64,000 nucleotides of DNA, taken from the IMG/VR virus record IMGVR_UViG_3300022868_000009, positions 62,001 through 126,000 of that record; one strand, 5' to 3'. The notes beneath the pieces were generated by a model. That model was not told the origin of the DNA. It did no database searches and saw nothing but the letters and a program-made list of their open reading frames with translations. Within the stretch, counting starts at the first letter, position 1, and every line of letters begins with the position of its first letter. This document shows, piece by piece, positions 1-64,000 of this stretch. The translations under genes and the position numbers were made by a program.

Positions 1-183
1 ATTTATAATCTTATTTTCTAAAATAACTTTACCATTTTTGTTTATGATATCAGGTATCAAGCCTCTACCATCTCTATGTACAATTATTAAATCATGTGAA
101 ATATCCACATCCAATTCACTATACGTTTTATATAAAACCGTTTCGAATGAATCACCTACTAACATTATTATTGCTATTTTCAT
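1..183 (-). CDS. Partial ORF (MKIAIIMLVGD...), probable glycosyltransferase-like gene of the glycan island, runs off window edge
   Basis: ATG at 183 overlaps stop of upstream gene; frame open to position 1. Confidence 0.5.
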   Translation of the reverse strand, partial: MKIAIIMLVGDSFETVLYKTYSELDVDISHDLIIVHRDGRGLIPDIINKNGKVILENKIIN

Positions 184-1532
184 CTTTTTAAAAAAACATT
201 TAAATCTTCTGGTGTGCCTAATCCCCACATTTTTTCAATATTAAATATTTTTATTTTTTTATTTTCTTTTATATATTCATTATAGACGGGTGCAACATAA
301 AACTCTCCATTTACTCTTATATCTTTTTGTATCATTTGTTCAGCATATTTCACATAATCTGAACCTTTAGACCAATAATATATTCCAACTGTTGCAATAT
401 CTGATATTGGTTTCTTTTCGGCAACCTCTATAACATTCTCATTTTCGTCCAATTTAGCAAAACTCCACTTTGGATGAGTTGATTTAAACGTCAACATACC
501 ACCATCAGCCTTAGTTTCTACCATCTTATAATAAAAATCGATTGGATTCCATTCTACAAATTGATCAGAATTAGCAATCAATAATGGTTTATCATTATTA
601 ATAAATTCTTTTGCCAATAATGTTGTGCAAGCAGCACCTTCAGTAAGACTATCAACTTGAACTATATTACATTTTGGTGTAATCAAATTCAATAAATATG
701 TTAAATTATATTTTTCATAATGTTCTTTCTGAACTACATAAGTATAATTAGCATCAAAACCTAGATTATCTACAACTACCTGAATCATTGGTTTTCCATT
801 AACTTCTATTAATGGTTTTGGAAATGTGTAACCTGCCTGTTGGAATCTACTTCCTGCACCAGCCATTGGTATTAAGACATTCAAATCTTTCATTTCAATT
901 TTTTCTTCTTCTTTATTCATATTTATTTTATTATTCAATTTTTCTAATGTTAAATCTTGTGGATTTTTAACAATTAGTAAATTTGCACCACTATTTCTAG
1001 CTGATTCAATGCCTCTTGGACTATCTTCCACAATAAGTGTCTCTCTAGGATTAATTCCTGCATGAGCCATACACCTCAAATATATTTCAGCATTTGGCTT
1101 TGGAATATTAACATCTTCGTTAGATAAATAATAATCAACATATTCTATTAAACCAGTTTTATATAACAACAATTTAACTGTTTCTCTTATTGCATTCGAT
1201 GCACAATATATTTTATAATCTTTTTCTTTTAAAGTTTTTAATAAATTTACTAATCTTTCATCTCTTTTAATATTACTACGAATTAATTCAAAAGTTAATT
1301 TTTGTTTTTCATCATAGATTTCTTTATGTAATTCTGATGGTAAACCTTTTTCATCTGTAAGCATTTTCAATTTTCTACCAGTCGGCAAACCATCATATCT
1401 ATTATAATGTTCATCTAATGTGATAATATATTTTTCTTGACTTATTTTTTTAATTGCATCGTTTAATGAGTCATAATGTAAATCTTTAGTTTCAACTAAT
1501 ACACCATCTAAATCAAATATTATCAATTTCAT
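180..1532 (-). CDS. HAD-family phosphatase fused to sugar-phosphate nucleotidyltransferase-like domain
   Basis: N-terminal FDLDGVL, KP and EDS HAD motifs; C-terminal LIPMAGAGSRF...PKPLI and NGEFYVAP NTP-transferase motifs. Confidence 0.85.
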   Translation of the reverse strand: MKLIIFDLDGVLVETKDLHYDSLNDAIKKISQEKYIITLDEHYNRYDGLPTGRKLKMLTDEKGLPSELHKEIYDEKQKLTFELIRSNIKRDERLVNLLKTLKEKDYKIYCASNAIRETVKLLLYKTGLIEYVDYYLSNEDVNIPKPNAEIYLRCMAHAGINPRETLIVEDSPRGIESARNSGANLLIVKNPQDLTLEKLNNKINMNKEEEKIEMKDLNVLIPMAGAGSRFQQAGYTFPKPLIEVNGKPMIQVVVDNLGFDANYTYVVQKEHYEKYNLTYLLNLITPKCNIVQVDSLTEGAACTTLLAKEFINNDKPLLIANSDQFVEWNPIDFYYKMVETKADGGMLTFKSTHPKWSFAKLDENENVIEVAEKKPISDIATVGIYYWSKGSDYVKYAEQMIQKDIRVNGEFYVAPVYNEYIKENKKIKIFNIEKMWGLGTPEDLNVFLKR

Positions 1533-2268
1533 TCCATTTTATATTATTTTTTTTAAAAAAATCAAATAATTTTTCTTCACCATTTAAATTTTCTATTTGA
1601 TCCAATGATATAGTATTTAATATTAAATTTTCTTTTTCACTCGAAAAAGTAAAAATCTTATCCTTTTGTTTTAATAATTTAACTGTCGAAAATTTATTCA
1701 TACTAAATTCATTATTTTTTTTAACTCTATAAGACCATTCTACATCTTCACCTTCACCCCAACAAAGATTATCGTTTAATAGATATTTAAACATCATTTC
1801 TTTTTTAGCAACCCAATAAGATCCAGAAAAATACATCAATTTACTTAAATGTTCCATCTCATATGGTATTAACAAACCACTAACTAAATTTTCACAATCA
1901 TAAGACCATAATGTCCAATCCCTGTATCTAGAACCATCTAAATTTTGTATCTTATTCATACAAAATGAAAAATAATCACCGTATTCTAAAAAACCTTCAT
2001 ACCAATTATCACACAATACTATATAATCGTGCATATATACTATATTTTCATATTTAGCATTTTCTGTGATTATGTTCTTTTTCCTTGTGATCCACATTTT
2101 TTTTATTGTTTCATCAAAAGTTATAACTTTCGTATTAGTTCTATTTATATTAGAATCACCCACAATAATTATTTCATATTCAGGTATATTTTGCTTTTCG
2201 ATACTATCAACAATAATATTGAGATTTTTATCATTTCCACCTGTTATTATACCAAAAGTAAATTTCAT
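1513..2268 (-). CDS. GT-A fold glycosyltransferase (GT2-like), paralogue of 4382-5155
   Basis: MKFTFGIIT...YEIIIVG...MHDYI...GEDVEWS; start placed at 2268 by TAATG overlap with upstream gene. Confidence 0.75.
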   Translation of the reverse strand: MKFTFGIITGGNDKNLNIIVDSIEKQNIPEYEIIIVGDSNINRTNTKVITFDETIKKMWITRKKNIITENAKYENIVYMHDYIVLCDNWYEGFLEYGDYFSFCMNKIQNLDGSRYRDWTLWSYDCENLVSGLLIPYEMEHLSKLMYFSGSYWVAKKEMMFKYLLNDNLCWGEGEDVEWSYRVKKNNEFSMNKFSTVKLLKQKDKIFTFSSEKENLILNTISLDQIENLNGEEKLFDFFKKNNIKWNEIDNI

Positions 2269-2866
2269 TACATTAATTCCCAATTTTCCCATACAAATTC
2301 ATAATTATATGTCAAGTCATGTGTCAAATTCAATTTTCTTTGAATTTCTTCCCTTTTATATTCTGCATCATCTATGAAATCGTGAAATTGAATTTGAATG
2401 TTTTTTATTTTTTTATCTGATTTTTCTCCAACAAGTTAGTTAACAAATCATATTCACCGCCTTCAATGTTAATTTTCATTAAATCAATATAATTGATATT
2501 ATTTTCAATCAAAAATTCAGAAATATCTCTTAATTCTATTTCTTGACTCTTATCTTTCACATCAAAAACTCCTGATGAATCACCATCTAAAGATATCAAT
2601 GTTTGTTTATTTTTATCACAAAAACCAAAATTGTATATTTTAAAATTATCATTTTTGTTAAATTTTTCAATTATTAAATTATAAAAACTATCAACTGGCT
2701 CAAAAATATACATTTTTGAACCATATTTATTATATATTTGTTCTGACCATGAACCATGATAACCACCAATATCAAAAACAATAGAATTTTTATTCAATTC
2801 ATAATCTAATCTTTTAGTATTTTCACAACCGTCTCTTACCCATCTATGATATTCATTTATATTCAT
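2268..2866 (-). pseudogene. FkbM-family methyltransferase interrupted by a frameshift in an A7 run
   Basis: VFDIGGYHG, FEPV, MKINIEGGEY in ORF 2405-2866; expected C-terminus IKNIQIQFHDF...YEFVWENWELM* continues in the shifted frame to 2268. Confidence 0.75.
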
Positions 2867-2875
2867 ATTGCAAAG

Positions 2876-3679
2876 TTAATTTTTTATATATTTAATTTCT
2901 ATTTCTTGGTGACATGAAATATTTTCAAAACCATCTATATTTTCTAAACTTATTCTATGACCATTTAAAAAATTGTTATTTAATTTTTCTTGATTTTCAT
3001 TTCCATGGAAATTAGGATTGTTTGTTTGTACCTTGTTACATGGATTATTAATGATAATTGATTCATTATAACATACAATCTTAGATTTGTTTATAGAATT
3101 TACATTTCCAGCCAATACTAATTCCAATGAATTTGGGTTTTTATAATCTTTAAATAATAATGGTAAAATATCAACAGTATTAAATATATGACCATCTAAT
3201 GACATCGGATAACCATAATCACCTATTTCACCAACCCATTTAAAAATTGAACTATTACCAACTTTTTCAAAAATCGGCAATTTATCATATATTGTTCGAT
3301 TGGAATAACAACTTTTAAGCTTTATATGTAATCTCAAACTTCTACAAATAATATAGGAATCCTTGTTAAAAATTTTTTCTTGATCATCATAAAAATCAAT
3401 TTTATTCTTAAATACATCATCATCAACAAAAAATACAGAATATAAATTCTCAGTACTGATTATACTAATCAAATCGGATTTAAAAGAAGTTTCTCTAATA
3501 AAATTTATATTTTTAAAATCCGATATTAATATATCATATCCTTTCTTAAAATCTGAACTTGAAAATGTATATAAAACATTAATTTTATAATCTTGACAGT
3601 TTATAACATATTTATTAAAGCTCCTTAAAAACAATTCTAATTGTAAAGCTCTATCTTTACTAAAAACTACAATATTCAT
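2876..3679 (-). CDS. Putative glycosyltransferase (GT-A)
   Basis: IVVFSKDRALQL...FFVDDDVF (DxD)...GYPMSLDGHIF. Confidence 0.65.
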   Translation of the reverse strand: MNIVVFSKDRALQLELFLRSFNKYVINCQDYKINVLYTFSSSDFKKGYDILISDFKNINFIRETSFKSDLISIISTENLYSVFFVDDDVFKNKIDFYDDQEKIFNKDSYIICRSLRLHIKLKSCYSNRTIYDKLPIFEKVGNSSIFKWVGEIGDYGYPMSLDGHIFNTVDILPLLFKDYKNPNSLELVLAGNVNSINKSKIVCYNESIIINNPCNKVQTNNPNFHGNENQEKLNNNFLNGHRISLENIDGFENISCHQEIEIKYIKN

Positions 3680-4377
3680 TTTTTAAACATCATTTTTAAT
3701 GATAAGATATTATCTTTATCGTTATAAAATAATTCTTTTGGTGTTTTAGATTTTATCAAATCATTATATGATATTTTTGTTTCTGGGTTACCACCATAAC
3801 TAAAATCTTGATAAACTAACGGTTCTTTCAAAGCATAAACATTCAAAAAAGGCAACACTTTAACAATAGTATTATCCCACACATAATCAATATAATATGC
3901 CTCCATTACACATCTCTGCAATGTTGTTGCGCCTTTGACACTACAAACTATTACACCATGAGTACTTAACATATTATAAATTCTAAATATATCATTATTA
4001 ACATCATCATAAATTAATCCTTTCCTACCACTACAAAAATTATCATTTGGTTCAACACCATAAGGACTTAAACCAATATATAATATATCTATATCATCAG
4101 GTATTTCTATATTTTCTGGAATATTTCTATTTAATGATATATCATCTTCTAACATTACATATGATTGGAATTGTTTATTTCTATTTTGATTATGTATACC
4201 AGCATCTATCATCCTAGAATAACCAATTGATCCGGATTGTTGTTTTGGAATATCTAAAATTGGGTTAACTTCCGTTAGATCATAATCTTTCAAGATATCC
4301 ATTATATGATTTTTTCTAAGATCATTTCTACCTGTCGTTAGATAATAATATTTTATTGTTTTTAAATTTAAATTCAT
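3676..4377 (-). CDS. GT25-like glycosyltransferase
   Basis: VMLEDDI, DILYIG, MLSTHG motifs; start moved to MNLNLK. Confidence 0.6.
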   Translation of the reverse strand: MNLNLKTIKYYYLTTGRNDLRKNHIMDILKDYDLTEVNPILDIPKQQSGSIGYSRMIDAGIHNQNRNKQFQSYVMLEDDISLNRNIPENIEIPDDIDILYIGLSPYGVEPNDNFCSGRKGLIYDDVNNDIFRIYNMLSTHGVIVCSVKGATTLQRCVMEAYYIDYVWDNTIVKVLPFLNVYALKEPLVYQDFSYGGNPETKISYNDLIKSKTPKELFYNDKDNILSLKMMFKK

Positions 4378-4381
4378 ATTT

Positions 4382-5155
4382 TCAATTTTTTTTATTCCTT
4401 TGAATATGATTATATATTCCATGTGAATATAACAATTTTGTATATGTTGCATCATTGTTATAACCTGTAATATTATTGTTTAATATTTCAATATCTTCTT
4501 TTTCACACTCTACCATTACAGGCATCATTTTTAATGACTTAACCATTGATTTTTCATTAATACTAAATTTATACTTATTCCTAACTCTTAATGACCATTC
4601 AACATCTTCTCCTTGTCCCCACATCAAATCTTCGTTCAATTTGTTCTCCAACATCACACTTTTTTTAGCTACCCAATAATAACCTGGAATATACATCATT
4701 TTGTTTAAATTTTCTACATCATATGGTATCACTAATCTGTTACTTTTCAAAAAATTATTAACATCATCAGACCATAAACACCAATCTTTAACCCTACTGA
4801 TGTCATCAACATTAACAATTTTATTCATACATATGAAAAAATCATCACCATATTCTAAAAAACATTTATACCAATTATCCAACAAACAAATATAATCGTG
4901 CATATAAACTATATTTTCATATTTAGCGTTTTCAGTTATCAAATTCTTTTTCCTTGTAATCCACATATTTTTTATGGTTTCATCAAATTTTATATGTTTT
5001 ACATTTTCGCCTTCGATGTGTTTACCACCGACTACTATTATTTCATATTCAGGTATATTTTGATCTTTAATAGACTTTATTATTAAATCCAAAAAATCAA
5101 AATCGGTATTTTTAAAATTTTTCTCTGAAGTTATTATACCAAAAGTGAATTTCAT
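4382..5155 (-). CDS. GT2-like glycosyltransferase, paralogue of 1513-2268
   Basis: MKFTFGIIT, WITRKKN, YMHDYI, GQGEDVEWS shared with 1513-2268. Confidence 0.75.
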   Translation of the reverse strand: MKFTFGIITSEKNFKNTDFDFLDLIIKSIKDQNIPEYEIIVVGGKHIEGENVKHIKFDETIKNMWITRKKNLITENAKYENIVYMHDYICLLDNWYKCFLEYGDDFFICMNKIVNVDDISRVKDWCLWSDDVNNFLKSNRLVIPYDVENLNKMMYIPGYYWVAKKSVMLENKLNEDLMWGQGEDVEWSLRVRNKYKFSINEKSMVKSLKMMPVMVECEKEDIEILNNNITGYNNDATYTKLLYSHGIYNHIQRNKKN

Positions 5156-5754
5156 AATTTTTCAATTATTTTTGCCCAATCTGAATTGTTGCATATTAAA
5201 TGTTCATACCTATCTAAATTAATATGTTTAGGGTTAACAAACCAATCTTCAAATGAATTATTTGAATGTTTGACATTAGCACAAACCAAAAAATATCCTA
5301 ACTCTTCGAAGAGAGTTCTTGTATATTTTTGTAATTTATTACCAATTCTATAAACATCATGCTCAAATGTCATACATTTGAATTCATATTTATGAAAAGG
5401 AAATTCTTTAAGAACATCAAAAGTATCATCATCAACATCAAATGATATATAATCTATAACATCTGGACATAAATTATACTCTAAAAATTCTTCTAATGTA
5501 TATTTTTTGTTGTCTATTTTAATATCTGTCAAATCTATTGAGTATGACTTACTTTTTCTTATTTTTTTGCATTCATTTATTGAATCTTCATCAATATCTA
5601 TTAACAAACCATCCCATCCTTCTGATTCCAGTAAATATGTATTATTATATGAAATAGGTTCTCTACAACCTAAATCTAAAAAATATCCATTTTTAGTGTC
5701 ACATATATATTTTGCAAAAATATCTTGACCTACTTGAGAGTTACTTTTTTCCAT
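5152..5754 (-). CDS. FkbM/Methyltransf_21-like SAM methyltransferase
   Basis: SQVGQD, GYFLDLG, NNTYLLE..GWDGLLID, IDYISFDVD, FEDWFV. Confidence 0.75.
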   Translation of the reverse strand: MEKSNSQVGQDIFAKYICDTKNGYFLDLGCREPISYNNTYLLESEGWDGLLIDIDEDSINECKKIRKSKSYSIDLTDIKIDNKKYTLEEFLEYNLCPDVIDYISFDVDDDTFDVLKEFPFHKYEFKCMTFEHDVYRIGNKLQKYTRTLFEELGYFLVCANVKHSNNSFEDWFVNPKHINLDRYEHLICNNSDWAKIIEKL

Positions 5755-5765
5755 AATTATTTTAT

Positions 5766-6542
5766 TTATTTAAACGCATAATAATTTATTCCAGGCGTTA
5801 TCCTGATTTTCTCTGTAAGAATATTACTTTCTTTAACTATATTATCAATATTAGTAGATTCAATCATAAACGGTATGTGATTACCACATTGATGATATGA
5901 TATCAATACATTTTCTTTATCAAATAAAGATTTAGATTTACAGAAATCATGATAATAAACATCAGATTCACTGATAGCCCAATTACTTACAAAACTATCA
6001 AATACATCATAATCAACATATTCTAGATTTTCTAATGATACTAAATTAATCTTTTTACAAACATCTTCTTTAGATTTAATTATTTGAACATTATCATATC
6101 CAAACAATTCACCTAGGAAATAGTATTGTAACTCTACTAATTCTGGTAAATCAATTATGGTATAATTCTCAACATCTTTTAATTTCATAATTATAGCCGC
6201 CATATTTCCATATCCACCACCCCATTCTAAAATTGAAGAACCTAACAATTTATCAGTCGTTTTTTTATATCTATATAAATGATATAAATGATGTATTATA
6301 TTACCATTTAACTCTAAATCATCAATTTTAAAAATTTCTGGATTACCAATTTTATTTATACTTTGCAATTTTTCAATTTCTTCTAAATCAAATAATTCTT
6401 TAATACAAGAAAATTGTGTTGAGTTAATTTCATCATTTCTAAAAAACATCGTTTGATTAATTACATTATTTTTTAAAAAATTTGTTTTATCGCTCATACT
6501 TATACTTTTTGAAAAATTGACCCATTCTTTTTTAACTTTCAT
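5766..6542 (-). CDS. Putative sugar O-methyltransferase
   Basis: ILEWGGGYGNMA, YTIIDLPE, SNWAISE. Confidence 0.7.
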   Translation of the reverse strand: MKVKKEWVNFSKSISMSDKTNFLKNNVINQTMFFRNDEINSTQFSCIKELFDLEEIEKLQSINKIGNPEIFKIDDLELNGNIIHHLYHLYRYKKTTDKLLGSSILEWGGGYGNMAAIIMKLKDVENYTIIDLPELVELQYYFLGELFGYDNVQIIKSKEDVCKKINLVSLENLEYVDYDVFDSFVSNWAISESDVYYHDFCKSKSLFDKENVLISYHQCGNHIPFMIESTNIDNIVKESNILTEKIRITPGINYYAFK

Positions 6543-7359
6543 CTTTAATCTTTTTTAATATTTTTATATATTTTTCAGCTGAGATCTCTAATGTATGATT
6601 CTCTAAAATATATTTTCTAGGTTCATGTTCTTTTGATAAAAATTTATCAAATGTTTTATCTTCTATATTATCCACAATCAATCCACATCTATCATCAAAC
6701 CATGGTACAGATGTTGCAGGAAATCTATTATTCCAGACTTTTTGATCTAAAACATAAATTGGAATATCCATTGATAACATCTCCATGTAAGCGATTCCTT
6801 GACTTTCAGTATTATCAATTAATATACAATATTTTGACTTATTACACAGATCAATTAAATGTTTTTCTGTATAAGAACCATATCTAATTACATTATATGT
6901 TAAATTTTTAGAATTTAAAAAACTTGTAACAACATCTAAATCCACGTTTTGTCTATTCTTAAAATATACTAGACAATCATATTGGATATCTTTTTTTGGT
7001 TTGAATAATTCTGTGTCAATACCTGCAGACCAAATATAAATATTGATATCTTTTGTTAAAGCAAAACTCTTATATTTATCATAAACCCATTGTGATGGTA
7101 CAACATAATGATTATATTTTTTCCAAAATCCCGGTTGATCCGAAGGCACAACCATTATATTAGGACCCATTAATGTATTAGAAGGATGATCACCTGGCCA
7201 GAATGAACCATTATAATCTCCATAACCATTTTCAACAACTTCGCAACCGTTTAATTTTAAACCTTTTAAAGTATTATTATACACTTTTCCAGGTCCTCTA
7301 TTAATCCATTCCTTAGAAGCTGGTCCAAATAATCCTATTTTCATATCTTTATATTCCAT
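6532..7359 (-). CDS. GT-B (GT4-like) glycosyltransferase
   Basis: VVPSQWV, GIDTELFKP, ESQGIAYMEMLSMDIP. Confidence 0.75.
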   Translation of the reverse strand: MEYKDMKIGLFGPASKEWINRGPGKVYNNTLKGLKLNGCEVVENGYGDYNGSFWPGDHPSNTLMGPNIMVVPSDQPGFWKKYNHYVVPSQWVYDKYKSFALTKDINIYIWSAGIDTELFKPKKDIQYDCLVYFKNRQNVDLDVVTSFLNSKNLTYNVIRYGSYTEKHLIDLCNKSKYCILIDNTESQGIAYMEMLSMDIPIYVLDQKVWNNRFPATSVPWFDDRCGLIVDNIEDKTFDKFLSKEHEPRKYILENHTLEISAEKYIKILKKIKDES

Positions 7360-8164
7360 TCCAACCTAATCCTAATGTTATACTTGTCTGTACATTTGAA
7401 AACCATTTATGTGGATAAATAACTATTTTATCCAAATTATCTGATAAATAAGCAGCCCACCAAGCAAATGAACTATTTGGTATTATAAAATGTTTACAAT
7501 TTCTCATCAATTCTAAATATTCACTAAATCTATCACCTTTATAAGAATGGTCTACTATAGTTGAATTTTCAAAAATTAAATTTTCTTTACACCACTCTAT
7601 ATCATCACTAAAAATATAATAATGAGTATTGTCAACTCTAGACTCAATCACACTTTTTGCTTTTAACACATAATCTACATCCATAACACCATGAAAATTA
7701 GTATTCAAATAATCAGTTCTCCTAATATTAATCATGACAGAATTTCTAGATTTTATCTCGTCTAGTAATTCTTTAGATCTTTCAGAAATATCATTTTTTA
7801 ATGTAAATTCTTTTTTAATAACATCCTCAATTTCTTCAAAATATTTAAAACATTGCCAATAACCTTCCAAATAAATATTAGTGTCTTTGCTAATATATTT
7901 GAATTTGTTTGATTTAATATAATTAAATAAAGAATTTGGTTCATTTATTTCTATATAGCCATCAATTTCATTTATAAATGATTCTTCAATATTAAATAAA
8001 TTTAAATCATAATCTCTATAAATAAAACCTGGATTCATATCCCTTCTTTTTAAGAAAGATAAATCCATTTTCAAATCTCTATCACTTAATAATGATATTT
8101 TCTTAGCAAAAGCATATTGGAACATCTGATTACCCATTCCGCCCATTAATTTTGTTATTACCAT
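7349..8164 (-). CDS. Alpha-1,2-fucosyltransferase-like (GT11)
   Basis: GGMGNQMFQYA, EGYWQ, IRRTDY, FSDDIEWC, NSSFAWWAAYL. Confidence 0.9.
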   Translation of the reverse strand: MVITKLMGGMGNQMFQYAFAKKISLLSDRDLKMDLSFLKRRDMNPGFIYRDYDLNLFNIEESFINEIDGYIEINEPNSLFNYIKSNKFKYISKDTNIYLEGYWQCFKYFEEIEDVIKKEFTLKNDISERSKELLDEIKSRNSVMINIRRTDYLNTNFHGVMDVDYVLKAKSVIESRVDNTHYYIFSDDIEWCKENLIFENSTIVDHSYKGDRFSEYLELMRNCKHFIIPNSSFAWWAAYLSDNLDKIVIYPHKWFSNVQTSITLGLGWNGI

Positions 8165-8165
8165 A

Positions 8166-9299
8166 TTATTTATTATTTTCAAATTCTACCATTTGTTTAA
8201 TTGTTTCATCTAAACTAATAGTTATATCCCAATTTGGATAATCTTTTTTAAATTTTGATAAATCAGAAATATACCAAATATGATCTCCAACTCTATTTTC
8301 ATCTGAAATTGTATAATTTTTCCAATCTGTGCCTGCAATCTCATTTATTTTATCTATTGCTTCTAAGACTGAAATATCATTTCCTCTTCCTCCACCTGCA
8401 TTATATACTTCTCCACATTTTGGGTTTTGGTGAAACTCCCAAAACATATTAAGTAAATCTAATGAATGTATATTATCTCTTACTTGTTTTCCTTTATAAC
8501 CAAATATAGTATATGGTTTATCATGTACTATACATTTAACTAAATATGAAAGAAAACCATGTAATTCTGTTCCTGCGTGATTAGGACCAGTTAAACAACC
8601 ACCTCTGAATATACCTATTGGCATATCAAAGTATTTACCATATTCTTGACACATAACATCCGCAGCAAGTTTAGAAGCACCAAACACAGAATGCAAAGAA
8701 TCATCTATCGGAAAATTTTCATCAATTGAATATAAAGTTCCATTCACTCTATTTTTAGCTTCAAATCTTTTTTCATCTTCATCAATTAAAAATGGTACAT
8801 ACATTGGATCTTTTTCTAAATCATAATCCCTACCTTTTGTTAAATTCTTATATTCAGAATAATAATAATTTGGTCTATCACCATAAACTTTATTTGTTGA
8901 TGTATAAATAAATGTAGATTTATCGCAATATTTCCTTGTTAGTTCTAACATATTTAATGTTCCATTAGCATTAATTGTAAAATCCGTTATTGGTTCTTTT
9001 GCAGCCCAATCATGAGATGGTTGCGCAGCAGCATGAATTATTATTTTTACATCTTGTGAATATTTAATGAATATTTTTTCTAATTCAACAAAATCTCTGA
9101 TATCACAATCATAAGAAATATAATTTTTTAATGTATTTTTAAGATGTTCGTTAGATTCTTTTGTTGATGCTTCTTCACCAAAAAAATACGATCTCATATC
9201 ATTATCTATTCCTACAACTTTGTAACCTTTTTCATGAAAAAAATTACATGATTGAGAACCGATCAATCCTGCAGACCCAGTTATAATTGCTACGTCCAT
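8166..9299 (-). CDS. NAD-dependent NDP-sugar epimerase (CDP-paratose 2-epimerase-like)
   Basis: ITGSAGLIG, HAAAQPSHD, STNKVYG, GASK, GKQVRDNIH. Confidence 0.9.
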   Translation of the reverse strand: MDVAIITGSAGLIGSQSCNFFHEKGYKVVGIDNDMRSYFFGEEASTKESNEHLKNTLKNYISYDCDIRDFVELEKIFIKYSQDVKIIIHAAAQPSHDWAAKEPITDFTINANGTLNMLELTRKYCDKSTFIYTSTNKVYGDRPNYYYSEYKNLTKGRDYDLEKDPMYVPFLIDEDEKRFEAKNRVNGTLYSIDENFPIDDSLHSVFGASKLAADVMCQEYGKYFDMPIGIFRGGCLTGPNHAGTELHGFLSYLVKCIVHDKPYTIFGYKGKQVRDNIHSLDLLNMFWEFHQNPKCGEVYNAGGGRGNDISVLEAIDKINEIAGTDWKNYTISDENRVGDHIWYISDLSKFKKDYPNWDITISLDETIKQMVEFENNK

Positions 9300-9316
9300 T
9301 TAATTTTTAATTGTTT

Positions 9317-9922
9317 TTATAAGTTATAAACATATAATGCTTCATTAACACATTCTACTTTATAACCAAGTTCATATAATCTTATATAAAAATCCCAATC
9401 TTCATTAGCCTTCATATTATCTTTAAATTTAATATTTCTTGCAATATCTAATTTAAACATAACAGTTGGATGATTTATACAATTTGATACTTTTAAACTT
9501 TCTAATGTTAAAGATTCAACCATAGTCTTTTTATTGCATCCGAGACCAATGATTTGTTGATTTCTCATATCATACATTTCTGTTGCAAGAAATTTACAAT
9601 CCTCATTTTCATTAAAATATTTGACTTGCTTCTCTATCTTACTTGGCAACATATAATCATCTGCATCACACCAACAACACAATTCTGTATTAGATAATTC
9701 TAATAGTCTATTTCTAGAATAACCTCTACCTTTATTACCATCATTTTCATTGTAAATTATTCTAACATCATCATATTCATCTACAATTTGTTTAGAATTA
9801 TCAGTAGAACCATCATTTAACAAAACAATATAAATCTCTTTATATGTTTGTTTCAATATACTATCAATACATTTTTTAATTGTACTTTCAGCATTATAAA
9901 AAGGAATTAAAATACTAACCAT
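9317..9922 (-). CDS. GT2 glycosyltransferase
   Basis: VSILIPFYN, NDGSTD, DADD, EDWDF. Confidence 0.9.
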   Translation of the reverse strand: MVSILIPFYNAESTIKKCIDSILKQTYKEIYIVLLNDGSTDNSKQIVDEYDDVRIIYNENDGNKGRGYSRNRLLELSNTELCCWCDADDYMLPSKIEKQVKYFNENEDCKFLATEMYDMRNQQIIGLGCNKKTMVESLTLESLKVSNCINHPTVMFKLDIARNIKFKDNMKANEDWDFYIRLYELGYKVECVNEALYVYNL

Positions 9923-9924
9923 AA

Positions 9925-10578
9925 TTAAATTTTTCTTTCGAAGATAGAAAAACCAAATCTATAATCCTGATTATCATATACAGCCTCATACTCATTTGAT
10001 TCTATTATTTCTTTTCTAATTTTCTCACATTTTAAGGATTTTGTGTCATCTAATGCCACAATTTTTACTCTATCTTTTAATTTTATCCATTCTGGATATG
10101 TTGAATACTCACCACCATCCAAAATTAAAAAATCAATTGATTCTGGTAACTCATCAAGAATGTTTTTAGCTTTTTTCAAAAAATCGAGATCTTTATAATA
10201 CCAAAGCTGACTATGTAAAGCACTTATACCATGTTGATCTTGGCCTTTTTTCATTGTATCAGTAACTAAATTGTGATCAAACCAAAAAACATCATTTACA
10301 TCAATTACTCTGCCATTTAACAATTTAACATATTTTATAAGGTTTTTTTCAGTTAAATTTTCTTTTGCTTCTTCATACATATCAGGATACAATTCAATTG
10401 ACACAAAGTTTTTTTCAACACCAGAATCTATAATTGATTTTATGACACAGGTGGTTGAACCAAATCCATTCCAAGTACCAAATTCCACTATGTTATTAAC
10501 ATCTTCTCTTTTCACAACATCATAAATCAAATCACCAGACGTTGATCCAATGTTTATTTGTCCTACTTTATATTTCAT
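9925..10578 (-). CDS. Class I SAM-dependent methyltransferase
   Basis: IVEFGTWNGFGST, IDFLILDGGE. Confidence 0.7.
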   Translation of the reverse strand: MKYKVGQINIGSTSGDLIYDVVKREDVNNIVEFGTWNGFGSTTCVIKSIIDSGVEKNFVSIELYPDMYEEAKENLTEKNLIKYVKLLNGRVIDVNDVFWFDHNLVTDTMKKGQDQHGISALHSQLWYYKDLDFLKKAKNILDELPESIDFLILDGGEYSTYPEWIKLKDRVKIVALDDTKSLKCEKIRKEIIESNEYEAVYDNQDYRFGFSIFERKI

Positions 10579-10619
10579 TTCATTTCATTTATTTTATTTC
10601 CCATTTAGAATGAGAATAT

Positions 10620-11111
10620 TTAATTTTTTTGTCCAACAATCATAAAAGAATTGTTTAAATCCTTTTCTGAATTAAATATATTGTTATATCCATTGTTTAA
10701 CATATAGTCTTTAACAATTTCAGGTGTTAAAACATGAATATGTTTAGTATTATTCCAAGGTCTCCAATATTCTTGTGAATAATGTGGTAAATATAGAAAT
10801 AAAATACCACCATCAACTAATCTTTCTGTCCAATAATCCAGAGCAGTTACCCAATTTTTCAAATGTTCTAAACAATGACTTGAATATATATAATCAACAT
10901 TTCCATCAGGTAAATTATAAGCATCATAATCATCATCAAAATTTATATCTATAGGCACAGAATTTGGAAAAGACCATTCTTTTTTCATACAACCTATATC
11001 ATAACCACAACCTTCACAAAAGTGTTTTGCAAATGGTATTGCGAATTGTGACGCATTACCCATACTTTGAAAGTGTGGATATGTTTTATTGTTATACTCT
11101 ATAAGTTTCAT
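10620..11111 (-). CDS. Class I SAM-dependent methyltransferase (Methyltransf_11-like)
   Basis: GYDIGC, DYIYSSHCLEH, GGILFLYLP. Confidence 0.8.
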   Translation of the reverse strand: MKLIEYNNKTYPHFQSMGNASQFAIPFAKHFCEGCGYDIGCMKKEWSFPNSVPIDINFDDDYDAYNLPDGNVDYIYSSHCLEHLKNWVTALDYWTERLVDGGILFLYLPHYSQEYWRPWNNTKHIHVLTPEIVKDYMLNNGYNNIFNSEKDLNNSFMIVGQKN

Positions 11112-11446
11112 ATTATCATACTTCTATGTTGTTCATCAGGCTTACCCATATAATCAAAGGCTTCACCAACAAATTGTTTTCCTTCTCTTTTAGAAGGAAA
11201 AGGTTTTTTATCAATATTATAATTATGAAATTCATCATGAACCATAACATTATCTTTTATTATACCGTAGATTTTTTGTTTTAAAAAATTTTGATCTACT
11301 TGCCAAAAATCACCCATATCATAAATCTTTTCATTTTTAGAATAGATAATGCCTAATTTATCTAAACCTAAGATAAAGTTATCCAAGACTTTTTTCGGAC
11401 CATCCATTTTATTGGTGTCAAATCTACTCGAAAAAATATTTATCAT
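11108..11446 (-). CDS. Chimeric ORF: GT4-like N-terminus fused to a copy of the C-terminus of 13507-14163
   Basis: Last ~70 aa nearly identical to C-terminus of 13507-14163; N-terminus GPKKVLDNFILGL resembles GPGKVYNNTLKGL of 6532-7359. Confidence 0.6.
   Translation of the reverse strand: MINIFSSRFDTNKMDGPKKVLDNFILGLDKLGIIYSKNEKIYDMGDFWQVDQNFLKQKIYGIIKDNVMVHDEFHNYNIDKKPFPSKREGKQFVGEAFDYMGKPDEQHRSMII
11122..11323. repeat. ~200 bp direct repeat, copy 1 (copy 2 at 13521-13722)
   Basis: Visible near-identity from ttctatgttg to cacccatatcata in both copies. Confidence 0.85.
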
Positions 11447-12438
11447 AATTTATATTTGTTTAATTCTGATTCATAATCAATTGTAAACTTTTTACAATAA
11501 TTTAAATGTTTAATTTTATCAGGTCTTTGAAGTATTTGTTCTTTATATTCCAAATATCTTAAAGATAAATCATGTTCCAATTTTGGAATATAAATGCCAT
11601 CTTCCACTATTCTATTTTCTAAAACATCAAACATAAATTCCTTTTTTAGTTTAGTATTATATACACTATTAAAATTATCAATTAGATCAAATCTAAAATC
11701 CAATTTAGATGAACCAGGTGGTATAAAATCAATATGACAATGGACGTTGTTCGTTATCTCTATTTTCCAACCTTTGTCTTGATATCCTTTACCTATTTTC
11801 ATAATATGATTTAAACATTCTACTCTACTATTACATACTATGTCAACGTCATTGAATCCCATATAATTTGGAAAATCGTCCCATTTTTTAATTACACAAT
11901 AAGTTGGCATATCAGATAATATCTGTCTAACATCTACTTTATTTGAGAATTTCTTAAAAAAATCTAAATTAGGCAATTTTAAATAATCAAGTGTATAATC
12001 TACTTGTGATTCATAATCTGAACCGTGTATCACGTGTTCGTGTGATATACCTATATCTAATGGTTCTACCTTTTTATTAATGTCTGAAAATGGTGGATTG
12101 AACTTATTTCTTATAATTGTTTTTAAATCTTTAACTTTTTGACATTGAATATGTCTAAATGCGCCACCGCCAAAATATTTTTCATCTGGTTCAAGATTTT
12201 CCGTTAACAATAAAATCACTTTTTTTGGAGATGATAGTAAGTACCTACTCTTAGAAATTAGATGTTCCCATGGAACAGTATCACATTTATATATTCCTTT
12301 TATAAATTCCTCAATATCATCAAATATGATTTCTTTTATATAAATAGTTTTAAAATTATCTTCATCGTCTATAATTTTAATTATTTCATCAGTGTGATAT
12401 ACACCATTGCCCCAAATCAGAAAGTAATCGTATCTCAT
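11443..12438 (-). CDS. Hypothetical protein with C-terminal nucleotidyltransferase-like motif
   Basis: 331 aa ORF in operon; NDVDIVC...FRFDL motif. Confidence 0.5.
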   Translation of the reverse strand: MRYDYFLIWGNGVYHTDEIIKIIDDEDNFKTIYIKEIIFDDIEEFIKGIYKCDTVPWEHLISKSRYLLSSPKKVILLLTENLEPDEKYFGGGAFRHIQCQKVKDLKTIIRNKFNPPFSDINKKVEPLDIGISHEHVIHGSDYESQVDYTLDYLKLPNLDFFKKFSNKVDVRQILSDMPTYCVIKKWDDFPNYMGFNDVDIVCNSRVECLNHIMKIGKGYQDKGWKIEITNNVHCHIDFIPPGSSKLDFRFDLIDNFNSVYNTKLKKEFMFDVLENRIVEDGIYIPKLEHDLSLRYLEYKEQILQRPDKIKHLNYCKKFTIDYESELNKYKL

Positions 12439-13175
12439 ATTCTTATCATTTCATTTCTATATAAATCTTTAGTATTTATATTAGCAATATTACCAAACCA
12501 TTTTTCAGGTGCTATTACAATTTTATCTTCATTTGTGTTCAACCAACTTGACCACCAAGAAAATGATGAATTTGCTGTTATGTTATTTTCACATAAACTC
12601 ATTAAAAACATATCCTCAACATCTAGTTGACCCTCAATAAAAATTATATTTTCATATTTAATATTTTCCTTACACCAATCAATATCATCTGAAAAAATAT
12701 ATATTTTTTTAATGTTCTTTTTACTTCTAATATATTTCAGACCTTCATCATAATATTCCAATGATTGAACTGGATGATAGTCCATTTTACCTAAATAATC
12801 AGTTCTTCTAATGTGAAAAGAAACACTATCTTCAAAAGAATATGATTTTTTAAATTTTTCTAAAATATCCTTTTTAGGTGTAAACAATTCTCTTATGATT
12901 GATTCATATTCATTAAAATATTTATCTGATTGATAATAACCTACCAAATCTATATTTTTGTGATTTAATTCAGAATAGTGAAATCTAGGTTCATTAAAAG
13001 GCGTAGTGTTAACAGGTTTGCCCATGTTAAATTGACCTTCAAAATATTTATCATATTTCCAGTCTGGAATCACATAATCTTCATTCATTTTTCGTGAATG
13101 TGCAATGGTAGCAGCAATTTGGAACATCTGGTTTCCAAGTCTGCCATATTCACCTAATTTACTATAACTAATCAT
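12435..13175 (-). CDS. Second GT11 alpha-1,2-fucosyltransferase-like protein
   Basis: GRLGNQMFQ, GYYQS, HIRRTDY, FSDDIDWC, NSSFSWW. Confidence 0.9.
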   Translation of the reverse strand: MISYSKLGEYGRLGNQMFQIAATIAHSRKMNEDYVIPDWKYDKYFEGQFNMGKPVNTTPFNEPRFHYSELNHKNIDLVGYYQSDKYFNEYESIIRELFTPKKDILEKFKKSYSFEDSVSFHIRRTDYLGKMDYHPVQSLEYYDEGLKYIRSKKNIKKIYIFSDDIDWCKENIKYENIIFIEGQLDVEDMFLMSLCENNITANSSFSWWSSWLNTNEDKIVIAPEKWFGNIANINTKDLYRNEMIRI

Positions 13176-13510
13176 CTTATAAAAACGTCTATTTCTTTTT
13201 CTTCTTTGTGTAATAATATACAAGATCTATGAAAACCGTCTATTATTACATAAATATCATCTTTTTCAACACACTCAATATATTTATATTTGTTTCCTTT
13301 ACTTAAATAATCGAATTCTTTCATTAATTTTTCGAACTTTTCGACTGAATGATCAGGTTGTTTTGCAATTTTAAGATATTCGATGTAAGGTTCTATATTA
13401 CCTAGTAAAAATTGATAATGTGGAGACTCTTCTAATTTTATCAATTTCACAGTAGGATAGAAAGTTATTAAATTTACCCGTATATCATCTATATTAATTT
13501 TTTTAATCAT
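13172..13510 (-). CDS. ParB/Srx-like small protein
   Basis: YVIIDGFHR motif. Confidence 0.55.
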   Translation of the reverse strand: MIKKINIDDIRVNLITFYPTVKLIKLEESPHYQFLLGNIEPYIEYLKIAKQPDHSVEKFEKLMKEFDYLSKGNKYKYIECVEKDDIYVIIDGFHRSCILLHKEEKEIDVFIR

Positions 13511-14163
13511 TTAATCATATTTCTATGTTGTTTATTAGGTTCACCCATATAATCAAAGGCTTCACCAACAAATTGTTTACCTTCCCTTTTAGATGGAAAA
13601 GGTTTTTTATTGATATTATAATTATGAAATTCATCATGAACCATAACATCATCCTTTATAATATTATAGATTTTTTGTTTTAAAAAATTTTGATCTACTT
13701 GCCAAAAGTCACCCATATCATACTCCTCAATCATTTTTTTCATATCCTTCAATATATCACCTCTAACTCCCCACATACCACCTAATATTTCAGCACCATG
13801 CCAAGGATGGTCTCTCATAATATGAAAAGATTTATCACTTTCTAACCATTCATCAACAGCCAATTTTTCCCTCATATTTAATCTGCTATCCGTATCTCTA
13901 CTAATCATAACATCAACATCTGGTTCAGATGCAGGATAAAATCTCCAAAACATTCCTCTCCAGTCTCCTTCCTCATCCATCATTATAATTTCATTATTTT
14001 CTATTTCTTGTATCTTCTTAATAGTTGTTTTAGATGTTGACTGACCACAATAATATCTAGCAACCCAACCTGGATATATTTCACTCAATAATTCAGCATT
14101 TTTAATCGCACCAATATTATACTTCGGATCTTTACCCCATAAACAAAAACTTATTACTTTCAT
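13507..14163 (-). CDS. Putative glycosyltransferase
   Basis: ISFCLWG, MFWRF, SRDTDSR, MRDHPWH, GGMWG, DQNFL. Confidence 0.65.
   Translation of the reverse strand: MKVISFCLWGKDPKYNIGAIKNAELLSEIYPGWVARYYCGQSTSKTTIKKIQEIENNEIIMMDEEGDWRGMFWRFYPASEPDVDVMISRDTDSRLNMREKLAVDEWLESDKSFHIMRDHPWHGAEILGGMWGVRGDILKDMKKMIEEYDMGDFWQVDQNFLKQKIYNIIKDDVMVHDEFHNYNINKKPFPSKREGKQFVGEAFDYMGEPNKQHRNMIK
13521..13722. repeat. ~200 bp direct repeat, copy 2
   Basis: Matches 11122-11323. Confidence 0.85.
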
Positions 14164-14733
14164 TTATTCTATATCTTCTTTTTTAAAAGCGTGAGATGAC
14201 CAACCAGCCATACCAACTTTTTTAGTTACTGAAAAACCTTTTTCTTCCAAAAAATGATAAATATCGACATTATTTAAATGTAAATTTTCAAAATATATGT
14301 TCTTTATATTATATTTTTCAAAATCAATACTCTTAATAATTAAATCATCAGTGCCTTCGGCGTCAATATATAAAATATCAATATCTAGTAACTTATATTT
14401 ATCGAACAACAGATTAATCGTTAAACATTCCACGTCAAGTCTAACTATACCATCTTTACCATAACCATGTTTTAGAATATGGTTCATTTTTAAAGATGCT
14501 ACCTCATAAAGGGGTCCATCATTTTCATGATAAAAAAATGTCATCTTGTCTCTTAGTGTTGGAAAAATCACAACATTTTCTAAATGTTTATTATTAACCC
14601 AATCATAACATTCTAAAATTTTATCATTGTGTACCATTAATGGCTCAACCAAAACCAAAATATTTGGTTGATCAGTAATTATTTTAGTTAAATCATCATT
14701 TGCTTGACAAACACCTATTTGCACAATATTCAT
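14164..14733 (-). CDS. FkbM-like methyltransferase
   Basis: IVQIG, LVEP, IDILYIDAEGTD, IYFE. Confidence 0.75.
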   Translation of the reverse strand: MNIVQIGVCQANDDLTKIITDQPNILVLVEPLMVHNDKILECYDWVNNKHLENVVIFPTLRDKMTFFYHENDGPLYEVASLKMNHILKHGYGKDGIVRLDVECLTINLLFDKYKLLDIDILYIDAEGTDDLIIKSIDFEKYNIKNIYFENLHLNNVDIYHFLEEKGFSVTKKVGMAGWSSHAFKKEDIE

Positions 14734-15426
14734 TTAATTAATATCTTCTTTTTTAATACCAAATCTATTACTTAATCTTAATTCAAAAAACTTAGCATCT
14801 ATAGGATAATATTTGTGATTTGAAACATACAACTCATCCATTTTCCCTCTGTGTTCTGGAATATCTGGATGTTCATGTTTAATTATAACTTCATCAATAA
14901 AAGTTTGTCTTTTAAATCTACTTGCAACTCTTGTAAACTCATCATCAGAATAAAAGCTCTTATAACCTGGATGATAAATATATCCAAATCTATCGTAATA
15001 TTTCTTACCTAATATACATAAGGTATTAAGATCTCTTCTGTTTCCATCAAAAAACCATAAAACACCATCGGTGTCAGGATAATATTTCTTCATATTATCT
15101 CTGATTTTTGTATCATAACCTTGCATTTTTGGCATCATATCATCGGAAGCTAATAAAACAATATCCCAATCATCTTCAAAATCGTTCATATCAGCATTTA
15201 TAGCTTCTATTTTAGTCTTTGAAAAACCAATAAATATATCGACATTTTCGCATATTCCCTCAATTCTATCTAAAACTTTATCATTATTCATAGTTTTATC
15301 ATCATCATCAATTGAAATAAGAAAATGTGTATTTTCTTTATCATCCAATAAATCGAGATATTTTTGAAATGAATCAAAAAATTTCTTAGGTCTATTTCTG
15401 GTTGGGAATTTAATTAATAATTTCAT
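14734..15426 (-). CDS. GT-A fold glycosyltransferase
   Basis: KFPTRNRP, LASDDM, DDEFT, IKHEHP. Confidence 0.65.
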   Translation of the reverse strand: MKLLIKFPTRNRPKKFFDSFQKYLDLLDDKENTHFLISIDDDDKTMNNDKVLDRIEGICENVDIFIGFSKTKIEAINADMNDFEDDWDIVLLASDDMMPKMQGYDTKIRDNMKKYYPDTDGVLWFFDGNRRDLNTLCILGKKYYDRFGYIYHPGYKSFYSDDEFTRVASRFKRQTFIDEVIIKHEHPDIPEHRGKMDELYVSNHKYYPIDAKFFELRLSNRFGIKKEDIN

Positions 15427-16135
15427 TTTTTATTTTTATTTTTATAAAATCTATAATAGACATAGGTGAAAAATGATCGTATGAATAACTTGCACCAAAA
15501 TCACTATCGCCAAATTTTGGATCATAATATAATTTTACACCGTTTGTTAGTCTTGTATCTATTTTTAATATAATCATATTATTTTTATCTAAATTAAATC
15601 TACTAATTAAATCATTCACATAAAACATCGAAGATTCTAAATTATCAAAAACATAGATTCTATCTGGATGTTTTTCTATTTTATTTAATGAATTTGGATA
15701 AACTCCATTTTTATTTATTTTATCCAAAAATTTCTTTTCTGTTACGTGAAATAAGTAAATAGGAATACCTTTTAATTCACTATCAAATTTTTTATTTAAT
15801 TCTATATTAATATATTTATAATCACCAAACCATTCATAATTATTTGGTAAATCTTTACCATTTTCACCAGTATCTAATTTCCAATATGAAGTATTATAAC
15901 CAGAAACATTTAAAATTGATTTAATATAATCAATTAAATCTTCAGTAACATTATTTCTCAGTATTTTTATTTTAAATGAAAAAGAATCAAAAGAAATTTC
16001 AAAATTTTCACGTTTTAAAATACCCGCCAAATCTTCATAATCCCAACTACTAATTAAACCTTCTTTAATAAGAGAATTATTAAATTCGTCAATCATATCT
16101 CTTTGAAAGATCTTTCTATAATTTAAAATTTTCAT
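15410..16135 (-). CDS. Hypothetical protein with C-terminal ADP-ribosyltransferase/Tpt1-like HxT domain
   Basis: YLFHVT...INKNGVYP...HPDRIY...YYDP. Confidence 0.5.
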   Translation of the reverse strand: MKILNYRKIFQRDMIDEFNNSLIKEGLISSWDYEDLAGILKRENFEISFDSFSFKIKILRNNVTEDLIDYIKSILNVSGYNTSYWKLDTGENGKDLPNNYEWFGDYKYINIELNKKFDSELKGIPIYLFHVTEKKFLDKINKNGVYPNSLNKIEKHPDRIYVFDNLESSMFYVNDLISRFNLDKNNMIILKIDTRLTNGVKLYYDPKFGDSDFGASYSYDHFSPMSIIDFIKIKIKNEIIN

Positions 16136-17051
16136 TTTTATTTTCAATTAATTTCTCAAAGATTTTTAAAGAAACTTTATTACCAATATCTTCATTATAT
16201 GATATATAACCACATAATCGTTCATATATTTCATTGTTTTTAACATCTTCAATAATATCATCTAAAATATCATTCACATATTCTATAAATTCTTGGCTTT
16301 TTTGTTTAAAAAAATTATTCCAATTACTATAATATTTAATTAAATCACCATCAAATTGATCACCAATAGATTCACTGAATTCTTTAGTAAATTCTAAAAT
16401 ATCTGGTTTTTTAATAAATTCTAAATAATCAAAATTTTGTAATTTTGTTAAAGCTTCATATACAAATGACTTTTTAAATATTTCAAATAATTTATCTTTA
16501 TCTATAATATTAATATATCTATACATTTCATATAACATATTATGTCTAGTAATTAACTCATGTTCTAATGATAAATATACCAACTCGACAAATTCAGGGC
16601 ATTTATTTTTAAATTTAGAAATTGTCATAGATTTTACAAATTCTTGAATTTCAACATCACCAGAAACTGTATATATATCATATATATGTCTAATTTCATG
16701 TGATATAATAGACATTAAATAATCTATATCTATTTTATCATCAACAATTTTTACAGGTATAATAACTGGTTTTTCAGGTTCAGTTAATATATCATATATA
16801 TTTATATTGGAATAATATGGTTCTTTATTTCCTTTTTGGTAATTAATAACAATATCTATATTAAAGGAATCTATTTGATAATTATTATTAAAAAAATTGT
16901 CACCGTTATTAATTATATCTTTTCTTATTAATGAATATATTTTTTTAAGTAAAACTGGAAAGCTTTTATCTTTAAAATCTTCAAATATTTGACTATTTTC
17001 ATCTATAAATTGGTTCCATTTTTTAATAGATTGTTTTTTATTCAATTTCAT
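16116..17051 (-). CDS. Hypothetical protein with HExxH metallopeptidase-like motif
   Basis: IISHEIRHIYD followed by a downstream Glu. Confidence 0.45.
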   Translation of the reverse strand: MKLNKKQSIKKWNQFIDENSQIFEDFKDKSFPVLLKKIYSLIRKDIINNGDNFFNNNYQIDSFNIDIVINYQKGNKEPYYSNINIYDILTEPEKPVIIPVKIVDDKIDIDYLMSIISHEIRHIYDIYTVSGDVEIQEFVKSMTISKFKNKCPEFVELVYLSLEHELITRHNMLYEMYRYINIIDKDKLFEIFKKSFVYEALTKLQNFDYLEFIKKPDILEFTKEFSESIGDQFDGDLIKYYSNWNNFFKQKSQEFIEYVNDILDDIIEDVKNNEIYERLCGYISYNEDIGNKVSLKIFEKLIENKNENFKL

Positions 17052-17722
17052 TTATAATTTTTAAAAAATCAGGATTTATATGATTATAAGAATAGAAACC
17101 ATCTGATCTAGGATCTTCATATAACTCCAAATTATTTATATTAATTTCATAAATAATATATTTATTAGATTCATCATTTAACTTATCATTTAATCTATTT
17201 TTAGATAAAATATTTTGAGCATCATTAATATCAATAGAAAAATACAATCGACCTGGTCCAATCACCTTTTTCGAAAAAAGAAGGACACAAACCTTTCTTT
17301 TTAATTTTTCCAACATTTTCAATATTTGTAACATGGTACAACTTATTTGGTGTATATTGTAATTTCTTATCAAACCTAGATTCAAAAAACAATTTAATTT
17401 TATCATTTTTATTAGATTCTACTTCATAAGACTTAAAATCCTTCCAAGGAAAGATTCTAGATATATTTTCGCGTTCCAATTCAAAATAACTCAAATAAAA
17501 CCCCAAAACATTATATACGTGGAATAAATATTCCAAATCATTTTCAGTCAATAAAACATCATATGATAATATAAAAGTATTGTTATTATAATCAAATTCA
17601 ACAATACACCAATAATTTAGTTTACTAGATTCTCTTTCTATGATATTTTTACATTTTGATAATTCGTGAGTTTTTATCAATCCTTCATTAATCATCAACA
17701 CACAATCCTTATACTTTAACAT
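17038..17722 (-). pseudogene. Paralogue of 15410-16135 (HxT ART/Tpt1-like), split by a frameshift at a T6 run
   Basis: LYHVT...KKGLCPS in ORF 17231-17722; GPGRLYFS...LYEDPRS in overlapping ORF 17038-17406; junction at 17274-17279. Confidence 0.65.
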
Positions 17723-17813
17723 TTTTTGTCGATTATTTTAAAAATACTTTTTCTTTTTTATATATAATAAAAAATCAACATCCAGTTTGGAAAATCTATT
17801 TAATGAAAATGAT

Positions 17814-18917
17814 ATGAGTAAAAAATTAACTATAGAAGATATAAGAAATAAAAGTGATAATATACACAAAACAAAATATATAATAAAAGACCAATCATTT
17901 GAAAATAATAAATCTAAAATTGAAATTAAATGCGTTGAATGTGGTTATATATTTTTTCAACAAATCAACAACCACATAAATAGAGGAGATGGTTGTCCCA
18001 AATGTTATGGTAAAAATAAAAAAACAATAAATGAAATAAGAGATCTTAGTAAAAAAATTCATGGAAATATTTATGAAATACCAGAACAAAAATATATAAA
18101 CATGAAATCTAAAATACAAATTTTATGTAAAAAATGTAATACTTATTTTTCTCAATCATCTAATAATCACATTTACCAAAAACAAGGTTGTGTATTATGT
18201 AATGGTAATAATAAATTATCTTTACAAGATATTGTAAAAAAAGATACACAAAACAACAAAGAAAAATTTGAAATACCTGAACAAGAAATAAAAAACACTA
18301 GTCAAAAAATTAAAATTTATTGTAATGATTGCAAATCATATTTTTACAGAAATATAAATTCACATATAAATAGAAAATCAAAATATTGTCCTAATTGTTC
18401 TCCTGTACAGAAATTGACATTAAAAAAAATAAGAGAAAAAAGTCTACTTTTACATAAAGGAAAATATATAATACCTGATCAAACATTTGTAAACAATACT
18501 TCATTCATAAAAATATATTGCAAAAAATGTAAACAAATATATAAACAAAAAATAATGGTTCACTTAGATAATAGAATTAAAGGATGTAATAATTGTAAAT
18601 GTTCTAAAGGTGAAATTACAATATCAAACATATTAAAAAACAATAAAATAGATTTCATAACACAAAAAAGATTTAAAAATTGTAGATATAAATTACCTTT
18701 ACCGTTTGATTTTTATTTAACAGAAAAAAATTTATGCATTGAATATGATGGTGAATTACATTATATTTCAAAAGATTATTTTGGTGGTGATGAAAAACTA
18801 AAAGAAACACAAAGAAATGATAAAATAAAAACAGAATATTGCGAAAAAAATAAAATAAAATTATTAAGAATTAAATATGATGAAAATATCATCGAAAAAT
18901 TAAAAGAGATAATGTGA
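17814..18917 (+). CDS. Free-standing homing endonuclease: CxxC repeats plus C-terminal DUF559/Vsr-like nuclease
   Basis: Repeated CxxC...H...GCPxC units; PFDFYL...CIEYDGELHY...DKIK...LLRIKY. Confidence 0.8.
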   Translation: MSKKLTIEDIRNKSDNIHKTKYIIKDQSFENNKSKIEIKCVECGYIFFQQINNHINRGDGCPKCYGKNKKTINEIRDLSKKIHGNIYEIPEQKYINMKSKIQILCKKCNTYFSQSSNNHIYQKQGCVLCNGNNKLSLQDIVKKDTQNNKEKFEIPEQEIKNTSQKIKIYCNDCKSYFYRNINSHINRKSKYCPNCSPVQKLTLKKIREKSLLLHKGKYIIPDQTFVNNTSFIKIYCKKCKQIYKQKIMVHLDNRIKGCNNCKCSKGEITISNILKNNKIDFITQKRFKNCRYKLPLPFDFYLTEKNLCIEYDGELHYISKDYFGGDEKLKETQRNDKIKTEYCEKNKIKLLRIKYDENIIEKLKEIM

Positions 18918-19600
18918 AAATACTAAAAAACTATAATTCATTTATTTTTGAACAATTAACGCCAACAAACACAGAAATGATTGAATTCACATCAAAAGAA
19001 ATTAAAGAACTATTTGTAGATACTGATATATTAGAAAGTATAATAACAAGTGAGAATAGTTTATTAAAATCAATTAATGCAGAAGAAGTTAATTTTTTCA
19101 AAACATTTAGTCTTGATGTAGATTCATTTGATAATCTAAACAGTATTGATGAATTATATGAAGATGAAGAATTCAATAAAAAATTGGTATCACTTAAATA
19201 TAAGAAAACAAATCTAGAAGAAACTGAAGAATCAGAAACATTTATAGATAAAACAGTTGATATAAAGTTTTTCTTAATACATAAAGAAGAACAATCTGAA
19301 TTAGAAAAACCAGAATATATTATTTACCAATCTAAAAAAAGAGGAGAATTTAAATGGGAAAATATCAAATGTTATAAAGTAAATGAAGACATGAGAAATT
19401 TTTACGACAAACTTACTTCTAAGACAGTTGAAATATCTAAAGGAGAGAAAAAATATATCTATAACACATCTAATGGAGGTGTTGATTGGGTATTACAAAA
19501 CGTGGATGATGAAGACAAAACCTTCAAAAGAGACATGGAAAATAATGATATAAAAGCTATTTTAGTAGATGAAGAAATATCAATTACAATAGTTGCATAA
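18914..19600 (+). CDS. Hypothetical phage protein
   Basis: 228 aa ORF with tag-like N-terminus MKILKNYNSFIFE. Confidence 0.6.
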   Translation: MKILKNYNSFIFEQLTPTNTEMIEFTSKEIKELFVDTDILESIITSENSLLKSINAEEVNFFKTFSLDVDSFDNLNSIDELYEDEEFNKKLVSLKYKKTNLEETEESETFIDKTVDIKFFLIHKEEQSELEKPEYIIYQSKKRGEFKWENIKCYKVNEDMRNFYDKLTSKTVEISKGEKKYIYNTSNGGVDWVLQNVDDEDKTFKRDMENNDIKAILVDEEISITIVA

Positions 19601-19615
19601 AAATGAAATTTAAAA

Positions 19616-19873
19616 ATGAAAATACTTAAATTTAAACAATTCGAAAGTAATACTAATTCAACAGATGATAAAGATTTCAATGAAAATATTACAGGTAATC
19701 TTGATCAAGATTTTAATTTAATCATTAATTATATAAATGATAATGATAATTATGAAAAATTTTTATCTTGTTTAACAACATATATAAAAAATCACCCAGG
19801 AATAACAACTGATAGCCGTTGGTTGGAAATTACCAATTTATGGTTTAATAAATATATTTTAAATAAAAAATAA
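19616..19873 (+). CDS. Hypothetical protein (MKILKFKQFES tag)
   Basis: ORF; first 32 nt identical to next gene. Confidence 0.6.
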   Translation: MKILKFKQFESNTNSTDDKDFNENITGNLDQDFNLIINYINDNDNYEKFLSCLTTYIKNHPGITTDSRWLEITNLWFNKYILNKK

Positions 19874-19881
19874 AACAAATT

Positions 19882-20280
19882 ATGAAAATACTTAAATTTA
19901 AACAATTCGAAAGCGAGACTTTCTATAATACTGACTCAACAGAATATGATACACAAGAAGAATACAAAGATGAAAAGAAAGTCCCAAATTATGATGATTA
20001 TATAAATAATAAAATAACTGAAAAAGATTTTCCTAATATTGACTCTACAGTAAAAGATATGCACCTTAACGATAAAATTACACTAAATGATTTATCAATA
20101 TTAGATAATTATATTAATAACACAAAAGATTATCTTGAAACAAATTTTGTTCTTTTTAGATTATATATTGAACATGATGAATTAACTATGGATTCAACTT
20201 TAAAAGAAACATGGCTAAAAATGGCTAAAAGATGGTACGAAAAATTAGATAAAAAATATTTTGGTATAAATTATCAATAA
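19882..20280 (+). CDS. Hypothetical protein (MKILKFKQFES tag)
   Basis: ORF; paralogous start with 19616. Confidence 0.6.
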   Translation: MKILKFKQFESETFYNTDSTEYDTQEEYKDEKKVPNYDDYINNKITEKDFPNIDSTVKDMHLNDKITLNDLSILDNYINNTKDYLETNFVLFRLYIEHDELTMDSTLKETWLKMAKRWYEKLDKKYFGINYQ

Positions 20281-20284
20281 CCAT

Positions 20285-20635
20285 ATGTACACAAATATAA
20301 ACGATTTTGAAGAACATAAACTTTTTCTTGAATACTCAAGGATTTTAGAAGAAATATTTAAAGATAGTCATTTTGAAATAGTACCTAATAAAGAAATTGA
20401 AGATGGTTATACTTTCTATGAAGTAAATATTCCTAGACTGATGCAATTTATAATCGAAGAAGATTCAGAAATAATAGACATCTATAAAGAATCTAAAAAA
20501 TCTGTAAAAGAAGCAAAAAACGGATGTCCACCTAAAACTATCAAGGAATACGAAGAAATAGATGATTTGATAAGCGTTTATTTTGAAAAAAATTATCCAT
20601 CAATGGTTAATGCTATTAAATTTGACCTAATGTAA
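20285..20635 (+). CDS. Hypothetical protein
   Basis: 116 aa ORF in operon. Confidence 0.55.
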   Translation: MYTNINDFEEHKLFLEYSRILEEIFKDSHFEIVPNKEIEDGYTFYEVNIPRLMQFIIEEDSEIIDIYKESKKSVKEAKNGCPPKTIKEYEEIDDLISVYFEKNYPSMVNAIKFDLM

Positions 20636-20636
20636 A

Positions 20637-21089
20637 TTAACCATTCAATTCTCTTTCAGTATCTCTTTCAATATCCCTATTTTTAATAGATTCTTTCTTT
20701 TGAAATAATTTTTTACCTTTAGCCAATGCAATTTCTACTTTAGCTAAACCTTTATCATTAATAAATAATCTTGTTGGTACAATTGTTAACCCTTTTTCAC
20801 TAACACCCTTTTTGAGTTTCTTCAATTGTTTCTTAGTTAATAACAATTTTCTATCACGTTTTGGTTCATGATTATTAATAGTACCCATTTCATATTCAGC
20901 AATATGAAGACTTTTTAAATACAATCCATCTTCTTTAAAAATGCAAAATGAATCTGTAAAAGAAACATTACCATTTCTAATAGATTTAATTTCAGTACCT
21001 AATAATATCATACCAGCTACATATGTATTTATCCACTCATATAAGTATGAGGCTTTTTTATATTTTATATTTATATCTTTATTTTGCAT
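20637..21089 (-). CDS. smpB: SsrA-binding protein SmpB
   Basis: AGMILLGTEIKSIR, NHEPKRDRKLLL, GLTIVP, KVEIALAKGKK, IKNRD. Confidence 0.95.
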   Translation of the reverse strand: MQNKDINIKYKKASYLYEWINTYVAGMILLGTEIKSIRNGNVSFTDSFCIFKEDGLYLKSLHIAEYEMGTINNHEPKRDRKLLLTKKQLKKLKKGVSEKGLTIVPTRLFINDKGLAKVEIALAKGKKLFQKKESIKNRDIERDTERELNG

Positions 21090-21142
21090 ATGAATTTATG
21101 AATTTAAATTTTAAATATATAGTTTTAAATCTTATCATAAAT

Positions 21143-21856
21143 ATGATCAAAAGTTTTAAAAATTATCTTCTTATAAAAGAGTCAAGTCAATATTCAAAAA
21201 TGATTGATTTCACTCTTGTAAAACTTGAATACAAAAAAGAAGAAATAATTAATACTTGTCTAGAAGCTATTGAAACAAAGCCATATTGTATTTGTATACT
21301 ACCAAAATACATAGATTTAGTTAAAAATTTAGTTGATGGTAAAGGAATTAAAATTGCAACTGTAATTGATTTTCCAGAAGGAAATGGAACATATACAGAA
21401 AAAATACGTCAAACAAAACAAGCAATTGATAAAGGGGTTGATGAATTAGAAATGGTAATTGATTATAATAAGATTCAAAAACTAGAAAACTTACCAGAAG
21501 AACAATATGATAAACTTTATGAAACAATAAAGAAACCTGTTAAAGAATTTGGTAATTTATGTATAAAAAATAATATAACTTCAAAAATTATAATTGAAAC
21601 AGGCATATTAACATTAGATCAAATTAAAATTGCTTTAAACATATTAATTGATTGTGATATTGATTATGTTATGACTTCAACTGGATTTGCTGAAACTGGG
21701 GCGGAAGAAAAAAAGGTTAAATTTATAAATGATATAATACCTCATAATTCTAAACTTAAAATTAAAGTGTCAGGTGGGATAAGAGAATCCAATGATATTA
21801 AAAAGTTCTACTCTAAAGGTGCAAGAAGATTTGGCACATCAGCTATAATTGGATAA
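21143..21856 (+). CDS. deoC: Deoxyribose-phosphate aldolase (paralogue 1)
   Basis: IDFTL, ATVIDFPEG, DELEMVID, KIIIETG, TSTGF, IKVSGGIR, RFGTS; note MTSTG where KTSTG is usual. Confidence 0.85.
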   Translation: MIKSFKNYLLIKESSQYSKMIDFTLVKLEYKKEEIINTCLEAIETKPYCICILPKYIDLVKNLVDGKGIKIATVIDFPEGNGTYTEKIRQTKQAIDKGVDELEMVIDYNKIQKLENLPEEQYDKLYETIKKPVKEFGNLCIKNNITSKIIIETGILTLDQIKIALNILIDCDIDYVMTSTGFAETGAEEKKVKFINDIIPHNSKLKIKVSGGIRESNDIKKFYSKGARRFGTSAIIG

Positions 21857-22020
21857 AATCCATATTTTAATATAAATATATAAAGAAAAGTATGATAATA
21901 TTGTGTTGGATGGAATAGTAGTATAGTCCCTATTACTTAGAATTTTGTCACATATAACATTCATACGATTTTGTTGGATTTTTACCAAAAAATATAGTAA
22001 AATCACAAGATTTCACAACA

Positions 22021-22049
22021 AAAAAGCCCCTTTTTTTAGGGGCTTTTTT
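22021..22049. terminator. Bidirectional intrinsic terminator
   Basis: AAAAAGCCCC-loop-GGGGCTTTTT between convergent genes. Confidence 0.85.
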
Positions 22050-22090
22050 ATTTCAAATATTCTATTGTTTTATTATTTTTTCACTTGTTA

Positions 22091-23020
22091 TTAAGTTATT
22101 ATATTCATCATAAACAAAATATATATTCCATTAGATAGGCTTCTTAAATCTAATTCTGAATCTCCATTTAAAACTAATTGTCCTGTTGAATTATAAAGAT
22201 TTGTTTTTACATTATTATCAGAAACTTTTACATAATCAGTTGTAGGGTTAGGATATACTGTTACATTTGATTCGATATTTTCAACTTCTATTTTTTCTGT
22301 AGTTAAATCATAAAGTGAAATAATTTCAGATTCATTAAGAACTTTATCATAGATTGTAATATCATCTAAAATACCATTAAGAAAGTTTGCATTACCAATT
22401 TTAAATATCTCGATATCATTGATTGTTGTACCAGTAAAAAGACCATCACTAGCACTAGTACTGTAAGATTCATGTAAAATTGTATTACCATCGAATAAAT
22501 ATAAATTATAAACATTATCAGAAGAAGAACAAGTAATAGAATAAAAGTACCATGAATCATTTTCTGAAAGTGTTATTTCACAGGATTTTCCTCCATATTG
22601 ATATCCATATGATTGAAGTCTTAACTTATTATGGTCGACAATCAATTCAATAAATTTGTAAGGACCAATACATCTCAATTTAAATACATTACCTTCAGTT
22701 GAATTGTCAATTTTAATCCATCCCGTTATACTAATAGAATCTAAATCCAAATTATTTAAGGTATATGGATCAATATCTATATCACCACCATTAAAAGAAT
22801 AAGCATCGTTATTTAACCCACTGTGTCCTACATCAGGTGTAATATTACCAAGTAAAATATCATCCATATCACCAACAAACCAATTTGATGTTTCATCCCA
22901 TACATATCCTTCTATGATATCGGTTTCGTAATTAAATTTCCATTCTGCAATGGGGTTAAGTTGTGAAATGCTTACCAAACAGAATATTGTCATTATCAAA
23001 GTTAAAAAGATTTTTTTCAT
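22091..23020 (-). CDS. Secreted LamG/concanavalin-like protein with T9SS C-terminal sorting domain (C-terminus frameshifted)
   Basis: Signal peptide; SITGWIK...GILDDITIYDKVLNESEI; VYPNPTTD...YNSTGQLV...LSNGIYIL; final KIIKQ* lies in another frame ending 22062. Confidence 0.75.
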   Translation of the reverse strand: MKKIFLTLIMTIFCLVSISQLNPIAEWKFNYETDIIEGYVWDETSNWFVGDMDDILLGNITPDVGHSGLNNDAYSFNGGDIDIDPYTLNNLDLDSISITGWIKIDNSTEGNVFKLRCIGPYKFIELIVDHNKLRLQSYGYQYGGKSCEITLSENDSWYFYSITCSSSDNVYNLYLFDGNTILHESYSTSASDGLFTGTTINDIEIFKIGNANFLNGILDDITIYDKVLNESEIISLYDLTTEKIEVENIESNVTVYPNPTTDYVKVSDNNVKTNLYNSTGQLVLNGDSELDLRSLSNGIYILFMMNIIT

Positions 23021-23149
23021 AATTTTAGTTTTTTGTAGTTAGTTAATATTTTATTTCTGATTCAGTTTAAATATACTACATTTTTTCAAGAATAAAAAAT
23101 TTAATGAAAAATATTAAACAACCCCCTCAACTATAATATATATTTTTAT

Positions 23150-23365
23150 ATGAATATAAAAAAGTTAGAACTTAGAAATTTTAAGTCTTTCGGTAACGCA
23201 ACTCAGGTTTTAGAATTTGATGATGATGGAAAACTTATTTTTCTCTCAGGAAAAAATGGATCGGGAAAGTGCGTTTCTCCTGATACTATATTAGAAATAG
23301 AAGTCGATGATGATATTAAACTTCAATTGATTGAATTTTTAGAAAAAAGAAATTTGCCGTTGTAG
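23150..23365 (+). CDS. gp46/SbcC ATPase N-extein (40 aa, to Walker A GKNGSGK) fused to 31-aa N-intein
   Basis: MNIKKLELRNFKSFGN...SGKNGSGK then CVSPDT (intein block A). Confidence 0.9.
   Translation: MNIKKLELRNFKSFGNATQVLEFDDDGKLIFLSGKNGSGKCVSPDTILEIEVDDDIKLQLIEFLEKRNLPL
23270..23362 (+). mobile_element. Split intein N-fragment (short, atypical)
   Basis: Cys1 start CVSPDTILEI directly after the Walker A lysine; ORF stops 31 aa later. Confidence 0.85.
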
Positions 23366-23385
23366 CCTAGTTAATATATAAAAAT

Positions 23386-24612
23386 ATGTTAACTAAAGAA
23401 AAATTAAACAATGACAATTTTTTCAAAAATTTTAAAGAATGTTATATCATACATCTTGTTGAAGAATATGGTGATCATTGTACAGACAAATTAAAAAATA
23501 AAATTAAACAAGATTTAAAAACCTGTTGCGAAAAAAATTCAATTAAAAGTCTACCCAATAGAAATAAAAACTACTGGTTAATTAGAGGATGGTCTATGGA
23601 AGAAACAACACTTAAAATAAACGATATTAATAATTTGAGAAAGAAAATTAAAATTACTATTTTAAATAAAGAATTTTGGATTGAAAAAGGTTTCACCGAA
23701 ATAGAATCTATCAAAAAAATCTCAAAAATTCAAAGTGAAAGATCCAAGAAAATGCATAAGAAAAGAAAAGAAAATCCAGAAAATTACAAACCAATACTAT
23801 CACCATTTACTGAAGAATTTTGGATTAAAAAGGGTATTACAAATAAAGAAGAAATTAATTTTAAAATAAAATCTCAAAGAAAACTTAATGTAGAATTTTG
23901 GTTAAATAGAGGACATAACACCAAAGAATCAATTAAATTAGTTAAAAATTATCAATCTGAAAATTCAAAAAAACGTCAAGATAAATGGAAAGATAAAAAA
24001 CATTTAGTTGATTATTTAAAACAATTTAACACAAATATAGAATTTTATTTAGATAAAGGTTTTTCTATAGAAAAAAGCCAAGAATTATTAAAAGAAAGAC
24101 AATCAACTTTCACTTTAGAAAAATGTATTATTAAACATGGATTTAAAAATGGTACTTTAATATTTAATAATAGACAAACAAAATGGAAAGAAAAAGTCTT
24201 TAATGAAAATACTTGTATTGCTAATGGTACGAGTATGATATCAGAAAAATATATACATTCTGTGATAAGCAAAATTAACAATGATAAAATTACAGATCTT
24301 TTCAAATATGGAAAAGACGAAAAATTTATTTATGATAATAAATTAAAAAAATGTTACAAATATGATTTAACTTATAAGAAAAAAATAGTGGAATTTCATG
24401 GTGATTTTTGGCATTGTAACCCAAAAATATATAATGAAAATGAAATACACAAAGTAATTAAATTAACAAGCAAAGAAATTTGGGCTAATGATAAAAGGAA
24501 AAAAGATTGTGCTGTTGAGAATAATTATGATATTTTTATAATTTGGGAAAGCGAATATTTACATGATCCTGTCAAAAGTATTGAAAATACAATAAAATTT
24601 TTAGAATTATGA
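23386..24612 (+). CDS. Free-standing Vsr-like homing endonuclease between the split-intein halves
   Basis: Repeated FWIxKG units; YKYDL...IVEFHGDFWHCNP...WANDKRK...IIWESE. Confidence 0.8.
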   Translation: MLTKEKLNNDNFFKNFKECYIIHLVEEYGDHCTDKLKNKIKQDLKTCCEKNSIKSLPNRNKNYWLIRGWSMEETTLKINDINNLRKKIKITILNKEFWIEKGFTEIESIKKISKIQSERSKKMHKKRKENPENYKPILSPFTEEFWIKKGITNKEEINFKIKSQRKLNVEFWLNRGHNTKESIKLVKNYQSENSKKRQDKWKDKKHLVDYLKQFNTNIEFYLDKGFSIEKSQELLKERQSTFTLEKCIIKHGFKNGTLIFNNRQTKWKEKVFNENTCIANGTSMISEKYIHSVISKINNDKITDLFKYGKDEKFIYDNKLKKCYKYDLTYKKKIVEFHGDFWHCNPKIYNENEIHKVIKLTSKEIWANDKRKKDCAVENNYDIFIIWESEYLHDPVKSIENTIKFLEL

Positions 24613-24971
24613 AAATTACAATAAAAGATTTATATGATTTTAACTTAGAAACTGACTTAATAAATAAAGGTAAATTTAAAGTTAAAACTAAGAATGGTTT
24701 TAAAAAAATTGATGCAATTGATATAACTGACATTAGTTCAAAAATTGTGATAAATACAAAAAGTGATAAAATTAAAACATCACCAGATCATCTTTTATCA
24801 AAATTTGACGATTGGATATTTGTCAAAAATTTAAAAATTGGTGATTATATTGATTGTATTAATGGTCCCGAACAAATTACCAATATTGAAATTGATGAAA
24901 TAGTAGAAGAATTATATGATATTCAAGTTGATGGAGAAGAATATTTTGCAAATAACTTTAGAACTCATAAT
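24609..24971 (+). mobile_element. Split intein C-fragment (long)
   Basis: Ends His-Asn at 24971 followed by Ser+1; splicing restores GKNGSGKSS. Confidence 0.85.
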
Positions 24972-26576
24972 TCATCTTTACGACAATGTATAGACTTTGC
25001 ACTATTCCATAAAGTTAGAGGTAAAACAAAAAAAGTTCTTTCAGTTAAGAAACTACCAAATAGACACAATAAAAGTCTTTATGTTGGATTATGGTTTGAT
25101 AATTATAAAGGTGATGAAATAGTTATTAAAAAATATCTAGAACCACAAAAATTCGAAATGACAATAAATGAAGAACCATTTGAGAAAAAATTCTCTAAAA
25201 TGACTGATCCTGAAAAAGAAAATCTACTAGGATTTAGTTATAACATATTTCAAAACTTCATATCAATGTCACTTAATAACTTCAAAAATTTTGTATCATT
25301 ATCTAAAGATGATAAAGAAACAGTCCTAAATAAATTATTTAATTTAGAAGAACTAAATTCACTACAAAATATAACAAAACAACTAAAAAAAGACTTACAA
25401 AAGAACAGATCTAGTGTTTATGAAGAATTGCAAGAGAAAAAGACAAGAATAGATGAATTAAATAATATTATATCAAAATTAAACTCTAATAATAGTATAA
25501 ATAAAGTAGAAAGAATCAAAGAGATTAATATCAAATTAGTTGAATATAAAAACAGAAGTGGTATATTAACCAATAAGAATATCGAAATTAGTAAAGAAAT
25601 TGAAGTTTATAATCAAAAATTAATGAAATTTGCTAGTAATAAAACACAAGGAGATAGAATGATTACAACAAACGAACTTAAAATTGAAAACATAGAAGAA
25701 AAATTAGATGCTTTCAATAAAGGAATATGTCCTATATGTGATAGTAATTTAAATACTAATAAACATAAATCAAAAATTGGTGAATTTAGTACAACTGTAA
25801 AAAAATTAAATGAAAAAAACGAAGAAGTTGAAGAACAATTAATAAAAGTAGTAACACTTGATACAAAATATAGAAATAAAAAGAGTACTTTGTATAATGA
25901 ATTAAGTAAGAATAAACAAGAACTTGATTTAATCAAAGAAAATTTTACTAAATTTAAATTAGAAAAATCTTCATTAAAACAACAAAACTTTGATTCTATT
26001 GATGAATTAAACAAAGAAAAAGAGCTACACAAAAAAAGAGTTAATTCATTATTACCTAATTTTAATAAATATAAAGATAAAGAACCAATTTATGATGAAC
26101 TAATTAATATATTTTCAGGTGATGTTATTAGAAATAATATTATTAAAAATATATTAAAATCAGTTAATTATTATCTTCAAGATTTTTTAACCAAATTAGA
26201 ATATCCATATGACGTTGAATTGGACATGAATTTCAATGCCATAATTAAAGAAAAAGAAAAAATCGACCCTGAAACATTATCTGGAGGAGAAGATAAAAAA
26301 ATTAATGTTGCTATTGCTTTATCATATTTGTGTTTAATACTTGATGTTAAACATAGTAATTTATTATTTTTAGATGAAATATTTGATTCAATTGACATTG
26401 AAAGTGTAGACTTATTATTGAACTTACTTAAAGAAATATCAGAAAAATATAAAATCAATATTATCATTGTTCACCATAATGATGTTAATTTACAACATTT
26501 TGATAGAATAATTAGAACTAAAAAAGATTTATTTAGTGATATTGAAGAAATTGATTTAGTAAATGAGAAGAATTAA
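24609..26576 (+). CDS. C-intein (121 aa) fused to gp46/SbcC C-extein (recombination endonuclease ATPase)
   Basis: TSPDH (block B), YDIQVD...THN then S (blocks F/G); coiled coil with CPIC hook, LSGGE signature, LFLDEIFD Walker B. Confidence 0.9.
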   Translation: MKITIKDLYDFNLETDLINKGKFKVKTKNGFKKIDAIDITDISSKIVINTKSDKIKTSPDHLLSKFDDWIFVKNLKIGDYIDCINGPEQITNIEIDEIVEELYDIQVDGEEYFANNFRTHNSSLRQCIDFALFHKVRGKTKKVLSVKKLPNRHNKSLYVGLWFDNYKGDEIVIKKYLEPQKFEMTINEEPFEKKFSKMTDPEKENLLGFSYNIFQNFISMSLNNFKNFVSLSKDDKETVLNKLFNLEELNSLQNITKQLKKDLQKNRSSVYEELQEKKTRIDELNNIISKLNSNNSINKVERIKEINIKLVEYKNRSGILTNKNIEISKEIEVYNQKLMKFASNKTQGDRMITTNELKIENIEEKLDAFNKGICPICDSNLNTNKHKSKIGEFSTTVKKLNEKNEEVEEQLIKVVTLDTKYRNKKSTLYNELSKNKQELDLIKENFTKFKLEKSSLKQQNFDSIDELNKEKELHKKRVNSLLPNFNKYKDKEPIYDELINIFSGDVIRNNIIKNILKSVNYYLQDFLTKLEYPYDVELDMNFNAIIKEKEKIDPETLSGGEDKKINVAIALSYLCLILDVKHSNLLFLDEIFDSIDIESVDLLLNLLKEISEKYKINIIIVHHNDVNLQHFDRIIRTKKDLFSDIEEIDLVNEKN

Positions 26577-27045
26577 TATTATAGTAGCAATTGGTCAGAA
26601 CAATGAAATTGGTTGTAATAATAAATTGCCTTGGAATATACCAGAAGATTTAAAAAGATTCAAAGAATTAACATTAAATCATCCTGTTATAATGGGAAGA
26701 AAAACCTTTGAAAGTATTGGCAAACCATTATCAAACAGATTAAATATTGTTATTAGTAATAATGATAATTTCTCAAGTAAAGGTATAATTAAAATGAATT
26801 CTCTTACTAATGCTTTAAAATATATACATCAAGAGGAAGTTTTTATAATTGGTGGTGCTCAAATATATGAACAATCTATATATTTAGCTGATAAACTATA
26901 TATAACAAGAATATTTGATACATTTGAAGCTGATACATATTTTCCAAAAATAGATTTAAAATACTGGAAACTAGAACAAATTGAAAGCAACACTAATAAA
27001 TCTACGTTATCTTACACATTTGAAAATTACATAAGAAAATATTAA
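26563..27045 (+). CDS. folA: Dihydrofolate reductase
   Basis: IG..NKLPWNIPEDLKRFK, VIMGRKTFESIGKPL..RLNIV, IIGGAQIY, ADTYFP. Confidence 0.95.
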   Translation: MRRINIIVAIGQNNEIGCNNKLPWNIPEDLKRFKELTLNHPVIMGRKTFESIGKPLSNRLNIVISNNDNFSSKGIIKMNSLTNALKYIHQEEVFIIGGAQIYEQSIYLADKLYITRIFDTFEADTYFPKIDLKYWKLEQIESNTNKSTLSYTFENYIRKY

Positions 27046-27072
27046 TATATATTATTACTAATATTATTATTT

Positions 27073-28122
27073 ATGAAAGAAATTGATGTTATAGATAAGT
27101 TTTACAGAAATTTACCAACCCCTACTTCTATGTGGAAGTATGTTAATGGTTCATTCATATTGATTAATTTCAATAATGAATTAGAATCTATAACCAACAA
27201 TAATATTGAAAATTATTTAGGTCAAGCATCTTATTCTATTTATGATGATGCTGAAATAACAGAACAAATGAATATTTGTTATAATACCAAAGAAGTTGTA
27301 AAAAAAGACTATATACTTGACGATAAAACAATAAGAACAACATATGTTTTTGTTGAGCCAGATTATTTAATTGTTCAATCAGAAGATATTACCAATCAAA
27401 AATCTTTAATAAAAAAATTCAAAAACTTAAATGAGGAATACATGGCTCAAAACGAAGAATTAAATCAATTTGCATATTTAGCTTCACATGATTTACAAGA
27501 ACCATTAAGAACAATTAGTGGTTTTATTTCACTTTTAAAAGTAAGTTATAAAAATGATTTAGATGAAAAATCTGAAAAATATATGGAATATATAGAAAGT
27601 GCTATTGATAGAATGCAGAATATGATTGATGATATTTTAAATTATTCTAAATTAAAGAATGGTATTGAAGATTTAGATGAAGTAAATTTAAAAGAATTAA
27701 TACATGAAATATATTTAGATTTGAAGAGTTTGGTTGATGATGGAGAATTAACATTAATAACAGAAAATTTACCAACCATTAGAGCTGATAAAAATTTAAT
27801 GTATAGTTTATTTCAAAATTTAATAACAAATGCTGTAAAATATAGAAGTGAAGAATTACCGATAATTGAAATAGATTGGGATGAGAATGAGAATTATTAT
27901 AAATTTACAGTTAAAGACAATGGAATAGGAATTGAAAAAGAATATAAAAATAAAATATTTGATGTTTTTTACAGATTGCATAGCAAATCAAAATATGAAG
28001 GTACGGGCATTGGTTTATCAATTTGTAAAAAGATCATAGAATTACATAAAGGTAAAATTTGGGTTGATTCAGTATTAGGTATAGGTAGTACGTTTAACTT
28101 TACTTTAAAAAAAACAAGATAA
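27073..28122 (+). CDS. Cytoplasmic sensor histidine kinase (Cph1-like transmitter, PAS-like N-terminus)
   Basis: FAYLASHDLQEPLR H-box; FQNLITNAVKY, VKDNGIGI, GTGIGL, GSTF. Confidence 0.92.
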   Translation: MKEIDVIDKFYRNLPTPTSMWKYVNGSFILINFNNELESITNNNIENYLGQASYSIYDDAEITEQMNICYNTKEVVKKDYILDDKTIRTTYVFVEPDYLIVQSEDITNQKSLIKKFKNLNEEYMAQNEELNQFAYLASHDLQEPLRTISGFISLLKVSYKNDLDEKSEKYMEYIESAIDRMQNMIDDILNYSKLKNGIEDLDEVNLKELIHEIYLDLKSLVDDGELTLITENLPTIRADKNLMYSLFQNLITNAVKYRSEELPIIEIDWDENENYYKFTVKDNGIGIEKEYKNKIFDVFYRLHSKSKYEGTGIGLSICKKIIELHKGKIWVDSVLGIGSTFNFTLKKTR

Positions 28123-28125
28123 AGT

Positions 28126-28494
28126 ATGAAAATACTAATGATTGAAGACAGTGAACCTGATAGAGTATTAATCAAAGAATCATTTGACAATTGCACTTAT
28201 TATACTATATTAGATTATGCAGAAGATGCAAGTGAAGCTTTAAATTATTTATCTAAAACAATACCAGATTTAATTTTATTGGATTTAAACCTTCCGAAGG
28301 TTTCTGGATTTGATTTATTAGAAAAATTGAAAAAAAACCCAAAATATAAAGAAATACCTGTAATAATATTAACTGCTTCGAATAATGTACAATATGTGAA
28401 AATGGCATATAAATTATATGCAAATTCTTATATTACAAAACCTATGGATGCAGAGAATTTCTTAAGATATTGGTTTGAGGTTGTAGAATTATAA
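28126..28494 (+). CDS. Single-domain response regulator (Rcp1-like)
   Basis: ILMIEDS, PDLILLDLNLPKVSG, IPVIILT, ANSYITKP. Confidence 0.9.
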   Translation: MKILMIEDSEPDRVLIKESFDNCTYYTILDYAEDASEALNYLSKTIPDLILLDLNLPKVSGFDLLEKLKKNPKYKEIPVIILTASNNVQYVKMAYKLYANSYITKPMDAENFLRYWFEVVEL

Positions 28495-28536
28495 TTTATA
28501 ATTTAATATATAATTGCATAAAATTAATTTATATTT

Positions 28537-29235
28537 ATGAATAAATTCATAGAATTCATTATTGAAAAATGGGAAATCTTTCCTTTATGGTTAAAGTGGG
28601 TACTTGGAATTCTAACAACATTAATAACATTCGGGTTAGTTATTAAATATACTTATCCTATAATTAAAGATATAAGAAATTCTAAAAAGAAATCAGAGTC
28701 TTTAGACAAAGGAATGTTATTGAATCATGATTTTTTTCTTGATTTAGATAAAATGTTGAATTATGATATTAAAAATATGAATTTTGGTAGTGAAGGTAAA
28801 AACTATATAGCAAAACTTTTACTTAAAACCAAAATTAATACTTTTATAAAAAAGACACAAAAATTCATTAAAAATACAAATTTTAAAATATCTGTAAATG
28901 ATTGTAAAAAATTAATTTTAAATAATATTTATGAATGCATCAGTGAGTATGAAATTAAATTTATGTCTCATGCTTACACAAATGAAGAAAAGGAAATATT
29001 TAATATTATTTTAAAAAAATTCAACGAAAACCATCTAAAAAACGAAGATCTTATAATAACATCTATCAACGATAGATTTGATTCTGATGTATATCAAAAC
29101 ATACACGCTAGATTATGTTATTCATTAGACATGATGGCTATTCCATTTGATTTTTTAATACAAGAAGTGGAATCTGTTTTCATCGAAATGAATGGTGATT
29201 TAGAAGGTAAAAAAATACATAATAGACTAATATGA
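28537..29235 (+). CDS. Membrane-anchored hypothetical protein
   Basis: Single N-terminal hydrophobic helix WVLGILTTLITFGLVI. Confidence 0.6.
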   Translation: MNKFIEFIIEKWEIFPLWLKWVLGILTTLITFGLVIKYTYPIIKDIRNSKKKSESLDKGMLLNHDFFLDLDKMLNYDIKNMNFGSEGKNYIAKLLLKTKINTFIKKTQKFIKNTNFKISVNDCKKLILNNIYECISEYEIKFMSHAYTNEEKEIFNIILKKFNENHLKNEDLIITSINDRFDSDVYQNIHARLCYSLDMMAIPFDFLIQEVESVFIEMNGDLEGKKIHNRLI

Positions 29236-29591
29236 AAAAAATTCTATTAATAGATGATCATAACTACATGTATGATTTAGTCGCAGGAATATTAAAAGAG
29301 TATAATATTTCTTATGTTGATAATGTTGATGATGCTTTATTAACACTTAATAATGAAACATTTGATTTAGTGATTGTAGATTTAATGATGCCTAAGAAAA
29401 GTGGTTTCAGTTTACTACCATTATTGAAAAATAAAAATATTCCTAATATCACATTAAGTAATGTTAAGAATAAGCGAATTAGTAGGGATATATTAAAAAT
29501 GACAGATGCTTACATTAATAAAGGGGAAATTGATCATCTCAAATCAACTGCAATTAAAATATTAAATGGTATTGAAATAGAAAAAGTCTAA
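29232..29591 (+). CDS. Single-domain response regulator
   Basis: ILLIDD, FDLVIVDLMMPKKSG, DAYINK. Confidence 0.85.
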   Translation: MKKILLIDDHNYMYDLVAGILKEYNISYVDNVDDALLTLNNETFDLVIVDLMMPKKSGFSLLPLLKNKNIPNITLSNVKNKRISRDILKMTDAYINKGEIDHLKSTAIKILNGIEIEKV

Positions 29592-29956
29592 GGATCAACT
29601 ATTTCTTCATTTTTAACAATTACTGGTTCTTCAACCGGTTTTTCAATCGGTATTTCGGGTTCTTTCTTATTTTCTGCCGTATTTTGTTTAGTTTCGTGAT
29701 ATTTATTTATTCCAAGTAAAGTTAATTGGTGAGTTAAAAGCGAACCAAAAACAATTATTATTTCACTTGACAATATATATTTACCAGTAGATAATATAGA
29801 TGTAATGGCTGTGTAAATTTCTATCCCTAAAAATACAAAACAAAATAAAGATATAAAGAAAGTTATAATATATGCAATTAATCTTGTAGAACTTTCTTTT
29901 CCACCCTTTGGTGAGTTAATTGATGATCTAATTAATGATAAAAATCTTTTAAACAT
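29588..29956 (-). CDS. Two-TM membrane protein, holin-like
   Basis: ESSTRL followed by two hydrophobic helices and a charged tail. Confidence 0.45.
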   Translation of the reverse strand: MFKRFLSLIRSSINSPKGGKESSTRLIAYIITFFISLFCFVFLGIEIYTAITSILSTGKYILSSEIIIVFGSLLTHQLTLLGINKYHETKQNTAENKKEPEIPIEKPVEEPVIVKNEEIVDP

Positions 29957-29968
29957 AATATCTTTTTT

Positions 29969-30550
29969 TTAACTATCATATACTTGTTGTGTATGTGAAT
30001 TCTTTGCACTATAAATATATTCGTGGTCATAAGTTGGATTTACTCCAAACCTTTTAAATGTTATATAAATATCTTCTAAACACTCCATATCAGCACCACC
30101 TACTAATGTAACATTTTTTCCAATTAATCTTCTTATTAATAATACAAGTTCATTATTAACAAAAAACCATTTATGATTATGTTTATCATTATAAATTATA
30201 TATGTATCTGTATCACCAATTTTAAATAATTTACCTGGTCCAAAATCTTTTTGTTGTTTAACAGTCTCTACGTGCTTTAAAAGTTCATCATCAAACCATT
30301 TATGTCCAAATCTTTTTGGAATATTTTCACTGTTTCCATTTTTATTTTTAAACGTATAAAGTGGTTTTAAAGGAACTTTATTAGTGTCATATATCTGATA
30401 AACTTGATTAAATTCTTTTGCATAATCTTGCAACTTTGATACAAATCCCTGTGGAATATGTTTTGAAAATTCCTGTTGAACATCAACAATCACTAAAATA
30501 TCATTATTTATAATTTGTGATTCTATTAAGTTACTAAACTTCTTTATCAT
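29969..30550 (-). CDS. Isochorismatase/cysteine hydrolase family protein (nicotinamidase-like fold)
   Basis: ILVIVDVQQEF, KWFF, VTLVGGADMECL (D/K/C triad pattern). Confidence 0.6.
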   Translation of the reverse strand: MIKKFSNLIESQIINNDILVIVDVQQEFSKHIPQGFVSKLQDYAKEFNQVYQIYDTNKVPLKPLYTFKNKNGNSENIPKRFGHKWFDDELLKHVETVKQQKDFGPGKLFKIGDTDTYIIYNDKHNHKWFFVNNELVLLIRRLIGKNVTLVGGADMECLEDIYITFKRFGVNPTYDHEYIYSAKNSHTQQVYDS

Positions 30551-30788
30551 CTAAAATGTCTTTAATTTCTTTTAAAACAACTTTATGATTTTCATCTAAT
30601 TTAGATTCATCTAATTTTTCGATTTCCTCTAACCATATCCAAACTAATTGTTCAGGAGTCAAATCTTCAAATTCAATATCGTAGTCTTCAACATGTTTAA
30701 TTGCAAGACCAATACTCTCATAAATAACATAATCAACATCATCATATGATTCTATAACAATTCCATATTTATTATGTTTTTCTTCCAT
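30534..30788 (-). CDS. Hypothetical protein
   Basis: Acidic ORF; start moved to MEEKHNK. Confidence 0.5.
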   Translation of the reverse strand: MEEKHNKYGIVIESYDDVDYVIYESIGLAIKHVEDYDIEFEDLTPEQLVWIWLEEIEKLDESKLDENHKVVLKEIKDILDDKEV

Positions 30789-30880
30789 ACAAATATATAT
30801 AAAATAAAAATTCTTATGAATTTTAGAAAATTTTGACTTTATTATATTTATATATAAATATAAATAAATATAAATATAAT

Positions 30881-31117
30881 ATGAAAAAACAAAAAACATT
30901 TACAATTGATATGGATATTTGGGAAAAATTTAATGAAATAAGCAAACAAAAATCTATCAATAAATCTTTATTAATAGAAAATCATTTAAGAGATATCATT
31001 TATTTAAACGAAAACCCAAAACATTTTATTATCGTTGGAGATGAAATAAAATTATTAAAATATTCATTAAATGAAAATGAAATTTATATATTAGACGCAA
31101 AACCAAATATAAAATAA
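30881..31117 (+). CDS. Ribbon-helix-helix DNA-binding protein upstream of endonuclease
   Basis: MKKQKTFTID...F...SKQKSINKSLLIE. Confidence 0.6.
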   Translation: MKKQKTFTIDMDIWEKFNEISKQKSINKSLLIENHLRDIIYLNENPKHFIIVGDEIKLLKYSLNENEIYILDAKPNIK

Positions 31118-32694
31118 TGATATTAACCAAATCAGTCAAAGTTAAAGTGCATTCATCTATGGTAAAATACTATCAGAGTAAAGGATATGAATGCAAATAT
31201 AAAGATATAATTGATATTAAAGTAAAAGATCTAAAACAAAAAAGTACAGTAATTGTCGAAGTTGAATGTGATATATGTGGTGAAAAGAAAAATATACCAT
31301 TGTTTAGATATAACAACAATTTTAATAATAAAAATATGTATGTTTGTTCAGCTTCTTGCGCACAAACAAAAATAAAATTAACTAAATTAGAAAATCATGG
31401 AGATGAAAATTTTTCAAATATTAAAAAACGAAAAGAAACATGCAAAGAAAGATACAACAACGAAAATTATAAGAATATTGAAAAAAAGAAAGAGACAAAT
31501 ATAGAAAGATATGGAGTTGAACACGTGATAATGAATGAAAATATAAAAAATAAAAGACTAGAAACATATAAAAAATTATATGGTGAAGAGCACCCAATGA
31601 AAAATAATGATATAATTCTAAAGAAAAAACAAACATCTAAAAATAAACATGGTGATAAAAATTATAACAACATACAAAAAACACTCAAAACAATTAAAAA
31701 TAAACAACTTCAAAATATTGAAAAATATAATATTAAAGCTATCAATTATCAAGATTTTCTTTTTGAAGTTGAATGTGATAAAGGACACAATTATAAAATA
31801 TCATTCGATTTATTATACAAAAGACATAAATATAATGTAGAAAAATGTACAATATGTAATCCTATTGGAATCAAATATTCAAATAGTGAGTATAATTTAT
31901 TACAATTCATTAAAGAAAATTATAATGGTGAAATAATAAAAAATTCAAGAAAAATAATAAAACCGTATGAATTAGACATATTTTTACCAAATTTAAATTT
32001 AGCATTTGAATATAATGGATTATGGTGGCACAATGAATTATATAAAGATAAAAATTATCACAAAACTAAAAGTGATTTATGTGATAAAAATAATATACAA
32101 TTAATACATATATGGGAAGATAACTGGATTTATAAACAAGATATAGTTAAATCTATGATATTAAATAAATTAGGTAAAACACTAAATAAAATATATGCAA
32201 GAAAATGTGAAATTAGAGAAATTAAAAATAATGATTTAATAAAACAATTTTTAAACAATAATCATATACAAGGTTTTGTTGGTTCGAGTGTAAAATTGGG
32301 TTTATATTACAATAATGAATTAACTTCTTTAATGACTTTTAAAAAAGATAATAATAATTTTGAATTAAACAGATTTTGTAATAAGTTAAATACTAATGTT
32401 ATTGGTGGTGCATCTAAATTATTTAAATACTTTACTAAAAATTATAACTTTTATGAAATAAAAACATTTGCAGATAGAACTTATTCAAATGGAAACTTAT
32501 ATTTTAAGATGAATTTTAAAATAGGTAAATTTATAAAACCAGATTATTATTATATTGTTAATGGTATTAGAAAACATAAATTTAATTTTAGAAAACAAAA
32601 AGATAACATAAAAACAGAACATGAAATTATGTTAGAAAAAAATATTTATAGAATATATGACGCAGGTAAATATAGATTTACCTACTCATTATAA
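31117..32694 (+). CDS. Free-standing putative homing endonuclease
   Basis: CDIC zinc motif, ERYGVE repeats, ELDIFLP..NLAFEYNGLWWH, IHIWED, conserved RIYDAG end. Confidence 0.8.
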   Translation: MILTKSVKVKVHSSMVKYYQSKGYECKYKDIIDIKVKDLKQKSTVIVEVECDICGEKKNIPLFRYNNNFNNKNMYVCSASCAQTKIKLTKLENHGDENFSNIKKRKETCKERYNNENYKNIEKKKETNIERYGVEHVIMNENIKNKRLETYKKLYGEEHPMKNNDIILKKKQTSKNKHGDKNYNNIQKTLKTIKNKQLQNIEKYNIKAINYQDFLFEVECDKGHNYKISFDLLYKRHKYNVEKCTICNPIGIKYSNSEYNLLQFIKENYNGEIIKNSRKIIKPYELDIFLPNLNLAFEYNGLWWHNELYKDKNYHKTKSDLCDKNNIQLIHIWEDNWIYKQDIVKSMILNKLGKTLNKIYARKCEIREIKNNDLIKQFLNNNHIQGFVGSSVKLGLYYNNELTSLMTFKKDNNNFELNRFCNKLNTNVIGGASKLFKYFTKNYNFYEIKTFADRTYSNGNLYFKMNFKIGKFIKPDYYYIVNGIRKHKFNFRKQKDNIKTEHEIMLEKNIYRIYDAGKYRFTYSL

Positions 32695-33478
32695 ACCAAC
32701 TAACTTGAGATTCACCTTTAATTTTCTCTTCAACCTTCGTTACCAATTCTTTCCCTTCAGAAATCATGTCGGCTGCGTTATATTGAAAATTACCTGGCAT
32801 TGGCATATTAAATCTACCAACTACTTCACCCTGTCTAACTTTTGACAAACCTATAACATAATCTTTAAACATATAAAGATCAAATAATTCTTCTTGTTGG
32901 ACTCTCAAATAAACTTCTAACATTAAATCAACTGGATATCCACCTTCATCAACATTCGTAAGAATCTTAAGTTGTTTATTAAAATGATTAAATGAGAACA
33001 TTAACGTAGGTTTATTCATTTTATTAAGTTCATCAGAAAAAGCTGAAATAACAGAACGATAAACACCTAAATCACCAACAGTTGTAACAAAAGATGTTAA
33101 AAATGGTTGGTTAGTCACACCAAGATTAATTGAAAGATGTGGTGCTTGAATTCCTAATCTAAATAAACTTGGATCATCTATTTTAACTATTCTAGTTATA
33201 TTTTCTACTTCTTCAGGTAAAATAAAATATTTATGTGCAGTGTAACAATCATGTGATAAACACTCATGAGGTAACCAGTAATAAGATTTTTGAACTGCAA
33301 ATTGATAATTTTTATAAAACCATTCTAATGCATGTTCTTTAATTATTCTTTTTATTTCTCTATCTGGTAAAATTTTAGGAAATAATCCAGAAATAGTTAA
33401 TTCTTGATTAACAATATCAACTAATTGCTCTAATGTTATTTGGCCATCATAATTTTGTCCACCTGCTGTATTATACAT
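32678..33478 (-). CDS. T4 gp13-like neck (head-tail adaptor) protein
   Basis: C-terminal FKDYVIGLSK...G...MPG..YNAADMISEGKE resembles gp13 pattern. Confidence 0.6.
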   Translation of the reverse strand: MYNTAGGQNYDGQITLEQLVDIVNQELTISGLFPKILPDREIKRIIKEHALEWFYKNYQFAVQKSYYWLPHECLSHDCYTAHKYFILPEEVENITRIVKIDDPSLFRLGIQAPHLSINLGVTNQPFLTSFVTTVGDLGVYRSVISAFSDELNKMNKPTLMFSFNHFNKQLKILTNVDEGGYPVDLMLEVYLRVQQEELFDLYMFKDYVIGLSKVRQGEVVGRFNMPMPGNFQYNAADMISEGKELVTKVEEKIKGESQVSWFIMSR

Positions 33479-33579
33479 ATTTACATATTTATTTTCTATT
33501 ATTATATATTAAAAAAAATTTTTCTTAATTCTGGTGTTTTTAAACCTAACCTTTTAATATATAAAGATAAATTAAATAT

Positions 33580-35226
33580 ATGTTATTAACAAAGAATATT
33601 AAAATTAAAATAAATAATAGGTATATAAAATATTATCAAAATCTTGGATATCAGGTAAAAGGCGGTCAAGAATGTGAAATAAAAATAGAAGATTTATCAA
33701 AAAAAAGCCACGCTTTTGTTGATGTTAAATGTGATATATGTCAAGAAGAAAAAACAATTAAATATTATAATTATACTGAAAATATACTAAATCAGGGTTT
33801 TTACACTTGTAAAAAATGTAAACATCATAAGACAAAAATCACAAATCTAGAGAAATATGGTGTAGAATGTACATTACAATCTGATGATGTTTTAGAAAAG
33901 ATAAAAAATAAAAACATAGAAAAATTTGGCACAGACCATTATTCAAAAACAAATGAATTTAAAGAAAAAATAAAAGAGACAAATCTAGAAAAATATGGTG
34001 TTGAAAGTAATATGCAATCAATCGAATTTAAGGAAAAATCTATATTATTTAATCTGAAAAGTTACGGTGTTGATCATTATTCAAAGACTAATGAATTTAA
34101 AGAAAAAGTAAAAAAAACAAATTTAGAAAAATATGGTGTTGATCATTATTCAAAAACTGATGAATTCAAGGAGAAGTTGTCTAAAAACCATTTTTTAAAA
34201 CTTAAAAAAGAAAACAACAATCTTAAAGAGATAAATGGTGATGAATATGTGATATATTGTGATAAATGTGATAAAGATTATACTATTCATAAATGGTTAT
34301 ATAAAAATAGAAAAAAGAAATATAAAACTAATACTTGTTTATATTGTAATCCTATAAATTCTTCTAAATCTGGAATGGAATTAAAATTATTAGAATTTAT
34401 AAAAGATAATTATAATGAAAAAATTGTTTATGGTAATAGAAAAATTATACCACCTAAAGAATTAGATATTTATTTACCAAATTTAAAATTGGCATTTGAG
34501 TTTAATGGTGTATATTGGCACAACGAATTAAACAAACATAACAAATATCATTTAGAAAAAACAGAAAAATGTCTAGAAAAAGGAATACAATTAATTCATG
34601 TTTTTGAAGATGATTGGATTTATAAACAAGATATAGTAAAATCTAGAATTTTGAATTTAATTGGAAAATCTAAAAAAATATTTGCTCGAAAATGTGAAAT
34701 TAAATTAGTCAATGATAATAAAGTTATTAGAAATTTTCTAGATGAAAATCATTTACAAGGGTTTGTAGGGAGCAAAATAAAATTGGGTTTGTATTATAAT
34801 GATGAATTAGTAAGTTTAATGACTTTTGGAAATTTGAGAAAACCTTTAAATCAGTCAAAAAAGGATGGGTCATTTGAATTATTAAGATTTTGTAATAAAT
34901 TGAGCATTTATGTTATTGGTGGTGCTTCAAAATTATTTAATTATTTCTTAAAAAACTATGAAATTTGTGAAATAATAAGTTATGCGGATAGAAGTTGGAG
35001 TAATGGAAATTTATATGAAAAACTTGGTTTTGAATTTATACATAAAACACAACCTAACTATTATTATATAATAGGCAATCTTAGAAAACATAGATTTAAT
35101 TTCAGGAAAGATAAATTAATTAAAGAAGGTTTTGATTCAAATAAAACCGAACATGAAATAATGTTAGAAAGGGAAATATATCGAATATATGATAGCGGTA
35201 GTTTAAAATATAGTTATTTAATATAA
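33580..35226 (+). CDS. Free-standing putative homing endonuclease (paralogue of 31117 and 38168)
   Basis: TNLEKYGV repeats; ELDIYLP..KLAFEFNGVYWH; RIYDSG. Confidence 0.8.
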   Translation: MLLTKNIKIKINNRYIKYYQNLGYQVKGGQECEIKIEDLSKKSHAFVDVKCDICQEEKTIKYYNYTENILNQGFYTCKKCKHHKTKITNLEKYGVECTLQSDDVLEKIKNKNIEKFGTDHYSKTNEFKEKIKETNLEKYGVESNMQSIEFKEKSILFNLKSYGVDHYSKTNEFKEKVKKTNLEKYGVDHYSKTDEFKEKLSKNHFLKLKKENNNLKEINGDEYVIYCDKCDKDYTIHKWLYKNRKKKYKTNTCLYCNPINSSKSGMELKLLEFIKDNYNEKIVYGNRKIIPPKELDIYLPNLKLAFEFNGVYWHNELNKHNKYHLEKTEKCLEKGIQLIHVFEDDWIYKQDIVKSRILNLIGKSKKIFARKCEIKLVNDNKVIRNFLDENHLQGFVGSKIKLGLYYNDELVSLMTFGNLRKPLNQSKKDGSFELLRFCNKLSIYVIGGASKLFNYFLKNYEICEIISYADRSWSNGNLYEKLGFEFIHKTQPNYYYIIGNLRKHRFNFRKDKLIKEGFDSNKTEHEIMLEREIYRIYDSGSLKYSYLI

Positions 35227-35820
35227 TCCCATTTTTTTTGCATTGTGAAGGTCTGGATTTTCTTTCCAAAACCATTCCCAATATTTTTCTAAATTATCAT
35301 AAGGTAATTGGTTATTTTCACAAAAAAACTCTTTTAATCCTTTTGGTAATTCAGGTAATTCAGTTAATTGGTTATTATAACAATTTAATACTTCTAACCC
35401 TTTTGGTAATTCAGGTAATTCAGTTAATTTGTTATTACCACAATATAAATATTTTAATCCTTTAGGTAATTCAGGTAATTTAGTTAATTGGTTATTATAA
35501 CAATATAAATATTTTAACCCTTTTGGTAATTTAGGTAATTCAGTTAATTGGTTATTATAACAATATAAATATTCTAACCCTTTTGGTAATTCAGGCAATT
35601 CAGTTAATTGGTTATAACGACAAAATAAATATTTTAATCCTTTTGGTAATTCAGGCAATTCAGTTAATTGGTTATAACAACAAAATAATTTTTCTAATCC
35701 TTCTGGTAATTCAGGTAATTCTGTTAAATTTAATCTAGCTAAATCTAATGTTTTGCCATCATCACTTAAATGGTCTTTAATTAATTGGTTTTCTGAATAT
35801 GTTTTTAAATATCTCATCAT
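35218..35820 (-). CDS. Leucine-rich-repeat protein (IpaH/YopM-type 20-aa LRR)
   Basis: Seven near-identical LTELPELPKGLxxLxCxNNQ units. Confidence 0.85.
   Translation of the reverse strand: MMRYLKTYSENQLIKDHLSDDGKTLDLARLNLTELPELPEGLEKLFCCYNQLTELPELPKGLKYLFCRYNQLTELPELPKGLEYLYCYNNQLTELPKLPKGLKYLYCYNNQLTKLPELPKGLKYLYCGNNKLTELPELPKGLEVLNCYNNQLTELPELPKGLKEFFCENNQLPYDNLEKYWEWFWKENPDLHNAKKMGLY
35311..35730. repeat. Tandem 60-bp repeat (~7 copies) encoding the LRR
   Basis: Consecutive 60-nt lines begin ttttggtaattcaggtaattcagttaatt. Confidence 0.9.
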
Positions 35821-35913
35821 AATTTATTATTTTACTTTTAATCGGTCAAAGATAAAATTATATATATTAAATAATGACTCTTCGTTCTTTACTTGACGAC
35901 CATTCAATAATAT

Positions 35914-36276
35914 TCAATCTTTATTTTTCTCCCAAACATACCTACTTTTCTTAGAATCATTTAAACCACTGAATTGTATTTCATCCCCAATTACTTCTAC
36001 ATCAAAAGTAACTAAATTAGTTTCTTTTTTTCTCTCTACAAATTTTTGCAATTCTTCATATTCAATCCCACTTTCTTCTAAGAATTTATCTATTTTTGTT
36101 TTTATTCTTGTAACTTTTGGGTCATCTTTATAATTTCTTAACCAAGTCATCATTTTATCTATTAAACCACCAAATTCACCAGAACCTTTTCTATATTCTC
36201 CAAATCTTTGAATTTCAGGTTCTTTTTCATCCAACATTTCTTCTGTTAAAAAATTTTTAAATTTTTTTAATTCCAT
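35914..36276 (-). CDS. Hypothetical protein
   Basis: ORF with tag-like start MELKKFKNFLTEE. Confidence 0.6.
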   Translation of the reverse strand: MELKKFKNFLTEEMLDEKEPEIQRFGEYRKGSGEFGGLIDKMMTWLRNYKDDPKVTRIKTKIDKFLEESGIEYEELQKFVERKKETNLVTFDVEVIGDEIQFSGLNDSKKSRYVWEKNKD

Positions 36277-37235
36277 TTTGCTTTTGGTAAATGTTTTTTA
36301 GCATAGTTTGACCATACTCTTAATAATTTTTCTCTATCTTTTTCTATGACCATATTTCTATCAACTAAACTATCTAAATTTTCACCAAACACATCATTTA
36401 AAGTTCTTTTAGACCATTTAGCTTTTTTATACATACCTCTAACTAAAGAAGGTATTTCATCTTTTAAAAGATAATATAAATAAAATCTTTCAGGGTCATC
36501 ATATATTTTCTGTCTCAATTCTAAACTCGTACCATGTACTTTACCTTTCAATCTATTAACACCATCTTGTGTTAAATGTTCAGATTCATGTCTAACAACA
36601 TCATGTAATTCAGATATCATATCTTGATATATTTTAGGTTCATCTTCTGGATTTATAATAATAGTAACATGTATTAAACCATCATTATAATAATCATCAA
36701 CATTAACTATTTCTTCATTAATACAATATGCATCAATTATAAAACCTTTACTTTTAAAAAATGTAACATCACTTTCATCAAAATTAACATCACCATTAAC
36801 ATTTCTTTTTATATCTAATAAAACAGAAACCTTTTTCATTGTACCCGTATAATCACCAAGTTTAAATTGATTAAAATCCTCTTCATCTTCACCATCATAA
36901 TCTTCTTTAGATTCTTTAATTTCTGATAATATATCATCAACTAAAATACCAACCATTTTATCATATTTACCTTCATTTAAAAAATTATTAAACCTATATA
37001 ATTTATTTTCATTATTTTTAGAATATAATGTTTTCAAAATATCTCCTAATCTTTCTTTTCCTTCCGCCATATCATCTGCAAAATCACAATCTTGATATTT
37101 ATCATTATAAAAATATTTTAAAATAAAAGGTCTAGCTTTATCCTCATATGGTTCAATAAAACCGTATAATTTTGGATTTTCAGTAACTCTCAATTCCAAT
37201 TTATCTTTACCTATATATCTTTCTTCAATATTCAT
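36267..37235 (-). CDS. Hypothetical protein with HExxH motif
   Basis: VVRHESEHLTQ...KDE. Confidence 0.5.
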   Translation of the reverse strand: MNIEERYIGKDKLELRVTENPKLYGFIEPYEDKARPFILKYFYNDKYQDCDFADDMAEGKERLGDILKTLYSKNNENKLYRFNNFLNEGKYDKMVGILVDDILSEIKESKEDYDGEDEEDFNQFKLGDYTGTMKKVSVLLDIKRNVNGDVNFDESDVTFFKSKGFIIDAYCINEEIVNVDDYYNDGLIHVTIIINPEDEPKIYQDMISELHDVVRHESEHLTQDGVNRLKGKVHGTSLELRQKIYDDPERFYLYYLLKDEIPSLVRGMYKKAKWSKRTLNDVFGENLDSLVDRNMVIEKDREKLLRVWSNYAKKHLPKAKWN

Positions 37236-37236
37236 A

Positions 37237-38139
37237 CTAAAACATTACTCTATCATCGGCTACATCACCAACACTATTCCATTCAATTTCATCAACAACT
37301 CTTTTGTAATCATACTCATTAATAGGAATTTCTATATTAGTATTTGCAAGTTGTATTTTATTTCTATATATATGTAATTGTTGACCGTTTATTTCAATTA
37401 CAATCATATCTTCATTTTTTGGCATCCATGTTCTTAATTTTGAATCCTTTATATTTGTTAAAGTATTAAGTAAATATTCTTCTTTATTATTCTTAAAATG
37501 TTTTTTATCTGAATATTTAAGAAATAATCCAACTAAATATGGAATACCTTCAACCATTAACCAACCACCAACTATTCCAATACCTGAAGCAATTAATCCA
37601 GTACTCATAGGATCAAGAAATTCTTTTACTAAATATTTTTTTTCTACATATTTAGTTAATTCTGGTGCAAAATCTTGAGATTCTTGTTTATAATTCAACC
37701 ATAATTTTACATATTTAGGTATATCTGTTTCCAATTTAGGACCTTTTTTATGCTCATTATCAAATAGAGTAATTATTTTGAATAAATTAGCTTGCCATTC
37801 ACCTTCTTCCTTCTTATATTGATATTCAGTATCAAATGCATCATTTTCAACATAATCCCCATAATGTCCTACTTGAAACTCATTTAAGAAGTAATCAAAT
37901 CTTAATAAACGGTTTTCATTTTTACTACCGTGATGTGATTCCATTTTATTTTTAAATATATTCATAGCTGTTCCATAAATTTTTTCATTTTTATCTTTAC
38001 CTTTATCAGATTTAGGACTTTTTGATGGTGTACCATATTGTTTCTCTGCTAATTTTTTAGCAGATTTCCATTCTCTCTCTGCAATTTCAACTGAAACATT
38101 ATATTTCTTTGCAAATGATTCTACGGCTCCTGTTGGCAT
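37237..38139 (-). CDS. Hypothetical protein, one internal TM segment
   Basis: 300 aa ORF; hydrophobic GLIASGIGIVGGWLMV. Confidence 0.55.
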   Translation of the reverse strand: MPTGAVESFAKKYNVSVEIAEREWKSAKKLAEKQYGTPSKSPKSDKGKDKNEKIYGTAMNIFKNKMESHHGSKNENRLLRFDYFLNEFQVGHYGDYVENDAFDTEYQYKKEEGEWQANLFKIITLFDNEHKKGPKLETDIPKYVKLWLNYKQESQDFAPELTKYVEKKYLVKEFLDPMSTGLIASGIGIVGGWLMVEGIPYLVGLFLKYSDKKHFKNNKEEYLLNTLTNIKDSKLRTWMPKNEDMIVIEINGQQLHIYRNKIQLANTNIEIPINEYDYKRVVDEIEWNSVGDVADDRVMF

Positions 38140-38167
38140 AATTATTCTATTTATTTAATCATATATA

Positions 38168-39979
38168 TTAATTCTTAAAAATGTATTTATAATTACCACT
38201 ATTATATATTCTATAAATACCTCTTTCTATCATTATTTGATGTTCACTTTTATCTAAATCAAAACCTTCTTTAACCAACACGTCTTTTCTATATCCAAAC
38301 CTATATTTTCTCACACCATCTACTACATAATAATAATTTGGTTTAGAAATATGAGATAATTCAAAACCTAAATTTTCATATAATTTGCCATTTGAATGTG
38401 ATCTATCTGCATAACTTATTATTTTTTTAAAAAAATAATTTTTAGTAAAATGTTTAAACAATTTTGAAGCACCACCAATAACATTAGTATTTAACTTATT
38501 ACAAAATCTTATAAGTTCAAATTCACCTTCTACACTAGAAGAATTTTGAGACTTTCTTTTTTTACCAAAAGTCATTAAAGAAACTAACTCATTTTCATAA
38601 TAAAGACCTAGTTTAATACTAGAACCAACAAAACCTTGTAAATGATTATCATCTAGAAATTTTCTTATCAATTTATTATCTTCAATAACTTTAATTTCAC
38701 ATTTTCTTGCATAAATTCTATTTGGTGTTTTACCTATTTTGTTTAATATTATGGATTTAACTATGTCTTGTTTATACAACCAATCATCTTCCCAAATATG
38801 TGTTAGCTGAACACCTTTTTTAAAACAATTATCTGTTTTATTTAAATGATAATTATTATCTTTATTTAATTCGTTATGCCAATACAAACCATTAAATTCA
38901 AAAGCTAATTTCAAATTTGGTAAATAAATATCTAATTCTAATGGTTTAATAACATCTCTATCTGATGTTTCAATGACACCAGTATAATTTTCTTCAATAA
39001 AACTTAATAATTGTATTTCTAATCCTGATGTGTGTTGATTAATTGGGTTGCAAATAGTACACAATTCAGTTTTACATTTAACTCTATTTGAAAACAAGGA
39101 TGAATTAATAATATAATCATGTCCTTTATCACATAATATTGTATATTCTTTATTATCAAAATCAATATTCAAAAAATTTAAATAACTATAATTACTTAAA
39201 AGATATTTTTTAGTTCTTTTTCTATTATTCTCTTTAATATTTTTTATAACTTTTTCTGTTTGAAAATAATTTTCAACACCATATCTTTCTAAGATTGTAG
39301 TTTTTCTTTTTTCTTTTAATTCATTAGAATATGATGGATTTTCAACACCATAATTTTCCATTAATGATTTTATTGATTTCTCTCTAATTTCTTCTGATTG
39401 TTGAGGATACTCTACACCATACTTTTCTAAATTTGTTTTTTTAATTTTATCTTTTATTTCTTCTGATTCAAACGGATTTTCAACACCATATTTTTCTAGA
39501 TTTGTTTTGGATATTTTATCACGTATCTCTTTATTAGATAGAGAAAATTCAACACCATACTTTTCTAGATTTGTTTGTTTTTGCTTTCTTTTTACACACT
39601 CATTTTGAGTAAAATGTTCGACACCATATTTTTCCAAACTTGTTTTTTTAACTCTATCAACATATTCCTCAGTCTGTGTATAATATTCACTGCCATATTT
39701 TTCAAATGTTGTCTTTTTAACTTTTTCTTGAGCACACTTAGAACTACAAGCATAAAACCCACCATTATTAATATTTTTAACATATTTTTGATACATTAAA
39801 TCCTTTTCATTATTACAAAAATCACATTTTACTTTTATTTTTACATGACTACCATCAGATAAATATTTAGGATGTATATTTAAAATATCTCCCAATTGTA
39901 CATCTTTCGAATATTCTTCTTTTAGTTTACTTAAATTTCTTTTTGTTACTTTAATTAATGTTTTTTCTGTTAAAATCAT
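38168..39979 (-). CDS. Free-standing putative homing endonuclease
   Basis: Many TNLEKYGVE repeats; ELDIYLP..KLAFEFNGLYWH; RIYNSG. Confidence 0.8.
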   Translation of the reverse strand: MILTEKTLIKVTKRNLSKLKEEYSKDVQLGDILNIHPKYLSDGSHVKIKVKCDFCNNEKDLMYQKYVKNINNGGFYACSSKCAQEKVKKTTFEKYGSEYYTQTEEYVDRVKKTSLEKYGVEHFTQNECVKRKQKQTNLEKYGVEFSLSNKEIRDKISKTNLEKYGVENPFESEEIKDKIKKTNLEKYGVEYPQQSEEIREKSIKSLMENYGVENPSYSNELKEKRKTTILERYGVENYFQTEKVIKNIKENNRKRTKKYLLSNYSYLNFLNIDFDNKEYTILCDKGHDYIINSSLFSNRVKCKTELCTICNPINQHTSGLEIQLLSFIEENYTGVIETSDRDVIKPLELDIYLPNLKLAFEFNGLYWHNELNKDNNYHLNKTDNCFKKGVQLTHIWEDDWLYKQDIVKSIILNKIGKTPNRIYARKCEIKVIEDNKLIRKFLDDNHLQGFVGSSIKLGLYYENELVSLMTFGKKRKSQNSSSVEGEFELIRFCNKLNTNVIGGASKLFKHFTKNYFFKKIISYADRSHSNGKLYENLGFELSHISKPNYYYVVDGVRKYRFGYRKDVLVKEGFDLDKSEHQIMIERGIYRIYNSGNYKYIFKN

Positions 39980-40073
39980 AGTTTGAACCTTATTTTTTGT
40001 TCGGCTACATAAACCTTTTCCTTATATATATTAAAATACATAATTGGTTTTTTAATATTAATATATAATTCAT

Positions 40074-41525
40074 ATGAAGAAATTTAGTGAAAAATACATT
40101 AATGATTGGAACATACTACAAAATGCAATTATTGGTTTTGAATTTGAATTTTATGCTGATAAATCATACTATAAATTATTAGAACATTTAAATAATGTTT
40201 TAAAACCAGTTAAAGTTAGTGGATTTAAAAGATACCATAGTTCTTTTACACCGACAGACAAACATTGGAAAATAGAACCGGATCTATCCCTAGGATATGA
40301 GGGATGTGAGATCATCACCGGACCATTACCATATGTGAATTCAAAAATATATCTATTAAAAATATTAAAAACAATAGAAACATACGGTAAAACAGATGAA
40401 AAATGCTCTATTCACATTAATATATCATTTGATAAAGATAAAACAGACAAAACAATAGAACATCTTAATCCGTTAAAACTCATATTAGAAATTGATGAAG
40501 ATTTTATTTATAAATGTTTTCCAGATAGAAAAAACAATTTTTATGCTAAATCAATAAAAAAATTAATACCTTTTAAAAATTATCATTTTGCAGACAGAGC
40601 AACAGAATTATTACAAAATAGTTTAGAATTACCAAATACTAAATATTACGGTGTAAACATTCAAAATGTTCAAGAAGGAAGACTAGAATTTAGATATATT
40701 GGTGGTCAAGATTATGAAAAGAAAACAGATGAAATATTACAATTAATGGATTATTTTATATTATTATCTTGGAAATGTACAAAAGCTGAATTAGAAGAAG
40801 AAGATAGAAATGCTCTAAAAAATTATCTATCAAAAAATATTAATCAATTTAAAAATTATTCTAAATATGAAAATTTTATAGCTGAATTTCCTTCAATTAC
40901 ATTACAAGTTGATAAAGATTCCGATTTTAATATGGTAAAAACACATTATGATAAAATCTATAACGAACTATATGATATAATCACAAATATTTATAATTTA
41001 AATGATTGTATTATTAATTATGATACAGAAGAACATAAAATTGAATTAGTTGAAGCTTCAGTAAAATCTATTTTTGATATTAAAAATATCAATATAATTA
41101 ATTGTGTTATTGATGGTGGTTCTTTCAATAATGTACATTTTGTAAATTGTGATATAAAGAATGCACATATTCATAATTCAACATTAACTCAAACTAATGC
41201 ATTTAATACTAAAATAGAAACATCAAGAATTGATTATATGAGTGAAGTTAAAAACTGTTACTTATTTAACTCATTCTTAGATGGTCATATGGATGGTGGT
41301 ATTTTTAGATCAGGTAAAATTGGAGAATATGGAAACATGGAAAAAAATGTTAAAATTATTACTGATATTAACAACTACTTTGGTGTGCAAAGAAATGATA
41401 TTAATTTTAAAGATAAAATGAGAATGGTGGGTTATGTAGGTAAAAAACACCAAGATAAGAAAAAATTCTTCAATAACAACCAATTTCCACACAATAATAA
41501 AGAAAGACATACTGATATGTTTTGA
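40074..41525 (+). CDS. Putative amidoligase-family enzyme
   Basis: IGFEFEF, IEPDLS, CEIITGP, CSIHINIS, KYYGVN, RLEFRYIGG. Confidence 0.7.
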   Translation: MKKFSEKYINDWNILQNAIIGFEFEFYADKSYYKLLEHLNNVLKPVKVSGFKRYHSSFTPTDKHWKIEPDLSLGYEGCEIITGPLPYVNSKIYLLKILKTIETYGKTDEKCSIHINISFDKDKTDKTIEHLNPLKLILEIDEDFIYKCFPDRKNNFYAKSIKKLIPFKNYHFADRATELLQNSLELPNTKYYGVNIQNVQEGRLEFRYIGGQDYEKKTDEILQLMDYFILLSWKCTKAELEEEDRNALKNYLSKNINQFKNYSKYENFIAEFPSITLQVDKDSDFNMVKTHYDKIYNELYDIITNIYNLNDCIINYDTEEHKIELVEASVKSIFDIKNINIINCVIDGGSFNNVHFVNCDIKNAHIHNSTLTQTNAFNTKIETSRIDYMSEVKNCYLFNSFLDGHMDGGIFRSGKIGEYGNMEKNVKIITDINNYFGVQRNDINFKDKMRMVGYVGKKHQDKKKFFNNNQFPHNNKERHTDMF

Positions 41526-41539
41526 AAAACATTATAATT

Positions 41540-41923
41540 ATGAAACATTTGAAAACATTTGAAGGGTTTTTTTCTGAGACTAAAAATAAGTTTAAAGAAC
41601 AATTGCAAGATTATAAAACATTATATACAAGTTTCTTTGAAAAGAAACATATGGAATTAACTAGACAACTTTATATAAAAACAAACCAATTACTTATTAA
41701 CAAACCATATTCTATTAATATGAAAATAGACAATAAAGATTATGTGTTACATGTTCATTTAGGTGATGTTTATATATCTACCGGAGATGAAATTAAACGG
41801 GAAGATAATCTTGAAATTCGAATGCCTAGTATAAAGAATAATAAACTATTAAAGAAAGTATTAAATTATCTAGATAATCTTAACCAAGATTTTATTGAAG
41901 GAAAGAAATTAGGCTTATTATAA
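41540..41923 (+). CDS. Hypothetical protein with MKHLKTFE start and KKLGLL end
   Basis: ORF; shared terminal motifs. Confidence 0.6.
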   Translation: MKHLKTFEGFFSETKNKFKEQLQDYKTLYTSFFEKKHMELTRQLYIKTNQLLINKPYSINMKIDNKDYVLHVHLGDVYISTGDEIKREDNLEIRMPSIKNNKLLKKVLNYLDNLNQDFIEGKKLGLL

Positions 41924-41937
41924 AATAAATATAAACT

Positions 41938-42321
41938 ATGAAACATTTAAAAACATATGAAAATTTCTTTGATTCTGAAAAAAGATTCATTTATTTCGAC
42001 ACACTTGATAGAGAATCAGATCAAGAAGTAATTAATCGTTTACAAGATTTAAATTATACAGTATTTTTTGATGCTAAAGAAGGTTCCGATCTAATGCTAC
42101 CAGAAGGATATAAAGTAACTTTATGTTTTAATGGTTATGAACATGGAGATGGAACACCAATTACTGGTAAAGCTTATTGGGTAGATGAAAATGACGAAGA
42201 ATTCAAAGAAAAAGAGTGTGTGGTAGTAAAATATGATCCAGAAGAAACTTGGGATCAATTAGAAACAATTATAAACAATATCAAACAATTACACACAAAT
42301 AAAGCATTATTATCAAATTAA
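41938..42321 (+). CDS. Hypothetical protein with MKHLKTYE start
   Basis: ORF. Confidence 0.6.
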   Translation: MKHLKTYENFFDSEKRFIYFDTLDRESDQEVINRLQDLNYTVFFDAKEGSDLMLPEGYKVTLCFNGYEHGDGTPITGKAYWVDENDEEFKEKECVVVKYDPEETWDQLETIINNIKQLHTNKALLSN

Positions 42322-42350
42322 AAAAGATCAGGTAGCGAATCTGATCTTTT
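42320..42350. terminator. Bidirectional intrinsic terminator
   Basis: AAAAAGATCAG-loop-CTGATCTTTT between convergent genes. Confidence 0.8.
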
Positions 42351-42386
42351 AAATGGTCGAAACCATAACAGTCCTAAAACCGTATA

Positions 42387-42935
42387 TTATTTAAATTTAT
42401 CTTCAATTATTTCATTTCTAAACTTTCTCCAAAAATCATATATTTTTGGTTTATCTTCATGTTTTTTAGGATCTAATTCATTCACAAATTCTTCAAAAGG
42501 AATAATAATATGATCTTTACCTATATAATGTAAATTGACTGTATCTAATTCTTTAATATCAGGATTAATTTTTAATTTGTATTTTCTTTTGACTTCCTTA
42601 TATTTTTTAATTTCACTTTCTAACTCTTTAATATCATCCTCTTTAGATATAATGTCAATATCTATATTTTTAATATCATTTTCTAATCTAGTTTTAACTT
42701 TAGGATCACCCCAACCTTTTGTATTCTTATCAATAATTTTAAAATCATTTTTTAATGTATTCATTATAGTATGATAATAACCATAAATTTTAAGTTTATC
42801 ATAAACATCCATATTATCAATTTCTCTATAACAGTTCTCAACCCACTCATGTTCACCCCAATCTTTACCTATGAGTTTAACATCATAATTTTTCATTTTT
42901 TCATTTAACTCTGAATATCTCTTAATTTTGATCAT
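42387..42935 (-). CDS. Hypothetical protein
   Basis: ORF with tag-like start MIKIKRYSELNE. Confidence 0.6.
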   Translation of the reverse strand: MIKIKRYSELNEKMKNYDVKLIGKDWGEHEWVENCYREIDNMDVYDKLKIYGYYHTIMNTLKNDFKIIDKNTKGWGDPKVKTRLENDIKNIDIDIISKEDDIKELESEIKKYKEVKRKYKLKINPDIKELDTVNLHYIGKDHIIIPFEEFVNELDPKKHEDKPKIYDFWRKFRNEIIEDKFK

Positions 42936-42974
42936 TATCGCGTATTTGTATTTTTATGCCAAATTTAATTTTCT

Positions 42975-43913
42975 CTATTTTGCATTTGCATTTTTTCCTT
43001 TATAACCCATTGGTATTCCACTACTATAATCACCATTCATAACTTTAATTGAAGTTAATAAAAGATTAAATTCTTCTTTATTTCTCACAATTTTAGTAAT
43101 TGATGGAACTAACCATGGACTAATATCTTTAATACTCCAACCATCATTTAACCAAATAAACATATTCATATTTGCATAAGCTGTTAATTCAGCTTCACCC
43201 CATGTACCCATTCCAGCACCAGCGTTAGTTGAAATTAAATTAGTATCACACTGCATAATTATTCTTCTATCAGGACTTGTCATTGTAGCATTTCCTGTTT
43301 TTTGCCAATAATTCCAAAGTTCATCTTCTTCAGAACCTGGTTCCATTTCATTAAATCCACCAGATTTCCAAGTATCTAAAGCTTTTTTGAAATCACCTTT
43401 AAATCTTACTAATTCATTTCTCATTGGATTAAGAACAAGTGGTTTTGGAAATTTAGATTTATCAATTTTACCAGTTTTACCAAGTTTTATAATATCTTCA
43501 CCAGTGACAACATGATCCATTCCGAAAAAGTTTTCAGTATCTTCTCTCCAGTGTTTAACTTCTGAATCTGGTTTTGTTTTATCAATACCACCACCTAAGT
43601 AAATACCTTCTACTGATTTAATATTTGAAAAATCAGTAGGGTCTACAATATTTAATATATCTACTTTTTTATCAATTTCTTTTTCATTCAAGTTAATCAA
43701 CCAATTCAAAGCCTTCTTATTTAACCATGTTTTAAATTTATCAAATAAATCTGTAAAAACATTTTCATTTAATTGTTCTGTAACAGGCAAAGATCTAAGA
43801 GTTTCTTTCAATTCTCTTCTAGCCATTAATGGCATACTAAGAATCTGATCCATATATTCATCATCTATACTCTCATTTAACTGATAAAAATTATCAAATC
43901 TTTTTATTTTCAT
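42975..43913 (-). CDS. Nucleoside 2-deoxyribosyltransferase/dNMP glycosidase-like protein (paralogue of 45441)
   Basis: IYLGGGID...WR...LNPMR...DRRIIMQCD...GMGTWGE. Confidence 0.55.
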   Translation of the reverse strand: MKIKRFDNFYQLNESIDDEYMDQILSMPLMARRELKETLRSLPVTEQLNENVFTDLFDKFKTWLNKKALNWLINLNEKEIDKKVDILNIVDPTDFSNIKSVEGIYLGGGIDKTKPDSEVKHWREDTENFFGMDHVVTGEDIIKLGKTGKIDKSKFPKPLVLNPMRNELVRFKGDFKKALDTWKSGGFNEMEPGSEEDELWNYWQKTGNATMTSPDRRIIMQCDTNLISTNAGAGMGTWGEAELTAYANMNMFIWLNDGWSIKDISPWLVPSITKIVRNKEEFNLLLTSIKVMNGDYSSGIPMGYKGKNANAK

Positions 43914-43928
43914 TATTTGTCTTTTTTC

Positions 43929-44732
43929 TTAATAACCTTCTCCAGTTGTTTCTAAACCATTTAATGTATCAACTGATTGCCATCCCATTCCAAATCTATC
44001 AACATACTGACCAAACGTTGTTATATCATTCATATCTCTTACTCCACCAGATGCTTTAATCTTCATATTTTTAGATAGTAAGTTGGGATTATCTTGAATA
44101 ACATCATGCATAATTTTAACTTTATTAATCTCTGCACCAACTGGCACTTTACCAGTGGATGTTTTAATAAAGTCTGCGCCAGCTTCTAAACAAGCCAAAG
44201 TTGCAACTATTGTTTGTTTTTCAGTCAATAAACCTGATTCAACAATAACTTTAAGTGTAATTGGTTCCCCATCTTTATTATCATTTTCATGACAAATATC
44301 AACCAATGATTCAATTTCTTCAACTAATATGTCAAATTTTTCCATTGGTAAATCACCATCATTATCAGTATCTACCCACTCTTTTTTAAGAAATTTATAA
44401 TTTATAACCATATCAACTTCATCAGCACCATCTTTAATTGTCTCTTTTGTTTCTGATTCTTTGTGTTCTAATGTATAAACTCCTTCTGGAAAAGAAATTA
44501 CAGTACATACTAAAACATCTGAATCAGCTAAAATTTCAGCTGCAATAGAAACATGTTTTGGCATAACACAAACAGATTTAACACCAAAATCTTGTGCTTT
44601 TTCACATAATTCAATAATATCTTCATCAGAAGCATCATTATCAAGTAATGTATAATCTATCATCGGATTATATTTATCCATGTTATTAACATTTTCATTA
44701 ATTGAGTTGATAAATTTTTTGTAGTTTTTCAT
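43929..44732 (-). CDS. deoC: Deoxyribose-phosphate aldolase (paralogue 2)
   Basis: IDYTLL, SVCVMP, CTVISFPEG, GADEVDMVIN, LKVIVESG, GADFIKTSTG, IKASGGVR. Confidence 0.93.
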   Translation of the reverse strand: MKNYKKFINSINENVNNMDKYNPMIDYTLLDNDASDEDIIELCEKAQDFGVKSVCVMPKHVSIAAEILADSDVLVCTVISFPEGVYTLEHKESETKETIKDGADEVDMVINYKFLKKEWVDTDNDGDLPMEKFDILVEEIESLVDICHENDNKDGEPITLKVIVESGLLTEKQTIVATLACLEAGADFIKTSTGKVPVGAEINKVKIMHDVIQDNPNLLSKNMKIKASGGVRDMNDITTFGQYVDRFGMGWQSVDTLNGLETTGEGY

Positions 44733-44747
44733 TATATATTTTATTTT

Positions 44748-45191
44748 TTATATTAATCCTATACTTTTTGCATTTTTGTTTGCATCTTCACCAAGTTCTT
44801 TATGCATTTCTATATCTTTAAGAAGATCATCATTTGATTTTGGTATTCTACTTTTTTTAACTTGATCAACACATATATTATATATCTTTTTAACTTTCTG
44901 TCTTGACACATTTAAATCTCTATTATTATATTTAAAAGATACGTCCCATGTTCTATTTTGCCATCTTTCATAATGCATAACAACTCTCATACCAAAGACA
45001 TTAAAATAATAAGTTCCATATCCTACAATTTCTTCTTCAGTATACGGTTCTTTATAATTAAAATCACAATGATCTATTTTAAAAGTACCACCGTTAAATT
45101 GTTTTTTAATTTCTTGATATATTTCATCAAGTATAACATCATCATTTACTAGTGGTTTACCAAAACCTTCATATGTCTTTAAATATCTCAT
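44748..45191 (-). CDS. Hypothetical protein with MRYLKTYE start and KSIGLI end
   Basis: ORF; shared terminal motifs. Confidence 0.6.
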   Translation of the reverse strand: MRYLKTYEGFGKPLVNDDVILDEIYQEIKKQFNGGTFKIDHCDFNYKEPYTEEEIVGYGTYYFNVFGMRVVMHYERWQNRTWDVSFKYNNRDLNVSRQKVKKIYNICVDQVKKSRIPKSNDDLLKDIEMHKELGEDANKNAKSIGLI

Positions 45192-45439
45192 ATATATGTT
45201 ATTATTGCACTTATTATATCTTTATTTATATATTTCTTAACTTCGTATTTTTTCCTATATTTTATTATATCCTTCATCAAATAATCAATTGCTGACTCAC
45301 ATCTAAAAAATATTTCAACATAATATCTATCATGCCAATATTTTAATTCATATAAATCATTAGTAAATCCAACATCATATAAATAATTCTCAATCTCCCA
45401 TTTTAATGAAGTAGAATCTATATATATCGTTGTTTCCAT
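45188..45439 (-). CDS. Hypothetical protein
   Basis: ORF in operon. Confidence 0.5.
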   Translation of the reverse strand: METTIYIDSTSLKWEIENYLYDVGFTNDLYELKYWHDRYYVEIFFRCESAIDYLMKDIIKYRKKYEVKKYINKDIISAIITYI

Positions 45440-45440
45440 A

Positions 45441-46358
45441 TTATTGATTTTGTTTCTTTATTGCATCCAACAATATTCTTAAATTTTCATCACCAACAAC
45501 CAATTTTGTGATAGAACCCATTAACCATGGAGATATATCTTGTACTCTTTTTTCTCCTTGATTAAATTCTTCAGATTGAATCCACATAAATGTATTTATT
45601 TGTCTCATTGGTGTCATTTGCAATTCACCTTGTGTTCCTGAACCAGCAACATTATCAAATTTAACTAAATTAGTATCACAAATATTTAATACTCTTAAAT
45701 CATATGCAACAACTTTTCTATTAAAAAAATCACCAAGTTTTTGAAAATCTTCTGATATAGTCATATCATCCATTTGACCTGTTTTCCACATTGTATAAAG
45801 TCTTTGATATTCTTCATCATCTCGAATAACTTCATTTCTTAAAGGATTTAAAATTAGAGGATTTTTATAATCAGATTCATTCAACTTACCAGTAATACTC
45901 AAATTAATTAAATCAGGACTGTAAATAATATGAGGATTTTCACCATTAACATCATAATGTCCTTCTGACGTTCCACCAAAATATTTTTCTACATATGATC
46001 TCCAATCATCTTTTCCAACAGGAGCTTTATCAATACCACCACCTAAATATAGTTTAGTAACTGGTTTAAAACAATCACTCAAATCTGATATATCTATCAT
46101 ATTAAGAACTTTTAATTTCTTTGTTAATTCTCTTTCATTTCTATTAATTAACCATTTCCATGCTCTTCTAGATAAATAATCATTAAATTGATTCCATAAT
46201 CCAGAAAATAGAGATTCATTAACAGATTCATCAACTGATTGTAATATTATATTTTTAAGTTCTTTGATTTTATTTATAGGTAATCCTGCACTTAGAATAT
46301 CATACATATATATCTCACCCTGATTAGATTCATTAATAAATTCACCATATTTTTTCAT
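45441..46358 (-). CDS. Nucleoside 2-deoxyribosyltransferase/dNMP glycosidase-like protein
   Basis: LYLGGGID...WR...LNPLR...DLRVLNICD...GSGTQGE. Confidence 0.55.
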   Translation of the reverse strand: MKKYGEFINESNQGEIYMYDILSAGLPINKIKELKNIILQSVDESVNESLFSGLWNQFNDYLSRRAWKWLINRNERELTKKLKVLNMIDISDLSDCFKPVTKLYLGGGIDKAPVGKDDWRSYVEKYFGGTSEGHYDVNGENPHIIYSPDLINLSITGKLNESDYKNPLILNPLRNEVIRDDEEYQRLYTMWKTGQMDDMTISEDFQKLGDFFNRKVVAYDLRVLNICDTNLVKFDNVAGSGTQGELQMTPMRQINTFMWIQSEEFNQGEKRVQDISPWLMGSITKLVVGDENLRILLDAIKKQNQ

Positions 46359-46415
46359 TCTAAGTTGATAATTTTATCTTATATATTAAATATATAAAAT
46401 AAAAAATTATCCTCA

Positions 46416-46961
46416 ATGATAACTAATTTTAAAAATTTCATAATTGAAAATAATTTACCAAAAGGTACATGGGTTAAAGCCACTGAAGATGAACTTGACG
46501 AATATAATGATGAAATTCTAGATATGATTAATAAAACATACAATTACTTAGGAGGATATCCAGGAATTGATACACCAGATGATATTAACTTCAATAAAGC
46601 AGATGAATGGGAAATTATAGATTTAACTGGTGATGATGAACCAGATGCGGTCTCAGCTGATAAAATAAAACTACATGGTAAAAAATATACACTCGGAGCC
46701 AATGATGGTGAAAAACAATCAAAGATAGAATATATACAAATGATGATTGATAGGTTACATAAACCTGGCAATTATGTAGAATGTTCATATAAACTAGCCA
46801 ATTTCTTAATAAAAAATAATGCACCTATTGTAACAGACAAAAAAAATATAGAAAAAATATTAAGCAAAGAAGTAAAAATGGTGAATAATGGTTGGTATGA
46901 AAGAGAAATAAATGGAAAACGTAAACTTAATATATTATTAGGTAAACCTCTTGTAAAATAA
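46416..46961 (+). CDS. Hypothetical phage protein
   Basis: 181 aa ORF with tag-like start MITNFKNFIIE. Confidence 0.6.
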   Translation: MITNFKNFIIENNLPKGTWVKATEDELDEYNDEILDMINKTYNYLGGYPGIDTPDDINFNKADEWEIIDLTGDDEPDAVSADKIKLHGKKYTLGANDGEKQSKIEYIQMMIDRLHKPGNYVECSYKLANFLIKNNAPIVTDKKNIEKILSKEVKMVNNGWYEREINGKRKLNILLGKPLVK

Positions 46962-47031
46962 TTTGTTTTACTTGAAAATTTTTTGTACTTTTATTTATAA
47001 GAAAGTTTTAGATTTTAAAAATATTAAAGAA

Positions 47032-47559
47032 ATGGATTATTTGAAAACATATACAGAAAAACAAGAAGACAAACCAACCTATAAAATATATGTAGATTTA
47101 GATGGTGTGTTATGTGATTTTAATGGAAGATTTAAGAAAGATATAGATCAAATAGGACCAGAAAAATACATAAAAAAATATGGAGTAACTAAAATGTGGC
47201 AAGAAATCGAAAAACGTGGTATAGAACATTGGAGTAACATGGATTGGATGTCTGATGGTAAAAAATTATGGAAATTTATTACAGAAAATTTTAACGATAT
47301 AGAAATATTAACTGGTTCACCTTGGGGTAAAGCTGGTCAATATGCTCACAAAGGTAAAGATATTTGGTGTAAAAGAGAACTAGGTAATATTAAAGTCAAT
47401 CATAAATCAAGTAAACAAAAATATAAATTTGCTTCTGAAAATCACATATTAATTGATGATATGAAAAGAAATACTGATATGTGGAAAGATGCTGATGGTA
47501 TTGCAATAAATCATAAATCTACCAATAAAACAATTAAAATATTAAAAAAATATATTTAA
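47032..47559 (+). CDS. HAD-family 5'(3')-deoxyribonucleotidase-like protein
   Basis: IYVDLDGVLCDF, ILTGSP, K..W, ILIDD, W..ADGIAI. Confidence 0.8.
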   Translation: MDYLKTYTEKQEDKPTYKIYVDLDGVLCDFNGRFKKDIDQIGPEKYIKKYGVTKMWQEIEKRGIEHWSNMDWMSDGKKLWKFITENFNDIEILTGSPWGKAGQYAHKGKDIWCKRELGNIKVNHKSSKQKYKFASENHILIDDMKRNTDMWKDADGIAINHKSTNKTIKILKKYI

Positions 47560-47562
47560 TTG

Positions 47563-48759
47563 TTAAAACTTCTTCCATTTAATTTTATCCAAATAAAGTC
47601 GATCAAATTCATCTTTTGAAAAAAACTTATCTAACTTTAATTTCCCATATATATTTGGATTCTTGGCTTTTATTACTAATTCATTCAAATCTGTTATATC
47701 ATCAAATGTTTTCTTAGCTTTATATTTATCTGATTTCCCTTCAATTATTTTATCTATTAATTTATTCCATAAAAACACACCATATCCTCTATTCAACATT
47801 TTCAAAGCTTTAGAAACACCTTTAGAGTCTCTATCATAAAAGAATTTTAAATCTAACCCCTCATCTGCCTCTGTTAAGAAATTTAACAAATCATTATCAT
47901 TATTAGCTCCTACCAAACCTATAGAATTAGGATAGAATAGACTATCTAGAAAACCTTCAAATATAGTTACAGTATTTTCAAAATTAACATTTAATATGTT
48001 ATAAAAGTGAGATATTTTATTATAAGAAATAGCTTCAGATTCATCTAACATTTTACCTGGATTCATATAGTTATACAACTCTTCAAATTCAACAATTTTA
48101 TAAAATCTCTTATCAGCGTCTTTTTCTAAATTACGCAACTGAATACCTAACAATTTTTCATTATTTCTATTTAACAAAATCATCACAGGACTTTTAAATA
48201 CGACTTTACCATCTCTCATTTTACGGTATAGTCCTTGATAAATATGTTCGTGGTTGTGTATTTGTCTAGTATATTTCAAATATTGATATACGTGTGAATT
48301 AGTTTGTACGGGTTTAATATCTATTAACCAACTATTTTTACGATTATTCATATATTTAACCCATTCTTCAATATCAATAAGTTTATCTAATACTGTATAA
48401 TTATATTCGGTTCGATTATACTTTGTACATTGATCAATATGTTTATAAATTTTAATCTTTTCATCCATATCAATTTCTATATTAAATAATTCACATAACT
48501 TTACAAAAGACATTCTTTCGTCGCAGTTGAAACAAATATATCTTAGACTATCTAGGTATAAATTTCCTCTTTTCTTACTAGCAACTTTTTCGCTATCTCC
48601 ACAGATTGGACAAGCAAAATTAAGTCTACTGGGATTAGAATGATTTGGAAATCTCTTTATTTTTTGTTTTTGTGTTAATTTGTGTTCTTTGTCTAGAATG
48701 TCTTGTATTTTACTTTCAATACTTTCTAAATTAACACCAATATCTTTTTTTTCTGCCAT
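47563..48759 (-). CDS. T4 gp61-like DNA primase
   Basis: NFACPICGDS...KKRG...CFNC zinc finger; TOPRIM IFEGFLDSLF, FFYDRD, DLNE. Confidence 0.85.
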   Translation of the reverse strand: MAEKKDIGVNLESIESKIQDILDKEHKLTQKQKIKRFPNHSNPSRLNFACPICGDSEKVASKKRGNLYLDSLRYICFNCDERMSFVKLCELFNIEIDMDEKIKIYKHIDQCTKYNRTEYNYTVLDKLIDIEEWVKYMNNRKNSWLIDIKPVQTNSHVYQYLKYTRQIHNHEHIYQGLYRKMRDGKVVFKSPVMILLNRNNEKLLGIQLRNLEKDADKRFYKIVEFEELYNYMNPGKMLDESEAISYNKISHFYNILNVNFENTVTIFEGFLDSLFYPNSIGLVGANNDNDLLNFLTEADEGLDLKFFYDRDSKGVSKALKMLNRGYGVFLWNKLIDKIIEGKSDKYKAKKTFDDITDLNELVIKAKNPNIYGKLKLDKFFSKDEFDRLYLDKIKWKKF

Positions 48760-48944
48760 AATAAATTTTAAAATTAAACTTTTTAGATCATTATATTTAT
48801 AATGTATAAATAATGAAGTTTAAAAAATTAATATTATGTTAAAAAGTCTAATCTATGGTGCTGCTATCGTGTCAACAATTGTAACCATACTAATAATCAA
48901 TAAAGTAGAGTCAAATTCATATAAAAAAGGTCTTGAAGATAAAA

Positions 48945-49187
48945 ATGAAAAAAGATGATATAAAAATAAAAATATCAGAACTTAATAAAATATTTGAAAA
49001 TGCTCAGAAAGAAATAGAATATATTAAAAGTATATGTATTCACGAAGATTATAAAATATCATTACATAACTTTGGACAATTTGAAATTGTACAAAGAGTT
49101 TGTATATATTGTGGCAAATCACTCGGTGATCCAAATGATAAAGAATTAGATAATTGGAAAAAATATAATTTGGCACAAAATTTGTAA
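48945..49187 (+). CDS. Small hypothetical protein with CxH...CxxC
   Basis: ICIHED...VCIYCGK. Confidence 0.5.
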   Translation: MKKDDIKIKISELNKIFENAQKEIEYIKSICIHEDYKISLHNFGQFEIVQRVCIYCGKSLGDPNDKELDNWKKYNLAQNL

Positions 49188-49205
49188 TATTAACTGTAAA
49201 AAGTT

Positions 49206-49535
49206 ATGAAATTCTTTTACCTAATATTACTATTTTTACTATCCCTCACAATTTCCGCACAAAAAATTTACAAAGTTGATTATAAATATGATGCAGATAT
49301 AAAAGTATATGTTGCTGATTATAAATATGATGCAGATTTGATTGTTTATATCGTAGATTATAAATATGATGCAAATAAAGATGGTTTATGGTATTTCGTA
49401 AATTATAAATATGATGCAGATAAGACAATTTATTTTGTAGATTATAAATACGATGCAAATTTAATAATTTACTTCTGTGATTATAAGTATGATGTAGGTT
49501 GGAAAAATAAATCTAAAATACATTTATTAAGATAA
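49206..49535 (+). CDS. Secreted repeat protein (DUF6150-like)
   Basis: Signal peptide then six VDYKYDAD-type repeats. Confidence 0.65.
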   Translation: MKFFYLILLFLLSLTISAQKIYKVDYKYDADIKVYVADYKYDADLIVYIVDYKYDANKDGLWYFVNYKYDADKTIYFVDYKYDANLIIYFCDYKYDVGWKNKSKIHLLR

Positions 49536-49547
49536 ATATATAATTTA

Positions 49548-49751
49548 ATGAAATGGGATAAATTTATTGATGATACTTTCCAACTTAAAGAATGGGATTA
49601 TATAGATCCTAAAATAATAAATTACATTAAAGATAATTTTTTGACACTTAATAAAGATAATGTTAAAAAGTTACATCTTCCCAAAAAATTAACACACCAT
49701 ATTTCAATTAGATTAGAATATTTAGAAGAATTTTCTAATATTAGACCTTAA
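49548..49751 (+). CDS. Hypothetical protein
   Basis: Short ORF after AATATATA motif. Confidence 0.4.
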   Translation: MKWDKFIDDTFQLKEWDYIDPKIINYIKDNFLTLNKDNVKKLHLPKKLTHHISIRLEYLEEFSNIRP

Positions 49752-50119
49752 TTAATATTCTCAAAGAATTCTTTAACAGGTAATAATATATAACGTGTGC
49801 GCGCGCATGCGTATATAAAAAAATTTTTCAAAAGATTAAAATTTTTAAAAATTTTATTTCATTAATATTATCTTTAACGGTAATACTTATTTTCCTAAGA
49901 ATAAAGAATTTTCAACTTATTGAATTTTTTAGTATAATTAGTATAATCTTTTAATTTTAGAAAAAAGTGACTTTTTAAGTCAAATATATAATTTTCACAC
50001 TTTTATAAATTTTTAAAATTTTTAAACTTTTTAAAATTTTGAAAGTACAAGAAAATAGATTACGAAAAAATAATATTTTTTTAAAGATTTTTCGAAATCA
50101 AAACGTTCTTTAAAATATT

Positions 50120-51050
50120 GTAAAATATAGTCTGTGCTTGGGCAGACGTTCATCTTCGGATGGAGCAGATAAAACATCGTAAGGTGTCGAAAGAGAGGAA
50201 GGTCACTTATTCTCGCCAATAGTCTTCGGATTATGGTCAATCTAAGCAAGTCTCATTTTTGTCTTGACCAACAAGACAGCCTCAATAGAAAGGGGATAAG
50301 ATGAAACAACGTGAGTAACGATCTTTGGTAAGAATAAGATGGCTCAATTGCCCGCAAGGGGAACAAAAGTTATCAAATATAGAATGGGGACATTCCAATA
50401 TCGTTTAATCCACTCATTAAGTGTTCGTTGATAGATAAGAGATAGAATAGTAGTTCGAATGTGGAAAGTTAGAGCATTATTCAGTTTCAAAGGTGTTGAA
50501 AGATGTCTTAACAAACGGCACAGTAAGTCCTCCGGGCTGAAACGCATACGAAGGGTCGTATTTTGTAAGGTGAAACTTATGAATCGGTGGACAGGCACTT
50601 TGTGGTGATATCATTTTTTATTAGCTCACAATGGTAGAGCAGTAGTATTCTAACTAAAGGTAGATGGTTCAATTCCATCATAAAAAAAGCAAAGTCCCTG
50701 TCCGTCTGTTAAGTAAAGGTGCTTAAAACTTTACACTTCGGTGAATAAAGTGGATTCAAAGCTCGCAAGGTAGAGAATCTTTGATACAGTAGCCTCAACT
50801 TTTAACCCTAGCAGGTTATTAACGCCACGATAGTGGTGAGTGTACGCAAAATATCGAGTAACTTAATAGTACTAGTGATGTAACCACATAAAAAGTTACA
50901 GTACAGCTGGTGTACATAGTTGCCTTTCGAGGGATTATGTGGACAATTCAGGAACGAAGAATAGCAACTCTTTGATAATCTGAAGAAAGCAAAACATATA
51001 ATAAACTGTGTGTTTTACCAGTATGACAGTTTTTAGTCTCAAAATTGTTT
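50120..51050 (+). ncRNA. Large ornate ncRNA, GOLLD-like (boundaries approximate)
   Basis: No credible ORF; GC-richer than flanks; UUCG/GCAA hairpins at 50151-50162, 50219-50234, 50351-50360, 50734-50743, 50923-50932; embedded tRNA-like element; terminal stem with AGUCUC loop at 51026-51048; next to tRNA genes. Confidence 0.6.
50615..50687 (+). pseudogene. tRNA-like element inside the large ncRNA (all-AU acceptor stem, 6-nt anticodon loop)
   Basis: TTTTTAT/ATAAAAA acceptor, GCTC/GAGC D-stem, GATGG-TTCAATT-CCATC T-arm. Confidence 0.75.
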
Positions 51051-51450
51051 CTCTATCAAGATAAAAACCTTGACGTGGTGATAGAGCTTTAAACTAATAT
51101 TTATCAAATGTGAAAAAAGTAGTAGAAATTAAAAGACGCAACACGCAGCCCGTTCTCTGCGCTACTTCACAAAAATGTGAACGATAAAAATCTTCACATT
51201 TAAATACACCAAGAATAACACCATCACTGTAGCCCTAAAGGAGTGATGTTGTCGCATAAAAACGATTAGTGTTAGTGTGTGTTTGAGAAGACGACGGGGG
51301 ATTTCACAAAAGTAACATGAATCAAGTAGTGTGAAATAAGAAATTCCTCCAAGTTTTCTCGGAAAATTTTTTTATGCAAGAAATAATTTGTATATTGTCA
51401 AAAATAGAGAATAAATATTTAATATATAAAAAATAGTAAAAACAGAAACA

Positions 51451-51537
51451 ATGAATAATACTTTTAAACATAATAGTTCATCTTTTCATAAGTGGTTTAG
51501 CCGCTTCGGATCGGGAATGTTATGCCTTAAAAGTTAA
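51451..51537 (+). CDS. Putative attenuator leader peptide 1 (MNNTFKHNSSSFHKWFSRFGSGMLCLKS)
   Basis: 28-codon ORF ~30 nt after TAATATATA motif; overlaps antiterminator strand; F/H/W codons match downstream tRNAs. Confidence 0.7.
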   Translation: MNNTFKHNSSSFHKWFSRFGSGMLCLKS

Positions 51538-51566
51538 GATTAAAAAATATTAATCAACAAAGGGAC

Positions 51567-51604
51567 AAACTCGATTCTAACAAGATTCGGGTTTTTTGTT
51601 TTTT
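51567..51604 (+). terminator. Intrinsic terminator upstream of tRNA-His/Trp/Phe (attenuator)
   Basis: AAACTCGATTCT-AACA-AGATTCGGGTTT then T-tract. Confidence 0.8.
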
Positions 51605-51626
51605 ATAAACGTTCTTAAAAATATAT

Positions 51627-51702
51627 GGTGGTTATAGTGTTAGTGGTAGCACGGCAGGTTGTGGTTCTGTTAGGATGGATTCAAATTCCATTAATCACCC
51701 CA
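51627..51702 (+). tRNA. tRNA-His(GTG), encoded G-1 and CCA
   Basis: Cloverleaf; GCAGG-TTGTGGT-TCTGT anticodon arm. Confidence 0.92.
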
Positions 51703-51712
51703 AATTTAACAC

Positions 51713-51783
51713 AGGTCTATAGTGTAACGGTAGCATAAGTGATTCCAAACCACTTGGTCCGGGTTCAAATCCTGGTAGGCCTG
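51713..51783 (+). tRNA. tRNA-Trp(CCA)
   Basis: AGGTCTA/TAGGCCT acceptor; TTCCAAA loop; CCGGG-TTCAAAT-CCTGG. Confidence 0.92.
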
Positions 51784-51852
51784 CGAGAAGTTTAAATATG
51801 GTTAAATGAAGGATGGTTAAAAGGTAGAAAAATGAAATATTAATACAAATTT

Positions 51853-51925
51853 GGAACCGTGGTGTAGGTGGTCTGCACGATACTCTGAAGAAGTATAGGT
51901 ACCCGTTCAACTCGGGTCGGTTCCA
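51853..51925 (+). tRNA. tRNA-Phe(GAA)
   Basis: GGAACCG/CGGTTCC acceptor; ATACT-CTGAAGA-AGTAT. Confidence 0.9.
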
Positions 51926-52002
51926 CTTTAAACTTTTAAATTTTAATATATATTAATGTGAAGAAAGAACCAGTTTTAATGAAAAATAATAAAAATTAAC
52001 AA

Positions 52003-52749
52003 ATGAAAAAATATACACAATTTAGTAAATCTTTAGAAAAAATCAATCAAAATATGGAATTATTTGAAAAAGCTATCGATCAAAATCAAAAAGAAAAAAT
52101 AGATAGATATATTAATGCAAACAATTACAAAAAAGTTCTATCAGAACTAAAACAAATTATTTTTAATTTAAAAAAAGAAATTAAAAATTCCAATTTTGAT
52201 GATTTCATTTATAAACAGAACAATAAAGATATAGAAATAATATATAATCCGACTATTCGTGGTATTTTAACCTATTTAGATGGTAAAAGAGTAGAATTTG
52301 AATATGGAAAAGAAGAGAATCAACAAAAAATCTTAAACACTATCTATATTGATGGTGAAAGAGACCCATTTTTAGATATAACTATTCAACCACCATTTAA
52401 TCAGATACATATTAATAATGGTTTGCCAGTTTTTATGAAAGGTCTAGGATTAGGTAAAAAAGTTTACAAAAAACTAATTAAAGATTTTGGTTATCTTTCT
52501 TCTTTTAAAGGAATAAAACCTTCTATTGAAAGTGATTTGGTTTGGGATACTTTAGCTGATGATAGAGAATTGTTCACTTTTGTGAATGATAACAATATCA
52601 TTTGTTTTTGGAATGAAGTAGATTATGATATTATAATTATTAAATTGAAAGAATTTTACAAAATAAAAGGACAAAAAATCTTTGATAACGATTTTAAAAA
52701 GTTATATAACTTAACTGATGAAAAAATAGAACAAATAATTAATATATAA
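52003..52749 (+). CDS. Hypothetical protein, possible GNAT-like motif
   Basis: MKGLGLGKKVY resembles acetyl-CoA-binding motif A. Confidence 0.5.
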   Translation: MKKYTQFSKSLEKINQNMELFEKAIDQNQKEKIDRYINANNYKKVLSELKQIIFNLKKEIKNSNFDDFIYKQNNKDIEIIYNPTIRGILTYLDGKRVEFEYGKEENQQKILNTIYIDGERDPFLDITIQPPFNQIHINNGLPVFMKGLGLGKKVYKKLIKDFGYLSSFKGIKPSIESDLVWDTLADDRELFTFVNDNNIICFWNEVDYDIIIIKLKEFYKIKGQKIFDNDFKKLYNLTDEKIEQIINI

Positions 52750-52767
52750 AGAAAATCAATTTTAAAC

Positions 52768-53016
52768 ATGAAAATTAAAAGATATAATGAATCATTAATT
52801 GATAATGATAATAACACTAGAGAAGATTTCAATGAAGAAATTGATGATCTAATATCAGAATTAAAGATAAGATATAATAATTTTAATAATTTAATTGATT
52901 CATACAAAATAATAGAAAAAAGTAAAACAGAAGAATGGGAAAAAGTTAGAAATGAACTAAGAGGCGCATTTGATGGTTTTAAAAATGAATTAATACAAAA
53001 AATTAAAAAATTTTAA
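52768..53016 (+). CDS. Hypothetical protein (MKIKRYNES tag)
   Basis: ORF after TAATATATA motif. Confidence 0.55.
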   Translation: MKIKRYNESLIDNDNNTREDFNEEIDDLISELKIRYNNFNNLIDSYKIIEKSKTEEWEKVRNELRGAFDGFKNELIQKIKKF

Positions 53017-53019
53017 ATA

Positions 53020-53094
53020 ATGATTATAATTAACATAAATAGTAAATCGAAAAAGAATAGTCGTCTGAAAACGGCTCGGAATTGTATTACCTAA
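53020..53094 (+). CDS. Putative attenuator leader peptide 2 (MIIININSKSKKNSRLKTARNCIT)
   Basis: 24-codon ORF; AGT AAA TCG AAA AAG AAT AGT cluster matches downstream Lys/Ser tRNAs; contains 1:2 hairpin and antiterminator strand. Confidence 0.7.
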   Translation: MIIININSKSKKNSRLKTARNCIT

Positions 53095-53116
53095 ATTTTT
53101 AGGTACAAAGAATTAC

Positions 53117-53146
53117 AAACCGAGTCTGAAAAGATTCGGTTTTTTT
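53117..53146 (+). terminator. Intrinsic terminator 2 nt before tRNA-Lys (attenuator)
   Basis: AAACCGAGTCT-GAAA-AGATTCGGTTT plus T-tract. Confidence 0.85.
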
Positions 53147-53148
53147 AT

Positions 53149-53226
53149 TGGCCATTAGCTCAGTAGGTTTAGAGCATCTGCCTTTTAAGCAGAGAGTCCA
53201 GGGTTCGATCCCCTGATGGCCAACCA
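53149..53226 (+). tRNA. tRNA-Lys(TTT) with encoded CCA
   Basis: TGGCCAT/ATGGCCA; TCTGC-CTTTTAA-GCAGA; CAGGG-TTCGATC-CCCTG. Confidence 0.95.
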
Positions 53227-53228
53227 AT

Positions 53229-53301
53229 GGATCTGTAGCTCAGTTGGTAGAGCTTCTGCCTTTTAAGCAGAAAGTCCAGGGTTCGAGTCCGACTAGGTCC
53301 A
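53229..53301 (+). tRNA. tRNA-Lys(TTT), second copy with mispaired T-stem
   Basis: GGATCTG/TAGGTCC; same anticodon arm; T-stem CAGGG/CCGAC pairs only 2 bp. Confidence 0.7.
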
Positions 53302-53305
53302 CTAA

Positions 53306-53420
53306 GGCTTATAACAAATAGGTTGTATTTATAGAGCATTTGTCGGGTTACCGCATGTCACTAAAATGTATATTTTAAGAGTTACTAGAGATATATGAGG
53401 TTCGAATCCTTAATAAGCCA
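53306..53420 (+). ncRNA. tRNA-like RNA (acceptor stem and T-arm intact, enlarged non-canonical centre)
   Basis: GGCTTAT/ATAAGCC-A; TGAGG-TTCGAAT-CCTTA; 115 nt. Confidence 0.65.
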
Positions 53421-53424
53421 CTAT

Positions 53425-53508
53425 GGAAAGCGTCCGGTTGGACGAGGGGCTACTCTTGAAAAGTAGTAATGGGTTACACCATTAGGGGTTCGAATCCCTT
53501 GCTTTCCG
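53425..53508 (+). tRNA. tRNA-Ser(TGA)
   Basis: CTACT-CTTGAAA-AGTAG; long variable arm; G discriminator. Confidence 0.93.
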
Positions 53509-53512
53509 CTAT

Positions 53513-53600
53513 GGAAGAGTACCCAAGTTGGTGAAGGGGCTGGTTTGCTAAACCAGTAGGTCTGAAATACGGCGCGTGGGTTCGAGCCCCACTTCTTCCG
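53513..53600 (+). tRNA. tRNA-Ser(GCT)
   Basis: CTGGT-TTGCTAA-ACCAG; long variable arm; G discriminator. Confidence 0.93.
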
Positions 53601-53648
53601 CAATTAGGTTTGAAACTCAGTTGGTGACCTACTAAGAAAGATATTTCA

Positions 53649-53831
53649 TTAAACTTCTTGCCAATGGTTAACACCATTTTTATCAGTTTGTATTTCCCAC
53701 ATATTACCATCATTACCTTTCATTCTAGTTCCTTCATCATGCCATGTTGCACTATCTGTAGGTCCTTTTCTACTTTCTGAATGTCTAACTGAAGCAGCAC
53801 TTGCTTCTTTAAAAGTTTTTAAATGTTTCAT
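53649..53831 (-). CDS. Small tagged protein (MKHLKTFKE) with KGNDGNMW motif
   Basis: 60 aa ORF in tagged-gene array. Confidence 0.6.
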   Translation of the reverse strand: MKHLKTFKEASAASVRHSESRKGPTDSATWHDEGTRMKGNDGNMWEIQTDKNGVNHWQEV

Positions 53832-53832
53832 A

Positions 53833-54081
53833 TTATTTAGTCATATATTTTATACCATGTTTTCGTAGTTTTTTAACTACTTTGTCATAGTTCACTTCAT
53901 TTTCATATCCGTATAATATATCCGGGATGAGATCGTCAAGGTGTTCTTCAACCTCTGAAAGAAGTTTAGCACCAGAATAATCATGTCTCATGTCATAATA
54001 TACGTCATCTAAAAATTCTTCAAGTTCTATTTTCATATCACTTAATTTAAGTGATTCATTAAAAGTTTTTAAATGTCTCAT
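53833..54081 (-). CDS. Small tagged protein (MRHLKTFNES)
   Basis: ORF. Confidence 0.6.
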   Translation of the reverse strand: MRHLKTFNESLKLSDMKIELEEFLDDVYYDMRHDYSGAKLLSEVEEHLDDLIPDILYGYENEVNYDKVVKKLRKHGIKYMTK

Positions 54082-54102
54082 TATTTATTTATTTATTTAT
54101 TT

Positions 54103-54468
54103 TTATAGTAATCCTAATTTATTTGATTGTAGATATTCATCTATTGTAACTCCAATATTTTTTATATACCAATCTTCTATTGTAATTGGTTTATAAAATG
54201 CATTATTATTTACATTAACATCAAAATCCAATATTCCAGAATTTGTCTTATATATATATAAAGATACAATTTCACATTTACTTTCTACTTGATCTCCCCA
54301 AGCACAAGAAACTTCATCTTCTATAATTTCGGTTAATTGTTCATATATTGGTAATTCATAATATTTTTCTATTTGTTTAATGGTAACTTCTAAATTATCA
54401 TTATTCTTAATATCAGTTATTGTAATATTAAAATGTTTATTTTCTAAATATGTCTTTAGGTATTTCAC
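54103..54468 (-). CDS. Tagged protein (MKYLKTYLE start, NKLGLL end)
   Basis: GTG-start ORF; shared terminal motifs. Confidence 0.6.
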   Translation of the reverse strand: MKYLKTYLENKHFNITITDIKNNDNLEVTIKQIEKYYELPIYEQLTEIIEDEVSCAWGDQVESKCEIVSLYIYKTNSGILDFDVNVNNNAFYKPITIEDWYIKNIGVTIDEYLQSNKLGLL

Positions 54469-54535
54469 ATATTTGTATATTAAAAATAAGGATTAAAAAT
54501 ATTTTGTATAAAATATAGAACCAGGTTTATTAAAA

Positions 54536-55021
54536 TCACTGTTTTTTCCACCATAGAGTTTGCCAATCAGGATAAACAAAACCTTCTGAATCTGGTTTGA
54601 TTTGCGTATAACTTTCATATCCTTCCATTAAATCTATCGACTCTTTATATTCTTCTCTTTCCGAATTATCCAACATCAAATAACCACCCTTCTTTAATTT
54701 AGGAAGAGCTTCCTTTACACAGTTAACCCTATCTCTTCCATCTACTAAAATAAAGTCGAAATGTTCATCTGGGAAAATAGAAACATATACACTATAATCC
54801 CTGTTATGTTGATGAAGGGTAACATTTCCGGGAAGGGATTCAGATACTTTTTTAATCCATTCACTGTCATGTTCTATACTAATCAAATGACTCACTCGAT
54901 CAGCTAACCATTTAGTAGAAGCACCTGCACCAAACTCCAAGCAATGCATATCCTTTGTCAAATAAGACTCAAGGAACTCAATTTCACCTTCGGTTATCCA
55001 AATTATTTTTCTATCAATCAT
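54536..55021 (-). CDS. Class I SAM-dependent methyltransferase
   Basis: LEFGAGAST, SIEHD, FDFILVDGRDR, GGYLMLDNS. Confidence 0.85.
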   Translation of the reverse strand: MIDRKIIWITEGEIEFLESYLTKDMHCLEFGAGASTKWLADRVSHLISIEHDSEWIKKVSESLPGNVTLHQHNRDYSVYVSIFPDEHFDFILVDGRDRVNCVKEALPKLKKGGYLMLDNSEREEYKESIDLMEGYESYTQIKPDSEGFVYPDWQTLWWKKQ

Positions 55022-55086
55022 AATTTTTATCTATATATATTAAAGAAATTATTTTATTTTCTTAAAAATTTTTGTATATTATAACA

Positions 55087-55317
55087 AATTAATCTAATCG
55101 ACTATACGCTGATTTTATAAAAAATTAGAGGAAAGTCGGGACAATTTTGCTTAAGGCAGGAGACTTTGGTCGTTCGTACTGCCGAGGTTGCAACTCAAAC
55201 AGATCTAGGAGGTGAGCAATTCTATAATGATCGGGTTAGAGGCACTCTTCGGAGAAGTGTAAACACTTAGATAAATGTATAGATAAAACAAAATCCCGCT
55301 TATGGACTAGGTTAATT
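55087..55317 (+). ncRNA. rnpB: Minimal RNase P RNA (~230 nt)
   Basis: GAGGAAAGTCGGGAC...AACAAAATCCCGCTTAT P4 signature; P1 55087-55099/55305-55317; P2 CTATAC/GTATAG; P3 hairpin. Confidence 0.85.
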
Positions 55318-55340
55318 TTAACTTTTAAATTATTTAAATT

Positions 55341-55625
55341 ATGCAAGATAAATGTAAAATATGTGGTCGTAATGAAACAACATCATTTCATCATTTAATA
55401 CCAGTAACATTACATACTAAAAAGTGGTTCAAAAAAAATTACGAAAAAGACTATATGAAATCACACGGTATAGACTTATGCAAACAATGTCATAAGGCTA
55501 TACATAAATTTTGGGATGAAAAAACTTTGGGCAAAAAATTTAATACATTAAAAAGTTTATTAGAAAATCAAAAAATTAAAAAACACATTGAATGGGTTAT
55601 AAAACTAAAACATAATAAAAAATGA
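55341..55625 (+). CDS. Small HNH-like protein
   Basis: CKICGR...FHHLIP...LCKQCHKAIH. Confidence 0.7.
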   Translation: MQDKCKICGRNETTSFHHLIPVTLHTKKWFKKNYEKDYMKSHGIDLCKQCHKAIHKFWDEKTLGKKFNTLKSLLENQKIKKHIEWVIKLKHNKK

Positions 55626-55903
55626 CAAAAGACAAAACTAAAGACGAATCTAAAAACGAATCTAAAGAAAAAGAAGAAAATTTATACTCAATTATTGTAT
55701 ATAATGACGAAGTTAATACATTTGAACATGTTATTGGTTGTCTTATTAAATACTGTAAACATGAATTAACACAAGCAGAACAATGTACCATGATTATACA
55801 CAATAATGGTAAATGTGATGTTAAAAAAGGCACATTTAAAGAATTAGAAACTCCTTATTATGCTTTACTTGATTCTGGGTTATCTGCTGAAATTGAAAAT
55901 TAA
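55622..55903 (+). CDS. clpS: ClpS N-degron adaptor (Bacteroidota type)
   Basis: IIVYNDEVNTFEHVI..L...C.H...QAEQC..IIH.NGKCDVK.G. Confidence 0.88.
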   Translation: MTKDKTKDESKNESKEKEENLYSIIVYNDEVNTFEHVIGCLIKYCKHELTQAEQCTMIIHNNGKCDVKKGTFKELETPYYALLDSGLSAEIEN

Positions 55904-55985
55904 ATATATGTCTAATAACATATCCTAATTTTTGACTTATTAGAAAATTTCTCGTATATTATTATAAATACTAAAACTTCAAATC

Positions 55986-57293
55986 ATGAGAAATATACAA
56001 AAATTATCAGAAAAAGAATTAATAGTACATTTAAAATCTATCTATAATAAACAGATAGATATTTATGATAAATTTGAAAAAACAGGTGAAATTGAACCAA
56101 TTATTACCGATTTTGATGATCAAGATGCATATAAATATTTTATGCAATATGCAATCTTTAAAACTCACCCAAACGCAATAGTAAAATTTAAATTTTTTAA
56201 CCGTGGAAAACATAAATTTCCAGTCGGTTCAGATTATCATATTAAAAAACAAATAGAATCTATGAAAAATCTTAGATTCACTCCTGAAATAGAAAGATCA
56301 TTTAGAAAAAAATTTTCAAATATGAAAGGTGAATCTTATTTTGATGAATCTTTTTATGGTTTTTTAAGAAGTTATAGATACGATCCATCTGAAGTTAAAG
56401 TAACTCAAACAGGAGAAGATATCGAAATAGAAATAACTGGTTCTTGGTTAAAAACAATTTATTGGGAAACACAAATAATGCCGATTTTAACAGAAACTTG
56501 GTATATGTTAACTGATCAATATAAAAATATTCATAATTTTGATCATCTATATGATACACACAGAGACAAATATCGAAGTTTTATAACAGCCGAATCTAAT
56601 ATTGCAGAATTTGGTTTAAGAAGAAGATATTCAAAACTAATACAAGAATTTATCAATATACATTTTATGTGGGAATCACCAGCTAGATATATTGGTACGT
56701 CTAATTGTATGTTCGCTAGAAAATTTAATGTTAAAGCCATTGGAACACAAGCTCATGAATGGATAATGTTTCATGCCGCAAAATATGGACCAGAACTAGC
56801 AAATAAGATATCTTTAGAAAATTGGGTTAAAGTTTACAGAGGAGAATTAGGTATTGCGTTATCTGATACTTATGGTACAGACAATTTCTTAAAATCATTT
56901 GATACTTTACATAGTAAATTATTTGATGGTGTTAGATGGGATTCTGGTGATTTTAAATTATTTACTGATAAAATAATTGGACACTATAAATCATATGGAA
57001 TTAATCCTAAATCCAAAACAATTGTCTATTCTGATGGTATAAATTCATTTTTAAAAATACGAGATATTATAAGATATGCAAGTGATAAAATTAAATGCAC
57101 GTTAGGAATTGGTACTTATTTAACAAATGATATTGGTGTACCAACTATGAATATTGTTATTAAAATGACAGAAGCTAAACCTGAAAAAATGGATTGGAGA
57201 TATTGTATAAAGACATCTGATTCATCTGGTAAATATACTTATACTGACAAAAAAACATTAAACAGATACTTAGAAGATTTGAATATAAATTAA
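55986..57293 (+). CDS. pncB: Nicotinate phosphoribosyltransferase
   Basis: DAYKYFMQ, EFGLRRR, GTSN, GTQAHEW, ALSDTYG, GVRWDSGD, YSDG, GIGTYLTND, NIVIKM. Confidence 0.92.
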   Translation: MRNIQKLSEKELIVHLKSIYNKQIDIYDKFEKTGEIEPIITDFDDQDAYKYFMQYAIFKTHPNAIVKFKFFNRGKHKFPVGSDYHIKKQIESMKNLRFTPEIERSFRKKFSNMKGESYFDESFYGFLRSYRYDPSEVKVTQTGEDIEIEITGSWLKTIYWETQIMPILTETWYMLTDQYKNIHNFDHLYDTHRDKYRSFITAESNIAEFGLRRRYSKLIQEFINIHFMWESPARYIGTSNCMFARKFNVKAIGTQAHEWIMFHAAKYGPELANKISLENWVKVYRGELGIALSDTYGTDNFLKSFDTLHSKLFDGVRWDSGDFKLFTDKIIGHYKSYGINPKSKTIVYSDGINSFLKIRDIIRYASDKIKCTLGIGTYLTNDIGVPTMNIVIKMTEAKPEKMDWRYCIKTSDSSGKYTYTDKKTLNRYLEDLNIN

Positions 57294-57338
57294 ACTAGAT
57301 AAGAATATAATAATAAAAATAAAAAATAATATAATATT

Positions 57339-57584
57339 ATGGTAAAAAAACAATACATGGGTAAAACAGTGAAAGAACATTTCGGTTATAAAATAAAACA
57401 CATGATTCAATTCAGAATGTCAAGAGGACCCAAAGGAAAAGAAATATCTCATCAAGAACCTAGCGGATATTTTGGTGTATATGCAGGCAAAAATCTATTG
57501 TGTGGAAATAAAGAATTCAAAAAAGTAAAAGATGCAGAACAATTTTTATTCAATTATATTAAAAATAAGAAATATGAAATTTAA
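57339..57584 (+). CDS. Hypothetical protein
   Basis: 81 aa basic ORF in operon. Confidence 0.55.
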   Translation: MVKKQYMGKTVKEHFGYKIKHMIQFRMSRGPKGKEISHQEPSGYFGVYAGKNLLCGNKEFKKVKDAEQFLFNYIKNKKYEI

Positions 57585-58131
57585 CAACAGACCAAATAAA
57601 TCAATAAAAAATGATGGTACAACACATTGGATTTCAAGAAGTTGTGCTGTTGTTTCCTATGTATCAGCAAAAATCGGGAGTGATTTTTATATTTTAGTAG
57701 GACAAAGAGGACAAGGCACACCAGACTGTAAAGGTTTGTGGAATTTACCTTGTGGTTATCTAGATTGGAATGAAAGTGGTAGAGAAGCTTTCTTTAGAGA
57801 AATGTGGGAAGAAACTGGTATAAATTGCGAAAAACTTCTAAAAAATTACAAAATTTTTATAAATACAGAAGAACCTTGGTATATTGATACTAATCCAGAC
57901 TCACATCTTCAAAATATTTCATTACATTATTCAATTGTATTTGATGCAACTAATTCTATATTACCAGAATTCAGTACAGAAAATAGTGAACCTGATGAAG
58001 TTGAAAATTTAATGTGGATTAAGATTAAAGACGCTCATAAACTGCATTTTGGTTTTGATCATAAAAAAAGGGTAAAAGTCTTCAACGAAAAATTTATAAT
58101 ACCATTAGAAAATTCTCTTAAAATATCTTAA
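57574..58131 (+). CDS. Nudix hydrolase (ADP-ribose pyrophosphatase-like)
   Basis: WNLPCGYLDWNESGREAFFREMWEETG Nudix box; FGFDH. Confidence 0.88.
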   Translation: MKFNNRPNKSIKNDGTTHWISRSCAVVSYVSAKIGSDFYILVGQRGQGTPDCKGLWNLPCGYLDWNESGREAFFREMWEETGINCEKLLKNYKIFINTEEPWYIDTNPDSHLQNISLHYSIVFDATNSILPEFSTENSEPDEVENLMWIKIKDAHKLHFGFDHKKRVKVFNEKFIIPLENSLKIS

Positions 58132-58219
58132 TAATTGACATATGTTATATAACATACCAAAAAATATTACAATTATAAAAATTTTTCGTATATTTAATTA
58201 AACAATAAAAAATATAATT

Positions 58220-59083
58220 ATGAAAAATATAATAAATTACGACAAAGTACTTGAAAATTCAAGATTTTTACTAAAAGAAAAAATTACAAGAACTAAACTT
58301 AAATCATTAGTATTGGGTATTAGTGGTGGAGTTGATTCAGCAATTGTTGCAGCAATTGCTAAACCTATATGTGATGAATTAAATATTCCTTTAATAGGAA
58401 GATATATTCATATAGAAAGTAATAAGAAAGAAGAAAAAGAAAGAGCTGAAGATATTGGAAAAGCGTTTTGCACTGATTTCCAATCAATTGATCTTACAGA
58501 ATACTTTGATACATTAAAAAATCTAGATGAAATGGATAATGAAGGTTCTCCTTATTCTGAATATGATTATCAATCAAAATTAATTAGACTTGGTAATATA
58601 AAAGCTAGAACAAGAATGATTTATCTTTATAATTTAGCTTCAAAAAATGGTGGTTTAGTATTAGGTACAGACAATTTAACTGAATATTATTTGGGATTTT
58701 GGACTTTGCACGGTGATGTTGGTGATTTTGGTTTAATTCAAAATCTTTGGAAGTCTGAAGTACATGAATTAACATTACATTTAGCTAAAAGTTTAAATGA
58801 AAAAGGTAAAGTGTTAGTTGATTGTGCAATGGCAAATGCTACTGATGGTCTTGGAATAAGTGAGACTGATCTAGAACAAATTATGCCAGATTGGAAAGAA
58901 AGACATAATACAACTGCAAGTGGTTATTCAGAAATTGATAAAAAATTACAATCTTATTTAAAAGATATTAGTAAAGGAGAAAACATTTCAAAATATAATA
59001 ATGATCCAGTAATTGAAAGACATAGATCATCTTTCTTCAAAAGAATAAACCCAGAAAGTATAGATAGAGAAGAATTAATTTAA
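58220..59083 (+). CDS. nadE: NH3-dependent NAD+ synthetase
   Basis: LGISGGVDSA, GNIKARTRM, GTDNLTE..LGFWTLHGD, KSEV, TDGL. Confidence 0.92.
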   Translation: MKNIINYDKVLENSRFLLKEKITRTKLKSLVLGISGGVDSAIVAAIAKPICDELNIPLIGRYIHIESNKKEEKERAEDIGKAFCTDFQSIDLTEYFDTLKNLDEMDNEGSPYSEYDYQSKLIRLGNIKARTRMIYLYNLASKNGGLVLGTDNLTEYYLGFWTLHGDVGDFGLIQNLWKSEVHELTLHLAKSLNEKGKVLVDCAMANATDGLGISETDLEQIMPDWKERHNTTASGYSEIDKKLQSYLKDISKGENISKYNNDPVIERHRSSFFKRINPESIDREELI

Positions 59084-59129
59084 ACTTTTAATTATTTTCG
59101 AAATATAATTTAAAAATTAATGGATAATT

Positions 59130-59369
59130 ATGCCAAAAAGTAGAAATAAAAAAAATCAAAAGAAAAGATCTCAAGCAAGAACACAAAGAATTAAAAATCA
59201 ACAAGTAAAAGCCAAAAAAGAACTAATAGAATTATTCCAAAAAGCCCAAGAAGAATCTTTACAAGAAAAAGCTAAACAAACTGAAGCAGACGCAAACGTA
59301 GTTGTAGAAGATTTAGATATAGGTGATAACTTAGAACTTGAAATTGATGAAGAAGAAATAAAAGAATAA
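59130..59369 (+). CDS. Hypothetical protein (basic N-terminus, acidic C-terminus)
   Basis: MPKSRNKK... ORF followed by terminator. Confidence 0.6.
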   Translation: MPKSRNKKNQKKRSQARTQRIKNQQVKAKKELIELFQKAQEESLQEKAKQTEADANVVVEDLDIGDNLELEIDEEEIKE

Positions 59370-59374
59370 AAAAG

Positions 59375-59400
59375 AAAAACCACTCAATGAGTGGTTTTTT
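59375..59400. terminator. Bidirectional intrinsic terminator
   Basis: AAAAACCACTC-AAT-GAGTGGTTTTT. Confidence 0.85.
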
Positions 59401-59402
59401 AC

Positions 59403-59891
59403 TTATGTTGTTGCGACATAAACTATTAAAGTTTCCGAACTAACTCCATTCCAAGCCTCAATCCAAATTTCATAATCTGAAGCTGAACTTAGATGTTTAT
59501 TAATTTGTATAACCATATTTAAGTCATTTAATGATCTTATTCTTTGCCTACTCCAAGGCATAACCTTATTTTGAGATGAATCCAATACTGTTATAAAATA
59601 CTTTGCAACACCATCAACTAAATCAAATTTTAAGATAATTTCACTATTTGTAACAGAACTTGATGAAATTGTTACTGCAGAAGGTGCTAAAAAATATAAT
59701 TCTTTATTCTCCCATATTTTATCAAATTGAAAATCATTATCAGCAAATTGATATACTGTATCACCACTTTCAATTATTTGTCTTCTTATTAACCATTTTC
59801 CTTCAGTAGTTAGTACACCTGGATTAGCATAGCCATAATATGTTTCTGTTGCTCCTGTATTCATTCGAAGCCAATTTGTTAAATCAATCAT
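59403..59891 (-). CDS. Putative virion structural protein with FN3-like C-terminus
   Basis: Beta-rich; YYGYANPG...WLIRR; YEIWIEAWNG. Confidence 0.45.
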   Translation of the reverse strand: MIDLTNWLRMNTGATETYYGYANPGVLTTEGKWLIRRQIIESGDTVYQFADNDFQFDKIWENKELYFLAPSAVTISSSSVTNSEIILKFDLVDGVAKYFITVLDSSQNKVMPWSRQRIRSLNDLNMVIQINKHLSSASDYEIWIEAWNGVSSETLIVYVATT

Positions 59892-59931
59892 TAGTTAGTT
59901 AATTATTTTTTGTTGATTATCTCTTTATATA

Positions 59932-61317
59932 TTAAACTTTTTCTTTATCTATTTCAAAATCTTCCCATCCTTCTTCACCATCTTCCCATGACCAATCTTT
60001 TTTACCACCTTTTTTACCAAAAACAGTTTTCTTCTTTTTCTTTTTCTTATCTTCACCACCCTCATCATCAAATTCATCAAATACATCTGGATATAATCTA
60101 CCATCAGCATCAACTTCATATTTCAAATCAAAATAATCTTTAAAGTTTTTAACATCAGACTTTTGAATAGCATATTCTCTATTTAATTCTAATTGTTTTT
60201 CTAAATATAAATTTATATCTTTAACCAAACTATTAAATAATATAAGAGTTTGTTGATTAAAAACACCAATTGGTTTTTTCTTTTTCTTGCTAAATGAACT
60301 AAGAATACACTTAAATACATATTCAATTTTATCATTAGATTTAACAAAATCTTTAGTAAGTTTATTTGGTATAAGTTCCAAATTAATTTTAAATTTATCT
60401 TCTTTAAAAAATGATGGAATACCAAAATTCCATTTTTCAATATCTTTCTTAATATCTTTAATATAATCATTAAATATTTTACACACAATCTCAATATATA
60501 ATTCATCCATTGTTAAAGAATGTAATTTATAATTCTTTAATGCAATTTGTTGAAAATATTCTAAAAATGATAATAATATCAAACTATATGTATCTATATA
60601 TTCTGTGTTATTATTAGATGATAATCTATGATATAAAGGATTTAATAATTCAAATGAATAATCTGTATTATTATCTATTTTAAATATTATTTTCTCTAAA
60701 TTATCATTAAATACTTCATCATTCATCAAAAATGAATTCTTTAACTGAGGATTTAGTATTTGATAAAAGAAATAAGCAAAATTCTTTTCTCCAAAAACAT
60801 ATTCTAAGTCTTTATCACTTGTATTTAAATACAAATCAATTATTTCTAACTGTTTTTCACTTAATTTACCTTTATATAAAACTGGTAAATAATCTACATT
60901 AAATAATTCGCCATATTCTTTTAATTCATCATAATTATAAAAATATTTTGAACCTTTTACAATACAAGTTAATATTAAACCACCTTTAGGTACAATATTA
61001 TACTCTATATTTGCAGGTTGATTATCTGGGAAATATTCAAAACAAAACCACCAATTTTTATTTAATAAATCAGTTACATAATCTGGTAATTGATGAATAT
61101 ATTTATATGCTTGATTATAAAATTTTTGTGTCGCCAAATCAATAAAATTAAGAGGTTGGCTTCTAAGTGATTTAGGTTTTATAATGAATTTATCACCAGT
61201 CCACTTTATAAAAATTTGAGAACCTTGTATATCTTCATATACAATAAGTTCTTTATCTTTTACAAGATCTATAAATTCTTGAGAATTTTCTACGTTAAGT
61301 TTTTTAATCATTGTCAT
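59932..61317 (-). CDS. Conserved-looking phage protein with RNA-ligase-like fold, catalytic Lys apparently absent
   Basis: VYEDIQGS in place of EKxDGS; FCFEY; PVLYKG; EKIIFK. Confidence 0.45.
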   Translation of the reverse strand: MTMIKKLNVENSQEFIDLVKDKELIVYEDIQGSQIFIKWTGDKFIIKPKSLRSQPLNFIDLATQKFYNQAYKYIHQLPDYVTDLLNKNWWFCFEYFPDNQPANIEYNIVPKGGLILTCIVKGSKYFYNYDELKEYGELFNVDYLPVLYKGKLSEKQLEIIDLYLNTSDKDLEYVFGEKNFAYFFYQILNPQLKNSFLMNDEVFNDNLEKIIFKIDNNTDYSFELLNPLYHRLSSNNNTEYIDTYSLILLSFLEYFQQIALKNYKLHSLTMDELYIEIVCKIFNDYIKDIKKDIEKWNFGIPSFFKEDKFKINLELIPNKLTKDFVKSNDKIEYVFKCILSSFSKKKKKPIGVFNQQTLILFNSLVKDINLYLEKQLELNREYAIQKSDVKNFKDYFDLKYEVDADGRLYPDVFDEFDDEGGEDKKKKKKKTVFGKKGGKKDWSWEDGEEGWEDFEIDKEKV

Positions 61318-61424
61318 ATTTATTTCTATTTTGTTTTTTAGAAATCTTTAACATATATATTAAAATTTTAAATCTTATTATAGACTTCTTATAAAAAATA
61401 TATAATAGAAAATAATTATTAAAC

Positions 61425-61847
61425 ATGGGAAAAATGGGAAAATTTATCCAAGCCTTAGCAAATAATGGTTTTGTGGATTATGAAAACTACATATTAGTTG
61501 GTTCTTTTGAAAATGGTAAAATACACATTAAAAACATTAAAACTGAAGAAGAATATATAATTGATGTAAAAGCTATTGAAAAACCAGAACCTATTAATAT
61601 CTTATCAGAAACTGAAAAAAATATAACTGAAGAAATAATAACTGAAGAAGTAACTGGTGATCCTTTAAACTTATTATCTGAAGAAGAAGTAGGCGACCCT
61701 TTTAATTTACTAACAGAAAATAAGGAAATTATAAAACCCCGTGGTTGGGCATTAAGAAAAGAATATGTTGATTTACAAGGCAATGTTTTTCATAAAGGTG
61801 TTGAACAACCAAATTTAAAAGGAACTTTACGTCCTAGCAACATTTAG
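61425..61847 (+). CDS. Hypothetical phage protein
   Basis: 140 aa ORF; short internal EEVxGDPxNLL duplication. Confidence 0.55.
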   Translation: MGKMGKFIQALANNGFVDYENYILVGSFENGKIHIKNIKTEEEYIIDVKAIEKPEPINILSETEKNITEEIITEEVTGDPLNLLSEEEVGDPFNLLTENKEIIKPRGWALRKEYVDLQGNVFHKGVEQPNLKGTLRPSNI

Positions 61848-62400
61848 GACATCCTTGTCCTCTTAAATGAGCATCAGGTCTTTGTAAAAATACTCCATGA
61901 TTAGGACATTTTATTTTTACTTTTGTTTTATTATTAAAATATTTAACTTCACTATAATTATACTTATTATTATGAATTTTATTTGATCTTATTATAAATT
62001 CTTCCGTAGTTAATTTATATCTACCACCACATTTAGAACAACCATGTCCACTTAGATGATTTGAAGGTGTTTGCCAAAATTCACCATGTTTAAGACATAT
62101 TATTCTCACTTTAGTTTTACTATTTACATAATTAACAAAACTATAATCATATTTATCATCATGAACTATATTTGATTTATTAATAAATGATTCTGTATCA
62201 TCTTTCATATTATTAGTTGCACAAACAGGACAACCTTGTCCTTCTAAATGTTTAGAAGGACTTTGCCAAAATTCACCATGTTCAAAACATATTATTCTCA
62301 CTTTAGTTTTACTATTTACATAATTAACAAAACTATAATCATATTTATCATCATGAACTATATTTGATTTATTAATAAATTCAATTAATTTAATTTTCAT
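61834..62400 (-). CDS. DUF723-like zinc-binding repeat protein (endonuclease-associated DNA-binding repeats, no nuclease domain)
   Basis: Three FIxxSNxxH..KYxYS...C..HG.F.Q...HL.G.GCxxC repeats; first two near-identical in DNA. Confidence 0.7.
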   Translation of the reverse strand: MKIKLIEFINKSNIVHDDKYDYSFVNYVNSKTKVRIICFEHGEFWQSPSKHLEGQGCPVCATNNMKDDTESFINKSNIVHDDKYDYSFVNYVNSKTKVRIICLKHGEFWQTPSNHLSGHGCSKCGGRYKLTTEEFIIRSNKIHNNKYNYSEVKYFNNKTKVKIKCPNHGVFLQRPDAHLRGQGCPKCC

Positions 62401-62506
62401 AATCTTATATATCTATTGTATAGTGTCCTCCTAAACCAGTGAAGTATTGTATAATCAACACTTTTTCAATTTTTATTATTAATATATAAAAAGAAAACAT
62501 AAAATT

Positions 62507-63739
62507 ATGAAACAACAAAAAAATGTAAAAGGTATAATGTCATCAAACAGCTTGACTAATTATCCATACTATAGAATAGATGGTGGGTCAATGAGTGGTG
62601 AAACATATCTTTTAACATATACACACGCAACAGGTTCTACAATAGGTAGTACTGCTATTGTATCTTATCCAACAGGGGTAACTTCAAGTGCAACTGTAGT
62701 AAATGATGGTGATACTGCAACAGTTACTACTGATACTTACTTATTAGTGAAATTAGTGCCTGGTCAAACAGCTACGATCAACGGATATGTAGTTGCAAAT
62801 ATTGGTGGTGACTTCTATTTTAATGGAACAAAATATGATATCGGAGACACATTTGATTATGATGGATTAACATTCACATTCATTGGATTTGGTAGCTTCT
62901 TATTAGGAGTTGTTGATACAGATTCTTCAGCAGTAACTAGCTTTACAATGGTACCTTCATCAGCTGCAACACATACAGTAGGTGACTCTATAACATTAGT
63001 AATGTATGACCAAAATAGTGTTGATATAACAGGATTAATTGCACTTTCAGGTGATACAACAACATCAACTTATACTGATTCTTGGACACCAACAACAGGT
63101 GAACTAGTATTATCCAATGTAACTGGTAATACTGTATCTATTTATTTCTATTATATAACAGATGCTACTATCAATGATAAATACGTGATCAATTTTATTG
63201 ATCCTGTAGTATCAAGTATGACACTTGTACCAACAAGTGGATCTTATGAATCAGGTACAACTGAAACACTAGTATTTACAAATCAATCTGGTATTGATAT
63301 AACTACAAATGTTTCTCTATCAAGTGATACATATTCTTCTGCATATGTAACTGACTTCTCAGCTTCAACAGGAGCTATTTATTTCGGAGACAAGTTCGGT
63401 ATTGATGTACCATTAACATTCTATTACAATGGTGATGATTCATTAACTAGCACATTCACAGCAGGTATATCTGGATTAACAAGTATTACAGTTACTCCGA
63501 CTGGTGGAACTTCACATGTAACTGGAACAACGACAGTATTAGCATTCACCGACCAAAACGGTAACGCAGTAGATTCATTAGATATTACTTTATCTGGTGA
63601 TACATCAGCATATGGTGTTTACGTACCTTCAACTAGTACAATTAGATACGATAAAGAAGGTGTGATGATAGACTTTGTATTCTACCACAACTCTGATGAT
63701 ACAATAACTAGTACATACACAGTAGATATCTTTTTTTAA
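62507..63739 (+). CDS. Thr/Ser-rich virion structural protein with three Ig-like repeats
   Basis: Low Lys, beta-rich; repeated VTS.T.VP.S......G....L.F.DQ.G.DIT units. Confidence 0.6.
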   Translation: MKQQKNVKGIMSSNSLTNYPYYRIDGGSMSGETYLLTYTHATGSTIGSTAIVSYPTGVTSSATVVNDGDTATVTTDTYLLVKLVPGQTATINGYVVANIGGDFYFNGTKYDIGDTFDYDGLTFTFIGFGSFLLGVVDTDSSAVTSFTMVPSSAATHTVGDSITLVMYDQNSVDITGLIALSGDTTTSTYTDSWTPTTGELVLSNVTGNTVSIYFYYITDATINDKYVINFIDPVVSSMTLVPTSGSYESGTTETLVFTNQSGIDITTNVSLSSDTYSSAYVTDFSASTGAIYFGDKFGIDVPLTFYYNGDDSLTSTFTAGISGLTSITVTPTGGTSHVTGTTTVLAFTDQNGNAVDSLDITLSGDTSAYGVYVPSTSTIRYDKEGVMIDFVFYHNSDDTITSTYTVDIFF

Positions 63740-63796
63740 TACGGCTTCGCCTCCCTCAGTTATAACTAACAGTTAATCACATTCTTTAATATTTTA

Positions 63797-63826
63797 GAAA
63801 ATCCCATCAATTTGATGGGATTTTTT
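63797..63826 (+). terminator. Intrinsic terminator
   Basis: AAAATCCCATC-AATTT-GATGGGATTTTTT. Confidence 0.8.
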
Positions 63827-63839
63827 AATATATACAATT

Positions 63840-64000
63840 ATGATAACAAAATTTAAAATATACGAAAAAGTGAATTTAAAAGATATTGAAGTCAAAATCA
63901 CGAATATTAATCAAAAACTAATAGATATTCTCATATCAGATTTATCATTAGTTGTGAAGAAAAAAAAGAAAAAATCAATTAGACCAGAATCTATTACAGG
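63840..64000 (+). CDS. Partial ORF (MITKFKIYE...), runs off window
   Basis: ATG after TAATATATA motif; tag-like start. Confidence 0.5.
   Translation, partial: MITKFKIYEKVNLKDIEVKITNINQKLIDILISDLSLVVKKKKKKSIRPESIT

Follow-up and report, generated by a model that had tools for sequence, protein, structure and literature searches.

A phage-encoded RNase P RNA without most of its specificity domain, linked to tRNA genes

Phages encode an RNase P RNA from which most of the specificity domain (S-domain) has gone and whose genes are linked to tRNA genes, as shown by a covariance-model match, covariation throughout a family of relatives, and the virus origin of the record. The RNA described here lies in a stretch of 64,000 nucleotides (positions 62,001 to 126,000 of IMG/VR record IMGVR_UViG_3300022868_000009), referred to as the window, in whose coordinates all positions are given. 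It is very likely a true RNase P RNA homolog with a reduced architecture. We favor as likely the reading that it is a working minimal ribozyme that matures phage tRNAs with the RnpA protein of the host; expression, catalysis, use of host RnpA, and benefit to the phage are all inferred, as there are no measurements of activity and no RNA-seq run is listed for this phage.

Only two ribozymes are universal, and RNase P RNA is one of them. Few structural classes of it occur in nature: A and B in bacteria; A, M, and T in archaea; and the nuclear and organellar forms. In the literature searched, which included a broad survey of RNase P genes, we found no report of an RNase P RNA encoded by a phage or other virus, although most subscription journals were not covered and a prior description is possible. 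The same literature, with the same gap in coverage, did not describe any bacterial-type RNase P RNA that lacks the S-domain in nature.

A reduced class A RNA in a virus record

The initial annotation, made from sequence alone, proposed a phage RNase P RNA of about 230 nt, reduced mainly in its S-domain, with recognizable P1, P2, P3, and P4, and 1.5 kb from tRNA genes. All of these claims held. A permissive Rfam scan of positions 54950-55450 (501 nt) returned a match to RF00010 (RNaseP_bact_a) at 55090-55318 on the plus strand, with 59.1 bits and an E-value of 1.3e-17, covering model positions 1-367 end to end. Scored against the whole virus record, the same match has an E-value of 2.2e-18 and is the sole copy. 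Within the RNase P clan, RF00010 gave this RNA its highest Rfam score, in an output from which lower-scoring overlapping clan members are dropped. Our own structural model places the gene at 55090-55314 on the plus strand, 225 nt in length, so that the size is 225-229 nt overall.

The default Rfam scan of the whole window, run at gathering thresholds, reported only seven tRNAs and no RNase P match. The check by Infernal against Rfam models that had been suggested is therefore positive in permissive mode only, at 59 bits versus a gathering score of 100 bits. The score falls short because a single hairpin of a few dozen nucleotides takes the place of about 140 S-domain model positions (P8-P14). 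What the scan recovers is a clear homolog of class A RNase P RNA that nevertheless lies under the curated threshold of that family and is without one of its two domains.

The virus record is 344,634 bp long, about 25% GC, and 48% complete according to CheckV. The sequencing runs that contain its DNA are salt-lake and marine metagenomes, and the Bacteroidota host named in the initial annotation is an assumption. The gene occupies a 319-nt gap. On one side is a methyltransferase gene on the minus strand (54536-55021), on the other a small open reading frame on the plus strand (55341-55625). It begins 1,488 nt downstream of a cluster of eight tRNA genes that closes with a tRNA-Ser ending at 53601. 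Because of that distance, and because opposite-strand reading frames intervene, this copy needs a promoter of its own; a search around it for a sigma-70-like promoter or an intrinsic terminator gave no signal above shuffled sequences. Minimum free energy z-scores for the region were unremarkable (-1.9 for the plus strand, -1.4 for the minus strand); single-sequence folding misses the pseudoknotted structure and does not discriminate between strands. Reading through TAG does not extend open reading frames in the window, which gives no sign of TAG recoding.

A family with a conserved catalytic domain and one hairpin for an S-domain

A blastn search of GenBank phages with the window RNA gave a match of 72% identity in LR756501, an uncultured phage of 735 kb. 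That copy carries many paired substitutions relative to the window and has an intrinsic terminator about 25 nt downstream. Searches with three other members found no cultured phage in the same database. Relatives were collected by scanning IMG/VR with degenerate patterns and screening the matches with a covariance model, R1, built from the window sequence alone. At least 60 full-length members were found on viral contigs, scoring 66-160 bits with R1 and ranging from 184 to 338 nt (median 220) and from 35 to 60% GC. Eighteen of the 60 are on contigs longer than 200 kb, up to the 735-kb record. Against RF00010, the larger relatives reach 47-66 bits. The 642-kb phage LR756502 has one copy, and in four phage genomes there is one copy per genome. 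The RNA is unannotated in these GenBank records; the gap persists even in complete phage genomes of 735 kb and 642 kb because the RNA scores under the Rfam threshold, and a dedicated covariance model would find such genes routinely.

A family-specific pattern run over 185,579 species genomes matched 78 places, of which ten are family members, all on contigs of metagenome-assembled genomes (MAGs); none of the isolate genomes in that collection has a member by this pattern. One of the ten, on a MAG contig labelled Paceibacterota (L427), resembles the member on viral contig L242 in that both contigs are 362,763 bp long and both RNAs score 85.1 bits with R1. About 40 matches in Nostoc and Stigonema were rejected as not belonging to the family. 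Among other patterns tried on viral contigs, ACTTAGATAAATGTA and AGAGGAANNTCNNGACAA gave nearly all chance matches, and 4 of 7 matches to GAGGTTGCAANNCAAACAG were by chance. A few weak signals are on record as well. LR756500 has a 26-bit match to R1 that is without Rfam support and stays unconfirmed; weak matches in L233, L243, and L255 were left unresolved; and L374 carries a more distant RF00010-like RNA of 57 bits.

Helices were assigned by hand, and each pair was verified by script in the window sequence; apart from one A.C in P1, every proposed pair is standard. The elements are listed in Table 1.

Table 1. Elements of the window RNA and the nearby tRNA genes, in window coordinates; counts refer to family members.
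Feature	Position	Strand	Description
Phage tRNA genes	50614-53601	+	8 genes, including a CUA-anticodon tRNA; presumed substrates, same strand as the RNA
P1	55090-55099 / 55305-55314	+	One A.C; double-sided changes in all 10 pairs across the family
P2	55102-55107 / 55277-55282	+	6 bp; 98% paired, 6/6 pairs compensatory
P3 hairpin	55109-55128	+	CUGAUUUU-AUAA-AAAAUUAG; pairs verified, family covariation
J3/4 and P4 5' strand	55129-55141	+	AGGA, then AAG-U-CGGGA; P4 is 55133-55141 / 55294-55301, bulged U at 55136
P5	55142-55145 / 55187-55190	+	CAAU / GUUG; 57-59/59 paired, compensatory changes
P6 pseudoknot	55147-55153 / 55213-55219	+	UUGCUUA / UGAGCAA; 7 bp; 56-58/58 paired; absent from the model
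S-domain remnant	55155-55183	+	P7 stem GGCAG/CUGCC, internal loop GA / GUUCGUA, inner 3-bp stem, UUUG loop; stems covary
J5/15	55191-55193	+	CAA; 57-59/59 conserved; aligned to GCAA of RF00010
P15	55194-55196 / 55239-55241	+	CUC / GAG; covaries
J15/16	within 55194-55241	+	AAACA, between P15 and P16
P16	55202-55205 / 55229-55232	+	GAUC / GAUC; covaries; its loop carries the P6 3' strand
L15	55233-55238	+	GGGUUA; GGU in 60/60 members
Two small hairpins at the P18 position (P18, P19)	55245-55268	+	CUC-UUCG-GAG and AAGUG-UAAA-CACUU; covary where present
J18/2	55269-55276	+	AGAUAAAU; 50-58/59 conserved; aligned to AGAugAAUG of RF00010
J2/4	55283-55293	+	AUAAAACAAAA; family consensus ..AACAGAA, followed by P4 3' strand UCCCGCUU to 55301

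The features expected of a class A catalytic domain (C-domain) are present. P4, with its bulged U, follows a conserved A-rich J3/4 (GAGGAAAGUC-type); the AGGAA before P4 (A40 G41 G42 A43 A44 in alignment numbering) is conserved in 58-59 of 59 sequences, the bulged U47 in all 59, and the A after P4 likewise in all 59. J18/2 (AGAUGAAUG-type) and J2/4 (ACAGAA-type) are both recognizable, the latter with A198, A199, C200, A201, G/A202, A203, and A204 kept in 51-59 of 59 sequences and aligned to ACAGAAcCCgGCUUA of RF00010. J5/15 contains what we take to be the A248 region in E. coli numbering. The P15/P16 internal loop with its GGU, the site for the tRNA 3'-CCA in class A RNAs, is in place, although there are no CCA-binding data. 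Also present is a P6 that joins the sequence following P5 to the P16/P17 loop, which distinguishes type A from type B. Sixteen of 59 members have hairpins at the P18 position and 43 have none; P8, the usual dock of the P18 loop, is absent.

Three details of the helices in the initial annotation need correction. The TTGCTTA/TGAGCAA helix is real and covaries, but the label "P7-like" failed: with its 5' strand just after P5 and its 3' strand inside the P16 loop, it is the P6 pseudoknot. A hairpin of the form GAG..GCAA.CTC also failed, its middle pair forming in only 13 of 59 sequences; its bases belong instead to P5 and P15, helices that form in 57-59 of 59 sequences and show compensatory changes. 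The remaining hairpin, GGCAG...CTGCC, is present and corresponds to P7. An "extended P5" that would compete with P6 was suggested by two sequences and is refuted by the family, in which its first pair forms in 26 of 59.

Covariation was counted on 59 distinct sequences in Infernal alignments, which were used because MAFFT was unreliable for diverged members in P2/P3 and L15. Standard pairs fill 96.4% of pair cells versus 60.0% in column shuffles, none of 500 of which reached 96.4%, and controls in which partners were slid by 1-3 columns were 34-47% paired. Double-sided changes occur in 48 of 51 pairs. Because the alignment was fitted to the nested structure by a model without P4 and P6, these two helices are the fairer test of covariation. 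P4, although absent from the search model, is paired in 56-59 of 59 sequences, and a single position may show as many as four types of pair. The outer two pairs of P6 covary (CG 32, UA 25, UG 1; and UA 33, AU 13, CG 10), while its inner five are constant.

Three search patterns fixed parts of P4-P6, the hairpin GGAG, and GGUGAGC, and the conservation of GCUUAA, GGAG, and GGUGAGC is therefore partly ascertainment. That of J18/2, J2/4, and most of L15 is not, because the patterns that yielded members left them unconstrained. The family is under purifying selection both on structure and on the catalytic and substrate-binding nucleotides.

The class A S-domain, P8-P14, which recognizes the tRNA elbow, is absent from the window RNA. 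In the Rfam alignment about 140 model positions are reduced to about 41 nt, and all that remains of the domain is one 29-nt hairpin. Every member has a 5-bp P7 stem, an asymmetric internal loop, a covarying inner stem, and a variable tip of 2-138 nt that is the main insertion site of the family; the boundaries of the deletion are identical throughout. The internal loop has GA on its 5' side and seven nucleotides on its 3' side (consensus GUUUGCA, the last A in 58 of 59), and its conserved nucleotides G71, A72, G83, and A89 are kept in 51-58 of 59 sequences. The identification of the GGCAG/CUGCC-type stem as P7 comes from L275, the largest member at 338 nt, in which the Rfam model aligns it so. 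The insertion in L275 aligns, with good posterior probability, to the conserved P10/P11-J11/12 stretch of class A, which is kept in no other member, so that members appear to represent different stages by which a type A ancestor lost its S-domain. T-arm-like inserts are seen at the tip in L225 (GUUCGAAUC) and L333 (GGUUCAAAUCC); ARAGORN did not call either of them a tRNA.

Genomic context and probable function

Genes for tRNA are the only consistent neighbors of the RNA. They occur within 3 kb at 41 of 60 loci, and all 355 such tRNAs are oriented with the RNA. At 24 loci of the 60 a co-oriented tRNA gene lies within 100 nt, commonly 0-15 nt away and on either side. No tRNA was found within 3 kb, in the DNA fetched, at the other 19. 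No protein family recurs near the RNA, the maximum being 5 of 59 loci. RnpA (PF00825) was not detected in any of six genomes: the window's own contig (CheckV 48%), three that are at least 98% complete (98-100%), one at 70%, and the 735-kb GenBank record. An enzyme of the PolyA_pol/CCA-adding type (PF01743) was found in four of five genomes tested, the window's own included.

Our preferred reading is that the RNA would catalyze removal of the 5' leaders of pre-tRNAs encoded by the phage itself, and that host RnpA would be its cofactor. In this type-A-derived RNA of a huge phage, the full C-domain has been kept (P1-P5, the P6 pseudoknot, P15/P16 with its GGU for the tRNA 3'-CCA, J18/2, and J2/4), and one conserved hairpin, P7 with a short extension, stands in place of the S-domain. 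With no S-domain to touch the T-loop/D-loop elbow, the enzyme would have to bind its substrate through the acceptor stem, the contact between CCA and GGU, and that between protein and leader. In many relatives the RNA would be transcribed inside a tRNA array, which would bring enzyme and substrate close together, and the cuts of tRNA processing would define the ends of the RNA.

Work on E. coli offers a precedent. The C-domain alone cleaves substrates about 100-fold more slowly than the full-length RNA, with or without the C5 protein (PMC5839562). Its activity depends on a P6-type ("P6-mimic") pairing, disruption of which lowers activity and compensatory restoration of which rescues it (PMC5839562), and P18 is dispensable once the S-domain is gone (PMC5839562). 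The pattern of selection in the phage family, in which P6 is kept at 7 bp, P18 is mostly lost, and the core and GGU are invariant, is what these deletion experiments predict, and we therefore judge an active minimal RNase P that uses host RnpA to be the likeliest explanation. Points in its favor are the bulged U (59 of 59), the J5/15 CAA (57-59 of 59), the L15 GGU (60 of 60), and a P6 that is always kept. A mere binder of RnpA is disfavored, since RnpA binding alone needs neither the GGU nor the bulged U. The host and its RnpA are unidentified, and the partnership with host RnpA is itself an inference. One small tension is unresolved. Only 89 of 528 neighboring tRNA genes (17%) encode their CCA. 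For the invariant GGU to have a role, then, the CCA must be added ahead of 5' cleavage, and a phage CCA-adding enzyme at work by that stage would remove the difficulty.

Of three options offered by the initial annotation, a minimal ribozyme using host RnpA fits best, because the catalytic and substrate-contact nucleotides are conserved and the six genomes have no detected RnpA. The other two are unlikely but not excluded. In one, the RNA is a decoy or sponge with little or no catalysis, which titrates host RnpA through the protein-binding face of the C-domain (P2/P3, J18/2, J2/4) and so depresses host tRNA maturation or redirects the protein. In support, any protein partner must be the host's, no phage RnpA gene having been found; engineered RNAs are at least about 100-fold less active once the S-domain is lost (PMC5839562); and the regions that contact RnpA are conserved, these being what we take to be the RnpA contacts of solved bacterial holoenzymes. 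Against it, nucleotides for chemistry and substrate docking that protein binding would not need, including the J5/15 CAA and P6 along with the bulged U and GGU, are invariant, and the RNA lies inside arrays of the phage's own tRNA genes and shares their direction. Crippling RNase P would hurt the phage, whose tRNAs themselves need the enzyme. The other option is an altered or broadened range of substrates (phage mRNA, operon junctions, tRNA-like structures, or host RNAs), or an unrecognized phage protein as partner in place of RnpA. The S-domain measures the tRNA elbow, and it is gone; 19 of 60 loci have no nearby tRNA; and the literature on archaeal type T RNAs likewise leaves the missing specificity component open (PMC3579882). 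The conserved P7 internal loop, whose role is unexplained, could bind protein or RNA, and on that account an altered range or a phage cofactor remains open. Weighing against it are the absence of any protein family co-located at more than 5 of 59 loci, the standing of tRNA genes as the strongest contextual signal, and the invariant CCA-binding GGU, which points to tRNA-type 3' ends.

That rnpB was captured from a host and that the RNA is what is left of it, decaying and without function, is all but ruled out. The large deletion relative to cellular RNase P RNAs and the score under the Rfam gathering threshold would suit such a remnant. However, 60 diverged copies, over a wide range of GC content, keep every helix by compensatory changes and retain the catalytic nucleotides; there is one copy per genome; and the deletion has the same boundaries family-wide. 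Covariation of this kind is the signature of purifying selection on structure, and decay is excluded on that ground.

Returning to the minimal ribozyme, a bolder version is possible but less likely. Large phages may carry a portable kit for tRNA maturation, made up of a tRNA array, a CCA-adding enzyme, and a mini RNase P RNA. Transcribed within the array, the RNA would act on neighboring pre-tRNAs, perhaps in cis, where local concentration would be high, and could therefore do without an S-domain to recognize the elbow. By capturing host RnpA it might both secure the phage's tRNA supply, in the face of host shut-off or anti-tRNA defense, and divert the protein subunit of the host enzyme. If this is true, it would be the first case of an RNase P encoded by a virus, and RNase P ribozymes would gain a new structural class in nature.

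Relation to known RNase P RNAs

The closest relative is bacterial class A RNA (RF00010; for example, E. coli M1 RNA), with which the phage RNA shares P1-P5, the P6 pseudoknot, the P15/P16 loop with GGU, J3/4-P4 with the bulged U, J5/15, and the J18/2 and J2/4 consensus. It differs in being without P8-P14, so that P7 and a short conserved extension remain and the RNA has 225 nt versus a 367-position model; the S-domain conserved regions missing from it are, we take it, CR-II and CR-III. P18 is optional in the phage family, and the RNA is encoded by a phage rather than a cell. With this family, the translation-related equipment of huge phages extends to a probable RNA enzyme.

Among archaea, type T is a natural cellular form of RNase P RNA from which most of the S-domain is missing (PMC3579882). 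Like the phage RNA, type T RNAs keep the catalytic domain and the universal P4, J2/4, and J15/2 positions, and they too are missed by the standard Rfam model of their group. Type T nevertheless has an archaeal-type C-domain with a 3-bp P2, a shortened P15, no L18, and Pop5, Rpp30, and Rpp29 proteins (PMC3579882), whereas the phage RNA is bacterial type A-like, with a 6-bp P2, a 7-bp P6, and GGU in L15. Type T RNAs are also GC-rich and serve as the sole RNase P RNA of the cell, while the phage RNA would coexist with the full-size enzyme of its host. Given the 6-bp P2, and bacterial class A as its best family in the clan, we conclude that the phage RNA is not type T and that the likeness is convergent. 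Reduction has gone in another direction in fungal mitochondria, where Rpm1-type RNAs are bacterial-type RNase P RNAs cut to about P1, P4, and adjacent conserved regions. In these organellar RNAs much of the C-domain is gone too (P15/P16 and P6), and they depend on dedicated large proteins, unlike the phage RNA with its intact bacterial C-domain.

The engineered Eco CP RPR (PMC5839562), made by deletion in the laboratory, has essentially the same architecture as the phage RNAs, with P6 needed and loss of P18 tolerated. The phage RNAs differ from it in being natural, in their longer P6 (7 bp), and in a P7 hairpin that is conserved and contains a specific internal loop. The family is thus a natural experiment on the minimal bacterial ribozyme, one that agrees with the deletion studies in its retention of P6 and the dispensability of P18, and its members of 184-230 nt make up a small, diverse set for structural and mechanistic work alongside the laboratory construct.

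Distribution of the mini RNase P RNA family

The sole family members found in 185,579 species genomes are ten loci (L427, L409, L438, L406, L396, L430, L411, L419, L402 and L391), all on MAG contigs whose bacterial labels are diverse (Paceibacterota, Planctomycetia, Opitutaceae, Gemmataceae and others). Because the MAG contig of L427 and the viral contig of L242 agree both in length (362,763 bp) and in score to R1, the covariance model built from the window's RNA alone (85.1 bits), these members appear to be phage DNA binned into MAGs. About 40 Nostoc and Stigonema loci (among L382-L459) match a 32-nt family pattern, and the matching Nostoc sequence is conserved across many Nostoc genomes; lacking any R1 match, these were rejected as RNase P-like RNAs.

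Weak R1 matches of 25 to 32 bits, which may represent more distant relatives or intermediates, occur at L464 (in LR756500; no Rfam support found), L233, L243, L255 and L374. The last is an RNA of about 300 nt resembling RF00010, the Rfam bacterial class A model (57 bits). At L243, a distance of 460 nt separates the two family patterns, which suggests a sizeable insertion or a more complete S-domain.

Inserts and transcription signals

Inserts of 60-90 nt occupy the tip of the P7 hairpin, the S-domain remnant, in L225 and L333. Both hold textbook-like T-arm sequences, and that of L225 additionally holds an anticodon-arm-like stem. Recombination with the surrounding tRNA arrays might have introduced them as tRNA fragments; alternatively, they might be a built-in T-loop module. 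ARAGORN called no tRNA in either insert. In L227 the insertion lies in P3, the hairpin near the 5' end, and contains a tandem repeat.

A strong intrinsic terminator lies about 25 nt downstream of the RNA in L001, from the 735-kb phage LR756501, and from this sequence evidence alone we infer that the RNA there forms a discrete plus-strand transcription unit. The window copy has no terminator like that of L001.

Features in the window and at family loci
Feature	Location	Strand	Detail
tRNA, CUA anticodon	window 50614-50688	+	ARAGORN call tRNA-Pyl
Methyltransferase gene, upstream of RNA	window 54536-55021	opposite	
Gene cluster downstream of RNA	window 55622-59083	+	ClpS (PF02617), nicotinate phosphoribosyltransferase, NUDIX hydrolase, NAD synthase
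PolyA_pol/CCA-adding enzyme domain ORF, 447 aa	G000:C1:240321-240722 (window's virus record, outside window)	-	106.7 bits
RNA with P7-tip insert	L225 798-1046	-	T-arm-like AAAG-UUCGAAU-CUUU
RNA with P7-tip insert	L333 2309-2605	-	T-arm-like CAGG-UUCAAAU-CCUG
RNA with P3 insertion	L227 2192-2410	+	GGGUACUU-type unit in tandem
Intrinsic terminator, strong	L001 3205-3250		GGGGUAUUGA-GAAA-UCAGUACCCC and U-tract
tmRNA gene	L275 1678-1957	+	134.7 bits
tmRNA-like match, weak	L333 2217-2300	-	28.9 bits
Weak R1 match (L464)	LR756500 81675-81896	-	

Neighbouring RNA and protein genes

A single tRNA array at L275 holds both a tmRNA gene and the mini RNase P RNA, and the weak tmRNA-like match in L333 lies immediately downstream of the RNA. 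The window's CUA tRNA has an acceptor stem composed almost entirely of A/U. Such an anticodon would read TAG. Read-through of TAG raised long-ORF codons in the window from 17,124 to 17,766, similar to TGA read-through, without lengthening ORFs, and only four of 59 long ORFs terminate at TAG; there is therefore no evidence for TAG recoding within the window. The tRNA may matter elsewhere in the genome. A CUA tRNA also adjoins the mini RNase P RNA in L227.

Genes similar to the PolyA_pol/CCA-adding ORF occur in three of the four other huge phages tested. The genes downstream of the window copy constitute an NAD-salvage cluster, and clusters of this kind have been reported for jumbo phages.

What the first reader, a model, noticed from the sequence alone, without database searches (positions are those of the whole stretch)
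55986..59083. Preiss-Handler-type NAD+ rebuilding kit (PncB, Nudix, NadE), distinct from NARP1/NARP2
Seen in sequence: adjacent pncB, Nudix and nadE, plus a cysteine-hydrolase (PncA-fold) gene at 29969-30550. Established: NAD-depleting defences (Thoeris, DSR, SIR2-type) leave ADP-ribose and nicotinamide, and the described phage pathways use Adps/Namat or Nampt/Nmnat. Inference: a deamidating route from nicotinamide to nicotinate, NaMN, NaAD and NAD, with the Nudix recycling ADP-ribose toward PRPP. No adenylyltransferase (NadD/NadM) or PRPP synthetase is in this window.
Basis: partly seen in the sequence, partly recalled or inferred. Interest (0 to 1): 0.6.

Follow-up and report, generated by a model that had tools for sequence, protein, structure and literature searches.

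The report
Huge phage's nicotinamide-to-NAD salvage genes
A very large salt-lake phage carries intact genes for the four-step nicotinamide-to-NAD+ route. Two of those steps plus a Nudix hydrolase sit together here. This kind of pathway has already been described in jumbo phages, so the finding is real but mostly not new.

Summary
Window 55986-57293 is PncB, 57574-58131 is a Nudix hydrolase with an intact catalytic box, and 58220-59083 is an ammonia-type NadE. A conserved 81-aa ORF lies between PncB and the Nudix.

The window is part of a 344.6-kb virus record, about 434 kb once a sibling contig is added. It comes from salt-lake and marine metagenomes, and the host is probably a Bacteroidota.

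The two missing steps lie elsewhere in the same genome. A nicotinamidase with the full Pnc1-type residue set is at G000:C1:26795-27586, and NadD is at C1:198541-199443. No Prs, Nampt, PnuC, PncC or SIR2 was found.

It lacks the nicotinamidase metal site and has no NAD context.

Li et al. 2024 ("NAD-jumbo phages") already describe Preiss-Handler clusters in jumbo phages and propose counter-defence. This is therefore a new member of a known kind, and the role is still untested.

One detail is new. An 18-bp palindrome, ATATGT-N6-ACATAT, occurs at four places in 434 kb. All four are upstream of pncA, pncB and nadE, which suggests a phage NAD regulon. The phage also encodes a truncated NAD-dependent ligase, so plain cofactor supply is an equally good role.

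The parts
55622..55903 (+). ClpS-like adaptor gene directly upstream of the module. It is syntenic in the relative L016, and no functional link to NAD is known.
   Evidence: PF02617 at 5.7e-18. ClpS also lies directly upstream of PncB in L016.
55906..55923 (.). Palindrome ATATGT-N6-ACATAT, the candidate operator of pncB. It starts 80 nt before the ATG.
   Evidence: It is the only exact full match in the 344.6-kb genome. All four core sites (TATGT-N6-ACATA) lie upstream of NAD genes.
55932..55960 (+). Promoter-like element TTGACT-17-TATATT. It is shared in register with the nadE upstream region.
   Evidence: Best-scoring match of the scan at 10 of 12, but such matches are not enriched in this AT-rich DNA.
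55986..57293 (+). pncB, nicotinate phosphoribosyltransferase (nicotinate + PRPP to NaMN).
   Evidence: PF17767 plus PF04095. TIGR01514 scores 317 bits against a cut-off of 269.6. It is the only NAPRTase-family gene in the genome.
57339..57584 (+). orf81, a conserved small protein of unknown function between pncB and the Nudix. Its end overlaps the Nudix start by 11 nt.
   Evidence: 47% identical to the syntenic 75-aa ORF of L016. No family and no word-search homologue. The Atlas returns only viral hypothetical proteins.
57574..58131 (+). Nudix hydrolase with an intact catalytic box. Best guess is an ADP-ribose or related NDP-X pyrophosphatase.
   Evidence: PF00293. The 185-aa form is the one in databases. 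Model pLDDT is 89. The top fold match is the NrtR Nudix domain bound to ADPR (3gz8), with NadM-Nudix also high. The listed full-length profile alignments are to NrtR chains 3gz8 and 2fml.
58140..58157 (.). Second palindrome, with a perfect 16-bp core TATGTTATATAACATA. Candidate operator of nadE, starting 80 nt before the ATG.
   Evidence: It sits at the same distance and in the same register as the pncB site.
58166..58194 (+). Promoter-like element ATTACA-17-TATATT upstream of nadE.
58220..59083 (+). nadE, ammonia-dependent NAD+ synthetase (NaAD to NAD+).
   Evidence: PF02540 at 4.2e-34. TIGR00552 scores 121.5 against a cut-off of 63.65. The SGGVDS motif is visible.
59130..59369 (+). orf79, a highly charged small ORF downstream of nadE, probably co-transcribed. 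Function unknown.
   Evidence: ORF list and sequence. No family above cut-off.
59374..59400 (.). Bidirectional intrinsic-terminator-like hairpin that closes the unit.
   Evidence: 12 pairs followed by a T run, detected on both strands.
29969..30550 (-). Its substrate is unknown and it is probably not part of the pathway.
   Evidence: No Pfam or NCBIfam hit. VIA Z 8-10 to nicotinamidases and isochorismatases. Invariant D23/K79/C157. No palindrome upstream and no NAD genes beside its relatives.

Best explanation
The window holds steps 2 and 4 of a phage-encoded deamidating NAD+ salvage route, together with a Nudix hydrolase and a conserved small ORF.

The predicted chemistry is as follows:
1. 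Nicotinamide is deamidated to nicotinate by PncA (elsewhere in the genome, G000:C1:26795-27586).
2. Nicotinate plus PRPP gives NaMN, by PncB (window 55986-57293).
3. NaMN plus ATP gives NaAD, by NadD (elsewhere, C1:198541-199443).
4. NaAD plus ATP plus NH3 gives NAD+, by NadE (window 58220-59083).

PRPP must come from the host, because no phage Prs was found.

The Nudix is probably co-transcribed with pncB and is catalytically intact. It most likely cleaves ADP-ribose or a related nucleoside-diphosphate-X compound. That would remove the other NAD+ breakdown product and yield ribose-5-phosphate and AMP.

pncA, pncB-orf81-nudix and nadE each sit behind the same 18-bp palindrome. They probably form one regulon under an unidentified DNA-binding protein.

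The purpose is to keep NAD+ high in the infected cell. It may supply the phage's own NAD-dependent ligase and sugar-nucleotide enzymes, offset NAD+ loss (including NADase defences), or do both.

Shown here: gene identities, catalytic motifs, genome-wide completeness, synteny, and the restricted distribution of the palindrome.
Inferred: all enzyme activities, the Nudix substrate, the regulation, and the biological role.
For: - Enzyme identities. PncB, NadE and NadD score above curated equivalog cut-offs.
- PncA: its alignment to yeast Pnc1 conserves the catalytic Asp, Lys and Cys and the Asp/His/His metal ligands.
- Motifs read directly: NadD carries GGAFNPITKGH and ISST..R. NadE carries SGGVDS. 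PncB carries GTQAHEW; that this is the PncB active-site motif is my recollection, not a tool result.
- Synteny: the module is conserved in L016. Other layouts are pncA-pncB-nadE(-Nudix) in human-faecal phage scaffolds, pncB-nadE..pncA in the 735-kb phage LR756501, and nadE-pncB-MutT-NMNAT in the cultured Sinorhizobium phage Phosso.
- Nudix: intact box. The fold is nearest the NrtR Nudix domain with ADPR, and NadM-Nudix is also high.
- Palindrome: four core sites in 434 kb, all upstream of pncA (two sites), pncB and nadE, where 1.7 would be expected anywhere in the genome by chance. The pncB and nadE upstream regions align without gaps over 93 nt.
- NAD+ consumers in the same genome: a LigA-like ligase and an NAD-dependent epimerase.
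- Literature: Li et al. 2024 (PMC11662467) report the same pathway class in 174 jumbo phages.
Against: - No activity of any of these proteins has been measured, here or for any phage Preiss-Handler enzyme in the papers found.
- PncA scores below the NCBIfam cut-off (50.8 against 174).
- nadD has no palindrome upstream and lies 78 kb away.
- The palindrome is absent from every relative examined, including the nearest one, L016, where the genes are packed with no intergenic space. No conservation supports it.
- Sigma-70-like promoter matches are not enriched in this AT-rich DNA.
- The Nudix is nearly as close to RppH and RenU in fold and to MutT-type enzymes in sequence. Its bacterial homologues have no NAD context.
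- The genome is only about half complete by CheckV, so absences are provisional.
Confidence: 0.8

Rival explanations
1. The kit was selected specifically as a counter-defence. After Thoeris, DSR, SIR2-type or similar NADases cut NAD+ into ADPR and nicotinamide, the phage converts the nicotinamide back to NAD+ through the four-step route, while the Nudix clears ADPR. This is the reader's reading, and it is a more specific version of the main explanation.
For: - The entry point is nicotinamide or nicotinate, not NMN. PncA is present, and PncC, Nampt and PnuC are absent.
- A Nudix with ADPR-type fold neighbours sits inside the cluster.
- NARP1-3 show that phages do rebuild NAD+ against such defences.
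- Li et al. propose the same role for jumbo phages.
- A dedicated operator would fit an inducible response.
Against: - It is untested for any Preiss-Handler phage kit.
- The route needs four enzymes, PRPP and several ATP, so it is slower and costlier than the two-step NARP1 and NARP2 routes.
- The phage has its own NAD+ consumer, a ligase, which explains NAD+ synthesis without invoking any defence.
- The host and its defences are unknown.
Confidence: 0.35
2. The kit is plain cofactor supply. A huge phage with a long infection cycle tops up NAD+ for its own NAD-dependent DNA ligase and NAD-binding sugar-nucleotide enzymes, complementing a host that salvages niacin poorly. No defence is involved.
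For: - A truncated LigA-like ligase of 416 aa, with adenylation and OB domains, is at G000:C1:46521-47771.
- An NAD-dependent epimerase/dehydratase sits in a polysaccharide cluster in the window.
- CoaD and CoaE for coenzyme A lie close to the ligase gene, which points to general cofactor provisioning.
- Li et al. report a ligase in 90 of 174 NAD-jumbo phages, and pathway complementarity with hosts.
Against: - Ligase turns NAD+ into NMN and AMP, yet no PncC or dedicated NMN route was found.
- Epimerases keep NAD+ bound and do not consume it.
- Plain supply does not explain the Nudix in the cluster.
Confidence: 0.4
3. The Nudix is not an ADP-ribose enzyme and is not functionally part of the NAD route. 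It could be an RppH-like RNA pyrophosphohydrolase, an NAD-cap decapping enzyme, or a housecleaning (d)NTP pyrophosphatase that merely shares the operon.
For: - RppH and RenU rank just behind NrtR in fold.
- The best NCBIfam and PDB sequence matches are RppH, MutT, NudJ and NUDT15 types, all far below cut-offs.
- Bacterial homologues stand alone with no NAD genes nearby.
- The phage has three other Nudix genes, one with weak YffH/AdpP (ADPR pyrophosphatase) similarity.
Against: - The Nudix position inside the NAD cluster is conserved in L016. Nudix genes also lie near pncB or nadE in L010, Phosso and Atu_ph07.
- NrtR chains align over the whole domain, whereas most other matches cover only the Nudix-box region.
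- NadM-Nudix is the most sequence-identical of the top fold hits at 25%.
Confidence: 0.4
4. The palindromes are not operators. They may be leftovers of a duplicated promoter cassette or of recombination or insertion events that brought the genes in, or simply chance in AT-rich DNA.
For: - They are absent from all relatives examined.
- The pncB and nadE upstream regions look like copies of one 93-nt cassette.
- The core pattern is expected about 1.7 times per genome by chance.
Against: - All four core sites fall in roughly 600 nt upstream of three NAD genes out of 434 kb.
- The pncA sites lie 91 kb away and were found only after the motif had been defined from pncB and nadE. The rest of the pncA upstream region aligns only with a gap.
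- Distances to the ATG are 79-80 nt at all three genes.
Confidence: 0.3

Closest known systems
NAD-jumbo phages with Preiss-Handler clusters (Li et al., Microbiome 2024, PMC11662467; for example Kuafu_71 with pncB-nadD-nadE)
   Same: - Genome above 200 kb.
- A complete phage-encoded route from niacin to NAD+.
- An NAD-dependent ligase in the same genome.
- A Bacteroidota host is suspected.
- The same counter-defence hypothesis.
- Salt ponds and lakes are listed among the habitats.
   Different: - Here nadD and pncA are dispersed, 78 and 91 kb away, instead of clustered.
- A Nudix and a conserved small ORF sit inside the cluster.
- The genes share a palindromic upstream site. Term searches and the sections of that paper read here returned no mention of a Nudix, and none of regulatory sites in the parts read.
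- The phage comes from salt-lake and marine samples, not from a gut.
Bacterial NrtR-controlled salvage I regulons (Rodionov et al. 2008, PMC2330246): Blastopirellula '#pncB-nrtR-pncA; #nadE' and Pseudomonas 'nrtR-nadD<#>pncA-pncB-nadE'
   Same: - The same four enzymes.
- A Nudix-family gene embedded next to pncB.
- Separate palindromic sites in front of the pncB unit and of nadE.
- The phage Nudix is closest in fold to the NrtR Nudix domain bound to ADPR.
   Different: - The phage Nudix has no winged-helix DNA-binding domain: it is 185 aa and ends in a single helix.
- It keeps an intact catalytic box.
- The phage palindrome is an even 18-mer with core GT-N6-AC. NrtR boxes are 21-bp with GT-N7-AC.
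- It also differs from NadR (TGTTTA-N6-TAAACA) and from NiaR (TGT-N4-ACA, or ACA-N5-TGT).
NARP1 (Adps + Namat), NARP2 (Nampt + Nmnat) and NARP3 (PnuC + NadR-like)
   Same: All are phage-encoded rebuilding of NAD+. NARP2 also starts from nicotinamide.
   Different: - None of their parts was found: no Prs-like Adps, no second NAPRTase-family gene, no PnuC.
- The route here is deamidating and has four steps, with NadE as its hallmark.
- NARP1-3 have experimental proof. This route has none.
Sinorhizobium phage Phosso and Agrobacterium phage Atu_ph07 (cultured jumbo phages)
   Same: Phosso carries nadE, pncB, a MutT-like Nudix, an NMN adenylyltransferase and a hydrolase within 6 kb. Atu_ph07 carries pncB about 3 kb from an annotated ADP-ribose pyrophosphatase.
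   Different: PncB identity is only about 30%. Gene order, hosts (Alphaproteobacteria) and GC content differ. The palindrome was not looked for in these two records.

Membership tests
Deamidating NAD+ salvage (PncA-PncB-NadD-NadE; Preiss-Handler plus nicotinamidase) | Nicotinate phosphoribosyltransferase (PncB type) | tested here: met
   TIGR01514 scores 317 bits against a cut-off of 269.55, and PF17767 plus PF04095 are present.
Deamidating NAD+ salvage (PncA-PncB-NadD-NadE; Preiss-Handler plus nicotinamidase) | NaMN adenylyltransferase (NadD) | tested here: met
   It is not in the window but is in the same genome at G000:C1:198541-199443. TIGR00482 scores 117.7 against a cut-off of 112.45. 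The GGAFNPITKGH and ISST..R motifs are present.
Deamidating NAD+ salvage (PncA-PncB-NadD-NadE; Preiss-Handler plus nicotinamidase) | NAD+ synthetase (NadE) | tested here: met
   TIGR00552 scores 121.5 against a cut-off of 63.65, and the SGGVDS P-loop is present.
Deamidating NAD+ salvage (PncA-PncB-NadD-NadE; Preiss-Handler plus nicotinamidase) | Nicotinamidase with an Asp-Lys-Cys triad and an Asp/His/His metal site | tested here: met
   P0005 (G000:C1:26795-27586) aligns with yeast Pnc1 (2h0r) at 2.6e-11 with all six residues in place. However, the NCBIfam nicotinamidase model NF008623 scores only 50.8 bits against a cut-off of 174.
Deamidating NAD+ salvage (PncA-PncB-NadD-NadE; Preiss-Handler plus nicotinamidase) | Measured conversion of nicotinamide or nicotinate to NAD+ | not testable with these tools
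   This needs enzyme assays.
NAD-jumbo phage (Li et al. 2024) | Phage genome above 200 kb with at least one complete NAD+ synthesis pathway | tested here: met
   The virus record is 344,634 bp, or about 434 kb with the sibling contig G001. All four steps were found.
NARP1 | PRPP-synthetase-like Adps together with Namat | tested here: not met
   PF13793 has no match in G000 or G001. The single NAPRTase-family gene is PncB-type.
NARP2 | Nampt together with an NMN adenylyltransferase | tested here: not met
   There is no second PF04095 gene. The only NAD-type adenylyltransferase is NadD. The other PF01467 hit is CoaD.
NARP3 | PnuC transporter together with a NadR-like kinase/adenylyltransferase | tested here: not met
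   PF04973 has no match in G000 or G001. The control search detected the family in only 4 of 14 control genomes, and the genome is incomplete.
ADP-ribose pyrophosphatase (Nudix) | Intact Nudix box | tested here: met
   The box reads GYLDWNESGREAFFREMWEETGI, and the REx2EE residues are invariant in the family.
ADP-ribose pyrophosphatase (Nudix) | Features specific for ADPR as substrate | tested here: inconclusive
   The top fold hit is the NrtR Nudix domain with ADPR, and NadM-Nudix is high, but RppH and RenU score similarly. Sequence matches are all far below cut-offs. From my own recollection, ADPRases are said to carry a proline about 15-16 residues after the box; here it is at +18 (read).
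NrtR transcription factor | C-terminal winged-helix DNA-binding domain after the Nudix domain | tested here: not met
   The protein is 185 aa and the model ends in one helix, residues 163-184. The NCBIfam NrtR model scores only 20.6 bits against a cut-off of 400.
Nicotinamidase, as claimed for window 29969-30550 | Isochorismatase-like fold with an Asp-Lys-Cys triad | tested here: met
   VIA Z is 8-10 to 47 family members, then falls to about 6. D23, K79 and C157 are invariant.
Nicotinamidase, as claimed for window 29969-30550 | Asp/His/His metal site and a sequence-model match | tested here: not met
   No Pfam or NCBIfam hit and no PDB sequence hit. The alignment shows no DxH or WPxHC motif. 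There is no palindrome upstream and no NAD genes beside its relatives.

The most novel reading that the evidence does not exclude
The phage runs its own NAD regulon. A so far unidentified regulator binds the ATATGT-N6-ACATAT operators in front of pncA, pncB-orf81-nudix and nadE. It switches the salvage route on when NAD+ falls or when ADPR or nicotinamide rises. The regulator could involve the NrtR-like Nudix together with the conserved orf81, or a hijacked host factor. That would be an inducible, metabolite-sensing counter-measure to NAD+ depletion rather than a constitutive one.
Probability: 0.15. Interest if true: 0.65.

Novelty: new member of a known kind. Interest (0 to 1): 0.35.

Why it matters
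NAD+ depletion is a common bacterial way of stopping phages. Three phage rebuilding routes (NARP1-3) have been proven. The four-step deamidating route has so far only been predicted in jumbo phages.

This locus is a clean, apparently intact example from a non-gut habitat. It adds two testable features: a Nudix embedded in the cluster, and a shared palindrome that may co-regulate three of the four pathway genes.

If the palindrome is an operator, it would be a rare case of a phage carrying a metabolic regulon of its own. If the kit rescues phages from NADase defences, it would be a fourth NAD+ reconstitution route. If neither holds, it remains an ordinary auxiliary metabolic module of a huge phage.

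Tried and rejected
- **Palindrome in relatives.** I searched L008-L011, L014 and L015 and the nearest relative L016. It was not found, so there is no phylogenetic footprint.
- **Reads.** The four runs laid gave contigs identical to the window, plus low-similarity pieces mostly over nadE. No listed holder is on record as RNA. That leaves no footprinting, expression or start-site information.
- **orf81.** No family. The word search finds only itself. The Atlas gives only viral hypotheticals at scores below 0.9.
- **Test of orf81 binding the Nudix.** There is no result either way.
- **Other regulator candidates.** A 1-mismatch palindrome lies upstream of a 156-aa ORF at C1:338126-338596, but that ORF and its neighbours have no Pfam family. 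None of the three other Nudix proteins is NrtR-like.
- **PncB relatives by pattern scan.** Only the sibling contig turned up in viral contigs, and one 31%-identical Ruminococcus MAG in genomes. No donor lineage can be inferred.
- **Alternative genetic code.** This was prompted by a tRNA with anticodon CTA. Reading TAG or TGA as sense hardly lengthens the ORFs, so code 11 was kept.
- **The 37-75-nt DNA matches** are AT-rich low-complexity sequence at the nadE start. I dismissed them.
- **The TCGTATAT motif** occurs only 12 times in the genome, so it is not a general phage promoter.
- **Sigma-70 promoter scan.** Matches are not enriched over shuffles, so promoter calls are tentative.
- **The large representative-protein search** was not used. 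No claim here rests on the absence of relatives.

Full report
**What the sequence is.** The window is G000:C1:62001-126000 of a 344,634-bp IMG/VR virus record that CheckV rates 48% complete. GC content is about 24%. There is a cluster of eight tRNA genes. The only distant DNA matches are to the huge phages LR756500 and LR756501. A sibling contig, IMGVR_UViG_3300023257_000007 (G001, 348,222 bp), is identical over the PncB match. Shared features lie at a constant offset of 85,475 bases, and G001 runs about 89 kb beyond the end of G000. About 434 kb of the genome is therefore known.

Public runs labelled salt lake, and one labelled marine, hold the locus. In the four runs laid, contigs with no differences bridge all the gene junctions. 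No listed holder is on record as RNA. A protein with a type-IX-secretion sorting domain (window 22091-23020) points to a Bacteroidota host. The lack of Shine-Dalgarno sequences before pncB and nadE fits that; that Bacteroidota make little use of Shine-Dalgarno sequences is my own knowledge. This host call is a hint, not a finding.

**The observation.** Window 55986-57293 is a PncB-type nicotinate phosphoribosyltransferase. TIGR01514 scores 317 bits against a cut-off of 269.6, and both NAPRTase domains are present. Window 58220-59083 is an ammonia-type NAD+ synthetase. TIGR00552 scores 121.5 against 63.65, SGGVDS is present, and there is no glutaminase domain.

Between them lies a Nudix hydrolase. 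Databases hold the 185-aa form that starts at 57574. Its Nudix box is intact, and the catalytic Arg and Glu residues are invariant among 16 homologues. An 81-aa ORF (57339-57584) precedes the Nudix and is a real gene: its syntenic counterpart in a diverged relative is 47% identical.

**Not a chance neighbourhood.** An ENA metagenome contig (L016) keeps the order ClpS-PncB-small ORF-Nudix-(61-aa ORF)-NadE, at 38%, 47%, 61% and 46% identity. Other layouts recur:
- Human-faecal phage scaffolds carry pncA-pncB-nadE, one of them with a related Nudix 2 kb further on.
- The 735-kb phage LR756501 carries pncB-nadE and a pncA-like gene within 8 kb.
- The cultured Sinorhizobium phage Phosso is annotated nadE-pncB-MutT-NMN adenylyltransferase-hydrolase.
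- Atu_ph07 has an annotated ADP-ribose pyrophosphatase about 3 kb from pncB.

**The rest of the pathway.** The genome does have NadD at C1:198541-199443 (TIGR00482, 117.7 bits against 112.45). It also has a nicotinamidase at C1:26795-27586. That protein misses the NCBIfam cut-off, but it aligns with yeast Pnc1 with the catalytic Asp, Lys and Cys and all three metal ligands in place. All four steps from nicotinamide to NAD+ are therefore encoded.

Searches of G000 and G001 found no Prs, no second NAPRTase-family gene (so no Nampt or Namat), no PnuC, no PncC and no SIR2. Because the genome is incomplete, these absences are provisional.

Window 29969-30550 has no family hit. Its model (pLDDT 85.7) matches nicotinamidases and other isochorismatase-like cysteine hydrolases at Z 8-10, with unrelated folds at about 6. 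D23, K79 and C157 are invariant in 28 homologues. It lacks the nicotinamidase metal motif, has no palindrome upstream, and its relatives sit among unrelated phage genes. I take it for a phage-specific cysteine hydrolase of unknown substrate, not the pathway's PncA.

**The Nudix.** The model is confident (pLDDT 89). Foldseek ranks the NrtR Nudix domain bound to ADP-ribose first. The bifunctional NadM-Nudix ADPR pyrophosphatase is also high and, at 25%, is the most sequence-identical of the top hits. RppH and RenU are close behind. In a profile search of the PDB, the full-length alignments listed are to NrtR chains, whereas most other matches cover only the box region. Bacterial members of the family stand alone in their genomes. 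An ADP-ribose or related substrate is the best guess, at roughly even odds. The protein has no DNA-binding domain, so it is not an NrtR.

**A shared palindrome.** The upstream regions of pncB and nadE align without gaps over 93 nt. Each begins with ATATGT-N6-ACATAT, 80 nt before the ATG, followed by a promoter-like TTGACT/ATTACA-17-TATATT.

I then searched the whole genome. The core TATGT-N6-ACATA occurs four times, and the other two copies are 79 and 179 nt upstream of pncA, 91 kb away. Simulated sequence gives 1.7 core sites per genome anywhere. All four observed sites fall in about 600 nt upstream of NAD genes. The extra 89 kb of G001 adds no good site. nadD, orf81, the Nudix and the 29969-30550 gene have none.

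The spacing differs from the published boxes of NadR, NrtR and NiaR. The site is absent from all relatives checked, so its function rests on this one genome. I read it as a candidate operator for three units: pncA, pncB-orf81-nudix, and nadE-orf79. The last ends at a bidirectional terminator at 59374-59400. The layout recalls bacterial NrtR regulons such as '#pncB-nrtR-pncA; #nadE'.

**What it is for.** The phage encodes a truncated NAD-dependent DNA ligase (416 aa, adenylation plus OB domains), lying within a few kb of CoaD and CoaE. It also encodes an NAD-dependent epimerase in a polysaccharide cluster. Cofactor supply for the phage's own enzymes therefore explains the kit as well as counter-defence does. 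The nicotinamide entry point and the embedded Nudix lean slightly towards recycling NAD+ breakdown products.

**What is known.** NARP1 and NARP2 (Osterman et al.) and NARP3 (PnuC plus NadR-like, PMC13464706) are experimentally shown, and none uses PncB or NadE. Li et al. 2024 (PMC11662467) report 174 'NAD-jumbo phages' with complete salvage or Preiss-Handler routes. These include pncB-nadD-nadE clusters, Bacteroidota hosts, ligase co-occurrence, occurrence in lakes and salt ponds, and the counter-defence hypothesis, all by bioinformatics. I found no experimental test of the deamidating route in phages.

**Verdict.** The finding is a real, well-preserved new member of a known kind. The added value is the completed pathway map, the correction of the PncA assignment, and the candidate regulon. 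The test of orf81 binding the Nudix could not be run.

Noticed in passing
window 55906-55923 and 58140-58157; G000:C1:27665-27682 and 27765-27782: An 18-bp palindrome, ATATGT-N6-ACATAT, has its only four core copies in 434 kb upstream of pncB, nadE and pncA (two copies). It is a candidate phage NAD operator and is unlike the published NadR, NrtR and NiaR boxes.
   Followed up: yes
window 50614-50688, within the tRNA cluster at 50614-53601: ARAGORN calls a tRNA with anticodon CTA, which would read TAG, among eight tRNA genes. Reading TAG or TGA as sense barely lengthens the ORFs, so there is no sign of a recoded genome.
   Followed up: partly
window 22091-23020 (-): This protein has a laminin-G-like domain and a type-IX-secretion C-terminal sorting domain (Por_Secre_tail). 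That is a hint of a Bacteroidota host.
   Followed up: no
G000:C1:46521-47771 (-), outside the window: A truncated NAD-dependent DNA ligase of 416 aa with adenylation and OB domains only. CoaD (C1:44590-45627), CoaE (C1:43962-44621) and another Nudix (233 aa) lie nearby. This is a second cofactor-related neighbourhood.
   Followed up: partly
window 180-17400 (-): A long same-strand run of genes that looks like a sugar-nucleotide or polysaccharide biosynthesis cluster. Only two were scanned: a HAD-nucleotidyltransferase fusion at 180-1532 and an NAD-dependent epimerase/dehydratase at 8166-9299.
   Followed up: no
window 31117-32694, 33580-35226 and 38168-39979: Three paralogous large proteins carrying DUF7487.
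   Followed up: no
window 27073-28122 (+): A phage-encoded sensor histidine kinase with HisKA and HATPase_c domains. No response regulator was looked for.
   Followed up: no
window 29969-30550 (-): It founds a phage-borne family of at least 30 members with an isochorismatase-like fold, an invariant Asp-Lys-Cys and no Pfam model. The substrate is unknown. One relative lies 6 kb from a Prs-like gene (L030).
   Followed up: partly
L014 (MT839920.1) 674-1834: The pncB homologue in this human-faecal phage scaffold is split by one in-frame stop between 1621 and 1625. This could be a sequencing error, a pseudogene or a recoded stop.
   Followed up: no
L008 (LR756501.1, 735-kb phage), locus 9938-18411: tblastn finds pncB, nadE and a pncA-like gene here. 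Li et al. 2024 credit this phage only with nadD.
   Followed up: partly
window 55341-55903: An HlpB-like (HNH-nuclease-like) small protein and ClpS lie directly upstream of pncB. ClpS is syntenic in L016.
   Followed up: no
G000:C1:27788-28702 and C1:159044-160111: Two Dam-family adenine methyltransferases. One sits directly upstream of the pncA operator region.
   Followed up: no
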